A DNA stretch of 64,000 nt from NCBI GenBank assembly GCA_013265495.1, contig MU058065.1, positions 2,891,003-2,955,002 on the forward strand, written 5' to 3'. Below, piece by piece: positions 1 to 64,000 of this stretch (position 1 is the stretch's first letter; each line of letters starts with the position of its first letter). The notes below the pieces were generated by a model. The model saw nothing but the letters and a program-made list of their open reading frames with translations, made no database searches and was not told the origin of the DNA. The translations under genes were made by a program, and so were the position numbers. Source of the stretch: Vicugna vicugna (lineage: Eukaryota).

Positions 1-56
1 TGCAAACTATATGAGACAACTTATAAGGAAGTGCTAAGCAGTGTAAGTACTGTGGA

Positions 57-224
57 CCAGCACTTGTCAGACTTTAATGTGCACACTGATCCCCAGGGGG
101 TCTTGTTAAAAGGCAGTTGCTGATTCAGCAGGTCTGAAGTGGAGCCTGAGGGTCTGCATTTCTAACAAGCTCTCTTGTGATGCTCCTTGTTAATAGTTCA
201 TGGACCACACTTTGAATAGTGATG
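57..224. mobile_element. MER5A-like hAT-Charlie MITE
   Basis: Motifs typical of MER5A: cttgttaaaa..gcag..ctgattcagcaggtctg..gtggagcctgag..tctgcatttctaacaagctc...ggaccacactttgaatag. Confidence 0.8.
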
Positions 225-1544
225 CTGTCATGTTTAGAGGTGGGAGAGGGCTGCTCAGTAAGGGCTGGAGCAGTAGCTTTGGAAGAGGGATGGAAATGAG
301 CTAGGGCTTGAAAGACAAATGGGACATGGACACCTTAAAAAGAGATAGGTGAGCTCCTAGGCACAGGAATGCCATGGTGGGAAGGCAGGAAGATAAGTGG
401 AACAATAAGGAAACAGTCAGTTGGTTGACAAAGTCTCTACTCCTGTCCCCTCTATGGGGTGTAGCATGGCAGTGTCTTCCATCTTAGGCAGTAGCTCTCA
501 GTGCTCACTAGGTACCAGAACCAGAATTCTGGGCCGCCTACAGAATACAGATAGCTGAGCCCCACCCACAGAGATTCTGAAATATCTGGCCTGACTTAAT
601 CAAACTTCAGGAGTTCATATTCCAAATATGGAGGAAAAAATAGTGCACATAACCAAGAAGTAACCACACATCACAAAAATCAGCAGTGCTGCTACTTTGC
701 AAGTACCATCAATAGCTCAGAATCTCTTAAGTAGTTAATGAGTTCTGAGCTATGGGGAAATTGAGGCAAATTGTATCTTGTGATTTACCCTTGTCTGCAT
801 GGCCCATTAGTGCTACATAAATAACTTTGGGAAGATTTATTAATGCCAAATTTATGATTTTTGATTTCTAATCATCTATGCTTCTGTAGATGCTAGGTTA
901 ATTATTATTTAATACATTCTTTCAGTAACTTTCAGGAGTTTTTACTACACCATTCAATATTAATTTTTTTTTAATTCTTAAATATAGGATCACCATTTTT
1001 CCTTTGCTAGTCTGGAAGGATGTCAACTCTTTCCACAATTTCTCAGAAATACTGGCTTGTTGCTCCATAGTTCTTGGAAAAATCCAGGAAACGGGTCACA
1101 AGACCCTGCTGATTTGAATGCCCCAGGTTTTCCAGATACTCTGAAAGGAGTTCATTCCTTCTTATAATTTATTATTCCTTCAAAACCAAATCAGTCCCCA
1201 AACAATAATTCATCTTTGATCTTTCTGTAGAGGATAAATTAAAGAAGATGTTAAGTGTGCCTACCTTTAAATCACCTTCTATAATTAGATTTCCCTTCCT
1301 CAATGTGAGAGATGTAAATTTTATATAATTACTCTCTTCTATTTAATAATTTAAATAACTTTGTGTGTCTTTAATGTCCCCTACAAAATGATCTCCTGTT
1401 TAGCTGAAGCTCTCCTAAAATAGCACAATTTCCATGACCCATGAAAGACACTGAATACATATTTCCCAATACATTTTCTTGCATAATGTTTCTTGCTAGT
1501 CTTTTTAGTTCTGCAAGATGAATGAGACAATAGGGACAATGTAG

Positions 1545-1698
1545 GGAGAGAAAGAGACTGAATATTGAGAGAGAAGGAGGCAAGGGAGCAGGGAGGGTGG
1601 GGGAAGGAGAAAGAAAGAAGGAGAGAGAGAAGAAAAAGAAAGAGAAAGAAAGAAAGAAAGAAAAGAAAGAAAGAAAGAAAGAAAGAAAGAAACAAACA

Positions 1699-1730
<32 letters not shown>

Positions 1731-1829
1731 AAAGGGAGGGAGGGAGGGAGGGAGGAAGAGAAGAAGGAAGGGAAGAAGAAAGGGAGGAAGGGAGGAAGGG
1801 AGGAAGGAAGGAAGGAAGGAAGGAAGGAA

Positions 1830-1863
<34 letters not shown>

Positions 1864-1990
1864 AAAGGGAGGGAGGGAGGAAGAGAAGAAGGAGGGGAAG
1901 AAGGAAGGGAGGAAGGGAGGAAGGAAGGAAGGAAGGAAGGAAGGAAGGAAGGAAGGAAGGAAGGAAGGAAGGATGGAGAAAGAAAGATCA
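1545..1990. repeat. Compound purine microsatellite (GAAA)n/(GGGA)n/(GGAA)n
   Basis: Directly visible; about 440 bp almost entirely purine on the + strand; explains the ORFs at 1371-2169. Confidence 0.97.
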
Positions 1991-2385
1991 AACCCCCTAT
2001 GTTGTTTGAGAAGAATGGATTTGGGGAGAAATCTTGTGTAAAATATTTCAGCAGGAAAATAAACATATACTACCAAATTATACCTACATTCTTGCTAGAG
2101 ATATCATTTGCCTTTCTGACTTTAAACAGGGTTAACAGCTATTACTTCTTTAAGTTTCTTACAAAATGAATGTGAATGTATAGGACACTATAAGACTAGA
2201 AGATGTTTAATAGGAGCCTCTAAGTAGAATAGATAGAGTCTAAGTGTGGCTTCTAATGTACCAAAAAAGAAAACCCAAAAAACCTCTTCTATGAGGAAAT
2301 ATACTGTTGTAGTTCTTGAATCAGCATTTCCGCAAAAATATAAGAACTTAAATTTGGAGACAAACATTAACAAATGGCTTCATAC

Positions 2386-2772
2386 TACCTTGGTCCATTC
2401 AGGCTGCTATAACAAAATACCACAGATTAGGTAGTTTATAAACAACAGACGTTAATTGCTCACAGTTCTGGAGGCTAGGATTCTGAGATCACAGTTCTGG
2501 AGGCTGGAATTCTGAGACAATATGCCAGCATATTCAGGTAAGGGCCCTCTTCTGGGTTGAAGACTTCTTGCTGTATCCCCACATGGTGGAAGGGAAAAGC
2601 CAGTCTCTTTTCTTAGAACACTGATCCCATTCATAAGGGCTCTCCTCTCATGACCTAATTACCTTCCAAAGGTGCCACCTCCTAATGTCATCACTTTGGA
2701 CATTAGGTTTTCAACCTATGAGGGTTGTTTTTATTTGGGAGGGGGAGGAGCACAAATACTCAGACCATAGCA
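2386..2772 (-). mobile_element. MLT1A-like MaLR solo LTR
   Basis: tccattcaggctgctataacaaaataccacaga...cagaccatagca; 5-bp TSD-like catac (2381-2385) / catat (2773-2777). Confidence 0.85.
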
Positions 2773-2884
2773 CATATACACAAAATTTTAGAAGATTTGT
2801 AAATCTTCCAAAACATTAGTTTTTCTCCATTTCAAAGGAGAAGTGGTAGAAGAAAAGAGTTACCTTAAAAATGGTAGCAATATG

Positions 2885-3110
2885 TAACAATGAGTGCTTA
2901 CCATGTCCCAGGTGCTGTGCGTCCTGCTTTACATGTGTCATCCCATTTGACCTTCACAACAGCCACATGAGACTGGCATTATTTTATTCTCATTTTAGAG
3001 ATACATAAAATGAGTCTTACTAGAGACGTTGAACAACTTGACCAAGATCAAATATTCCATGGAAGCAGAATTTGATCCCAGGCAAGCCTAGAGCCTATGA
3101 CTTAGCCAAT
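2885..3110 (-). mobile_element. MIR SINE
   Basis: gagtgcttaccatgtcccagg...cttcacaacagcc..atgag...cattttagagat matches the reverse-complement MIR core. Confidence 0.75.
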
Positions 3111-3891
3111 CTGTTACATAAAATATATAGACAGAAGTCACAAACCTTATATTTCAAACACTTTTGTGCATGATACTTTCTTCTTTATATGTCCTTCAAG
3201 GAGGAGACACAAATAAAATCTATCCAAATGATAGTGCGTATCCATTTGGAAAATCACTGATCAATGACAAAGATAGAGCTTTGTTCATATGAGTTCATAT
3301 CAAAACTATTAATCAAAACAAAGGCCTAAGGTCATTTTGTTTGAAGTTCACCTTTCTATTAGTGAAAGACTAAAATGTCCTCTAAGACAAATTTAGAATT
3401 CCTAGAACAACCTGACCTTTAATATTCATGTCGTAACACAAATGTACTTTTGGTGTCATTATCATATTATCATTGGTATATTTCCATCATTCATCCTTCT
3501 CTGTTCATTAATCAGGCAAACATCCTGTGAACAGCTAAATTTATACAGAAATATAAATAGGATGGAGTTCATTGGTTATTCATCAAAACATCAGGAGATC
3601 CATGGGGAGAAAATTACGTTACAAAAACTGTAGCTTGAGGAGCAAACTTTCACAGTTGTTATCATTTTATCTCAATTTTAACTTTCTTTCTCTTGGGTAG
3701 ATAATTAAGAGCTTAAAAAGAAAAATAAAGAGTTCAAAAGAACAGTGAATTGTTTCATCATATTCAACAACTAGAGACTTTTGAGATACAACAGAAGTAA
3801 GATATTATCTAATAGTAATAACTTTGTTGGCTTTGTTTTGTTTTTGAGTGCTTGCCATGTGCTAAATCCTTTACATGAATTATTATTAATT

Positions 3892-4293
3892 TGAGTTTCC
3901 CAGAAGCAGACAATAAAACAAAGATTCATTTGCAAGGTGTAGGAAAAACTGGAAATGAGGTAGAACAATGAGAGGGGAAGGGAAAATGTGCATTATCAAG
4001 CCAGTTACCACTGGAGATGGAAGATTGATCTTGCAGGAAAGGCATTATAAAACACATGACTCTCAGTGATCCTGCCTGAAGGATGAGGGAGCTGAGGTAT
4101 TTATATACCAATTCCCTTCAGTCATTATTTGTGAGCTGCTCCTTGGGCATGAATTCCACAGCACCTCAGAGCTGCAGGCTTCCACAGCTTCAGAGATAGC
4201 CTCAGGCAAGGAGATGAAGACAGAAAGGTGATATACAGGCATGAAATAAGGAGTCTCAAGAGCTTTAGGTAGTTCATGTGCACATCAGCTACA
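3892..4293 (-). mobile_element. ERVL solo LTR (LTR16/LTR33-like) nested in a MIR
   Basis: ttcccagaagcagac..aacaaagattcatttgcaag start and ...gctaca end; MIR halves at about 3845-3890 and 4300-4490 (ccccattttaaagatgagggcattgaggctcagaga). Confidence 0.6.
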
Positions 4294-5999
4294 GATGATC
4301 TAATTGAACTTCTTGCAGTAATCTCAATAACTATGAGTTTAATGGAATCTTTATCCCCATTTTAAAGATGAGGGCATTGAGGCTCAGAGACATTGAACAA
4401 CTTATCTGTGGCCACACAGCAAATAAAAGACAATGTTTGCTTCAAAGTAAGTAATATGACTCCAGAGCCTGTAATCTTAGATATTACTCTGTACATTCTT
4501 CCAACAGTTATTGTCTGAGAAGTTAACTCCACCAACTCCTCAAGGAAAAGATATGTCTATATCATGTTTTCACCAGCCAAGAAGATCTGGTAGAGACTAA
4601 CTTCCAATGCTTTCCATCATGAAAGTACTAAGATTTTTCTTTTCTAGCACAGTTTTCTGGCACTTAGTAAGTACTGAATAAATGATGAATGAATGAATGA
4701 ATAACTCTGTAAAGTTAGCCTTAAATCCATGTGTACATAACCCATATTTCCAAAGAATCCTCCTAGTTTCCAGTGTAAAAGGAGGTCACATAAATTCCAC
4801 TATTTAGCCATATTTTGCTGACTATTCTTCCCATTTGCAGGTTCATAAATTTCTACAAAGCACCCCCAAGTACTAATAAAAAGCCTCCAGGAAATTCCTT
4901 ACATCACTCCAAGACCATTCCATTGTCAGACTGTTTCCTTCAGACCATACCTTCATCTACTGAATCTTCCACATCCACTGGCCACCATTACTTCTTCCAG
5001 CCATTTCAAACCTTCCACCAGGTGCCAACACTAAAGCATGGCAGCCCCACAGTATCAAGCTGCATGGTGTTTGTGTGGAAGCAGGCAAGAACAGAAGCAG
5101 CACTACCTTGTTTGCCAATATCTTGTGTGGAGTAGTTGGTTCAAATACTTCTTTGGGTATTTACTGTTTTCTCTTTCCCCAGGACCTAGATAGGGGTCCA
5201 CAGGGAACTGGACCAAAGGGGAACATACTAGGCTGGTCCTGTGATCACTCAGAATCTGTTTCAGGGCTGAGCTTGGGCTCCTCGACTCCCTGAACATGCG
5301 TCCCCTCCCTGAGGGCTTCCTGTCCTTCCAAGTTTGGGAATGCTCAGCAGTCACTTTGTCCTTCTCTATCCCCAATGTTATAATAATATTCCAGCTGAGT
5401 CTCCTGGTTCCTCCATTTATACTTGGTTGAATGTGTAGGGTTAATATTTTATTCATGATTTACATTTGCAACATTGTGTATAAGATTAGTAATATAACCT
5501 AATAATGTTATTTCTGGCTGACATTTTCCTCAGTCCCTCTCTAACCTTCTAATGTCATTCACTATATCTACAAATATACTCAGTATGTGTGCATTACTGA
5601 TACTCAAAGTTTTTAAGTTTAAATATCTATTTTCAAAATTTGCCTAGAACCTATATTATGAGACCTGCCAAACTCACAGATTTTGTTTTCTTGACCTAAT
5701 AATCTGATACCAAGAGAGTTCTAATGAAAGACACAAGAAGGATTATACTTTAGCCCAAAGGAATGAGTCTAATGTGAAACTTCAGGCTTGAGGCAAGTAT
5801 GTGGGAGTGACATTTTGGGCAGAAGAACTTTCCCTGACATTTCTCAAAGGTGTAGCTAAACTCCAACTCCAACTATAAGTGAAACTTAGTGAATTAAAAA
5901 TCCTTTCTTAAATGTTGACCTTTTCAAATCAAATGTTGATCTGCTTTTTAAGTGATGATCTTTAAGTGCCAGAAGTTAAAGAAAAATCACAAGAAGTTT

Positions 6000-6800
6000 C
6001 TGGCTTCAGAAAGATTATTCTCCCAAACTCAAAAGTCCAGAAGGAGTCTTGGGCTTCCACCAAGGTTTAATCCAGCAGGTGAAATGATGTAATTCAAAGA
6101 TCTGGTTTTCTCCTATCGTTTCACCATATCAGTTGGGGAGTGAGCTTCGTCCTTAGGTTGGCTCTCCTCACAGTAATGAAATGGATGAACTGATTCCAGA
6201 CTTCACATCCTTATGTCACTAATCGAGGTGTTCTGGGATGAACTATGTTCCTCCAAAATTCATATGTTGAAACCCCAACGCCCAGTACCTCAGAGTATGA
6301 TGGTACTTAAAGGTAGGCTCTTTAAAGAGGTAATGAGGTTAAAATAAAGCTGTTTATGGTGGGCTCTCATGCAACCTAACTGTTGTCCTTAAAAGAAGAG
6401 GAAATTTGGGCACACAGGAGACACCGGGGTGAGTACACACAGTAGAAAAACCATGCGAGGACACAGCAGGAAGGCGGCCATCTGCAAGCAAAGGCGAGAG
6501 GCCTCAGTAGAAATCAAACCTGATAACACCTTGATTTTGAACTGTTCACCTCCAGAGCTTGAGAGAATAAGCTCCTGCTGTTGAAGCCACCCAGTCTGTG
6601 GTATTGTATTACAGCAGCCTTAGCAAACCAATACGCAAAGGAAGAGAGAGACTCTTCTGGTAGTCCTGCAGAAGAGAGGAAATATCTTTCCCCAAGAACA
6701 ACAGCAAACATCTCCACCATATTACATTGGTTCTGATTAGTTAATTAAGGCATGGAATAGATCCATTTGCTTTGGCTACTCAAGGCCCACCTTTAGAGCA
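6000..6800 (-). mobile_element. Old MLT1 (J/K-like) LTR split by the MLT1B insertion
   Basis: aatccagcagg..aatgatgt...ttccagacttcacatcc | ...ctttccccaagaa..cagcaaacatctcc..cattgg on either side of 6229-6635. Confidence 0.55.
6229..6635 (+). mobile_element. MLT1B-like MaLR solo LTR
   Basis: tgttctgggatgaactatgttcctccaaaattcatatgttgaa...gaagccacccagtctgtggtatt..cagcagccttagcaaaccaatac. Confidence 0.88.
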
Positions 6801-7255
6801 GAGGTAAAATCACTTTCTCCCAAATCATGGCATAAGAATGACTCCCTCTGGATGGTTCCCAGTGAAATTTGTGCTGGTATAGTTCCTGGAAAGAGGAGAC
6901 ACAGATGCTCAACACTGCAGCTCTGCAAGACTGAGCATCTTTCCCAGGTCCATGGGAGTCAGCAGCAGCTTTTCGACCCAAGTTTGCTTGACTCCATCAT
7001 CTGGTGTCCTCCGTGCCTTGCACCACCATCTTCTACTTCTTTCCCAGCTTAAGAAAGCTTTTTTCATGAGAAACTGGCTTTAGAAGGAAACAGGATTATG
7101 AATGGAGAAAGGAGGACTGTTTTCACCAGCAGAACCCAATTTTTTTGGAAGCCATATAAAATGTTAGAGGGAAAAAAGTAACATTACCTTAGATCACAAT
7201 TAAGAGGATTTTTCCCCTTTTCTAAAAGCTCCACACTATGTAACAGAACATGAAT

Positions 7256-7653
7256 CATCTTTTAAATTGTCATCTCAGGAAGTAATATTCATTAGTGGTT
7301 CTGAGGTCAATACAGTGTTCTCTTTGAGTTTTCTCCATTCTCCTTTCTTTGCATTAGTGCAAAGGAGAATAAAGTGCTTTGATCAGTATGTACAGGAGAA
7401 AATACATTTCTTTTGACCCAGACAGCTCATAAAATCTTTTCAGAACAACTCTTGTGTCAAGTACAACTTCCTGTCTAATCTTGGTTCTGGTCCACTTACC
7501 AGGAAGGCTCTTTAATTTCTACATTAGCAAAGGATGTTACAGAGGACAGCATGGAGTTCTTGTTGGACTTTAAAATATTAGAAATCATAAAAAGTTTTTC
7601 ACCTCTCTCTTGAATGCTTGGCTTGTCCAAGCACTAGCTCAGAATGAGAACCC
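7256..7653. repeat. Left arm of 398-bp inverted repeat (pairs with 9591-9988)
   Basis: Manual base-by-base alignment to the reverse complement of 9591-9988: 25 mismatches, no gaps; paired coordinates sum to 17244 throughout. Confidence 0.97.
7500..7567 (-). ncRNA. Candidate 68-nt exon within the left arm
   Basis: Minus-strand acceptor ttttatgatttctaatattttaaag| and donor ctg|gtaagt; motif evidence only. Confidence 0.25.
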
Positions 7654-7833
7654 AGAATGGAGGGGCACTGAGCCTGGGCAGTTTCTCTTCTGAAGGAGGG
7701 CAAGCGTGTTGTCTTGCTTTTGTGGGAAGTGACAACCCTCCAACCCTGAGTCCCACAGTGCCACAGCTGCTTTTAGATTTCAAGGTGTACATAATTCAAT
7801 TTGTTCATCTCTAATCAATAGAGGTTTTCTTAC

Positions 7834-8019
7834 CCCTGATCACAAAGCTTTGAAACAAGGCTTTGGTTTGTTCAGTTCTATTTTCAATAACATCAATTCT
7901 TCTTTGAACACAGCCATTAACTGGCCATCAAGCAGGTCCTGGGCATTTTTCTCAGTCACTCTGCAACCTTTAACCTTCCCTCAGATCTTTATGAGACAAG
8001 CTATGAATCCTTTTTACTG
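7834..8019 (-). ncRNA. Candidate non-coding exon inside the inverted-repeat spacer
   Basis: Minus-strand acceptor ccatgactactattttttcccccatag|cag and donor aggg|gtaaga; stops in all three frames; motif evidence only. Confidence 0.25.
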
Positions 8020-8354
8020 CTATGGGGGAAAAAATAGTAGTCATGGAGGTAATATGAGGAGAGGCCTGTTGGAAATGCCCCATCTGTATGTCTGCAAAGG
8101 CTCTAACAAAGTCCTTTGCTTTTTCAGTAATGGTTATTGACATTTAGCGGGGGAAGCTTTCTATTGTTATCCAAAAATCTATCCAAAATAGATTTTTTTC
8201 CCTTACGCTATAGAACTGTTGAAATATAAAACAACATGAAACAGTGACAAGGGATCTAGAATAGAAATCCATAAATGTGATCTAGTCCTGGCTCTGTTCC
8301 AGCCAGCTGGCTTCACGTTCTTTATTATAAAACAAGGGAGTCCATTCTCCTTTC

Positions 8355-8540
8355 AGTCTATCAAACAAATGTTTATTGAGTCTCCGTTTCATATCAGGCA
8401 CCATGCAAAGCATCCTGACTGAGAAAACATGCGGAGCGCTGATCTCAGAGAGTGTACAGCCCCTTCAGAGCAGGTAAGTAGACAACACCTGAGATATAGA
8501 AGCATTAAGTGTTACCACAAAGTTTACTACAGAGCACTGG
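8355..8540 (-). mobile_element. L2 3' end fragment (adjacent MIR fragment about 8260-8340)
   Basis: tcaaacaaatgtttattgag...caggcaccatgc is the reverse-complement L2 tail. Confidence 0.65.
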
Positions 8541-8716
8541 GTGATAAGCATCACATATTATTAAAATTTATATTAACATATAAATCTAACTTCATATGTA
8601 ATATTGATATCCTTGTTTTAATTATAGATAATCCTAGTGTAGAATACCAAGTTTGTAGAGACTGCTGGTTAAGCACAACTATTACCTTAGTGCTTTCAAA
8701 AAAAGAAAAAGGTTGA

Positions 8717-8860
8717 GACTGGGATTTCAAAATGTAGAACAGATAAACAAGATTATACTGTATAACTGAAAAATTGTGCTCTACACTGGAATTTGACACA
8801 ACATTGCAAAATGACTATAACTCAGTAAAAAATGTTTAAAAATTAATTAAAATTTAAAAA
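8717..8860 (+). mobile_element. Short 5'-truncated lineage-type L1 3' end with internal deletion
   Basis: agataaacaagattatactgtata|actgaaaaattgtgctctacactgg; A-rich tail; TSD-like aaaaaggttga (8706-8716) / aaaaaggatga (8863-8873). Confidence 0.8.
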
Positions 8861-9590
8861 ATAAAAAGGATGAAGTGAAAAAAAAATCAAACTGTCTAAA
8901 GACAATTAAAATGTTTGAAAATATAATCAGAACTTATCAAAATAGAATGCTTATCAAATATAATTCAGTATATGAAACTAGAATAGTTAAATTTTTAAAA
9001 AAAAACTGAAATATACATCAGATGCCATAGTTTTAAACCATACCTAGAATGTATAAGTGGAAACTTTTCTATAGATTCATACAACTTCTAGACTGGATCC
9101 TTCTAGAACCACATCATAAAAGCTACTAGTTTTTTTCAGCTCTAACATTTTAATCGTAATACATTTTCATTGAAATCTTGTTTTGTGAAACATTTACCTA
9201 AACTATTTAGTTTTAGTGCAGAAATCCAAATTCTGATATGGAATTAAATATACCATGCTCCTAATTCTCAATTTTTTATATCAGATGAACTGTATTTACC
9301 ACTCAGAGTAAAACACACACACACATTCTTTAGATATTAAATAAACAATACTATTCTAGTTTTATTTTGTGTTTTTTTTTCCTATTAGTTTTTAAAATTT
9401 AAATACTTGCTTCTATCCACCCACCCACACCCCTACAAAAAGTCCACCAATCTAGAATAAATGTTTTAGCAGAAAAAAAAAATGAGTTCTATTTCCCATC
9501 TTTCTAGAACCTGGGTTTTTGCTATTATACAAGATTTTAATGCTTTTTTATTAGCCTAACCTCTGGCACAAGCCCCTTGCCAGTTACTTG

Positions 9591-9988
9591 GGGTTCTCAT
9601 TCTGAGCTAGTGCTTGGACAAGCCAAGCACTCAAGAAAGAGGTGAAAAACTTTTTATGATTTCTAATAGTTTAAAATCCAACAAGAGCCCCACAATTTCC
9701 TCAGTAACATCCTTTGCTAATGTAGAAATAAAAGAGCCTTCCTGTTAAGTGGACCAGAACCAAGATTAGACGAGAAGTTGTACTTGACACAGGAGTTGTA
9801 CTGAAAAGGTTTTATGAGCTGCCTGGGTCAAAAGAAATGTATTTTCTTCTGTACAGACTGATCAAAGCACTTTATTCTCCTTTGCACTAACAGAAAGAAA
9901 GGAGAATGGAGAAAACTCAAAGAGAACACTGTATTGACCTCAGAACCACTAATGAATATTACTTCCTGAGATGACAATTTAGAAGATG
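9591..9988. repeat. Right arm of 398-bp inverted repeat (pairs with 7256-7653)
   Basis: Same alignment; e.g. 7263-7350 is a perfect 88-bp reverse complement of 9894-9981. Confidence 0.97.
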
Positions 9989-10796
9989 TTGTGTGGAAAA
10001 AGAAGAAGGAGACGGAGAGGCAGAAGAAGAAGAAAGAGAAGAAGAAGAATTGCATTAAAACAGTTTGATGAATTTTTAGTCATTCAGTTTAGACATTTGG
10101 TCTCACGTGTCTTCTAGCATAAACAAACAAACAAACAAATAACCATCAAAAATCTCCCAATAAAAATTAGCCATATTTCATATTCTTTCCATATGTATCT
10201 TAAGTACTTGTTTGGAAGACATTTTTCCAAAGTGATAAGTTTTAAGATTATACATTTGAGGCACTCCAAGCTAGCTTTTTCTTTTCAGATAATAAAATCC
10301 TCTTATCTGCAGACTAATACAAATTAAAATGGAGCTGCCTAAATTTCAGCATCTACTCAATGTTTCTTGCTAAATGAAGATTCTTTGCTTAAAACAGCAG
10401 TAATGCTCCTACCTCTGAGCTCTTTGTAATCTAAGGTTACTGTGGAGAGAGTCATTCCATTTTGATCTATTGCCAGTTGCTCAAAGGTCAAGGATAGGAA
10501 AATAGAGGAGTTAATTTCAGCAAATAGACTTTTCCTGGGAGAAAAATTTGGTCCATTTAATGTAGGTGGGCAGCCACCACAGGTCACTATTTCCAGGAGA
10601 GCCCTGCTCAGGACTCAGAGACTTCAGAGATGATGCTCTGATAGTTCACTCTGATACTGAAGCAGTCTGATCCATGATTCCCAGTCACCCCAGAGGAGAG
10701 AAGTCTGTGCTCATGAGAGCTTGGTACAGGGGTGATTTTAAGTACAGAAGAAAACTACGGTTTGTTTGAGCACTCACTTTCCCAGTTGCCAGGAGA

Positions 10797-10822
10797 GTGT
10801 GTGTGTGTGTGTGTGTGTGTGT
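10797..10822. repeat. (GT)n microsatellite
   Basis: Directly visible, (GT)13. Confidence 0.95.
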
Positions 10823-10989
10823 ACCACAGTTACATTTTCATGATCGTAGTCTTATGGTGAGACTAGTGCATGCATCTTCTCTAAAGTGTGAGGATTTGGT
10901 CTGTAGCCCTTGGGGGATTTTTCTGAAAACCTGAGGTTTTTCCTTCCTGATGGTCCTCAAAATTAGTAAGTTTTATAACTTCTCTTGAA

Positions 10990-11175
10990 TATCTGTTAAT
11001 TCTTCTAACAGCTTTCCAGATATTACTGTTTTTATTCCCATTTTACAGATGAGGAGACTAAGACACAGAGTTAACTCACTTTCCTATGCCTCCACAAATG
11101 ACAGTGATAGATTTGCAAATCCAGGCAAACTCTGGATCCTGTACCCTTAAGAATAAGGGTAATGTTACACATTGA
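10990..11175 (-). mobile_element. MIR SINE
   Basis: ttcccattttacagatgaggagactaagacacagag core. Confidence 0.75.
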
Positions 11176-11649
11176 GTGAAAGAACGGTTCTCTCCACCTG
11201 CTCTGAGTATATAGCAGGATATCCACTCTGTTCCCAGAATATCTCAGGCACAAAATAAGTGATCCTTCTCTGGAAAACCTGAATGGCCCTAGATAGAAGT
11301 TCCCTATAGAAGGGAAAACTGGCCAATGAATAACCTTGCAGTTGGTTAGCTCTGCCCAAGTACACAGACCTATAAATCAGTGTTGTAGACTTCACTCTTA
11401 AATATGAACAGATAACCAGATCACTAAGTATTTGAAATACACAAATGTGAAAGAAAAATGTAAAGAAATGGAAAAAAAAGACATGGAACAATGTCAGTAT
11501 TCCAACCAGAAGAACACTTCAAAGTGTAATTAATATTCTCAGAGTGATAAGAAGACGTTGCTTCCATAAAGCAAAACTGAAGTGACATATGAAAGGAATG
11601 ATCACACCAAACAATGTGAAAAATATATACAACCCAGTAGAAGAGAAAC

Positions 11650-12440
11650 CAAAAATGATAAACCAGTGAATTATGAAAAGAGGACTACAGAAATGGTTAA
11701 TATCACTAGTTGTGAGAGAAATGAGAATTAAAACTATTCTTCAATTCAAGTTCACAATAATTAAGTTGGAGAAAATTTAGAATTCTGACAATATTAAGCG
11801 TTTGCAAGGACACAGAGTGACACAAGCTCTGACAAAGGGAGAGTAAATGTTTAAACCACCTTTTGTAAGCAATGCTTTGCCAAGTGGTAGATAAGTGTAT
11901 CTTATGACTAGCAACACTACTCTTAGGTCTGAATCCCAGAAAAACTCTTGAACGTGTATATAAGTAGCCTTGTACAAGAATGTGGTGGAATTGCTTGAAA
12001 TAACAACAACAACAAAATACCCATTAAGAGGAATGTGGATCAGTAAAATGTAGTATAGCCATACAATGGGAACTACAAGAATGAATAGATGAGTTCCATG
12101 TATCATCATGAATTGGCCTCACAAACACAATTTTGAGCAAAAAAAGCAAGTTATATGGCAATTCTTACAGTATGATGCCATTCATGTAAAATTTTAAGAC
12201 TATAAAACAATATGTAGGGGGAAAATGTAGTAAAACCATACAAATCTACATGGCAATGATAATCACCAATACAGTTACTTCTGGAAAGGAGAGGGAGGCA
12301 TTGTAATTGGGAAATTATTAACAAGGGGCTTCAACTCTGTTTGTAGTGATTATTTTTAAGAATTAGGAGCACAGGATAGCTTACTTATTGTTTTTCTCTA
12401 TGCCACTTTACGTGTCTGAAAGATTTTTTTAAATAAACAA
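11650..12440 (+). mobile_element. Old L1 (L1ME-like) 3' region
   Basis: gagaaatgagaattaaaacta..., tagtatagccatacaatgggaactac, ttacagtatgatgccattcatgtaaaa motifs of old L1 3' ends. Confidence 0.65.
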
Positions 12441-12449
12441 TTATAAACT

Positions 12450-13420
12450 AAGAAAAATCTGGAAACTAAAATAATATAATAAACAAAACTTTAAATAGAA
12501 GGATCAGAATATAAGATGAAGATGATCTTTCATAAAATAGAATAGAAAAATAAAGATATTGATGTTTTTAAAGCTTAAAACATTGAAAGTAGAGACAAAG
12601 TCCAACATCTGACTAACAGGAATTTGAGAAATGAAACAGAAATCAAAAGGAAGAATTTATCAAATAGATAATACAAAAAAAAAAAAACTTCTAGAACTGA
12701 AGGACATGCGTCTTCAGAGTAAACAGGTCTGGTGAGGGTCCAGGAAAACGAATGAAAAAAAATCTACACTAAATATATTGTGAAATTTAAGTATATCAAG
12801 GATAAAAATAAAGGTACTAAAATGCCCAGAAAGGAAAGGCAGGTAACATAGAATAAAATTCAGAATTAAAATAGAATTGAACTTCTCAATAGCAAAGCTG
12901 CTTGCTGAAAGATAATTAAACCAGGCCTTCAAATGATTTGCAATTAAAATTTTGTACTGCAGCTATCAATCAAGTGTCCGCATAGAACTGCAAGAACTCA
13001 AAAAGTTAAGTTGGGTGAGAAAAAAAAACTTAGTGAAGCAGCAATCATATTAAAAAGGCAAAATAACGTAACCAAAAATTGTAACACCACGATATTGACA
13101 AGATGTGGGAAAGTGAACTGAGTATATGGGTGGATTAACTGGAGCTAAATCCTCCGCCACCATGACAGAAATCCCAGTAGATAACGTCTAAAATTGAAAA
13201 AAATCATTAAATAGAAAAATATAAGCACTTCATTTCTAAATTTGAAGGACCATTAAAAATAATGAGTCAAAAAGGCCATAAACGTTGTCCTGAGGAGTGG
13301 AACTGGTGAGGAAAAGAATTGCTAAGTTTTTCATTATGAGTTTACTAGCATTATTTCATTATTTTATTTAGCTCTGTGCAGATATCACCCATATGCAAAT
13401 TAAGTTAAATTAAAATTGAT
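12450..13420 (+). mobile_element. HAL1/L1ME ORF1-like decayed element
   Basis: tccaacatctgactaacaggaatt, acttctcaatagcaa ORF1-like motifs; tail gtagataacgtctaaaattgaaaa..aatag..tataagca resembles HAL1. Confidence 0.5.
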
Positions 13421-15819
13421 TAAAACTGTATACCTAGAAAGTTCTGCATATAATTTTAAGGGGTTTACAACAACCTAAAGCACATTCATAGACCACATGG
13501 AGGACCAGGGGCTCCAGGTCAAGGAGAAAATAAAAAGAGGTTTCAGAGGAGGCTGAAGGAGATGGCATAGACAGGTTTGCTTTTGACAAAAAAATGAGCA
13601 TAACTTTAATGATAATGAATGAAAAGGGAGAAGGCTGGATATAGATTCAATATAGATGGCAGAAGTCAAGGGAATCCTCGTCTGAATATGACATCAGGGT
13701 AAAAGTGAAAAATGAAGAGATGGAGGTCTTGAGAGTATAAAAGGAAACCTTGCAATTAGAATTCTCCCCTCTCTTCTGAAACTGGCTTTGTGTTGGTTGC
13801 CCCTTGTGTTATGTTACAACCAGGGTTGCAACACAGAGCAGGCTGGTGAGGATTGAGGCTAAAGCCCCTTTGCGGTAATTTGTCTCCAAAGTCATTGTAG
13901 ATAAACATTCAAATAATCATCTGCAAACAAACCGTTAAAACTATAGGGTCTATACTTTCAAGGCAAGTCCTCTATTCCTCCTCTAAGCCCATCCTATTGA
14001 GAAATTTTGAGAAACCATTAATAATATAAAGCAGATATCAAATATATGTGATCAGGAATCAAATCTCATAATTTGAGCCTCGAGAATGGTGTGAGTTCTG
14101 GATCCCACACAGAGACCACACTCTCCCAGATTCTCCAGTACAATCACATCCTGCTGCTAATGAAACAAAAACTTCAACTGTGAGAAGGGTGCTAGCTAGA
14201 TCTTTGTTACTCGGCCAGTGTAGGCAGCAGGAAAGATCCCAGAGCATGCCCCACCATGTACTGACAAAGCCCTTCTTTGCAGAAGAAGAATGGGTTACCA
14301 TCAGTCAAGGAGCCCCTGAGTAAATCAATCCATCTGAGGGGGCTGTCCGGAGACACTGTGTCCCCTTGGGGAAAAAACCCTGGCCTCTCCTTTAATTGAA
14401 AACTCGTCACCCTCCCAAAGGACAGGAAGTTGAGTTCAGTCTGTTACAAATCTTCATGACACTGATTGAATAAGATAGGAAAACAGCTTCATCCTTGACC
14501 TTTGTCATGATTCTCAGTCGAAATGTTGGATGAATATAAAATCAGCTGAATGGATTAGAAAGTGAATGTGAAAATGAGGGACTGCTCATTACAGGTCATG
14601 CCATATTGAGGAAGGAAATCGCACCCCTTGCTTTTTAAAACTTTATATCCCCCTGTGCTTACACAGGGCCACTAATATTAACTACTAGGGTAGGCAACTG
14701 TCCTTCCTAGGGGGCTGAAATGCCACAAAACTCTGCAAGTTGGATTTGCTGACAGAACTGGCTGGTGAAAAGTGCTGGAGGAGGTGTACTTTTTGAAAAT
14801 CACTGCCACCACGGCTGATGGAAATGCTTAAACATAATACAAACAGCCCTAAAACACAGGTGAACATTAGGAAGCCAAAACAATCTGTCTACTGACTTCA
14901 GTTTCCAAAGGCAGCCATCCAGTTACAGGTTTTAAACTCATTTCACAACTCTTCATTTTTCTGTTCTTGTGGATGGAACTTTCTAAAAAAAATGATGAAT
15001 TTTAATCAGCAAAGGAAAAGATGAATGATTTCAATCTGAGGTCTTACAAAATCGCTTTGAACATGAAAGTGCTAAGTGGAATTTCAAAGGCAGTGAGAGA
15101 AAGAATTTAACAGGTGAATACAAATTTCTTTTTTCCAACACATTCAATCTATAAATATTTATTAAGCTTCTACCAAGTTCCAGTCACTATATTAGGCATT
15201 GTGTTAGTTTCTGGGCAATATGATAAACACTGAATCTATTCTAGAAAACAGGCCAAGAGATTCATAATGGAGAGATTTAACAAACGTTTATATTTCTGCC
15301 ATGCCTTTCTTTGCAGTACTCGTACAAACTCTAGCCCCACAAAGTAAGCAGCTTGGTGATGTCACAGTAGGAAAAACAGGATGCTTAGATATTGATGAGC
15401 TCTTCTCACGCTTGAAATTCTTTTGATCTTAATCTCAATTTCTCCTATAGTAAATTCCACACTGTGACATTTACCTCTTTGTCAAACTGGCTTTGGACGT
15501 GTTCTGCATATAACTCCCAGAGACCCTCTGCTTTCTGATTAGTGTCCACTAATCTTTCAGCACTCTCCTTTGGTTACGAGACTGAGTCTAGAAAAGAGGT
15601 GCAGGAAATGAAAGCCAACTTGGGGACCCAAGGTGGTATTTATGTCTCATTGTTGAGTTCCTTCCCCCAACCCCGCCTCAGTCACCTGATAAAATCCAGC
15701 CCTCTCACTGCTTCCCCTCTTTCTCAGGGATTTACCCCTTTAATGAGGAGCCAAGAGCTGGTCTGACAGCAATCACTGAAGTCTGGTCCTGATGGGGCTC
15801 TGGGGCACTCAGGTACTGA

Positions 15820-16100
15820 AAAAAGAACTAGAGTTTGGAGTGACCCAGGCTTGTCTTGAATTCTAGTTCTGTTTATTGCTGGCTGTATAATTCTGGGTGA
15901 GCCAGTTAACCTCTCTGAGACACTATTCTCATTTGTAAACTGTGAATAACAACTGTGGATAGCAACAATGGTTTGTTGTAAACATCAACAGCACGAACGG
16001 TTTGCTGTTGTTAACATCTCTTAATGGGATATTAACATGACTTAATAAGTCAATACACTTGAAGCGACTATCACAGTGCTGAACTCATAGCAGTTTCTCC
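15820..16100 (+). mobile_element. MIR SINE
   Basis: ctggctgtataattctgggtgagccagttaacctctctgagac..tctcatttgtaaa. Confidence 0.65.
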
Positions 16101-16279
16101 GAGTTTCCTTTCCTTTCATTCCCCGCTTGTCCCTTCTCTTGATGCCAGCAGCTTCCTTGGGCATCAGGAGCCTCTTCACCATGAGGCAGGTGTACCCAGC
16201 AGCCTGTATGTTTCTCTGTCCTCCTTTTAGTTCTTCTCTTCCTCTTGGAGCCTAGATCAGTCACTTCGAGATTCTAATC

Positions 16280-17440
16280 TTTTTTTGTAATATATGTAAC
16301 AACTATATTGAGATATGATTTACACTCAAATCGACCATTTAACGTGTACCATTCAATGGTTCATAGTATATTCAAAGACATGTACAACCATCACTGTAGT
16401 CAGTTTTAGAATATTTATATCACCTCAAAAAGAAACCCCTTATTGGTCGTTCCCCATTTCCTCCCCAGGCCCCTTTCCCTAGACAATCATTAATCTACTT
16501 TCGGTCTCTGTAGATTTACCTATTATAGACATTTCATACAAGTGGAATCAAATAATATGTGGTGGTTTTTAACTGATTTCTTTCATTTAGCATAATGTTT
16601 CAAAGTTCCTCCAAGTTGAAGCATATATCAGTACTTCATTACTTTTTATTACCCAACACTACTCCATTGTATGGATATACCACACCTGTTTATTCATTCA
16701 TCAGTTGATGAACATTGAGTTCTTTCAACTTCTCAGCTATTATAAAAAAATATTACTCTGAACATTCATGTACAAGACTTTGCATGGGGAGTTTGAGATT
16801 TGCAAATGTTAGCCACTAAATATAAAAATAGATTTTAAAAAAGAAGTTTCTTCTGTATAGCACAGGGAACTATATTCAATATCTTGTAATAACCTTTAAT
16901 GAAAAAGAATATGAAAATGAATATACGTATGTATATGCATGACTGGGACATTGTGCTGTACACCAGGAATTGACACATTCTAACTGACTGTACTTTAATT
17001 TAAAAAAAAAGATTTTGTATGGACATATGTGTTCATTTCTCTTGGATGTATACTTAGAAGTGGAATAGCTAGGTCATATAACTGTTTCAGCCTTTTTAGG
17101 GACAGTCTCTGTTTTTCAAAACAGCCACACCATTTTACATTTCTATCAAAAGAGTATGAGTGTTCGAATTTTTCTACATCCTTCCCAACATGTTACTGTA
17201 TTTTTTATTACAGACATTCTAATGAGTGAAAAGTGGTATCTCATGTGGTTTGGATTTGCACTTCTCAGATGTTGAGCATCTTTTCATGGACTTATCAGCC
17301 ATTTATATATCTGCTCTGTATAAATGTCTACTCAGATCCTTTACCCATTTTTAATTTGATTTCTTGTCTTTATATCTTTGAATCATAAAGAATCCTTTAT
17401 ATATGCTACATACAGCTCCCGAATCAGATATATAATTTTC
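16280..17440 (-). mobile_element. L1MA/MB-like 3' end (host of a younger L1)
   Basis: tattgagatatgatttacac...atttcatacaagtggaatca...gttgagcatcttttcatg; continuous across the nested insertion. Confidence 0.85.
16788..17008 (+). mobile_element. Lineage-type L1 3' end nested in older L1
   Basis: ctgtatagcacagggaactatattcaatatcttgtaataacc; poly(A); TSD aagactttgcatgg (16774-16787) / aagattttgtatgg (17009-17022). Confidence 0.9.
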
Positions 17441-19059
17441 AATTCTGCAGTCAGAAATCCTCAGTATCAAATGATGATTCTGCATTTTAATATGTGTCCC
17501 TGAGCAAGTTAAATACCTTTTATGATTTTCACAATCTGTAATAGCAAGTTTAACAATTTTATCTATCTCATTGTTCAGTTACTGAAAAAATAAAATTGAG
17601 TGATTTAAGGCATGAAAACCTTTATGGTCAGTGGAAGCTGGATACTATAATAATAATTATTACTACTTCCCCTTAACTAACGTTCTGCTTTTTCTCCTCC
17701 TATTCCAAGAATCCTGGCCATAAAACGTGTTGCCTATGTTTCCTCAGCCATAACTTAAAAATAAAAGGACTGCCTATTTCCTCTCAGTTATGTCACAGAA
17801 TCCTCAGGGGGTGCTCACGAATAGTATTCTTAGTTGTATTATGACGGCTGCCATTTCCCATCTCCCCTGTTCTGACCCTTTTGACTCATCTCATCCTCTG
17901 TTCCCCAGGCTTGTCATCAGAGGTGTCCATGCTAAGAGAGCTGTCTTCCTTGTCCCCAGAGCTGTCAGACCTGTCCTCCATGCTCACACTGCATGCCTGT
18001 CAGGTGACCTAGGTGCTCTGTCAGAAACATGAGCATGGATGGTGCAGTTAAACTCTTAAACATTGGTAACCCTCCACCCACCCCTCATCCAGCCTTACTT
18101 GCTCATCTCCTACAGATACCCCAACCACTGAATCACTGACATTAGTTGCCCCAGGGTGAGAGCAGGTGCATCCTGTAACCAGGGGTGGGGGGCAATTTTC
18201 AAAGGGATCAGTGGAAAAACTGACTTCTTAAATCTATTAGCAAATAGTATTCCAGAAATGCAGATTTTCTAAATGCCCCTTCATATCATGAGCAAAACCT
18301 AGAAACCTGACCACAGAGTTTAATAAAGGCTGTCTTGCATATAGGAATTTTTTTAATGGCATAAGAACAGCCAAAGTCCATTATTTACTCAGATGCTGTG
18401 CCACAAAACGTCTTACACTGTTTTGTAAAGGAAGCTGAATTCATGACCTAGTGACTTATACAAACAGCTTCAGGGCTAACTAAACAGCTCAGGCCAAGTT
18501 CCCAAGTAGTATTTAATCTAATTATACCCTGGTGTTTGTAACATGGGATAGATTCCTCTGTTGGGTTTTCCTGCCTCTCAAGCTGGACTTCACAATTCCT
18601 CCTCCATTGTCGTTTGACATAAATAAAAATTCTATTGTTATCAAATTGTTTTACTGCGGAGCCTCTCTCTGTCCAAAGGAAATGCAAACTTCTGTGTTTC
18701 AGTGTATTTGAAGCATATTTGTTTTTGAAGCATATTTGAATAACTGTCAGAAGTTATAAAACATTAGATACTTCATGGATAATACCTATTGGTAATCACT
18801 TCAGATATAACTGAGGGCAAAAACATGATTTTTTTTCTCTTTTCCCATCTTAGAATAATTGTTTTGTTTATAACTCACTATAAAAACTCAGTACAATGTC
18901 TAATATTTTGAGATATTGTTTGAATGTTGTTCCTGTATCCCTGCCAACACTGTTTATAACACAATTGAAATAAATAAACATGCCTTTGACCATTTCTAAA
19001 CCTAAAAACAGAACTTAGAGCCTTTTTCTTTCATATGGAATTTTTTAAGTTTTCAAGAT

Positions 19060-19650
19060 CTTTGACATAAATGTTTGAATCAAGAAACTAGAAAAAAACC
19101 AGCAAAGTAATTCAAAATAAAGTAGAATAGAAGAGATAAACACAATAGGGCAGAAATAAGTAAAATAGAAACTTTTTAAAAATAGTATGTATTTTTTAAA
19201 CTAGGTGGGGTTTTTTGAAAGATATAATATAGAAAAGTCTCTGGTAAAATTACACAAGGGAAAAAGACTCGAACAATTTTGGAATAAAAAAATGTGTCAA
19301 AATACAGACACAATAGACAATTTTAAAATAATGAGATTAGTCTGAAAGACTATAGTTCAGTGCTTTACAAAACTTAAATGAAATAAAATAGTTTTAAAAT
19401 AGACACTAATGAAATTGATTTAAGAAGAGTCAGAAAACCCAGTTTTCCAGAAATAATCAAGTAAATTGGATCAGCAGTCAGAAAACAACTCCCAAAAGGC
19501 ACTAAGTCTAGAAGGTTTAAGAGAAGATTTTCAGCAAGGAAGATAATTTTTCAACCATAATTTTTCAAACTTACACAAACTATACCAGCAAAGAGAAGAA
19601 GAGGAGGATATACAAAATGCATTTCATGTAGGTGGTATATTCCTCAATAT
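19060..19650 (+). mobile_element. Decayed L1 ORF2 fragment
   Basis: caagaaactagaaaa...gcagaaataagtaaaatagaa...ttttttgaaagat..aaagtctctgg resembles the ORF2 'WFFEKINKIDKPLA' region; frames broken. Confidence 0.65.
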
Positions 19651-20159
19651 TCCTGTTGCAGTCATGAAAAAATTATACTTCACAGAATTAACATTATCTG
19701 TACAAGGAAAGCCTACATTTTCTGCCTATTCAAACTCTATTTAGTAACATTTTATTCTCAAAAGCATTGATGCTTTTCTACTTCAATTTTTTAAAAAGCC
19801 TATTTTTCCTAAAGCTGAAAATACTGACATTAGGAAAAGCAGAATCTCAAAGAAAGGACAAGAAAAAGATCATCTGAGATTTTTCCCAAAATCATTATAT
19901 CAGTTTTCACTCCCATCAACAGTAATGAAGTTCCTATTATTTCACATTCTTACTAGTCTTGGGTGATCTGAGCAAATCACTTAACCGGAGTTATCAGGTG
20001 AGGAGTATTTCATTGTGGTTCTAACCCTGCCTTATTCATTAGCAGAAATGATGCTGGGATTTAAAATCTGTGGACTGCAGATTACTCCATGCTTTTCCCA
20101 GATACAGCAGCAACATGTTAAATAAGAGCAAAAGAGATGAGAAACTTAAAAATTAAGAG

Positions 20160-20350
20160 GATGGAAGCTAATGTTCGGGAAGCACCATGTTTCATGGGTT
20201 GCTGGTTTACTTGTATGATTGCAGGAAATCCTCATACATCCTTGTAAGTGCGATGTAGAAATCCCCATTTTAACAGAAAAGGAAACTGATACTCGAAGAG
20301 ATTAAGAACCTCCCAAGGTCAATGGTATCAGCGTTTTCTTTCCACTATCA
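20160..20350 (-). mobile_element. MIR SINE
   Basis: atccccattttaacagaaaaggaaactgatactc..aagattaagaacctcccaaggtca. Confidence 0.65.
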
Positions 20351-22517
20351 CACTGGCTCTAACACTAAAGATCATCCTTTTATAACGTTTCCGCCTACAG
20401 GAAATCCTTAATACATTTCAGCTGGTGTTTTTATTAAGTGAATTGAGATTGTTACGGTAATATCCAAATTTTTCTTTTTATCTTAGAACTGAAGTTACAA
20501 GAAATATGAAGTTCTTTACAAAAAGAAAACTAGAATTCAGTTCTTCCTGGTTAATTTCAATGCAGACAGTTATCACAGGAAGGTGAATTCAGATGTTGAC
20601 ACATCTTTGATTAGGTATTTTCCATGTTTTCTTGTATTCCTAAGTTTTGATCAAGTCTCAGATGCTCAATTTTAGAATTATGCCCTCAGGCAGCTCATTA
20701 ATCAATTATAAATGTTAGAGGTATGTACTTAATAATCAATGTTTTCTAATGTATACAAATATCAGATAAAACATATAACAGAGCAGTAAGTAGAATAAGG
20801 CTATATCTAACATGCTGCACCATTCTAGCCTTGTGCAAGAATATAAGGATTCTAATCTTACTTTGTAATTCTTTTATTGTTACTCCAAAAAAGACAAAAA
20901 TGGCAAAATATATTTATCAAAGTGAAAGAAATTAGAAACCATTGTTGAAGAAGCTGAGAATAAACATGAGAATATTGTCTGGCTTTTATAACAACTGATT
21001 TGCAAAGTTTGCTTTGCAACCCTCATTTCCTAGAATTAATTTCCATTATAAATGTAAGCAATATGAGGCCATGGTGCTCCTGTTTTAGAGACTGAAATCC
21101 ATTTCCCCAGAAATTGCAATTGTAGCTTTAATCGCATGAAGATCTTTTTCATGTATTTCACTGCTTTAATATTTGGGCCTATGTTTTAATGTTTTTGTTC
21201 TTTATGTAAGATTTTCATTTATCAGTTTCTGGGAATAAAAATCTCTAGGGAATTTGCTGCTGGAACTTCTTGTGACTGGCTGGTTTCTTTGCTCAGATTT
21301 GCTACAAGGTTGATGAAATCATCAGAATCATTGTTTTTTCTTTTATTATAAAATTTCTAAACTTTGATATTCCACACACTAGTCTAAAGTCCTCCATGTG
21401 AGTAGTTAGGTATCTAAGTGTAGATTCTCTACTGAAATAAATCAGAAATTAAATGTGCATTAAATATTAAATAATTGAAGATTTATGGCTAGCTGTTAAG
21501 TATTTATCTTAAATAATCCACAATTAAAAATGAAATTAAAATCCTGTGCAGATCCTTCATAACGATCATCAAGAAAATTTGGTGTTTGAATAGTCCCCCT
21601 TTCTGCTACAGCAAAATCTATGCAAAGGTTTACAGGCACACAGGTCTGCCCTCAAGGCCCCAGAATAGAAAACACAGGCTGACATGTAGAGGTAACAAGG
21701 AGAATGAAAATGACTTAGGCAGATTTTACTATTTCTGAGCCCAACAAAGAGTGGCAGACAGGATCTGAAGAGTGGGATCTCCTAGTATTTTTATTTCGAT
21801 GGGAAGGATGTCTCCAGCCATTCCATCACTCAAAAGAGCCCATCCATACTCTTAGGTTGATATAATAAAAATTAATAAATCTAAGGAATAAAGAGGTTGG
21901 GGTGTCACGGATCTCGTTCATTAAAACCATCTCTCTCTGTAGTCCCACCTACAAAATAAATTTGAAGACAGAGATTACGTCTACTTGTCATAAAACATAT
22001 TTTCCCCCAAGAAAGTTCTTCAATAATTTCTTTAAATACTCTCTTAGTTTACTTTTGTACAATTTGTTCAGTCAGTAAGCTCATATTACTCATCTTACTA
22101 ATCATAAGATTAGAGGAACAGGACATTGCAATATTGTCATCAATTTCAAGTTAGCTGTTCCACTAAATAAACACATTCTAATAGGAAGAACTAACCTAAC
22201 CCTGGTTGAATTGTGGACCAAAATCCCGTTTACATGGTCAGGATGCTTGTCTAGATCAGAATCTAAATCCTCAAGAATAAAATTTAACCATGTTTGGTTA
22301 AGTTTGAATATCAAAGGATCCAAATACCATTATGCAGCAATAAAAATATGCAGTGACATCTTAGAACATCAAAGCAAGCATTCTGAGATGACGTATAAAA
22401 GAATGAAAAAGGAATTTCAGGACTTGATAGTCTGCCGATTTTCTGTGCGTAGCATTCTTCATAATTTGAATTTTCAAGATTTCCTCATAAGCAAATGACT
22501 TGAAATGAATCAGAAAA

Positions 22518-22580
22518 TTACATATATATGTATAGATATAGGTGTGTATATATATGTGTATATATATATATATATATATG
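22518..22580. repeat. (TA)n/(TG) microsatellite
   Basis: Directly visible. Confidence 0.9.
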
Positions 22581-23085
22581 TAGGTATAAATAAATTGCCT
22601 TTCTCATAGTTACATAGAGAAGGAATTCTTTTATCAGTTTTTCCTAGGCTAAATTAACTCTCCATTTCATTTCTGCTTTTCAAAGACCAATGTGTGCACA
22701 TTGGATGTTAGGAAGAACACTGGCATAGCAGTCAGGATTTCAGGATACTGAGCTCTATTCCAGTTCCAGCTCTGCACTGGTCAGTCAGCTGTGGGACAGC
22801 TGTTGGGGCAATTGAATTTTCTGCCCCTCAGTTTTCTCACTAATAAAGAGGTTGAATCACTGGCTCTAACTCTTCTCAATCCTTGGCGTGTTCTTGGGTT
22901 ACTGAATCCATCCCCCCAGCGCTGAGGTGAGCATGTAAACCCACAGGTGTGTAGATGTTCCTTCTCTCTGAGTACAAAATGCGACCAACCCCAGACCCTC
23001 GTCCAGCCGTGCCTCTGACTGGACAGACAGCCATTAGTCCACTCGAATTCTGTCATCAAAAAATCTTGAAAAATAACAACACACT

Positions 23086-23132
23086 TTGTGCTCTACACCA
23101 GAAATTGACACATTGTAACTGACTATATGTCA

Positions 23133-23160
<28 letters not shown>
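23086..23160 (+). mobile_element. Very short L1 3' tail with (TAAA)n
   Basis: ttgtgctctacaccagaaattgacacattgtaactgactata plus (TAAA)n; flanked by aacacact on both sides. Confidence 0.8.
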
Positions 23161-23163
<3 letters not shown>

Positions 23164-23582
23164 CACACTGCTGTAGATTTTATCGAAGAGACACAACATG
23201 AGGAAGTTTTATAAAAAATCCACTCTAAACATCTCTCCTTTACCTTAACATCTTTTACCACGTAGCAATTGCTTCCCTCTCTGATCTTTTCCCACATAGC
23301 TCCCTTGTTTCTTCCACATCTTTCTGTGTAGCTTTAGCCACTTTCCAAGAGTTCATGCTCTCAACCCATGCATATCCTCAAAGAAGAAGTCCTTCCATAA
23401 GTTTGCTCCACCTCCTCTTTTCTCTTGATGAGCAACACTAAATTCTAATGAATAAAAATGTCCCATCTCCTTGGATCTATACGAAGACCTCTATGTCTTA
23501 TGTCTGTCTACATGGATGCTATTAGGATGATGTGGCCCCTTTGAAACCCTTTTTACCTGGAAAGCTCCAAGTGAAGCACTTA

Positions 23583-23974
23583 TGTTGGAGGAGGTCATGG
23601 ACAGGACACGACCACTGGTTGACCTGAGAGTTGGACCCAGCCAGTCAGAAGCTCCTTATCCCTCCCCTGTCCTAGGAATGTACATTCTGCCCACCATTCC
23701 CACAGTGGCAGCTTTTCTAAAGACATGGCCTTGAGAGAGAATGGTGCTGTTAAGACCACCTGGATTGAATACATGGTTGAACCCAGTTAAGGCCTATATA
23801 TAAACTTGTAAGATTTTGGCAGTGGGGCGTGGAGGTCTACTCATCCTGCAGCCACCCAAGACAAGCCCCATAAGCTTCCTTGCTTATTAAATCTGCCCCT
23901 CACCAATCTGGAGTATTCTGCCTCTCTCTTCAGTCTCTCCTTGCCCTTTGTTATGGGTTATTCTAAAACAAACA
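23583..23974 (+). mobile_element. ERV1-class solo LTR (392 bp)
   Basis: TG...CA termini; exact 4-bp TSD ctta (23579-23582 / 23975-23978); TATA-like tatatataaa at about 23795; ATTAAA at about 23886. Confidence 0.75.
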
Positions 23975-24604
23975 CTTACTTGAAGTTTCTGCTCCCAAGA
24001 TTAGTTCGATGTGACAAGATCTGCTGTCTTAATAAAAACCATGTCCTGAGTCCTGAACAAAGGAGCAAACTTGTATCTACTGAGAAACAAAAGAGTTGTT
24101 AACACTTTAATTTTGATTCTGTTTTTGATTGGACATAAGTGGCCAGTCCCATCATACCTAAAAAAACAAATACCTAAATTAAGATCTGGTGATTCTGTGT
24201 ACACAGATGTCACCCCACACAACTACCACCCTTTGTGATCTCTGCAAGCATATAAAGTTCTACTGAAATTCACCTAAAATTCCAGATGACATGTACTCAT
24301 TTGGAAATATTTCAGCTGTCTATGTTTTAGGAGATTGAATTTCATGACAAATTCAACTTAAGATATTCAGGTGTATCATCTTTTGTCTACTCAGTTTTAT
24401 CTTAGTCTAAATCCTTCAGTTAAGGAAACTGAAACCACTGAGATGTGATTTCAAATAATTTCTAAGTTAGAAGAGTATTTGATACTATCAGTTCTCTTCT
24501 ATGATTTTGTGAAACAGATCACTGAACGAAAAACTTCAAATAGAAGAGGCAAAACCGACCTCCTTTTGTTCAGCTTCTAACGTACCATCTGGCACATAGT
24601 TCTT

Positions 24605-25172
24605 TCTTTTTTAACTGAGTATAGTCAGTTTACAATGTTGTGTCAATTTCCAGTGTAGAGCACAATTTTTCAGTTATACATGAACATACATATATTCATT
24701 GTTGCATTCTTTTTCACCATGAGCTACCACAAGATCTTGTATATATTTCCCTGTGCTATATAGTATAATCTTGTTTATCTATTCTATATATACTGTCAGT
24801 GTCTACAAATTTCGAACTCCCAGTCTGTCCCTTCTCACCTCCCCTCCTCCCTGGAAACCACGAGTTTGTATTCTATGTCTATGAGTCTGTTTCTATTTTG
24901 TATTTATGTTCATTTGTCTTTTTCTTTCTTTCTTTTTTTCTTCTTTTCTTTTTTTATATTCCACATATGTGCACTCTCATATGGTATTTTTCTTTCTTTT
25001 TCTAGCTTACTTCACTTAGAATGACATTCTCCAGGGACCTCCATGTTGCTTCAAATGGTGTTATGTTGTCGTTTTTCATGGCTAAATAGTATTTCATTGT
25101 ATAAATATACCACATCTTCTTTATCCAGTCATCTATCGATGGACATTTAGGCTATTTCCATGTCTTGCCTAT
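24605..25172 (-). mobile_element. Lineage-type L1 3' end inserted in an L2 tail
   Basis: T-rich tail at left; TSD tggcacatagt(t/c)ctt (24590-24604 / 25173-25187); L2 tail resumes as taataaatatttgctaaatgaat. Confidence 0.9.
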
Positions 25173-25912
25173 TGGCACATAGTCCTTAATAAATATTTGC
25201 TAAATGAATCAATCCAGTCAGTCCACCAATGATCCAAAATTCATATTGTTAGTAAAAATCGAACATTGCCATTTATTCCCAAAGGAAAAGGAAGAAAGCA
25301 AATCCATGTAACTTAGAAAATGGCCTTGTACATCATTAACACTGCAGCCTGAAGGGACTGTATACCTGATCAAGGTCAAGCTTTAGGCAGACATGGTACC
25401 CCATCCCTGAGATGCCCCCCTGCCACCTGCTGAAGTCCTGGGATTGGGAAGCCACCTGCTGGAGAGGAGAGTTCTCAGTCTCGGGCCCCAACCCTGTGCT
25501 ACAAATGCACCTTGAGCTTGTCCTTTCGCTCCTTCCCATCTCAGCACCTGGGAACCACCCTGTCTGGTTAACACGGCTTTCTGGAAAGGACACCAAGAAC
25601 GTACACATGGGTTTTCTCTCCTCTAAAGTGCTATGTAGATATAAAGAGCATTTCTCTGAAGCATTGGTACAGAGAACATTCTTCTAGGATTATAGCATTT
25701 TAAATTATATAGCAAATTAAAAAGCTGATTTTTTTAAATGAAATTTTTATCCAATCACTGATTTTCCAGTGAGTAAAATGAGAAATACCAGGGAAGGATA
25801 CAGAGTGAGGCTGAGGGCTGAAGACAAACAAGTTCTACTAACTCACAAGTCTGACTCAGGCAGATCCTTTGGGGAACATGGTAGTGAGTGGTGGTCCTAT
25901 CGTGATCTCACC

Positions 25913-26712
25913 TGTAGTGGTTGCTGTAGTGGCTTCCCACAGCCCCCTTAGGGATGGAGACACTCATCCCCACAGCTATGGGAAGTGATGGCTGCTGATC
26001 CAAGTGGAATTTTGAATCACTCTCCATCAAAGGAAAGTTCCCCCAAGGCTGCCTCTCTCAAAGTTCTATTCCTCTCCAGGGGCTGCCCAGATCCAACAAC
26101 CTACTCCTCTCTGCCTCCTCCTACAAACCCACTGCCATTTGTTGTTCCACAGATGGCTCTAGGATGCTAGTGGTTTCACTAAGTCTCTTTGCTTTCACCT
26201 GAACTCTTTGTTGGACCAAGGTAACATTGCAGACGTTGAATCCCTTGTGACAACATTAGATGCCTGAGCTTAGGGTGTTGATACTGTCCCAGAGTGCTTG
26301 TCCACTGGGCTGTGGACGATGGAAGTTGATAGACTGTAATCCTGCGGAAGCCCAAATATGGTAAAGAAGACACTTGAGGTGCCTCCAGTTAGAATCATTT
26401 AACTAGTGATCTTGACAGAGCTATCAAGTTGTTCATTGTCTTTTTGTTTTCTCACACAACAGGTAGATACCAGGAAGGGGGAGAAAAGAAGCCATTTTAC
26501 CCCAAAGTGGAATAACAAAGAGCCATCTCAGCCCCTCAGCTCCAATGAATTTGGCTAAGCCTCTGATGCTGCTGTGTCTAAGCCCAGTTTCTCTGCTCAG
26601 TTCTGCTTCCCTCACCCTCTCACAGGCATTGCTGCTGAACACATTCCCCAATAAATTTTGTGTCTGCAAAATTCAATTTCAGAATCAGTTTCCTTGAAAA
26701 TTCAACCTGGGG
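25913..26712 (+). mobile_element. LTR16-like ERVL LTR (possibly composite)
   Basis: Starts tgtagtggttgctgtagtgg; ends ccccaataaattttgtgtctgcaaaattcaatttcagaatcagtttcc. Confidence 0.55.
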
Positions 26713-26949
26713 TACCCTCCAAAGTGGGTTGTGGGTCATCTAAAGAAGAACTGGATTCTGAGGGATCCTCAGTAGAATTCTAAGGACAGCATTTTTTTTA
26801 AAGTAGTAGTGTGCTTTATATTCTCATTAAAAGTCAGAGAGGAGTCATAAAAATTCATTATATCCAGGATCTAGAAAGATCTTGGCATGTAGTAGGTGCT
26901 CAGGAAATAATTACACAATGATTGGATTGTATTGATTATACTGCTTTCA

Positions 26950-27542
26950 AATTCAGAAAGATACATGCACCTCAATGTTCACAGCAGCACTATTTACAAT
27001 AGCCAAAACATGGAAGCAACCTAAATGTCCACCCACAGATGACTGGATAAAGAACTTGTGGTATGTATACAATGGAATACTACTCAGTCATGGAAAAAAT
27101 AAAATAATGCCATTTGCAGCCATAAAAATGGACCTGGCGATTGTCATTCTAAGTGAAATAAGCCAGAAAGAGAAAGAAAAATATCATATGCTATCACTTA
27201 TATGTGGAATCTTAAAAAAAATACACAAATGAACTTATTTACAAAACAGAAACAGACTCACAGACTTAGAAAACAAACCTATGGTTACCAGAGTGGGGAA
27301 AGGGGTCGGAAGGGATAAATTGAGAATTCGAAATTTGCAGATACTAACTACTATATGTAAAATAGATAAACACAAGTTTATACTGTATAGCACAAGGAAC
27401 TATATTTGATATCTTGTAGTAACCTATAATGAAAAAGAATATGAAAACAAATGTATATGTGTATATTATGACTGAAATGTTATGATGTACACCAGAAATT
27501 GATACAACATTGTAAACTGACTATACGTCAATAAAAAAAAAA
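26950..27542 (+). mobile_element. Lineage-type L1 3' end including ORF2 C-terminus remnant
   Basis: ORF 26975-27232 MFTAALFTIAKTWKQPKCP is the L1 ORF2 C-terminus; 3' UTR and poly(A) follow. Confidence 0.92.
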
Positions 27543-28369
27543 TGGGAGTACGGCTTTCACTGTATCAGTGGGGTAAAGAATAAACGGAGGTTAAACCAGA
27601 GGGCCTTGGCCAAAGGCTTTTAACTTCCCTCCAAGTGCTCCTCAGTCCCTCTCTCCCTCAGGGGACTAGGTCAGAGACAAATGCAGGCATCGGAGTTCAG
27701 TTCTGAGGCCGATGCCCACGGCTGATAGAACAGTTGCACCACCAACTCGGGAGTCACTTCTGACCCCAGAAAGTGCTCTTTTTCAGAAAATCAAATAATT
27801 TAAAGAAAGCCTTTTGTTTTCCCAAATCAAATTCTAGATTTTTCTAAATGCATTTGTTTAAATTCAGAAACATAAATCTAGAGAGTTGGAGGAGGGGAGG
27901 ACAAAAGGGAGGGGAAAGGGAGATGAGGGTTCTGGTGGTGTGTGTCTCTTTTTTTATTTGGTTTGGACAGGAAATGCGTGCATTTAGTGATTGGAAGCAG
28001 CTGTGGGCTGTGACATCTGGAGCAAGAATCGAACAGAAGTTCCTGCAGTTGCAGCCCTTGAAGCAAGTCCCTTGGCTATTTTCTACTCCATTCTAACCTC
28101 CTCAGCACACTCTGCATCCCCGTTCCCTCCCATATTCCCAGCTCCTCCCTCTGAGTAGCAGAGACTGTGTGCGAGTGATGTAATTGTGCAGGAGACAAAT
28201 TTCACTTGGGAAAGTTTCGAGAAGAAAAAAAGCCTGGCTGAAGGGATGATGCAGGCTCAGATGAGCCCTGAACAGGGTGGGAGTTGGCCAGGAAGTGACC
28301 TTCCAGACTCCTGTCATTGTAGAGCTGTGATCCTGTAGCTACAGTACGCACCTGCAGGAATGCCACTCT

Positions 28370-28720
28370 GCATCAGTCAGGACAAGCTAAGTCATGCTGT
28401 GGTAACAAAAGACCCCTAAATCTCAAGAATGTTTTCTTCTTACATGATCCATGGCTATCAGATGTTACCTCCCATCTGCCTCACCCTTGCCCTCACCACT
28501 AGACCTAAACAAAAGGAGCAGCTCATACGGCGACATTGCTGGGCTTACCAAAGAGGGAAGACAGGGAGAGATGGCTGACCAAAAGCTAGCTCTTAAAGCT
28601 TCCCCACAGAAGTGGTGCATGTCACTCTTGCCCATTCCATTGGTCAAAGCAAATCACATGATGACATCTGAGTTCAACAGAATGGGGATATGTAATCTCC
28701 CATAGGCGGGAGCACCAAAA
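28370..28720 (-). mobile_element. Old MLT1 LTR fragment
   Basis: tcagtcaggacaagctaagtcatgctgtggtaacaaa...cccattccattggtcaaagcaaatcacatg. Confidence 0.65.
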
Positions 28721-30017
28721 GTCACATGGTCAGGCCACCCAAATAGTAAATGGCAGAGTAGGGATTCTCCCAGGGTCTTTGTCGGCTCTCTTCCTACTGT
28801 ACTGTCCTCTCTTGTGCTCAGCACAGTACCTGGCACCAAGCAGTCATTCAAACACAAAATTAAGTAAACAAACAAACAAAAAAGTGAATGAATTACAAGA
28901 TGACTATAGAAATAAGACTCTGCCTCAATTTTATCTTAGCAATGTTAATTTACGGCAGAGATCTATTGGCTTTAATTGAGAAAGGTAATTCACAAAGTAA
29001 CCCTGTAAGTGTCACCTTTCACAATTCTCATGAGGGCAAGTCATGGCCGACAAAGCTGTCAGCACAAATAAGCCAAAGGAACTGTATCAACACTCAGAGG
29101 CTCCATTTTTATATTGAAAAAGAGGCACCAGGGAGGCTGGCCAGCCTACACCCTGAACTGGAGCCAAAAAGCTATTGCAGTAGCATGCATCAAGTCTTTG
29201 TGTATTTTTCCATTGTGAGAGGCTGAACTACTGGGTAATATTTCCAGCCTGGCCTTCCTATGACAGCTCGAACCAGAGTTTAACAGTTTGTAAAAAAAAA
29301 AAAATTCTGAAGTCACATATCCAATGTATGCTATATGCCCCAATTGACAGAGGACAGCAGTATCATCTTGCTACAGTACTGAGTAAAATAAAAGTAAGAT
29401 TCTATTAACATTATTTTTCAGCTCATTCTGAAATGACTGCTTTATTTGGGCAATTTCAACTCAAGAAGACAGATTTCAAACTTTAAAATAGCAAAAATTG
29501 GATGGAAAAAGAATTCTTTTACTTTCATGTGAATGTCTCTCCTTTTTCTGAAAAGGAGGATGAGAAACCCACTGAAATATTTTGTGTACTGTTACAGTCA
29601 GTGTAGTAATACATGAGCAATAAGTAACAGAGTAGATAGAAATTTGTTACAGTGAGTGAATCAATTTTCTACACCTCTAAAAATAAATGGCCCAGTGATT
29701 TTTATTTAAGCATATTAAATGAATTTTACTCTCATTAAAATTTTATATATGTTATGCATAGATAAATATTATAAGCTTCTAAATTGAGAATTTTAGGTCT
29801 TCTGCTTTGTCTACTATACACTGGATCTCCAGTGAGGCTCCACAAAAATAGGTGCTTAGTGCAAATTAATCAGAGGTAATGTCCCCATGAGGGACAGCAA
29901 ATTGGCAAAAGTGCTTCTATTAGTCTATTCTTAAGAGTAGGTATTTATTGTCACTGGCAGTTATGAACTGAATGTTTGTGTCTCCCCAAAATTAATATAT
30001 TGAAACCCCTCATATAC

Positions 30018-30309
30018 TTTTTTTTGATGTTTCAGTATTTATTGACATGGGAATATTTGCATAGTATTTTTTGTCTCTTTTTTTGTCTTTTTTATTATGG
30101 TAAAATACACATAACATAAAATGTTTACCATCTTAACCATTTTTAAGGTACAGTTCAGTGGTATTAAATACATTCACATTGTTGTGCAATCATCATCCAT
30201 CTGCATAAATCTGCACTTGTAATATTCTGACTCTACTCATTGAACAGGAACTTCCCACTCTCTGATCCTCCCAAGCCCTGGCAACCACCATTCCACTTTC
30301 TACCTCTCA
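30018..30309 (-). mobile_element. Truncated L1MA-like 3' end with double tail (putative 3' transduction)
   Basis: ttattatggtaaaatacacataacataaaa..ttaccatcttaaccatttttaag; TSD cctcatatac (30008-30017) / cctcatacac (30310-30319). Confidence 0.8.
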
Positions 30310-30579
30310 CCTCATACACCTTTAACTCATGCTTGACTCAGTAGTTATTTATAATCCTCATGGCAACCCAAATCCTTCCCCTTAATGCTCCTTGACTGTG
30401 CTTTATCCCCACATAACACACGGAGAAAGGCATGGCACCCAGTGACCAGTGTTGAGTGACATTTTCCCCTCCCATGCTGTGTGTGTCCATCTGGGAAAGC
30501 AGGGACACTGTCCATCTGTAGTCTCTCTGAATTGCTTGGCAAAAAGGGCATCTCAGCCCTCAGTCCAACAGAACTTTCT

Positions 30580-30748
30580 CCAAGGATGAAAATGGCCACA
30601 CTGTCTAATTTGGTAGACATTAGCTACAGGTGGCTATCCAGCACTTGAAATAAAGCAATTAAAAGCTTGAAGTTTTTATTTAAATTGAAATTGGAATTTA
30701 ATTTTATGTGTAACTAGTGGCTACCATATCAGAAAATGTAGCTCTAGG
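30580..30748. mobile_element. MER3/MER33-like hAT MITE
   Basis: tggtagacattagctacaggtggcta..gcacttgaaat ... ctagtggctaccatat palindromic ends. Confidence 0.65.
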
Positions 30749-30936
30749 TAAGCGTGCTCTTGCCCCATCCCTGGATCTTGTGGTCAATCTATTCTTTCTG
30801 TGGTTTGAATCCTGAACCAGGAATGTTGCTTAATCTCTATGAGCTCAATTTATACAGTTGTTTATTTATATGGTTAAAGTAATTTCTATCCCTTAGGTTT
30901 TGGTGAGGCATATATGCAATAATAATAATGATAGCC

Positions 30937-31277
30937 TGTCTTAATTTGTTCAAGCTGCATAACAAAATGCCATAGACTGGATGGCTTAAACAACAGAAAT
31001 TTATTTTCTCACAGTTCTGGGGACTGGAAGTCCAAGAACAAGGTGCTGGCAGATTCAATTTTTGGTGAGGTTCTCTTGCTGGCTTACAGCCAGCCATTTT
31101 CTTGTTGTATACTCACATGGTAGGGAAAGACAGCTCCAGATCTCATATTCTTCTAAGGTCAATGATCTCATCTAAATCTAATTACCTCCCAGAGGCCCCA
31201 CCGCCAAAACCATCACTTTAGGGGTTAGGGCTTCAGCATATTAATTTTGGGGAAGCCCGAACATTCAGTTCATAACA
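30937..31277 (-). mobile_element. MLT1A-like solo LTR
   Basis: tgtcttaatttgttcaagctgcataacaaaatgccatagactgg...acattcagttcataaca. Confidence 0.85.
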
Positions 31278-32112
31278 CCCAGTGAGAAGAAAATCTAATT
31301 AATTTTCAGTTAGAAACAATGAAGAAGTGATTCTAAGTTGTTTGAATAGGCAGCAATAAAGTCTGGCCATGTGGACTGAAATGGCAATGATGTTGTCCTC
31401 TAATTCTGCCCAATAATAGCTTTAGGAAGGCGCCTAAAAGATGTGGGTGAAATTTCCTCTCAGCATGTCCAAACCATACCTACAAAGTGTTCAGCATTGT
31501 CATCCGACAGAGACAGGAAACACGAGCTGGCTTCCACAGACCCTGATGAGTTTAGTGAGAAAGCAGGATTATAAATTGGACTCATTTGTGTGAGTGTGAG
31601 TCCTGGGCCAACTCTCCCAGGACGAATAAAATTGAGAAAAGGAACCAGAAACACATCCATGACAGCTTTAATAGGATTTAGATAACTCTATCTCATTAAC
31701 TTTGCAAGGGAAACATGGCAAAATAGGGAGTTAAAGCATCATGCCAGGCTGACTGAAAACAGTTGTCTGTTATTGAAGTCGGTGCACCTACCCGGAACTT
31801 CAAAGACATAAGCCACAGCTGCTTCTCCCAGATGTGTCCTAGAATCTCCAAAGAGTTGGCTGGCACACAGAGGGTGGGCAATATGGCAGCAAGGGTTTTC
31901 CTTCTGAAGTTGTGTGTGCATAGTAAGTATCCAATTTTTATTTAAAGCATATATTCATTTGGAGTGAGGCTGATGGACATTCCAATAGGGCTGAAGCCCT
32001 TCTAAGCCATGCCTTTGCTCTAGCATTGGGTATCAGAAATGATCAAGAACTTGAATGGCTGGGGGACAAGCAGTCAAACATGCTCTGTATGCTCTTTAAC
32101 ATTGTGGGATGC

Positions 32113-32200
32113 TTTTTTTCTTTTATTTTCCTTTTTCCTTTCTTTTCTTCTTCTTTTCCATTTTTTTCTTTCTTTCTTTTTTTTTTTTTTTTTGTTTTTT

Positions 32201-32258
<58 letters not shown>
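32113..32258. repeat. Pyrimidine/poly-T tract ending in T56
   Basis: Directly visible; uninterrupted T at 32203-32258. Confidence 0.95.
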
Positions 32259-32259
<1 letters not shown>

Positions 32260-33120
32260 GAAGCAAAAGGTTGAAGAGGAGAAGCATGAATAGGAAATCT
32301 TCTATTATAAGACTACTATGAAGAAAATCCCCAAATTCTTAAGTTGTTTAATGTTGTGAAAGAGACTTATTCAGAAATTCAATCATTTTTAAGCATTTCT
32401 CAGAATAAATACACTTTCAGAGAATCAAGAGATCATTACTTCCCATCTTCAAAACGATTGTGTGCCACTAATGTATTTTCCTGAAAGGGAAATTATTCCA
32501 AGGAGGAAGAGGTCACGAGATTGTGCCATCGTTGACTTAGACGTGACTTCCTGAGAATGAAAAGCTGTTAATCCACCTTATCAACAACAGAGTTTGTGAA
32601 TGAATCAAGCATATATATGCCTCTTGATGAGGCTTGAGTGATTAATACCATCTGAGAAACAGTTAAGGCAAACCCCATCTATTTTCATAGCTATCCTGAA
32701 ATAACCCTGTGGGAATGTTGTGAACCTGATGCAGGTCACCAAGTGAAGACAGTCAAGGCACAGTTCCATGCACAAGAACAATCTTGACTACTTGGCAACC
32801 ACGAAAGAGCTCTAGCTACAGTGCTCTTTAGAAAGGAAAATGCCCACATTTGCCAATCACCAGAAAGTCATCCAGTGAGAACTGCTATTCAGGGAATCCA
32901 GTTGGCAGAGTCTGTACGAACGTATTTGCAGGTGGTTTAATATATGCGTTGTTCAATGGTTTTACCTCTGTTCTTTGACAAGGGAGGGATTAGCAGACCT
33001 GGAAAGTGGCTACTGCCTTTAATATTCAACTTTGAAAATTGCAACATTATGTGTATCATCTCATGGAAGTCTTCATTCATTTTTTTTAGAAAGTGTTGCA
33101 TAATGGTAATACTATGTCAT

Positions 33121-33522
33121 AAGCCAGAAAGAGAAAGAAAAATACCATATGATATCACTCATATGGGGAATCTAAAAAAAAAAAAAAGACAAACAACTTA
33201 TTTACAAAACAGAAACAGACTCACAGACATAGGAAACAAACTTATGGCTACTAGGAGGAAAGGGATGGGAAAGGATAAATTGGGACTTCAAGATTTGCAG
33301 ATGCTAACTAACATATAAAATAGATAAACAACAAGTTTATACTGTATAGCACAGGGAACTCTATTCAATATCTTATAGTAACTTATGGTGAAAAAGAATA
33401 TGAAAACTAATATAAATACATTCATGTATGACTGAAGCATTGTGCTGTGCACCAGAAGTTGACACATTATAAACCAACTATACTTCAATAAATATATATA
33501 TATATACAAAAAAATCCAAAAA
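33121..33522 (+). mobile_element. Lineage-type L1 3' end
   Basis: acaaaacagaaacagactcacagacatag...; TSD aatggtaatactatgtcat (33102-33120) / aatggtaatactacttcat (33523-33541). Confidence 0.9.
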
Positions 33523-33559
33523 AATGGTAATACTACTTCATTGATATAAGGCCACTTAT

Positions 33560-33860
33560 CACCTACTCTTGAAGACTTAGCTCAGGTATCACTTGCTCCA
33601 GAAATTCTTTTGATAACCCGTCCCTACTCCCCAAGTTCCAAGCCTACCCTCCTAGCAGGCCATGGTAACTCAGGCTTTTTTTGCATCACAGATCTTACCA
33701 CAGTGTAAAGAAATTTCCTGCTTTGATATCTTTTTCCACATGGACTAGAAGCCTCTGCAGGCTGTGGTCAGTGTCTCCGTCTTCCTGTGTCTTCATCCAG
33801 AGCACTGTGCCTGGCACAAAGCAGATTCCCTGCAACTGTTAGCTGAGCTCCAATGAACTG
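33560..33860 (+). mobile_element. L2 3' fragment
   Basis: aagacttagctcaggtatcac...ggactagaagcc...cagagcactgtgcctggcacaaagcag. Confidence 0.6.
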
Positions 33861-35079
33861 AGACCCTTGGGGATGGGATTTCCCAGTACTATAAATGAGC
33901 TATTTTGAGCCCCCCTCCTATGTGGAATAAAAAGGGGGCTTTCACAGCCATTAAATCTCCTATGAGCCATTTCTCAAAACAAAAATATTTTTATACGTAC
34001 TTTCAGCTAACTAACCCCTGGTGTTTTCCGGTCTTCAGCCAGAGTTGTCCTGCATTCTGGGACCCATGTCTTCTTTTCAAGTATCTTAATACTTGTTTTT
34101 TTTTAATCTCCATGGTGTTTTTCCTTCTACAAATTATGTTTCCCTTTGGACCTCTTTTCCTCTGGATCATGAAAGTAAAGTTTGCATAGCATTTCTGATT
34201 TTTACAGGAAGACTTTAGGAAAAACTAAAGGGACATTCTCCATGTTTTAAATAAGTTTTATTTGGTGATTATGTCCCATTGCAGTGTCCCACTAAAATTC
34301 AACAGAAAAGGTTCTGACAGTATACTTTGCTTATTTATGAAAATCCACAGTTTTATTTAAATGTCAGAAATATGCTAAAGAAAATTTGGGTTGACTATCT
34401 TGGAGAAGTAATTTTGTAGGCCCAAAGATAAGCAAGGTTCAAAGGGGAAAATATATAGTCAACTCAAAATATAATCAGAATTGGAGAGTGCCTAGTAATG
34501 GTAGATCTAAAAGAGTCTCCTTATTATCATATGCTATTAAACTGTAGTTTAAGTCTTGTGGAGGCAGGGACCACATCTGTCTTGCTCACTGTTCTCCCCA
34601 GCTTTCAGTACAAAACCCGGCTTATACGGAGGTCTCAAAATTTGTTAAGCAAATTAATGAGTGTTTCTGAATAAGCACATGGGTGGGCTAATAGAAGTAA
34701 GTGGGTCCAAGAAGACAAAAATACTACCTTTCATGTACTTGAGTATAGGACTAGAAACTGAAATTTTCTCAGTCCAAATTAAACCTTCCAACAACCAGTC
34801 TACCAGGCACTGAGATTATGTGGAAGTTATGCGTGAAATAAAGCTAGAAGTTTAGTCCTTGTCCTCAAAGCAATACTCTCTAGCTATAGACCCCATACAC
34901 ACGTTAAAAAACAATAAGAAAGACAATAAACCCTTCTGTCCTTCCATTTTAAACACTCAACCAGGAAAAACTACACATAACAATGAACTACTACATCCCA
35001 GGTTGCATGGATTTTTTGATAGGCTATTTATAAGGAAAAATAAGTATTTCTCCAACTTCCAGTTTAAAAATGAGAATAT

Positions 35080-35172
35080 GGGGGGAGGGAAATAGCTCAG
35101 TGGTAGAGCGCTGCTTAGCATGCATGAGGTCCTGGGTTCAATCCCTAGTATCTCCATCAAAAAAAAAAAAAA
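35080..35172 (+). mobile_element. tRNA-derived short SINE (camelid Vic-1-like)
   Basis: ggggggaggg head, Pol III box A tagctcagtggtagagc, box B ggttcaatccc, poly(A) tail. Confidence 0.85.
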
Positions 35173-36705
35173 CACTGAGAAGCTGGTTGTGCCTAGGACA
35201 CTAGAGGTGGGAAAAGCACAGAAATGGGAACCCCTAATCGAGGGTGTAATCTTCAGCTGTATAATCTGAAATATGACCAGTAATAGTAGCAGGCAGTGCT
35301 TACCGGGCTTAATATGAACCAAACCAAGAACTTTTCCCTGTTCACTTACTGCTCCAAACAACCCCAGGAAACAGTTGTTATTATTTTATTATCAGAATTT
35401 TAAATATATTTTTAATGGAGGATCAGAATGGACAATTGTAAAAGGTTATGCAAGCTGAACTGTCAAGCTTAACTTATCGAAGGTGATGCGACCACTGAGT
35501 GGGCTGGACCTAGACCTGAACACAGGTGGACAAACATAAGCGCTCACTCTCTGCTACTGCAGGTAGCGATAACCAGGCCTTGCACTGGGCTCTGCGGCTG
35601 ATCAGTGCTATCATTCCCAGAGCTCCACTGAGCCGCCTAACAACTTGGGAGGTAACATTTTTACCCTCATCTTATAGATGAGAAAATGAAAGCACAGGGA
35701 GGAACAGGAACTTCCCCAAACTACAGAACATATACCCAGAGCTGCCAAATTCTGACATCTTTTCACTACAGCACAACGCCTCTCAAATGACAAGTATGTG
35801 TCATCATTCTGTCACAAACCTTGGGGAAGACTTTTCCTTCCAGGGAATTCTGAGCTTCAAGGTGCTCACATGAACCAAAGTGAAGAGAACCACAGTTGCA
35901 GCTTGCTGATACCTTTTTTTTTTTAAATGGGAATTCGTTTCCTCTATCTGCCTCTCTTGCAATGACTGCTACTCTTTGGCATCTGAGCCGCCCAAATCTC
36001 CCCATAGGTTTTTTTATGTACTGGTAATAAGTATAGAGAATCCAGCAGTGTGTTAGGAACCCAACAAGCATCAGAGACCACGTCTTGCCTTCCAGCGGCT
36101 GTCTCAAATGGGAAGAATTTTTGGTAATCTCCCCTCAGAGGTTTTAAGTCTTTGATTAAGTAAATTCTTCAAGACAGCACAAGATCCATGTGGTTTACTT
36201 TTTTACATAAATCATATTATGGGAAACTGATAACATTCCAGCCACTCTTTGTAGTATCTCATAATGAAGTCCCTTCTGAGATGTGCTAGCCAGGAAAGAA
36301 TGCCGTGTTCTGGTGAGGCTGGCTGAAGGCTGCCATGTGATTTAGATAAAAGATTTCTAATGAGCATCTGAATCACAAATCATTCATTTAGTGATTTAAA
36401 ATTATCACGAGGCATCTGGTCCCCCAACCCAAAATGTAAAACACCGATAAGCTCTAAAATAAGAACAATACCCAAAGTTAAGCACAATTTAGTAGCTTAA
36501 CATCTATTAATTCTGCAGTTGTCATCATCAACAGAATCAAATGGTGACTTCCCACCATGCTGGGAAAAGTGGAAAACTTAAGACAAAGTGCCTGATCTCA
36601 GGAAACTCATACTATAGTAGACATTATTCCTTCTGCCTCAGTTTCTCCACCTGAGAAGTTTTCTCTAAATGAGAAGGTTGGATTGGAGACTGTCCTGCAG
36701 GGTTC

Positions 36706-37285
36706 TGTAAGGGTTATCCAGAGAAACAGAACCAATAGGATACATATGTGTATGTACACATATATATACACATACACATATATATACATATACATACACA
36801 CCTATATAGAGAGGCAGAGACAGAGAGACTGAGAGAGATTTATTATAGGAATTAGCTTACGCTGTTATGGAGGCTGAGAAGTTCCACAATCTACCATCCG
36901 CATACAAAGAACTAGGAAAGCCAGTGATACAGTTTAGCCCAAAGACAAAGGCTTGAGAACTAGGGGTCTACTGTGTAAGTCCTGGAGTCTGAAGGCATGA
37001 GAACCAGAGGCTCTGATGTCTGAGGGCAGGAGAGATGGACATCCATCTCAAGAGGTGAAAGAGAAAATTTGCCTTTCCTCTGCCTTTTTTGTTCTGCTGG
37101 GGCCCTCAATAGATTGACTGATGCCACCCACTCTGGTGAAGGTAGATCTTCTTTACTTAGTCTACGGATTCAAATGCTAATCTCTCCTGAAAACACCCTT
37201 ACAGATACACTCAGAAATTATGTTTTATCATCTATCTGGGTATCCCTTAGCCCAGTCTAGTTGACACACAGAACTAACCATCATA
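36706..37285 (-). mobile_element. MLT2B-like ERVL solo LTR
   Basis: ccagagaaacagaaccaatagga...gagatttattatagg...gttgacacacagaactaaccatca. Confidence 0.85.
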
Positions 37286-37929
37286 GAGAATATATTTAAG
37301 AGATCCTATTCAGTTCAAACTAAGTCCCCAGAGAGCCTCTTCTAATGAACCTCTATTCCTTGCTCTCCAAATGTTGGAATCATACAGTCTTTTATTTTTA
37401 GAAATATGTAACTGGAAAGAACCTCAAAAGATCTTCAACTCCAGTCTCCTGCTTCATAAAGGTTTGTAATTTATGTGGTTTTTGGAGATCTCAAGAACCT
37501 AATCCATAATTTTTTTGTTGATCAGCTATTTATGGGCTCCAGCAGTCTAATAAGACACTCTTTCCAGAAACTTAACCCCACGTTCTGTTGGATTCTATAC
37601 AGCTGGAGAAGTGTTGACTTTTTATAGCTGAAAGAACAACCATGAAGTCTTCACTGCTTTTTCTTTCACAAGCTAACTGTCTTAGTTTCTTAGAATTTCT
37701 TCTAACTTCTTAATTTCTTAGAATTTGTTCCACTCTTGATGCATGGGTACTTCTGTGTTCTTTTATATTCTTCAAGAGCTTTTCCCTGATTTTTAAGGAT
37801 CCTCACAACTAAACTAATGTTTACCAACAACCAAAACTGCTAGTAAGCAGTTTATCTTTGGTGATATGAAATAATCTCAGATTTTTTTTAATTTTCTTAA
37901 CTCCTATCCACTTCTAGCCATTCCAACAT

Positions 37930-38340
37930 GTCTTTAAATTCATTTAATGAGTTGAGATATTTTTAGCTCAGGTAACAAAATACCATGATTCATGTCTTAA
38001 ACAATAGGAGATTTTATCTCGCACTCACACACGAAGTCCAGACTTAAAGTGAGCTCTGGTTGTGCTACATCAGGACTCTCACTCTATTACTCTGTAATTC
38101 CCTTAGGTCAGCCCTTCTCCAGCTGGTGAAGATGGCTGCAGAAACTTATAGCAATTTAAGCAAAAGTTACTACAATTAACTTTGTATCTAGAGAGGGATT
38201 TTTGTTTCAGAACAAAACCTTTCCCAGTGGCACCTAACAGACTTCTTCTTGACATCTCACAGTCCAGAATCGAGGCAGTCATCCGTCCTTTAATCACTGC
38301 CAAACAAAATAGACTGCCTTTGGTTTAGACTCATCATCAT
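37930..38340 (-). mobile_element. Old MLT1 LTR fragment
   Basis: cttaaacaataggagatttt...gaagtccagac...gaagatggctgcag...cagacttcttcttgacatctca. Confidence 0.5.
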
Positions 38341-38484
38341 GTTGCATTTGCTAAATTCTAGGTTTAGGAGGGAAAAAATGAGAATGAAAATAGACATTAA
38401 AGCTTGATTTTAAGAATTCTATGATTTCCCTCTGGGAATTGTAGCATTCTGTACCACTCTTATTGTCCTTACCATATTTTTTCA

Positions 38485-38620
38485 TTCAACCATCCAGCCA
38501 TCTATCCATCCATCCAAGAAGTATTTATTGAGTGCCAAGCATGTGCTAGGCATTGTTCTAATTGCTGAGATACACAAGTGAACAAGACAGAGTCCTGCTT
38601 TCATGGAGTATGCATTCTTC
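38485..38620 (-). mobile_element. L2 3' end
   Basis: cattcaaccatcc...gtatttattgagtgccaagcatgtgctaggcattgttcta. Confidence 0.75.
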
Positions 38621-38626
38621 TAATTT

Positions 38627-38695
38627 GTATTAGAGTTATTTTGATACTACAAAAGTCAGAAATCTCCAGAGAAACAGAACCAATAGGAGATAGAT

Positions 38696-38757
<62 letters not shown>

Positions 38758-39130
38758 AATAGATAATAGATAGATAGATAGATAAATAGACAGATAAATA
38801 GATTTCAAGAAATTGGCTCACACAATTTCAGGGGCTGGAAAATCTAAAATCTGTAGGGCAGATCAGTGGGCTGGAAACCTAGGTAAAAGTTGGTGCAGTT
38901 TTGAGGCAGAATTTTTTCTTATTTGGGAAAACTCAATTTTTGCTATTAAGGCTTTCAACTGATTGGATGAGGCCCACCCACATTATCAAAGCCAATCTCC
39001 TTAAAATCAACTTATTGCACATCTTAACCCCATTTACAAAATACCTTCACAGCAACACCTAAATTGGAGTTTGTTTAAATAACTGGGTACTATGGAGTAG
39101 CCAAGTTTATACATCAAGCTAACCATCACA
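38627..39130 (-). mobile_element. MLT2 (C/D-like) solo LTR containing a (GATA)n microsatellite at about 38689-38802
   Basis: tctccagagaaacagaaccaatagga...gaaattggctcacac...aactgattggatgaggcccaccca...aaccatcaca. Confidence 0.85.
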
Positions 39131-40664
39131 GATGGCTTCCCCAACTCAACTTCACTGCCAGCCTCTTTAAAATGATTGCATCATGTATCTGTCAGCCTGT
39201 AACCCCCACAGAGCTTCACATGATGCTTTGCAGCTAGTGGATGTTCAAGAAATATGTGCCATTGGGTTCCTTAAGCTCAGTTTTATGCCACATGCTCTGT
39301 CCGCATGTCTGTGAATGAGAAGGGAAGTTCATATCAAAGAGTATCACCCAGAGCCGAAGCAAGATCACAAACTGTGAAACAAAGGCAATGACCTCCCCAT
39401 CCACTCAGCCTGATCTGAAGATTCTGTCTTTTGAACCACACGCAGCATCTTGACTCAAGAGCACATCCCAGACCATCACACCAATGTCAAGGGATTACAT
39501 CCCTCTAAAAAATGCCACTAAGTACACCACGCACCTTTTTTGGGAAATGAATTTAAGCCTAGGGATTAAGAGACTTCATTTTTTCCCATCTGACTCTGAT
39601 CTGTTCTTGAGCCATCTGATCTGCTTCTTTTCATAAAGCAGATGTTCCTAGAGAGATTGCACAAGGAGCCAGGGGCCAGAGCCAACCTTCTGATCTGCAT
39701 GTGTCTCCACTGGCCACCCATGGGGCACTAGGCAAGCTGTGGCCTCAGTAAGTCAGAATCTTGCATTTCTAAGGATTCCATACCCTGATCTCTTATTGCA
39801 TCCCCCACCCCCACAGAATCCTTAAGGAGAAAGACACTTGCAATGTGCTCTTCTGGTATGCCTGACCCACGAGGCATCTTACATCAACTGTTTTCTCCAT
39901 AGAGTTAATCTAGACACACTCTCAAGGCTTGCTCAACATTAAGAAAAAAGTTAATAAATCTTAGCTGAGTACCTACTCTCAGCCAATCACTGAACAAGGC
40001 GCATACACATAGTTAATCTCTCCTAAAACTTTAGGAAGTAAGTGTCGTTACATCCATGACGCAAATGAGGAAATTGAGGCTGGCTGCAATTCAAAGTACA
40101 GATTGCAAGTCAAAGAAAAAGGCAACACTAATCTCACACCTTCATTCTCTAACTGACTGAACAAACTAATCCTAGGATAACTATGTGCACTTACCATTTG
40201 AACAGACTATAATCCTGTTTAACTCAGAGTATCCTGAAGTATCCAAACTTTTCCAAAGTAAGTGGAGCAAGTTGGTTTGTTGGGGTGGCGGTGGGGTTAG
40301 ACTTTTTTTTTTAATATGAAAGGAATGATGTGTGTGTGGAGTGGAAAGTGAATTCAAACATTTTGTTAAATTCTTTTCTGAAAGTCTATAAATCGGTCAT
40401 TGAAAAAGAAGCAATACTGAAGTCAGTATTTACAGGGATATAGATTTTTGGTATGTTTTCCAAAGCCACTTTCTCTTTGGAGGAGAGTCGTCGTGCGTAT
40501 TTCCAGGCCTCGACACACAAGATCCTATTAAATAAGAATTAACTGAGTTAGCCAGTGAAAAACACATGTTCTCTAGTATGTCTTCAATTAAGTTTGGTTC
40601 ACACCACAGAAAATCCTTCTGCTCACAAGCTAAGAAAGTAAGCCAATCAAGACTTGGTTCTTAC

Positions 40665-41606
40665 CTCATACAACTCAATAGCAAAACAAACAAACAAACA
40701 AACAGTCCAATCAAAGAAGGCCAATAGACACAAAAGATGCTCAATTTCACTAATTATCAGAGGAATGCAAATCAAAACTACAATGAGGTATCACCTTATA
40801 CTGGTCAGAAAGGCACCATTAAAAATGATAAATGCTGGAGAGAGTAGAGAGAAAAGCGAAGCCTCCTATGCTGTTGATTGGGATGTAATTAGGTGCAGTC
40901 ACTATGGAAAATAGTACAGAGATTTCTTTAAAAACTAAAAATAGAGTTACCATATGATTCAGCAATCCCACTTCTGGGCATATATCCAGAGAAAACTCCG
41001 ATTCAAAAAGATGTATGCACCCCAATGTTCAGAGCAGCATTACTTATAATAGGCAAGACATGAAAGAAACCTAAATGTCCATTGACAGATGACTGGATAA
41101 AGAGGATGTGGTACATACATACAATGGAATACTACTCAGCCATAAAAGAGTGAAATAATGCTGTTTGCAGCAACATGGACGGACCTAGAAATTATACTAA
41201 GTGAAGTAAGTCAGACAGAGAAAGACAAATATCATATCATATAATACCACTTATATGTGGAATCTAAAAAAAAAACAAAAATGAACTTATTTATAAAACA
41301 GAAACAGACTCACAGACAGAAAACAAACTTATGGAAGCCAAAGGGGAAAGAGATTGGGAGGGATAAAAGAGATTGTTTGGGATTAGCAGATATAAACTAC
41401 TATATACAGAATAGATAAACAAGATCCTACTGTATAGCATAGGGAACTATATTCAATAACTTGTGATAACCTTTAAAGGAAAAGAATCTGAAAAAGAATA
41501 TGTATATATATATATAACTGAATCACTATGCTGTACAACAGAAACAAATACAACATTGTAAATCAACTATACTTCAGTTTAAAAAAACACAGCTGGCACA
41601 AAGAAA
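40665..41606 (+). mobile_element. Lineage-type L1 3' end including ORF2 C-terminal remnant
   Basis: Translation contains MQIKTTMRYHL (ORF2); 3' UTR; TSD aagacttggttcttac (40649-40664) / aaaatttggctcttac (41607-41622). Confidence 0.92.
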
Positions 41607-41704
41607 AAAATTTGGCTCTTACTCAGTGAGTTGTTGAATGAAATGGGTGAATGAATGAAATCCTGAGGTCATGGAGGCTATTTCATGGAATGCTGCACAA
41701 AAAG

Positions 41705-42695
41705 AGTATTACGAAAGTAGAAAGACAGTCCTCAAAGTGAGAGAAAATATTTGCAAATCATGTATCTTATAAGGGACTTGTATCCAGAATATATAAAGAA
41801 CTCTTAAAACTGAATAACAGAAAGATAAATTGGAATTGGAAATGAACAAATGATTTGACCAGGGATTTTTCCAGAGAAAAAAAATCTGAATGGCCAGTAA
41901 GCACATTAAAAGATGTTTGACATCACTGGCCAGCAGGGAATTGAAAATCAAAACTGCAATGAGATGTCACTTCACATCTAACTAGGATGTCTGCCATCAA
42001 AAGGACAATCACAAGTGTCAGTGAAGATGTGGGGAAACTGGAACTCTCAGACATTGTGGTAGGAATGTAAAATAGTGTAGACATTTCGGGAAACAGTTTG
42101 GCAGCTCCCCAAAAGGTCAAATGCAGAATTAGCATATGGCCTAGCAATTTCACTCCTAAGTACTCACCAAGAGAAGTGAACACATGTGCCTACATAAAAG
42201 TACACAAATGTTCATAGCAGTATTATTCATAATATCTAAAAAGGGGAAACAGCCCCAACATCCTTCAATTGATGAAGGGATAAACAAAAAATGTGATATA
42301 TTCATATAATATAAATGCTATTTGACAATAAAAGGAAAGAAGGATAGATGCATGTTACAACATGGATGAACATTGAAAACATAAGTGAAAGAAACCAGTC
42401 ACAAAAGACCACTTTTTGAATGATTCCATATATATAAAATGTCCAGAATGGGCTAATCTATGTAGACAGAGAATAGATTAGTGGTTATTTAGGATTTGTG
42501 ACAAGAGATTTGGAGAGTAATGGGGATGACAAATAATGGGTATGGGTTTTTGGAGAGGAAGAAAGAAAATTTTCCAAGATTGATTATGGTAATGGTTGCA
42601 CAGCTCTATGAATATACTAAAAAGCTTGAATGGTGCACTTTAAATAAGTAAATTGTATGGTATATGAATTATATCTCAACAAAGTTGTTTTTTAA
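41705..42695 (+). mobile_element. L1MB-like older L1 3' end
   Basis: gagaaaatatttgcaaatcatgtatc...gaaaccagtcacaaaagacc...gaattatatctcaacaaag. Confidence 0.88.
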
Positions 42696-43384
42696 GAAGT
42701 CATTTATCAAATTGAGAATAGACTGAAAAAAAAATGAGATTTTTATCCCAAGGATCTAAACAGAATTTTTCAGAGTAGAATGGATAATCCTTATACTATT
42801 TGGCTTTCTTGGAGTTGTTATATTTTTAACAGTTTTGGGATGAAAAATTAAGGTAAGTATCATCCTTTTTCTCAGTACCATAATCTGCAGAAAAAAGAAT
42901 ATGGAAATATTCTATAGCAATGATTTCTCAATGAATTTCTATAGCAATGTATTCATCTTTACCAATTTTACTATTGCTTAACATATTTTTAAATCAACTC
43001 ACTTTTCTCTTAAAAAATATATATATATATATATATATTTAAAAGAAAAAGTATTTCCTTATTATAATTGGAAAACTAGTTTCACTTGCCGTAAATAAAA
43101 GATGACTGTTCAGTACAATAAAAATAAATCAATATTTTTAAATCTAGAGAGTTAACAATTGCTACCAGAAGACTCTAAGCCTGGGATTTGTTATCTTTCT
43201 TGTTAAAATAAGACATTAAAACAAAGAAATATTAAAACTTAGTACAATTGAATGACATTGTCAAAAAATAAAAAATAACTGAAAAGGAAACCATGTAGGA
43301 AGCCAGTGTTATTTAACACTATATCCATGAATGACCTGCAGCTCTCTCTTTGCCATCTGCCTGACAATCTGATGAAGGCATCTG

Positions 43385-43700
43385 GTAAGTGGGTGTCTCT
43401 TCTCTAAGTGGCAATTCCAGGTCCAGGTGCCTTCCCTCTTGTGACTCCCCTAGAGTCCTCTGCACCCAACTGAAGAGTGATCATAAAAAATACACACCCA
43501 CTTCTGAGAAATCTTGGCTCAGAGTTAGTACACATCGCTTTTGGTCATACTCCATCAAGGAAAATTCATCATATGGTCACTCCTAGATGCAAGAGGGACT
43601 GGGGAATGTGGTGCCTACCTGAACCATCATTTCCAGGGCAAAAGCTCCACACCACGAAAGGGGAGCAGATAATGGGGTGGACAGCTCTCTGGATCACAAC
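43385..43700 (-). mobile_element. Old MLT1 LTR fragment
   Basis: catatggtcactcctagatgcaagagggactggggaatgtggt. Confidence 0.55.
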
Positions 43701-44894
43701 CTTGGCTACTCCTGGTATTCCTGTAAAGATAAGCCATTATCTATAGCAGAAATGACTTTTGAAAGAATGCCAACATGTCATATGCCTTCTAAAACAAACT
43801 GAATTTCAGGATATAGATTTATTCAATAGGATGGCTATTTAAAATTAATGGACATTTAAAAAAATCTCACTCAAGCCACGCAATTTTAGATTCTCCTAGT
43901 TGAAGGGACCCCAGAGAGCATCTACTTATCACACAAAATATTTCACCCAGAACAAATGCTTAAAGAGCAGGTACATAGATTGCCTTCCCTTTGAGACTGA
44001 CCCCCTGGGGCTTCATTACCAGGTCGGTATGTCCCTCTTTCCCTTAGCATCAGCAGCAAAATGTTCCTGTGGCTGAACTGAAGCAGATAAAAATTAAGAA
44101 ACACAGGCTGCCTGCCTCACTTAGTGGTAAACTGTAAAAGGTCTCAGGCACCGTTACTTCTAAATCAATAGAAAAGCATTTCTAGGCTATCCGTTACTCT
44201 CAGGAAATCGGTCTTGGTGGAGAGCTCTTCTGGTTAGTGCAGTGTATCCTCTTTATAACCAATATTTGTTTCTAAAAATTGAAACACTAAATGTACTATG
44301 TACTTCATACCTTTTAATGCAGAAAACTATGTTATGTACTTCATATCTTTTAAATGTGTTATGTATAGTTATATAGATCTGTGTTAATGCATTACACACT
44401 TCATACCTTTTAAACCAGAAAACCATGGAACAGTAGGCAATCTTCTGATGACTCGGGGATTATCAAGAACATTCGTGTAATACAAGACCTTCCTGCCCTC
44501 ACATTAATGACCAAGTTGGGAATAGCTTGGAAATCCTCATGGCTTCTCTTATTCTTCAAATGTAAAGCTGCCCCAGTCTCGCCTCACTTCTCTCCTCCTG
44601 CCAGGAGTAGTGGCTCCCTCCTTGCCTAGAGACATGCTTTTTATCTGCTGTCAGTTTGAAAACAAAATAGCAAAACTGCTAGGAGCATTTTGACTTTAAC
44701 ATTACACACAATCCTAAATAAAAGAGTTGCCTTTGAGTCCATCTTAGAATCTACAGTGTGTATTGCATGACACTGCTTTTGGCTCTTCAGAGTTCCCTCA
44801 AGCTCAGTTCACAATTTTCTTCATGGCATAGAGTTGAGTGATTGAACAACTGAGTTCCAAGTAAATGATATGGTTGACTCTATTCTTATCATCT

Positions 44895-45810
44895 ATTAGT
44901 TAGGACTCTTACTTGCAAGTACCCAAGACCAAGTCAAACTGGCTTAAGCAAAATAGGGAATGTATGGACTCACACAGCTGAAAAGTCCATCTACTTCAGG
45001 CATGGCCAGATCCAGGTGCTTAAATAATATTGTCAAAGCTCCATCTCTCAACATCTTTGGCCCTACTTCCTACCATGTTGCCTTTGATCTCAGGCAAAGT
45101 TGGTGTGAGCTGGCCTTGAGATGAGTTGAGGCTGTGGGACCCAAGGCCACAATCAGAGCATGTTTGTAGTATGCAGTAAATAATTGCTGTATGTATGCAT
45201 CAATTATATAAGATTTAGAATAAAGAGAATAGAAGTACACACGTGCTAGAGATATTCTGTAAGCCTAATGAACAAAGAAATTCACATTGTGCATGTGCTG
45301 ACTGAGAACAGATAAAAAGCAGGACAGGTGCATCACAGGAGCACCTCCCTGTGGCAATAGAATAAAGTGTTGTTAATCCCATGGTATCTCCTGCTGATGT
45401 CTGTCCAGCGGTATGGCAACTTCTCTTGCATTTTTTCGTTTGGGCCGCTCACCTCCTAGAACCCCACATCAGCCTCCCTTGGCTGACAGTTGGCCACCAG
45501 CCTCTGTGGGTTTACATACTACCAGTTTACCAGTCCCAACAGAAATTATGTATCTTTTTCTCAGTAGTTGAATAAGTCTTAGTGATTTTCATTGACCAAA
45601 TTGGATCACATAACATTGCTTGAACCAGTCACAGTGATTGATTGGCCAGGCTCTAATCACATTCCCAATCCTGAAATTCAGTCCATCCAAAACTACTTGA
45701 GTTTAGAATAGGAAAAAATGAGGTTAATTCCTTAAGATGAAATCAAGGTGCTATTAGCAGAAGAGAGGACAGATTCTAGGCTGGCAAGAAGAAAAGAGAG
45801 AGGGATGTCT
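44895..45810 (-). mobile_element. Fragmented old MLT1 LTR (interrupted at about 45100-45370)
   Basis: tattagttaggactct..ttgcaagt...caaactggcttaagcaaaa; gattggccagg..atcaca; aaatcaaggtgctattagcagaag. Confidence 0.55.
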
Positions 45811-45844
45811 ACTTAAGTTTATTGTAGACCATTTAATCTAGGGG

Positions 45845-45938
45845 TTTTTTTTGTTATTGAAGTAAAGATTTACAGTGTTGTGTTAGTTTCTGGTGTACAG
45901 CAAAGTGATTCATTTACACATATATTTCTTTTTCACAT
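45845..45938 (-). mobile_element. Short L1 3' tail
   Basis: ttattgaagtaaagatttacagtgttgtgttagtttctggtgtacagcaaagtgattca. Confidence 0.8.
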
Positions 45939-46959
45939 TAATCTTAGTTTCTAGAAGTTCAAAACCAAGCCAATTTTTGAATAATCATTCTGCTGTAGAG
46001 TCATTCCTGTTAGTAACACTCCTAAAAATTTCCTGTAGGCAGGAAGACAAATTTGGCCCCAAAACTATACGATACACCTCTGACATTAGGCCTTTTTAAA
46101 TAGAACATATTTCTGTTTCCTGATTACAGCATGTTTCTATCATCACCTTTATAATAATTTTCACACTTTTTCTTTCACTTGAAGTAAAAATTTCAGTGTG
46201 AAATTTCTGTCCTGTTTCAATATCAGCAGTTTTTAAGTCTTTGTAAGTCTTTCTGGAATACCATTTTCTTCTAAAACAGGAAGTGTGTGAGCCAAAAATA
46301 ATCTTTCCTTTTAGCCTAGCAGCTTTCCAGTGAGTGATGCTGGAAGCTTTAATAAAAGGTAGCATTAGCAGCCAGGGCACTCCAAGCTGGTACTGCTCAG
46401 AAGGCATCTGTTAAACTCCTTTGGGTATCGATCTCCCAGGCTGATGTTCTTCTCCCTGTTTCCACAAGGAATAGGCCTGGCTATACCTTTGGCATCAAAT
46501 AGAATCTTCTTGGATGCTGAAGGAGTGCACAAAGTGTAGCCCTACTCAGTTCTGTGGCCAACACACTTACATGGTAAGGATTAGCTAGGCACCCTCCTGC
46601 ACATCCCACCCACCCACTTCCATAAATCCTACAGTGGTGTAGGGGCCAGGAAACAGATCTGTTCTCTATTCAAAGGCTATGGAGCCAAGAACTCCCAAAG
46701 TCCTTGCGTCAGAATCACCATTCCCTAACTCCTCTGTGCGTTCTTCCCTGACCCCACCTGGCAAGGGGCCACAGCATCTCTTGGAGGCATCCACCTCCCC
46801 GTGGCTCTGGGGGAGGAATGCAGCATTCACAGTAGGAAGACTGGGCTTTGAAATTTAGTCCTGCCACTTACCAGCAGAGGGATCATTCCTATTCACCTCC
46901 GCAGGTCCCTTCTCTCCCTTTTTGGCCACAGTCCCTGTCGTCGTCCCTGTTGTCTTTTA

Positions 46960-47540
46960 GTGCTCCCCTCTTCCCTCACCACTGAATTTATGGTCCAGGG
47001 GTCTCCCTGAGATGAAACCAATCAGCACATCTGCATCCCCCTGGCCACAGCCACTGGTTGAGCGATGGGCCCTGTTCTAAGACAAATGGGCATGAGCAAG
47101 TCAGAACAGTTTGTAAGAGTTACTCATAGAATGTGTGCTCTCTCCTGCTGGACTTGAAGCTCATTTGATGCTGGGAACCAAGTAATCACAGTTTGTCTGG
47201 TACTTTCCTGGCTTTAAGATGGAAATATGTCTAGGGACCCCCTTCCATCCCAGGCAAACCAGGGTGGTTGTACACCCTGGTTGTGAGCACTGGGTATGAG
47301 GGCTGGAGCTGTTACAGCCATTTTGTTACCACATGAAACCTGACAATGAAACCAGCACAAATGAAAAGGAGCTGAGAGATGGAAAGAAGTCAGTTCCTGG
47401 TCACATCTTCCAATCCCTGGATCCAGCTACATCTGTAGCAAAAAGCCCTTGGAGCCTCTCATTATAAGAGCCAATACATTCACTTTTTGCTTAAGCCAGC
47501 ATAACTTGGATTTACTGACACTTGTAACAGAAAGACTGCT
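46960..47540 (+). mobile_element. Old MLT1 LTR with nested MER81-like MITE (about 47175-47281)
   Basis: ccaatcagcacatctgcatccccctggccacag...ttgcttaagccag...cacttgtaacagaaag; nested catcccaggcaaaccagggtggttg..caccct. Confidence 0.6.
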
Positions 47541-47564
47541 CATTAATATATCAGTTATATGTTA

Positions 47565-47890
47565 CATGAGTTGCTTAACTTCTGTGAGCCTCAGTTAGTT
47601 CATCTGTAAACTGGAATGGTATTTCCTGAAGATTAAAAGAAACTATAGTGTCAAATGTCTGCCTCAATGTCTGGCATATAGTTTTGTTCCCTTCTCTTTA
47701 TAAGCTTGAACACTCATAAACTCTAGAGATTGAAGGCTAGAAAGGAAAGAGATGCACTTGTTCCAATGGCTCATTAAACAGATAAGGAAACTGAGACACA
47801 GATGAAAACTAACTTCCCTAAAGCCTGTGGCAAAGTCAGGACTAGAACCAGGCTCCTTGAGTTCTGCCTAGTGCTGTTTCTATCGCATCA
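47565..47890. mobile_element. Two MIR fragments in opposite orientation
   Basis: cttaacttctgtgagcctcagtt..catctgtaaa (+) and acagataaggaaactgagacacaga (-). Confidence 0.65.
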
Positions 47891-50091
47891 TGAACCCAAA
47901 ATCTCATTTTGCCTTTGAGAGGGCAACTTTACGGATGCAAAGAGAAGGACAAGTCTCTCACATCTCAAGGAGACACTATCTAAATATGATGGCTACAGCA
48001 TGTCGGGGGCAATGCCAGGTGCTGGCCCAGAACAAGGGCTCATCTGACCAGTCTTTCTAACTAGACATCAGTTTAATATCCTCATAGGTCATTATCAACA
48101 GGTTCTTCTCCTGCTCCAAGGCACCTGCCCCAACCAGAAGTCATCTTCTGAAGGGAAGACTTGAATGCAAGCCTGAGGGACCCAGTCTTCCAGCCACTTA
48201 GTAATAAAATGTATCAGCAAGCAATTAGTCATTGCAAAATTTAGAAGCTGCATTTAGACTTGGTTTCCTTCTTAGGAAAGTAAAATTCCTTCTCTAAAGG
48301 AAGCTCCCAACTGTGCTTGTAAATGTCTTTCCCAAAGCAAATGACACCAGCGGGGGAAATGGGGAAGAAGGACAGTGATAACTGCACCACCCTCGATTAG
48401 GGGTGGGGCTGGGGGGAGGGCAGGGAAGGCTGGGCACCTTGTTGTCACCTGAGGGGGCTGTCCAGTGCTCAGCTGGTCTGCTTTCTCATTCCACAGCCCT
48501 GAGCCATGGCCAGGGGTCCACCAGGGTATGGAGAGGCGGCGCTCAGCTGTCTGCTGTGCGGGTGATTTATTTGTCCTGTCCACAGCCTGGCTAGTTTTAC
48601 TCTAAGCTGACTTGAGATCATAAAAGGAATAGTCTCCTTGACTGCCACATGTTTGGGAGGGAGACCGGGACAGAGTGGCCAAGTGATTCCCCTAGGACTG
48701 CTGGGCTTCATTCCAGCTGCTTCAGAAAATCTTGGAAGAATGTACAGTACTGAACTGAAGGAATTTTCCTCTCCGTCAACTAGCAGTATAACCCCTGTGC
48801 GTCAAAATGCATCTGCCAGGTTCTTGAGGGCAGGGACCATTACGGGGCAGGACCTCCACCAAGTATCATAAGGCTATGTGTTAAGCACATAGCAAACTGA
48901 GTGAGTGCGGGTTTCACGTGTGTGCTGTTTAAGGGTCCATTTCATCACATTTCTCAATTCTATACATTATGGACCAATTGACAAAAGAGTCAGATCACAA
49001 TCCAAGCATCAGCTTTATCCCTAGTAAAGCTGGATCAGAGGCCTTGGCTTAAGCCTGGGGCCAAAAGAAGTTTCTTCATCTTTCTTGTTACCCTCTCAGC
49101 TGGGCCTACTGACCCAGGGAGAGGTGAAAGAGCTGGACACCTGCCTGCTGCCTCCCACCAGGTCCTGCCATGACGGGCCTTCTCCAAGGAGAAGCGGAGG
49201 CCTATGGGCAGGCAGCCCTGAAGGAAAGAGCCATCAAGGACCTGAGTGTGATGTGCTGCAGGACTTCCTTTCCCCCATCCGCCAGTTAGATAAATATAAA
49301 TCACGCCTTATCCCAGGAGGAGAAGAAGTCAGTGAAGGAAGTACAGAAGGAGTTCGCCCACTGCCTTAAGAGGTCTGACAATGTTGCCTTTGCAATTCAG
49401 AAAGCAGGCCCACCTTAGAGGAAAAAGCGTCTTCTTGCTAGGACTCTAAGCTCTCCTGAAAGTAAACTCCTTAAAAGGGGCTCTCGGATGAACCCGCCTT
49501 GTCCCCAGGTCCACATGAAGACAAAGAGCCCCACAGCAAACCTCTCACACCAGTTTGTCCTCTGCCATGCCTTCACCACATTCATGAGTTCAGAATAAAG
49601 AAAGAAAAATTTCATTTAAAATAAATGGAGACCATCAGCTCTGTTTCAAAGTATCTGATGGCCCAGCCCAGGCATCAACAATTGAGGCAGCTCTGGTGAC
49701 TTCAGTCATGGGGCCAGGTTTATGGGGGAACTACAAGTGCTTAATTAAGTCTCAGGACCGCTCACTCACACAGGCCCTGGGGGGAGAGGGGAGACTCTGG
49801 GGACATCACATGGTGGTAGGTTTGGGGAAAATTTGCAAAGATAGGTTAAATTAACCCCCATTGGTTAACAGCACTGTCCATTTCCACTCTGATGTCCCCT
49901 CTTCACACTCACCTCCATGTTGAGTGGTATTGGAGTGGCCATGGAATTGAGGGATCTGGATGGAGAAAAATTAATTTAGGAATACATTGGTTTGGGCTTA
50001 GCAATAATACATGTATGTAGTCTGCAATCCTTTCCATGTATAGTTGAGTTATTGCTAACTGTTGTAGAGTAGAAAGAACTCCCAGGAGTAT

Positions 50092-51318
50092 TTTTTAATT
50101 TATTTTTCATTGACATTTTGATCGGGAAAATTGTAGATTCACATGCAGTTGTAAGAAATCATACAGAAATCCCTTGTACACTTTGCCCAGTTTCCCCTGA
50201 TGATAACATTTGGCAAAACAATAGTCTAATATAACAACCAAATATTAACACTGATACTATTCACTTATCATATTCAGATTTCCCAGTTTTATTTGTATTC
50301 ATTCTTGCGAGTGTATGTGTGTATTAAATTCTATCAGTCCTATTACCCATGCAGGAGCATGTACCTATTACCGTAGTTAAGGTACTGACCAGTTTCAAAG
50401 CCAGAAATATCCCCATGTTGTCCCTTTATAAGTACACCCAGCTCCCCTCCTCTTTCTACCTTTCTCCCCAACCCAAACAACTACACACCCATCCTCTATC
50501 TCTAAAATTTTGTCCTTTCAAAATGTTATGTCAGTGGAATCATATAAATGGAATTGTACAGAACATAACCTTTCAGAATTGGCTTTTTCCCACTCAGCAT
50601 AATCCCCTTGAGATCTACCTTACATATATCAATAGTTCATTCTTTTTATCTCTGAGTAATGCCCATGGATTCACTGTACACAGTTATTTGCCCACAGCTG
50701 ATCTGTTGGAGGCCATCTGGGCTGATTCCAGCTGGTATGAACATTTGTGTACAGGTTTTTGTGTGAACATAAGTTTTGATTTATCTGGGATCAGGGATTT
50801 CCAGAAATGCAACTGCCATGCCATATGATACTTGCATGCTCATTAAAAAAAAAATACAAATTATTTTCCGGAGTACCTGTACTAGTTAACATTCCCATCA
50901 GCAATGTATGAGTAGCCCAGTTTCTCTGCATCCTCACCAGCATTTGGTGTTACCATTTTTTTTTTAATTTTAGCCTTCCTGATGTGCAGGGATATCTTGT
51001 TGTGATTTTAATTTGTGTGTCTCTTAATGGCTAATGAGGTTAAACACATTTTCACATGCTTATTTGCCATCTGTATATCCTCCTCAGTGAAACATCTGTG
51101 TCTGTCTTTTTTTTTTTTTTGTAATAAGATTTTTTTCTACTGTTGCATTTTGAGAGCTCTTTATAAATTCTTGATACCAATCCTTCGTCAGACACATGGT
51201 TTGTGAATATATTCTCTCAATTTGTAATTTGTTTTTTCATCCTCTTCACTTGAGCTGTTATAGAGAAAAGGGTTTTAATTTTGATCTTTCCAATTTATCA
51301 ATTTTTCCTTTTATAGAT
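50092..51318 (-). mobile_element. L1MB/MC-like 3' region
   Basis: tagattcacatgcagttgtaagaaat...cattcccatcagcaatgtatgag...tatttgccatctgtatatcctc. Confidence 0.85.
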
Positions 51319-51612
51319 TGTCTCAGTCCATTCAGAATGTAGTAACAAAATATGACAGATTGGGTAGCTTACAAACAACAGAAATTTATTTCTCATCATG
51401 CAGGCGGCTGGGAAGTCCAAGACCAAGACACCAGTACGGCAGCACTCTGGTGAAGGCCCACTTTCCTGTTCATAGCTAGTGGCTTCATCTCGTGTCTTCA
51501 CATGGTAGAAGGGGCTAGGGAGCTCTGTGGGGCCTCTTTTATAGGCACTAATCCTATTCAAGGTGCCTCCAGCCTCATGACCTAACTACCTCCCAAACAT
51601 TAAAACCATAGC
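51319..51612 (-). mobile_element. MLT1A-like LTR
   Basis: tgtctcagtccattcagaatgtagtaacaaaat...aaacaacagaaatttatttctca...ccatagca. Confidence 0.82.
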
Positions 51613-51859
51613 ATGGGTCATTCTTTCAGTGTCAGGACCAACAATATTTTGAATGCCTACACTGTCAATTAATTCATCGAGAAGCATGATATGATTGTGC
51701 AAGATAAGTGGTCATAGGGCCACATGAATATACCCCAAGTCAGCAATACCAGGAAGAATGTGGGCATGGAGGAAAGCAAGGTTTGAGATGTATGGTGCCA
51801 GGAAGGAATCTTTAGAAAATTCTTATCATCATCGGATGTGCCAAACTGTAAGCAGAAGA

Positions 51860-52266
51860 TTTCTGTTTTCATTAAATGCCTAGTAAAATTAGTAAAAAGC
51901 TATTAAAAATAAAAATAGAATCTGGTTAATCATATGAGAAGACTGAGTTATCTTTATATTATTTCTGCAGATTGTGTTATAAAACTGTTATCATATAGAG
52001 AGACCAAAGAGAATGCAACCCAGAAAAATATACAGAAATAGAAGCTTCACAGCATTACGAAAGGTATTTAACTAATAAAAGATAACATTATGTTTCTGGA
52101 TTTCTGTGATGTTTGTGTTGTCAGGTGTCTGAAAAGTATACTTCTCTGTAGTCTCTTTTCTTCTGCATAGGTCTTTGTCTTTGTACCTAGCATTGCACTC
52201 TTCTTATTAAAGTGGGGTCCCCAAATTGAATACGGTTCAGGTCCCACAAAACCTAAATCAGCCCCT
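51860..52266. mobile_element. hAT-Tip100-like (Zaphod/MER115-type) DNA transposon remnant
   Basis: Terminal ttcaggtcccacaaaacctaaatcagcccct motif. Confidence 0.45.
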
Positions 52267-55200
52267 AACCAAGTGTTAACCCTGTAGTGGCCAGGTCTTG
52301 AGATATTCTGAGATGTCCCAAAGGAGGTGGCCATGGGGAGAAGGATAGAGATGGTCAAAGAGTACCCACTAGGCTCAGAAGAGTAGTTACTAACCAGCTA
52401 GCAGAGAATAGTTCAACACTTTAACTGGTCTGTTCCTACTGATGAAGTCCAGCTAAACATAAGCCCTGGCCCTCGTATTTATGTAAGTGCTTTGTTGGGG
52501 TAGCAGAAACTGGGCAAGGAATCAGAGGCCTTCAACATCAGGCAATTCTTGAGAAAGATAACAAACTTGCCCCGTGAAGTGTTCAACAGAAATTTATAGG
52601 GAAAAAAAGCACTAAACTTTAAAGCCCAGAATAGGTAAAAATAAGAACATTATAAATCACTAATAGTTATTAAACCAGAAAGTTTTAGCTACTAATTTTT
52701 TTCACATTAGACTCCTATGTCAGGCATGCAACAAACTACAGGTGAAAATTCTTGTTTTTATGGGGTCTTTCTGCTTGCCGTCCCTGCTGCACCATTCCAG
52801 GTTGTCTGATACATTGCCAAAGGTGATGAAACAGCTTGTTTCAACTACTGTGCTACCAACCGTGGTCAGGTACAGAGTAGGGGCTTTCTCTAGTTAACCT
52901 CATTTAAACCCCTGTATGTGCAAAGCCCCTCAGGTCAGCCACATCTCTCACTTCTTTCCAGGATCCCCTAGAGAGGACCTACAGAGTTCAAGACTTGCAT
53001 AGTGCAGTTTGACAACCAGCAATCTAAAAAAAAAAAAAAAAAAGCATTTAGCTAAAAGGCAAATACCACCAATTAATGACCCTGAAGATGCTGGGTGACA
53101 AGATTTAATTTCTTGCCTCAGTTTTTCCTATAACCTAACCTAATGATGCCTCGTTGAAGCACTCTGAGGCTGTCATCTCTACCTTCTTTGAGGCTCTTCA
53201 GATGCAGTCAAAACGGAACACCAGTTCAGCCATGCACCTGTCATGTGACCTTGGACACGCCACTCTCCATCTGTGGCTTGGTGATTAGTGACGCCCTCCT
53301 CGCAGGACAGCTCCTGGGCTAAAGGAAGATCATGTGAGCGCAACGTAAGCAGAGATCCTAGGGCCTAGCAAAGTCTCGACAAAGATAAGTACTGCTAGTA
53401 TAAACCAAATCTTGTACGTTTTTAAACCACTGACTAACAGGAAATGACTCTCAACATTGAGATTCTGACGTTTATAGTCTATAGAGTAGCAATGCCTTCC
53501 GTTCCCCTCAGACATTTACTATCATGAGACAAGACTATTATTGGAACTAGTATGAATGCTCAGATTTTTGCCTCCAGTTTGCTATTTATCCTTAAAGCTT
53601 TCTCGGCACCAGAGAAGAGCAAGTCTTTTCGCTTCGTTTCATCATCCACATCTGACAATTTTAGAGAGATGAATTAAATTTAAAAGGAGATAGTAAATTA
53701 ATTTACAAGGCTCTCAAAACTATGAAGATGCAGTCACAAATATGGAAACGCTTTTTTAAACCCTGAGTTAAAAAGTACCCTTTCCAGTATTTATGAAAAA
53801 AGACTTAGTAAGCAAATTAGCAACATAGACAAGATTTCAAAGAAAAAGTTTTCACTTTAAAAGATTTCTAAGAGTTTTTTTTAAAGTAACAGCATAACCT
53901 AAGTGCTAACCACACTTTGTTGTTCGTCTTTTTACCAGAGCAGGCCCAGAAAATGTTACTTTTGATACGTTTTAGCCATTTTTAATATGAGGACTGAGAG
54001 TAATAAAACTGCATTGGGAAGTGTTTGTGGCGCAGGGGAACATTCATGGATGGGTTTTGTGATAATAAGATACAGATTCAAATCTGGATTCAAGAACCCA
54101 TTAGCTTTTTAAGTTCTCAGATCCCTAGTTTTCTCATCTGTAAAATCAAAATAATGCTTCATATGAGAATTATTATAAGAAATTAAAGTATGTCAAAACT
54201 CCCAACATTTCCTTATTCAAAAAATAACACTTTCAAAACATGTCTAATCAATCCAATTTTTTCATACCGATTATACTAATGAAAATTTTTATTTTATACA
54301 GTTAAGAGTACGACACATGATGATATGGGCAATTTCTTCTATTAAAACCTTGGGAAAATATAAATATATTTGAAAAATATATTCTATTGAGATATTTTGG
54401 GCCCCAGTTAGTTACTTTAACTTCTCTTTAAAAAAAAAAGTTCCAAATTTGATCTAAAAACATAGTTCCCCTGATAACTATAAACATTGGAGCCCAATCT
54501 ATATTTCTTGTGGAAGAAAAATCTCTCTAACACCCCCGTCTACAGAAAGTCTGAAAAATTCAGGCCAATATTGCTTCACAGTATTCCTTTTTCCCATTCC
54601 TTTACATAAATCCAGTAAGATCTCAGAGAAGGTAATCAAATATAAAAAATAATATTCATCATTATAAAGATTTACATTTTTAAACATTCTGTTATCCAAT
54701 TTCAGGAACTTGGCTTCTTTTGAACACTTTGAGCCTGTTTCAAAGACATGGTGAAAATATCTAAGGCATCTGTGTAGCTGCCAGTTTCAAATCCTCACAC
54801 AATGATAAGACAATGGAAATTTTAAATAAACCAAATGGTTTTCTTGGCCAAAGTCATGTGAAAAATGTGTTTAATGCAATTGACCAAGGTGGTTTTAGTT
54901 TTATCTAAACGTTCTCAGAGGACTGAAATGGGAACTGGGTGTTGACAATTTGCCCAGCAGGATTTTTACGGGTGCGGTGTCACCGGCAGGCACACTGGCA
55001 CTCGGCAGCCTAGTTAGCATAATTCTAATCTGCATGTCCCACGAGGCAGTCCTTCCAGTCAAGGGTGGAGTCAAAGAAGTCAGCAGACCAAAGTCAAAGC
55101 CAGATGGAAAATCACAGACTCAACAACACAAACGTCCATTTTCTCAAGAATAAAAATGTGCTGGGGCACAAACAACCTCGCGTTCTCACTTTTTCTGAAA

Positions 55201-56199
55201 TGTGCAGCAGGTGCTATCCCAGGAGGTGGGAATGGGGAGTCACCTTGGATCAGACTACCTCCGCTTCAGGACGTTCACCAGAAATAGTCCTTTACAAATA
55301 AATTTTGAAGCAAGTGCCTTTCAGCTGTTCTGGGGGAACATTCAGGAGTGACATTGGGTTTTGCAGTGCCTTGGGCTCAAATCTTATTGGTGATCAAAAT
55401 GGCTGTGTCGCTCCTAATTAACCAGTTTGAAACTATCAGTTTATTCTGGGTCTAAAGATCCTTCCATGAGATAAGGAAATGGTTCCAGACATCTCCCTTT
55501 TAGGTTCAAGGTTCTAGGCTCAGCCAATTGAGATTGGGGCCGTTCGTAAGAAAATGAAACCACCAAATAAGAAACTTCCCAGAAGTAGGAATGTAGAGTC
55601 TAGTTGGGTGGCCTGGGTTAAATACGAAAGCCCCAGTACTGAGAACATCTCGTGGCTGATGACATCATAGGACCTCTCCTAACTAGTCACTGTGGCAACC
55701 TGAGCGTGGCCTCAAGGTCAGCGTAAGACCTCTAGAGGCCTTAAATACCGGGAAGAACATGTTTCCACACAGTCACCATTCATGCCCTGAATGTCATTCA
55801 AAGCAATAATTACCCTAAGCCATAAAATAAGAGTAAGACGGTCCAAGAGTTTAAAACTAGCCAATAATGCTTATTTCTGCTTCTACTGCAATATCAAATT
55901 TTTCAAAAGAAACTTTTACCTCAATTCTTGTGCACTGCTATAGTCTGGATTTTGAGTTTTCCAGCCCTGCCTTGAGGGAAATGGCCAACTGTTTGGGAAC
56001 TCAAAGATCTATAGCCTTGGGACACTGAGCCTATTTTTGCCTAGAGAATCCAGAGCTAAGTGGACACTCAGTGAGCAGGAGTCCTCTCACGTATGGTGTG
56101 TTTCATAACCAAAGTACTTCCTGGATCCCTCAGGCTTGCACTGGGTCATCACATATCCTGTTTCCAACAACACCACAGAGACAGAGAGGACAGGGCTAT

Positions 56200-57060
56200 G
56201 GCAATATTCCAATTGTAGGCTGAAACTAGGGCAATGGAATGAAAAGAAATCATTGGACAGAGAAATACTGTGAATAGAAAATCATGAGAAGTTTAGGGTA
56301 GACAGGGGTTGTAGAGGAGGGGCACAGTAAGAAGGGAGGAAGAATTTTTCATCTGGGTTACAGGGATAATGGTAATGCTACTCAGCAAAATGGAAATTAT
56401 AAGTGGAGGTAAAGGAGAGAGTTAAGATGGGAGGATAAAGAGAGACATGGTGATTTGGGTTTATGGCAGGTTGAACTTGCTGACTGTCTCTCCATGAAGA
56501 TCTGGCTGTGCCCAGGGGGAGGGGACATCCAGATCCCAGCTGTGAATCTAGAACTTATGAGAAGGAAGGCTGGGAGTTATGCAGATGGTAGAAGGTAAGG
56601 GGTGTATGGGAAGACCCTGTGTGTAAAAAGACTCCAGTGTAGTGGAAGCCCTAACAGAAGTGCGACCTTGAGGAAGGAGGAGGAGGAACCAAAGTGCAGG
56701 TGGAGGAGCTGCCCTGAGAGAAAAAGGAGAAGTTCTTTCTCTGAGGTGGAAGAGGAAGCAGAGAAGATGGACCAAGATGGCCATGTGAAGAGAAGAAAGA
56801 GTTAAAGAAGTTCCCATCAGACAGCTTGCCCTTCCCACAAAGTAGAAAATGATGTCATTGCTGAGCATGGTAGACTAAAGGCAAATGAGAGGCTCAAAGA
56901 GAAAGAAGAAGAAGAGGAGGAAGAGGAAGGGGAAGGAAAAGGAGAAGGAGGAGAAGAAAAAGAAGGAGAAAAGGGAGGAGGAGGAGATGTTTAAGAACCC
57001 AGTGAGTTCAAGGCAGAAAGAGGAGTAAAACCCTGGTATGACAAGGAGAGGACAAGGGTC
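56200..57060 (-). mobile_element. Decayed L2 fragment(s) with GA-rich low-complexity stretch at about 56895-56990
   Basis: GA-rich strand with gagttatgcagatggta, aggaggaggaggaaccaaag, caagatggccatgtgaag typical of antisense L2. Confidence 0.5.
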
Positions 57061-57384
57061 TCCAGAAGACAGAAAAACAAACATTAATGAAAATCTTGGG
57101 CAGAAAATTAACCAATTGCTTATATTGGAAGTTATCTTCAAGTATTTTGGATAAAGAACAGAAAAATAATTCTCAGATAACTACGCACAACCTAAAAACT
57201 GACATTTTTTTTTTCAGGAATGGGATCTGTCCTATTTCAAATATATCAGAGACAGCCTTTTCAGAGATTACAAATATGTTGTGACCTAGATCTTTTTTAC
57301 CTAGGAGAAAAAACAAGGCCCCCAAACCAAACGAAGACAAGAGAATAATTAGGTATTCAAAAAAATTCTGTTTAAATAAGATTA

Positions 57385-57900
57385 CTTTTCTTCTTTTTTC
57401 AGTTTTATCGAAGTATAATTGACATGTAACATTGTGTCAGTTTAAGGCCTACAGACATGTTGATTTGATAAACTTACATACTACAAAATGATAGCCACCA
57501 CAGTGTTAACTAATGCCTGCATCATGGCGCATAATGACCATTTTTTTTTGAAGAGAACATTTAAGATTTACTCCCTTAGCAACTTTCAAGTATGTAATAC
57601 AGTATTATTAACTATAATCACCATGGGGTATATTAGATCTCGAGAACTTATTCATCTTATAACTGAGAGTTTCTGCTCTCTGACCAACATCTCCCCTTTT
57701 CCCCAACCTCTAGGCACTGGTAACCACCATTATAGTCTCTGTGTCTATGAATTCAGCTTTTTTGGAGTCCACATATAACTGATATCATAGAGTATTTGTC
57801 TTTCTCTGACTTTCTTCACTTAGCATAATGCCCTTAATGTCTATCAATGTGGTTGCAAATAGCAAGGATGTCCTTTTTTCTCATGAATGAATAATATTCA
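57385..57900 (-). mobile_element. L1MA-like 3' end
   Basis: gagaacatttaagatttactcccttagcaactttcaagtatgtaatacagtatt...tggtaaccaccatt. Confidence 0.88.
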
Positions 57901-60900
57901 TACATATTTTTTCTACTGGTTCTGTTTCTCTAGAGAATCCTGACTAACACATAATATATATTTACATTTTAATACTATATATTTATATACTACATATTTA
58001 TATGTACAAAATAAACTGCATTTTTAGTGTCTTTGAAGAGTATTTTTGGTCATCAGAATGTGATGCTCTCTTTAAGTTTACTGTGTATTTTTCCTTCCAA
58101 AAAAAAATTAATCTTGAAAAAAGGGGATTGAAAAAGACTAACCATGAACCTGGAGTTCATTTCCTACTTCGTGTTTCTCCAAAGTCCGCCTTCAGCTCTG
58201 GTAGTGTATGCCGATCCCTGATCAGCCCTAACACCAGGAATACATGGGTGCAGCTCTTACTAGCTTTCTCACCTCTAATGAGATGGTAAGAGTTCCCAGA
58301 AGTGCAATTCAGCAAAAGGAACTGGGTCTGCCAGAGGACGTGTGAAGCCCGGAAGTAAGTTTCATAGTGCCCATTTAGCAGGAAAATCATTCTGTAGACT
58401 AATGCTATCCCTCATTTTTAAGCCAGATACATTTTAGGATCCTCTCAAGGCAATATTTTACAATTTTCGTAACACAAAAATTTGTTTCAAGTATACTTCT
58501 TTCTTGCTTTTAACTTAGGGTGCCTAACTAAAGACTTCATCTCTCTGTGTCTTTCCCCATCAGCAAAATATGGAGACACTAGGGAAAGTGACCTGGGTAG
58601 TCTCTTCTCATGCTGATGTCCTACTATTAAAAGGTAATGTCAAAAGAGCATCTCTTTAAGAAGTGGATCATTGTCGTTTTGTTATCCACTTAGAGCCTGC
58701 TTTCCTTTTTCTGTGAAACCAAGATGTCTGGTGATGCCTCCAGGTGTTATGATATCTATATAAGATTGCATCAAAGTCTCCATTCCAAACTCTGTTCATA
58801 TCCTAACCCATCTTCCGTAATTTCTGCAGACTCTGGGGAGAGGTTTTGCTCTCATGAGAACTGCTGGCTCTAGCCTTGGTTTGCTCAGTTGATGAATCAA
58901 CTTGCCATTTCGTATCTGCCCTCCACGGATCCATATATGAAACTCAGTTCTTTCCTCCATTTCCTCAATTCCTAAAGGAAAATGGGGGTGACTTTACTAC
59001 AGATTTAAAAGCAATAAAAGAGTATAAACAGAAATATAAACAATCCATGGGAAAATGAGGCCTCCTCACTCTCAGCTTGGAAGGTCACCTGCCTTTGGGC
59101 ATCTCCACTGGCCAGTTCACCCCTGTGGGACCCAGTCTCATGCTGAGTCTCACTCTGTTCTTTCCTCTGAGAACAGAACAGTTTTTATGTTCTTGTTCTG
59201 AGCACTTTAACTGTCTCTTTTACTGTTTCGGCTCTGTTTTGTTAACCTCAGGCTCTTTCTCACCTGCTATCCCCAATGTCTTAGCAGACAGAAAACAAAG
59301 ACAGTTTTCTCCCTAAGAAGAAGTCAAGTGCCAACTGCTAAGAGAATACGGTTTTCACACAAATGCTCCCCACGCACACAGTGGTAATGGCAACCATGCT
59401 GCTATATTAAGACCTGTCATATTTCCATAGCTCCCTCACACATTTCAAGAAGCTCTCGCTGTCTGGTTCACAAAAGGCCCCTGGCCAGATGCTCAGCATC
59501 AAAGACAGAAGGGCCTTCAAAGTTCTCACAAGCCTGAAAAGAGCGATGCTCCCCTGCATGGAAAATAGCACTGGTCTTCAACAGCACAGACCTTCCCAAC
59601 TGGCGAGTCACAGCTTACTCCTGGGCTGGGAGACCTTGGGTGGCGGAATGTTGTGGGATATTTACAAATCAAAGCCCACATTTACAATCAGTCAAAACTC
59701 CCCAAAATTGAACTTATTTCTGAAAATCATCTGTATGGCTCTTTCCACATTTCTAAAGTCAGTGACCATTGTTTTGGTGCATACAGGGGCTGCACTATGT
59801 TGTATCTCCCCTTGATCATCCTGGCAAGTCAGCCCAATTAAACTGGTTATTATTTTAGTCATTCATTTATCACCAATGATGAGTTTCATTTTAGGAATGC
59901 ATGGGGTAATTTTTATAAAATTTATCTTGTTTCCCACAAACTTTTCACAAATAAAGGAGCCATATGTGATTTTTGTTCTTGTTGCTGTTAACTAGGATTA
60001 CATGTTCCCGCATAAAGTATAATTGATTTTATTTTTTAATTGTTTTTTCTTGACTTTTTAATAACTTACATTGGCTTGTGATTCAACAATTAGCTCAACT
60101 CTGATTCTTGACAGAATTTTATAATAAGCATTTTCTAGATATATAAATAATGCTGACTTCCTAAAATAAATAACATTTAACATAATTTTGATAAATAGAT
60201 TTTAAGGGTTATTATAGGCATCTACAGCTTCAGAATATCAATGTCAAAATAATTTGGACATAACATGAATATATGCAAATGTGATATCTTGCGAAATTTT
60301 AGAATGTTGATCATAGAATTAAGTGAAAACTTATATTTCAATACTTGCCATTTTGCTTACATAGTCTTTGTTTTTCAATTTTTTGACTCAATTTAATTTT
60401 CAATGTTCTTAAAAATGCAGTCAAACTAAAAACTTTTTTGAAAGCCAATTTTTCTGAAACCAAAGAAGGGCTATAATCCTCTTAAGTATCTTGCATTTAA
60501 GTAGATTTAAATTTTTCTGACATTTATTTCCTCATCATAGTGGACAAGACTTTGATTAAAGCCAGAAGGCCATCAAACTCACAAAACAAACATAGAAGTC
60601 CAAAATATGTGTGAAGCCCTATTTAAGCAATCTACTGAGGATTTATCTCAAATTTGAATTTGTGAGACCCGAGCCTTCGCCGCCTCGGCTCAAATGACTT
60701 GTTTTCATGCTCAAATTAACAAGAGATGCAACAGTGCCAAGGAAACAGAGCCCAGCCCCTTGCAAAATCATCCATCTCATAGAGAAAAGGACTTGAACAT
60801 TTCTCAGTATCTCCAGGGGCAGAGAAAAGAGCAAAGCTCACTTGTGAAATCAGTCACAGCCATACCAGACAGTTCGAGAAGCTACTAGTTATAGCGTCTC

Positions 60901-62263
60901 ACAGGGAACAGCTAAGGCCCAAACCCCGTGTAATGCCCATCCCTCATTTAAGTAGCCAATCTGAAAACCCTCAGCGTGTCCGGGAAGTAACTGTAAGAGC
61001 GAGCTCACTGACATTGTATCACGTGGCATAGAGAGAACTCTAATCTCAATTAGGATTAAATGCAAAGAATTTCACTACTGAATGATTGGATTTCCAGGTG
61101 TTCGTGGCTTGGGGACTCAGGACAGAAAACAGTTTGAGCTGGACTGAGGTTTTAAAGAATTGAAAGTGAGTTGGAAGCTACAAAACCATCTAGGATGTCA
61201 TTTAGGAGCCCTTCACCCAGCGGAGAGGGCACATCGACATAGCACAGGCACCGATCGAAGGTAAAATGAACGATGTCAGTCTTTTGTCCCACCATTTGAG
61301 ACTGTTCAGTAGGCTGATTCTATAAATAAAGCAGTGGTGACAGGGTGACAGCAGTAAATACTGTGTGTATGTCCTATGAGGAGTGAAAGAGACGATGTCT
61401 AGCCAGTGCCTGACATACAGTAAATAAAAGAAAGGGGGTGGTAGGAGGAAGAGCAGGACTGAAGGGAGGAGAAGAATAAGAAGGGCTGGACACAGTGAAA
61501 ATGATGGTCTAGGTTTCTGTTCCATCAGTGGTGTCCTGGGGATATGCATTGCTCTGTAGCATGGTTCATGTCTGCTAAAGCAGACAGGAATCACTGCCTT
61601 CTTGAAGGACGCCTGGGGCGTGGTAGCTGCTCAGAGGCTATTACTGAACAGGTGGCAAATGACAGTCCAGACACGCTCGGCCATGCCCAGCGGTTCACAG
61701 CCGTGTAACCGGCATTGCCAGAAGATCTCATTTCCTGGGCGCCGACTGCCGCACACACTCCTGTCAACCGAGACCAGCTCTGATGAGACACTCTTGCAAA
61801 TATCAGCTCTGCCTCTTTAAACCTCCCTGGCCTTTTAAAGTCCTTGGCTAACTGCCACTTTATCCATGAGAGAACAGGAGCGAAATGTATCCTCCAGTAG
61901 TTTTAGAAGAGGCTGGGAGAGGTTTCTGGCTAGCTGTAGCGCTCAGTAACTTCTGTTACCAGTGACTTTCCTGCCAGACGTGCTGTGAGTAATGGGCTAC
62001 AGCAGCATCCGTTTCATTACTCAGCCTGAGGATGCCCAGAAGTACCAGGAGGTCTCTTAGTCTCCAGCCAGCTGCCCTTTCCTTCCCAAAATCCACTTTG
62101 CAGACACGGAGGCAAGGCCTCCAGCTCTCTAAGCTTGATCTGTCCTGGATGGCAGTTGGGAGGAGAGCCTTGTGGCAGGCTGGACTGGTGGTTAGGGGCG
62201 GGGGGGTGGGGCCTAGATTCAAATAATGTCTCCACTGCTTGTGAACTGAGTGACTTTGGGCAG

Positions 62264-62644
62264 TGCCATGGACTGAACTGGGTCCCCTCAAAAGTCTTTA
62301 TGTTGGAGCCTCATCCCCACCCATGTGACTGTACTTGGAAACAGGGCCTTTAAAGTGGTAATTGAGGTTAAATGAAGTCATAAGAAAGGGGTCCTAACCC
62401 AATGAGAATTGTGTTCTTATAAGAAGGGGAGGAGACACCAGAGATGGGGGCGCACAGAGAAAAGGCCATGTGAGGACACAGAGGGTAATCATCTTCAAAC
62501 CAAGGAGCCTCAGGAGAAACCAAACCTGCGACACCTTGCTCTTCAACTTCCAGCCTCCAAAACTGGGAGAAAATTAATTTCTGCTGTTGAAGCCCCCTCA
62601 GACTGTGGGGGTTTTTGTTATGGAAGCCTCAGCAGATGAATACA
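62264..62644 (+). mobile_element. MLT1B-like solo LTR nested in a MIR
   Basis: TG...CA termini with exact 5-bp TSD ggcag (62259-62263 / 62645-62649); MIR continues on both sides (about 62185-62800). Confidence 0.9.
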
Positions 62645-63064
62645 GGCAGGTTTCTTAATCTCAGTCTCAGGTCCCCACTGTATGTGGAGATAATCATCAA
62701 CCCCACCTCAAAGGCTCATGTGAAGATGGAAGGAGACAACGCCTGTAAGATGCCGGGCCAGTGCCTGACACAGAGGAAGGGCTCCACACAGGTAAGGGAT
62801 TGCTTTTACTAGTACAACTCATCAATTTTTAAAACGCATAATATGAGGTCCCAAGAAGTTAAATCACAGCTCAAAAGCAGGTAGCTATTTGGCCAACCCG
62901 ATTTGGGAGCCAGGATCCTCAGGTCAACATTTAAGCGTGTGAAACTGTTGGCTGTGTCGTCATGATCTAATGTAAGCAGCTGCCTGCATTTCTCAGCCCT
63001 GACAGCAGTGTAGGGTAGTGGTTAGGGGCACAGCAGCAGGGCCGAAACTGAGCTCTGACCAAGG

Positions 63065-63400
63065 GCAAGGCACTCTTCCAGGTACTGGAGATCCAGAAGC
63101 AAACAAGGCAGACAAGGTCTCAGTTCTCATGGGGCAAAGTTCTGCCAGCAGGAGGCAGATGCTAACTAAGCATAACAGAATCATGATCATTTCAGAGAGG
63201 GCTGAGTGAGTGCCCGGAGGGTGAGGGGGGTGGCCTCTCCGAGGAAAAGTCCCTCCAGGGGAAACCTGAAAAATAAGAAGGAGCCTGACAGGACAAGATC
63301 TCGGGGAAGGGAGCTTAAGCTCAAGGGACAGGCTGTTCAAAGTAAGTCCTGGAAGCAGGATGAAGCTGAGGTGCTTCAGGAAGAGCGAGAAGGAATTGTG
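63065..63400 (-). mobile_element. L2 3' fragment
   Basis: aggcactcttccaggtactggagatccagaagcaaacaaggcagacaaggtctc. Confidence 0.6.
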
Positions 63401-63659
63401 ATGGTCAGCTTATCTTTGACACGCCTTCCTGCTCCTCTTCTTCTACCCAGAAGCCTGGCTTACTTACATGTTAATGTCCAAGAGGTGTTAATTATCATAG
63501 CGGAGAAAAAAAATCCATGCATCCTTTTCCAATTTAACTACACCCAAAGTAGGGCTGATTTCAAAGGGGAAAATCAAAAGGTAGTTGAAAGGGAAGGTGG
63601 TGGCAGAAACTGGCCGGCACTGAGCAGAGACGGAAGCCAAGCAACCGTTCATCAGAGCT

Positions 63660-64000
63660 AGGGAGGGCCTTGGAGATTACCTGCCTGATTTCAAAGACGA
63701 GGCTATGAGGGTTCAAGGATCCGATTAAAGGCACACGGTTAGGACAGTAGCAGAACCAGGACTAGAATACAGGCCTCGCAACTCTTAACCCAAACAAAAG
63801 GCTCATTTCCCCCATCCTGGTCAATACTTCCCTAAGCACCTGTGGGGTGAGAGGCAGGGATACGGTGAGTCTAGACAGAGGGTGGAGCCCATACTTCAGG
63901 GGTTTATGATAAAACCGAGGTTGAGAGGAACTAAGTAACTGCCCGCAGTTGCATGAGTAAAAAGTAGTAGAAGGTGCTTAAAACTACAGTCTGTCTGCTT
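63660..64000 (-). mobile_element. MIR fragments
   Basis: gtagcagaaccaggactagaatacagg and aaccgaggttgagagg..taagtaactgccc. Confidence 0.55.

What the first reader, a model, noticed from the sequence alone, without database searches (positions are those of the whole stretch)
7256..9988. Gap-free 398-bp inverted repeat of apparently unique sequence (about 94% identity, 1.9-kb spacer): candidate long hairpin-RNA locus
Seen: 7256-7653 is the reverse complement of 9591-9988 with 25 mismatches (16 transitions, 9 transversions), no indels and an 88-bp perfect run (7263-7350). The arms match no TE I recognise and have no long ORF. Established: long intramolecular dsRNAs are substrates for ADAR editing and for Dicer (endo-siRNA from inverted repeats in mammalian oocytes). 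Inverted arms also promote back-splicing and recombination-mediated inversion of the spacer, and can be homogenised by gene conversion. Inference: a transcript crossing the locus would form a ~400-bp stem, so this may be an unannotated hairpin-RNA/endo-siRNA or hyper-edited lncRNA locus. Ten mismatches would be G-U wobbles in a minus-strand transcript and six in a plus-strand one, which is too weak a bias to fix the strand.
Basis: partly seen in the sequence, partly recalled or inferred. Interest (0 to 1): 0.8.

Follow-up and report, generated by a model that had tools for sequence, protein, structure and literature searches.

The report
Unique 398-bp inverted duplication, camelid
A 398-base stretch of single-copy camelid DNA sits twice, head to head, 1.9 kb apart in a gene-poor region; it is most likely a neutral leftover of one DNA replication or repair accident, and whether it is ever made into RNA could not be tested.

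Summary
Bases 7256-7653 are the reverse complement of 9591-9988, with 25 mismatches (16 transitions, 9 transversions), no indels and an 88-bp perfect run. The 2.03-Gb assembly holds only these two copies, although the same search finds old repeats at 72-77% identity next door. So the arms are not a dispersed repeat.

There is no coding, Rfam, CpG-island or CTCF-motif signal in or around it. The locus lies about 76 kb 3' of the KCNE4 coding exon, in TE-rich, AT-rich DNA.

Arm divergence looks neutral: K2P 0.066, ts:tv 1.8, 0-1 CpG, and no significant conversion tract.

As RNA, either strand would fold into a roughly 400-bp stem (about -650 kcal/mol). No run on record as RNA holds the stretch, and my single read-laying run was lost to a filter, so transcription, editing and small RNAs are untested. 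No third copy exists that siRNAs could target.

Best reading: a lineage-restricted small inverted duplication, made by template switching or by an inversion with a staggered break. It is anatomically like the mouse Optn/Anks3 inverted repeats. Low interest unless RNA data show otherwise.

The parts
7256..7653 (.). Left arm of the inverted duplication (398 bp, 36.9% G+C, no CpG)
   Evidence: only two copies in the 2.03-Gb assembly
9591..9988 (.). Right arm, the reverse complement of the left arm with 25 mismatches, no indels and one CpG
7654..9590 (.). Spacer or loop of 1937 bp. It is single-copy apart from one young retroposon tail and a weak low-copy old repeat near 9033-9317. No Pfam hit above cut-off.
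8716..8866 (+). Young multi-copy retroposon 3' tail inside the spacer, followed by an A-rich run. It is 88-99% identical to the 39 other scored places (1972 first-look candidates). It is therefore younger than the arm duplication, so the original loop was shorter. Its likeness to a LINE-1 3' end is recalled, not tested.
   Evidence: sequence
9992..10052 (+). Purine-rich (GAA/GAG)n tract starting a few bases outside the right arm's outer junction. It is a possible fork-stalling or break-prone site and a weak hint that this junction is the new one.
   Evidence: sequence; simple-repeat matches to query positions 4-63; the link to breakage is inference
7347..7364 (.). Three adjacent mismatches (7351-7353) that give the left arm alone a perfect 7-bp local hairpin (7347-7353 pairs with 7358-7364, 4-nt loop). 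This is the signature of one short template-switch mutation after the duplication.
7547..7557 (.). Cluster of 6 of the 25 mismatches within 11 bp, probably one multi-base event. No nearby template was found.

Best explanation
This is a small inverted segmental duplication of single-copy, non-coding DNA in the gene-poor region 3' of KCNE4 of a South American camelid. One replication or repair accident copied a 398-bp piece in reverse orientation about 1.7-1.9 kb from its source. There are two possible routes. In the first, two template switches at a stalled fork or break inserted an inverted templated copy. In the second, a roughly 2.3-kb micro-inversion had one breakpoint staggered by 398 bp and filled in. 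I put these at roughly 55:45. Weakly, the left arm looks like the parent and the break lay next to the purine tract at 9992-10052. The two arms have since drifted apart neutrally to about 6.6% divergence. They picked up one template-switch cluster and one multi-base cluster, and the loop took in a young retroposon tail. The locus has no dedicated function. If some transcript does cross it, the RNA would fold into a roughly 400-bp duplex and be an incidental ADAR, and poorly a Dicer, substrate. Shown here: the structure, the uniqueness, the neutral-looking substitution pattern, the absence of coding and RNA-family signals, and the gene context. Inferred: the mechanism of origin, the age and the lack of function.
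For: Exact gap-free 398-bp inverted pair with sharp ends. Only two copies in the assembly. The same tool recovers a neighbouring old repeat family at 72-77% identity and a young retroposon in the spacer. Sequences abutting all four junctions are single-copy apart from the purine tract outside the right arm. No target-site duplication: the flanks at 7255 and 9989 differ. Substitutions look neutral: ts:tv 16:9, K2P 0.066, and 0 and 1 CpG in the arms. The 88-bp perfect run is not significant once clustered mismatches are merged (P = 0.23 with 17 events; P = 0.038 if all 25 are treated as independent). G-U bias of 10 vs 6 is not significant (two-sided binomial about 0.45, my arithmetic). 0 of 29 ORFs in 6500-10800 and 0 of 130 further window ORFs of at least 70 aa reach a Pfam cut-off. 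No Rfam family reaches its gathering score in 6800-10400; the one weak match is 19.4 bits against a cut-off of 49. No 1-kb bin of the window has CpG o/e above 0.5 or G+C above 0.5. KCNE4 is the nearest recognised gene, about 76 kb away. In the 100 kb on the other side only TE domains hit, 2 of 150 ORFs. Precedent: inverted duplications of unique sequence, median 321 bp, flank 17 of 29 Drosophila inversions and are explained by staggered breaks (PMC1885836, passages). In human, 88% of long highly paired predicted dsRNAs are intergenic and 74% are unedited (PMC11838218, section 10).
Against: No outgroup sequence was available, so the origin, the age and even which arm is the parent are untested. 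Neutrality is argued from two sequences only. At P = 0.038, the 88-bp perfect run could be a gene-conversion tract or a constrained segment. Non-repetitive long duplex-forming loci are sparse, about 2 per Mb of all sizes in human (PMC11838218, section 9), and this one is the only pair above 83% identity in 264 kb. It is therefore not a run-of-the-mill feature. Chen et al. (PMC5398296, abstract) argue that expressed, structurally stable inverted duplicates are enriched and better conserved. Transcription was not tested at all.
Confidence: 0.72

Rival explanations
1. A genuine hairpin-RNA gene: a lineage-specific non-coding transcript crosses both arms and folds into a roughly 400-bp stem. It would be hyper-edited by ADAR and/or diced into endo-siRNAs, or sensed by MDA5/PKR, with some biological role.
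For: Either strand folds to about -650 kcal/mol with 94-95% of bases paired. The anatomy (398-bp stem, 1.9-kb loop) is close to the mouse Optn 3'-end inverted repeat (about 300-bp stem, about 1-kb loop). That repeat does yield Dicer-dependent 21-23-nt RNAs (PMC11239679, passages). 7.8% of human intergenic inverted duplicates are reported as expressed (PMC5398296, abstract).
Against: There is no third copy in the genome, hence no trans target of the kind that fly hpRNA loci have (PMC10317233, abstract start in the listing). No CpG island, no Rfam hit above cut-off and no nearby gene. The arms are CpG-depleted with a neutral ts:tv. The loop tolerated a young retroposon insertion. Efficient endogenous RNAi in mammals is described as an exceptional feature of mouse oocytes with a truncated Dicer, and natural Optn/Anks3 siRNAs are 'negligible' elsewhere (PMC11239679, passages).
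Confidence: 0.1
2. Concerted evolution: the duplication is much older than 6.6% divergence suggests, and the arms are kept similar by arm-to-arm gene conversion, as in sex-chromosome palindromes.
For: The 88-bp perfect run at the outer end has P = 0.038 if all 25 mismatches are independent.
Against: P rises to 0.23 when clustered mismatches are counted as 17 events. Identity is 93.7%, against more than 99% reported for converting palindromes (PMC8981503, abstract start in the listing). Outside the perfect run the mismatches are spread fairly evenly.
Confidence: 0.08
3. Terminal inverted repeats of a long-TIR DNA transposon or foldback element, or two copies of a dispersed repeat.
For: The arm-loop-arm layout resembles a transposon with long TIRs.
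Against: Only 2 copies genome-wide, with a search that sees 72-77% relatives. No target-site duplication at 7255/9989. No transposase or other Pfam domain above cut-off in 29 ORFs of the region.
Confidence: 0.03
4. Assembly artefact: a falsely placed or falsely inverted copy.
For: I could not lay any reads or contigs on the locus, so the arrangement is unverified by independent data.
Against: The arms differ at 25 sites, so both sequences must exist in the animal; fold-back read chimeras give identical arms and no unique 1.9-kb spacer (inference). 18 of 24 listed runs, from 7 studies and two organism labels, hold 0.74-0.84 of the sampled 31-mers of 7000-10300. This shows content, not order.
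Confidence: 0.04

Closest known systems
Mouse Optn 3'-end and Anks3 intronic inverted repeats (natural endo-siRNA hairpin loci)
   Same: A non-TE inverted repeat with a stem of a few hundred bp and a kb-scale loop. Optn has an approximately 300-bp stem and approximately 1-kb loop (PMC11239679, passages). Here the stem is 398 bp and the loop 1.9 kb.
   Different: Those repeats lie inside expressed genes and give Dicer-dependent 21-23-nt RNAs. This one lies about 76 kb from the nearest recognised gene, and neither transcription nor small RNAs were tested.
Inversion-associated inverted duplications (staggered-break model, Drosophila melanogaster group)
   Same: Inverted duplicates of ancestrally unique, non-repetitive sequence of a few hundred bp (median 321 bp), sometimes at one breakpoint only (PMC1885836, passages).
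   Different: Those flank large chromosomal inversions shown by outgroup comparison. Here the enclosed segment is only 1.9 kb, and its orientation relative to an outgroup is unknown.
Long, highly paired predicted dsRNAs of the human genome (dsRNAscan) and inverted Alu/LINE pairs edited by ADAR
   Same: More than 300 bp of near-perfect intramolecular pairing. Such structures are rare (2,018 of 5,134,754 predictions), 88% intergenic and 74% unedited (PMC11838218, section 10).
   Different: Most of those form between inverted LINE or Alu copies. These arms are single-copy, and at 93.7% Watson-Crick (95.2-96.2% with G-U) they sit at the edge of that paper's >96% class.
Drosophila hpRNA loci
   Same: A long inverted repeat that would give a hairpin RNA.
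   Different: hpRNA siRNAs suppress related genes elsewhere (PMC10317233, abstract start). Here no related sequence exists elsewhere in the genome.
Sex-chromosome palindromes maintained by gene conversion
   Same: Two inverted arms around a unique spacer.
   Different: Those arms are kilobases to megabases long, more than 99% identical and carry genes (PMC8981503 and PMC8327919, abstract starts in the listing). These arms are 398 bp, 93.7% identical and non-coding.

Membership tests
Hairpin-RNA / endo-siRNA locus | Inverted repeat able to form a long (>=~300 bp) intramolecular duplex | tested here: met
   MFE -647.6 / -652.8 kcal/mol against -176 to -204 for 10 shuffled controls; 373 of 398 positions Watson-Crick
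Hairpin-RNA / endo-siRNA locus | One transcript covers both arms | not testable with these tools
Hairpin-RNA / endo-siRNA locus | Dicer-dependent 21-23-nt small RNAs from both arms | not testable with these tools
   No small-RNA data could be laid
Hairpin-RNA / endo-siRNA locus | A homologous target gene or element elsewhere (as for fly hpRNAs and pseudogene-derived mouse siRNAs) | tested here: not met
   Only the two arms match in 2.03 Gb, 2 of 2 candidates. The tool detects 72-77% relatives.
ADAR hyper-edited dsRNA (editing-enriched region) | Clustered A-to-G differences between RNA and genome on both arms | not testable with these tools
   No RNA reads laid
Pair of dispersed repeats (TE copies in opposite orientation) | Arms belong to a multi-copy family | tested here: not met
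   2 copies only. By contrast, 3045 first-look candidates for 6256-6644 and 1972 for the spacer's retroposon tail.
DNA transposon with long terminal inverted repeats | Target-site duplication, transposase remnant, further copies | tested here: not met
   Flanks differ at 7255/9989. 0 of 29 ORFs above a Pfam cut-off. No further copy.
Inversion with staggered-break inverted duplication | Inverted duplicate of unique sequence bounding a segment | tested here: met
Inversion with staggered-break inverted duplication | Enclosed segment inverted relative to the ancestral (outgroup) order | not testable with these tools
   No other mammalian genome is held. An exact 28-mer scan of metagenome contigs found 0. 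A search with the ORF across the left junction found no candidate.
Palindrome homogenised by gene conversion | Arm-to-arm identity far above neutral expectation; conversion tracts | tested here: inconclusive
   93.7% identity. The 88-bp perfect run has P = 0.038 or 0.23, depending on how clustered mismatches are counted.

The most novel reading that the evidence does not exclude
A camelid-specific, non-repetitive hairpin RNA gene in the KCNE4-distal desert. A lineage-restricted transcript would fold into a roughly 400-bp near-perfect duplex and act as an endogenous long dsRNA: hyper-edited by ADAR1, a potential MDA5/PKR ligand, or a source of self-directed small RNAs. This would be a rare non-TE member of the mammalian dsRNAome outside rodents and primates.
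Probability: 0.08. Interest if true: 0.5.

Novelty: new member of a known kind. Interest (0 to 1): 0.2.

Why it matters
As it stands, it matters little. It is a clean, datable example of a small inverted duplication of unique DNA. With outgroup genomes it could show which of two mutational routes made it: template switching, or a micro-inversion with a staggered break. It would gain interest only if it is transcribed. Long, nearly perfect duplexes from non-repetitive sequence are rare in mammals (PMC11838218, sections 9 and 10). They are the kind of self-RNA that ADAR1 must edit to keep MDA5 quiet, so a new expressed one in a livestock species would be a useful natural substrate.

Tried and rejected
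(1) RNA evidence. The look-up of sequencing runs listed no RNA holder.

(2) Read laying. No depth, editing, junction or inversion data were obtained.

(3) Orthologues. An exact 28-mer from the perfect run gave 0 matches in metagenome contigs. A protein search with the 70-aa frame that crosses the left outer junction found no candidate. Earlier-findings look-ups near the locus, by sequence, by relatives and by words were empty.

(4) Coding or transposase content. Pfam on 29 ORFs of 6500-10800 gave only two sub-threshold hits (E 0.017 and 0.062, below cut-offs). 130 of the window's 150 ORFs of at least 70 aa gave one sub-threshold hit. Of the 20 not sent, 12 are low-complexity frames at 1374-2166 and 31927-32338, and 8 were already.

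(5) RNA families. One weak Rfam match outside the arms (RAGATH-25, 19.4 bits against a cut-off of 49).

(6) CTCF-type motif.

(7) Junction microhomology, read by eye. No convincing terminal microhomology at any of the four junctions. A loose nearby repeat of an 8-9-base word at the left inner junction was judged to be chance.

(8) A TE split by a junction, which would have polarised the event. None was found, because the junction-adjacent flanks are single-copy apart from the purine tract outside the right arm.

(9) Flank ORF scan. 300 of 375 ORFs (at least 75 aa, entropy filter) were scanned. The last 75, from L020-L022, were not.
Full report
OBSERVATION

The repeat is exactly as described. 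The repeat finder reports arms 7256-7653 and 9591-9988, 398 nt, 94% complementary, with 1937 nt between them. My own count gives 25 mismatches (16 transitions, 9 transversions), no gaps, and a longest perfect run of 88 bp at 7263-7350. The 100 bases outside and the 100 bases inside the arms show no continued complementarity.

A gapped blastn of 4000-13500 against itself finds the pair at E = 3.6e-143 and nothing else of note, so the ends are sharp. In 264 kb of contiguous sequence (the window plus 100 kb on each side), 8 inverted pairs have arms of at least 150 bp and a spacer of at most 10 kb. This is the only one above 83% identity; the other 7 are 75-83%. Those that lie inside the window share arms with one another, as repeat copies do.

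IS IT A KNOWN REPEAT?

No. The window's own assembly is 2.03 Gb in 12,405 contigs, and the window is C1347:2891003-2955002. It holds only the two arms themselves; 2 first-look candidates were found and both were scored.

The search is sensitive enough for this to mean something. With the left flank as query it found a family with 3045 candidates at 72-77% identity covering 6256-6644. With the spacer as query it found a young family with 1972 candidates at 88-99% identity covering about 8716-8866.

Queried separately, so that these strong families could not crowd out weaker matches, the sequences abutting the left arm and both ends of the spacer are single-copy:
- 6650-7255 gave 1 match, itself.
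- 7654-8700 gave itself plus one 58-bp match.
- 8900-9590 gave itself plus four weak matches at 68-80%, none near a junction.
- 9989-10988 matched elsewhere only through the purine-rich simple repeat at about 9992-10052.

There is no target-site duplication at 7255/9989. None of 29 ORFs in 6500-10800 reaches a Pfam cut-off. A transposon with long terminal repeats, or a pair of TE copies, is therefore rejected. Very old repeats below about 70% identity cannot be excluded without Dfam.

SURROUNDINGS

The window is AT-rich (39% G+C). No 1-kb bin has CpG o/e above 0.5 or G+C above 0.5.

130 of its 150 stop-to-stop ORFs of at least 70 aa were scanned and none reaches a Pfam cut-off. Of the other 20, 8 had been scanned and 12 are low-complexity frames. 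Rfam at gathering score finds only a tRNA-like hit at 35086-35156. At E <= 1 in 6800-10400 it finds only a chance-level match.

I fetched 100 kb on each side and scanned 300 of 375 ORFs. On the low side only TE domains hit: a DDE_1 and an L1 ORF1 domain, 2 of 150 ORFs. On the high side one ORF, L015:2291-2971 on the minus strand, carries the KCNE domain. It is 99% identical to Camelus KCNE4.

That exon lies about 76 kb from the right arm. KCNE4 is on the minus strand, so the repeat lies 3' of it. The repeat therefore sits in what looks like intergenic, TE-rich DNA. My recollection that the human orthologous region is the KCNE4-SCG2 gene desert is untested.

HOW THE ARMS DIFFER

The K2P distance is 0.066 and ts:tv is 1.8. 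The arms hold 0 and 1 CpG, and the single CpG site is one of the mismatches.

Mismatches are partly clustered. Merging those within 5 bp leaves 17 events. Two clusters stand out:
- 7351-7353 gives the left arm alone a perfect 7-bp local hairpin (7347-7353 with 7358-7364). This is the mark of a short template-switch mutation.
- 7547-7557 holds 6 mismatches in 11 bp, with no template found nearby.

The 88-bp perfect run has P = 0.038 if all 25 mismatches are independent and P = 0.23 with 17 events, so a conversion tract is not established. G-U pairs number 6 on the plus strand and 10 on the minus strand. The two-sided binomial is about 0.45, so there is no strand signal. Nothing here departs from neutral decay, though two sequences alone cannot prove neutrality.

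AGE

With K = 0.066, the time since duplication is K/(2 x rate). Three rates give three ages:
- About 6.6 My at 5e-9 per site per year. This is the 2.5e-8 per generation and 5-year generation used for camel LTR dating in PMC8605555 (passages).
- About 15 My at 2.2e-9, a mammalian average I recall and did not look up.
- About 33 My at 1e-9.

The Old World/New World camelid split is put at 11-25 Mya (PMC4884201, passages). The event probably falls within Camelidae, but I cannot say on which side of that split.

18 of 24 listed public runs hold 0.74-0.84 of the sampled 31-mers of 7000-10300. They come from 7 studies and carry two organism labels (15 A, 3 B). The sequence content is therefore shared by at least two closely related labelled organisms. 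The order of the parts was not checked, because nothing could be laid.

The spacer's retroposon tail is up to 99% identical to other copies. It is therefore younger than the duplication, and the original loop was some 150-250 bp shorter.

MECHANISM OF ORIGIN (INFERENCE)

Two routes give exactly this layout.

(a) Templated inverted insertion. A stalled fork or broken end switched to the opposite strand about 1.9 kb back, copied 398 bp, and switched back. This leaves the spacer in its ancestral orientation.

(b) Micro-inversion of arm plus spacer with one breakpoint staggered by 398 bp and filled in. This is the model proposed for the inverted duplications of unique sequence at 17 of 29 Drosophila inversions, with median length 321 bp and sometimes at one breakpoint only (PMC1885836, passages). 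It leaves the spacer inverted.

The purine-rich tract just outside the right arm is the only hint of where the break lay. I take it as weak support that the right outer junction is new and the left arm is the parent. No terminal microhomology was convincing. Only an outgroup can decide.

COULD IT WORK AS RNA?

Joined by a 4-nt linker, the arms fold to -647.6 kcal/mol on the plus strand and -652.8 on the minus strand, with 94-95% of bases paired. Ten shuffled-arm controls gave -176 to -204.

The anatomy is close to the mouse Optn 3'-end inverted repeat (about 300-bp stem, about 1-kb loop) and the intronic Anks3 repeat. Both give Dicer-dependent 21-23-nt RNAs. In normal tissues the amounts are 'negligible', and efficient RNAi is described as an exceptional feature of mouse oocytes with a truncated Dicer (PMC11239679, passages). 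That this isoform is confined to some rodents is my recollection.

In human, 2,018 of 5,134,754 predicted dsRNAs are longer than 300 bp and more than 96% paired. Most of them form between inverted LINEs; 88% are intergenic and 74% are unedited. Non-repetitive dsRNAs of all sizes average about 2 per Mb (PMC11838218, abstract and sections 9 and 10). The present stem is 93.7% Watson-Crick, or 95.2-96.2% with G-U, so it sits at the edge of that class. It is unusual in being non-repetitive, but it is of a known kind.

Several points weigh against a dedicated RNA gene:
- No promoter-type CpG island.
- No gene within about 76 kb.
- Neutral-looking arms.
- A loop that accepted a retroposon.
- No third copy for siRNAs to act on, unlike fly hpRNA loci, which suppress related genes elsewhere (PMC10317233, abstract start only).

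One point weighs for it. Chen et al. report that 7.8% of human intergenic inverted duplicates are expressed and that expressed ones are more stable and better conserved (PMC5398296, abstract and section 12). Their definition allows spacers only up to 1 kb.

Back-splicing needs exons in the loop, and none is evident. As for recombination between the arms, the longest perfect match is 88 bp. From memory, that is below the length usually needed for efficient homologous recombination in mammals.

WHAT COULD NOT BE DONE

Transcription, editing, small RNAs, junction support and inversion polymorphism are all untested. The run search listed no RNA holder. No other mammalian genome is held. An exact-word scan of metagenome contigs, a protein search with a junction-spanning frame and four look-ups of earlier findings found nothing.

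VERDICT

This is a real, sharply bounded, single-copy 398-bp inverted duplication. It is most probably a neutral, lineage-restricted by-product of replication or repair (confidence about 0.7). It has the latent ability to form a long RNA duplex, which remains unproven. It is a new member of a known kind, and of low interest unless RNA data show expression.

Noticed in passing
L015:2291-2971 (-), = G000:C1347:2977293-2977973, about 22 kb beyond the window's high end: Single-exon KCNE4 open reading frame: Pfam ISK_Channel at E 4.5e-8, and 99% identical to Camelus KCNE4 proteins. It fixes the syntenic position of the window.
   Followed up: yes
window 35086-35156 (+): The only Rfam gathering-score hit in the window: tRNA, 41.1 bits. 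It could be a tRNA gene or the head of a tRNA-derived SINE.
   Followed up: no
window 1371-2169: About 0.8 kb of purine/pyrimidine-rich low-complexity repeat. All six frames stay open and read as runs such as SFLP or KERKK.
   Followed up: no
window 6256-6644: Old interspersed repeat 0.6 kb left of the inverted duplication. It has 3045 first-look candidates in the genome, and the 40 scored are 72-77% identical. The family was not named.
   Followed up: partly
window 8716-8866: The young retroposon tail in the spacer matches other copies in two pieces. In those copies the pieces lie about 70-80 bp apart, but here they abut, so this copy seems to carry an internal deletion.
   Followed up: no
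window 7347-7364: A three-base cluster (7351-7353) makes a perfect 7-bp stem with a 4-nt loop in the left arm only. This is a textbook-looking short template-switch mutation.
   Followed up: partly
window 16840-33484: Several inverted pairs of 73-80% identity share arms around 24.6-25.2 kb, 27.0-27.5 kb and 33.2-33.5 kb. These are evidently copies of one old repeat family in both orientations.
   Followed up: no
L006:7524-7799 (-) and L011:156-416 (+): TE protein remnants in the 100 kb below the window: a DDE_1 (pogo/Tigger-type) transposase piece and an L1 ORF1 RNA-binding domain piece.
   Followed up: no
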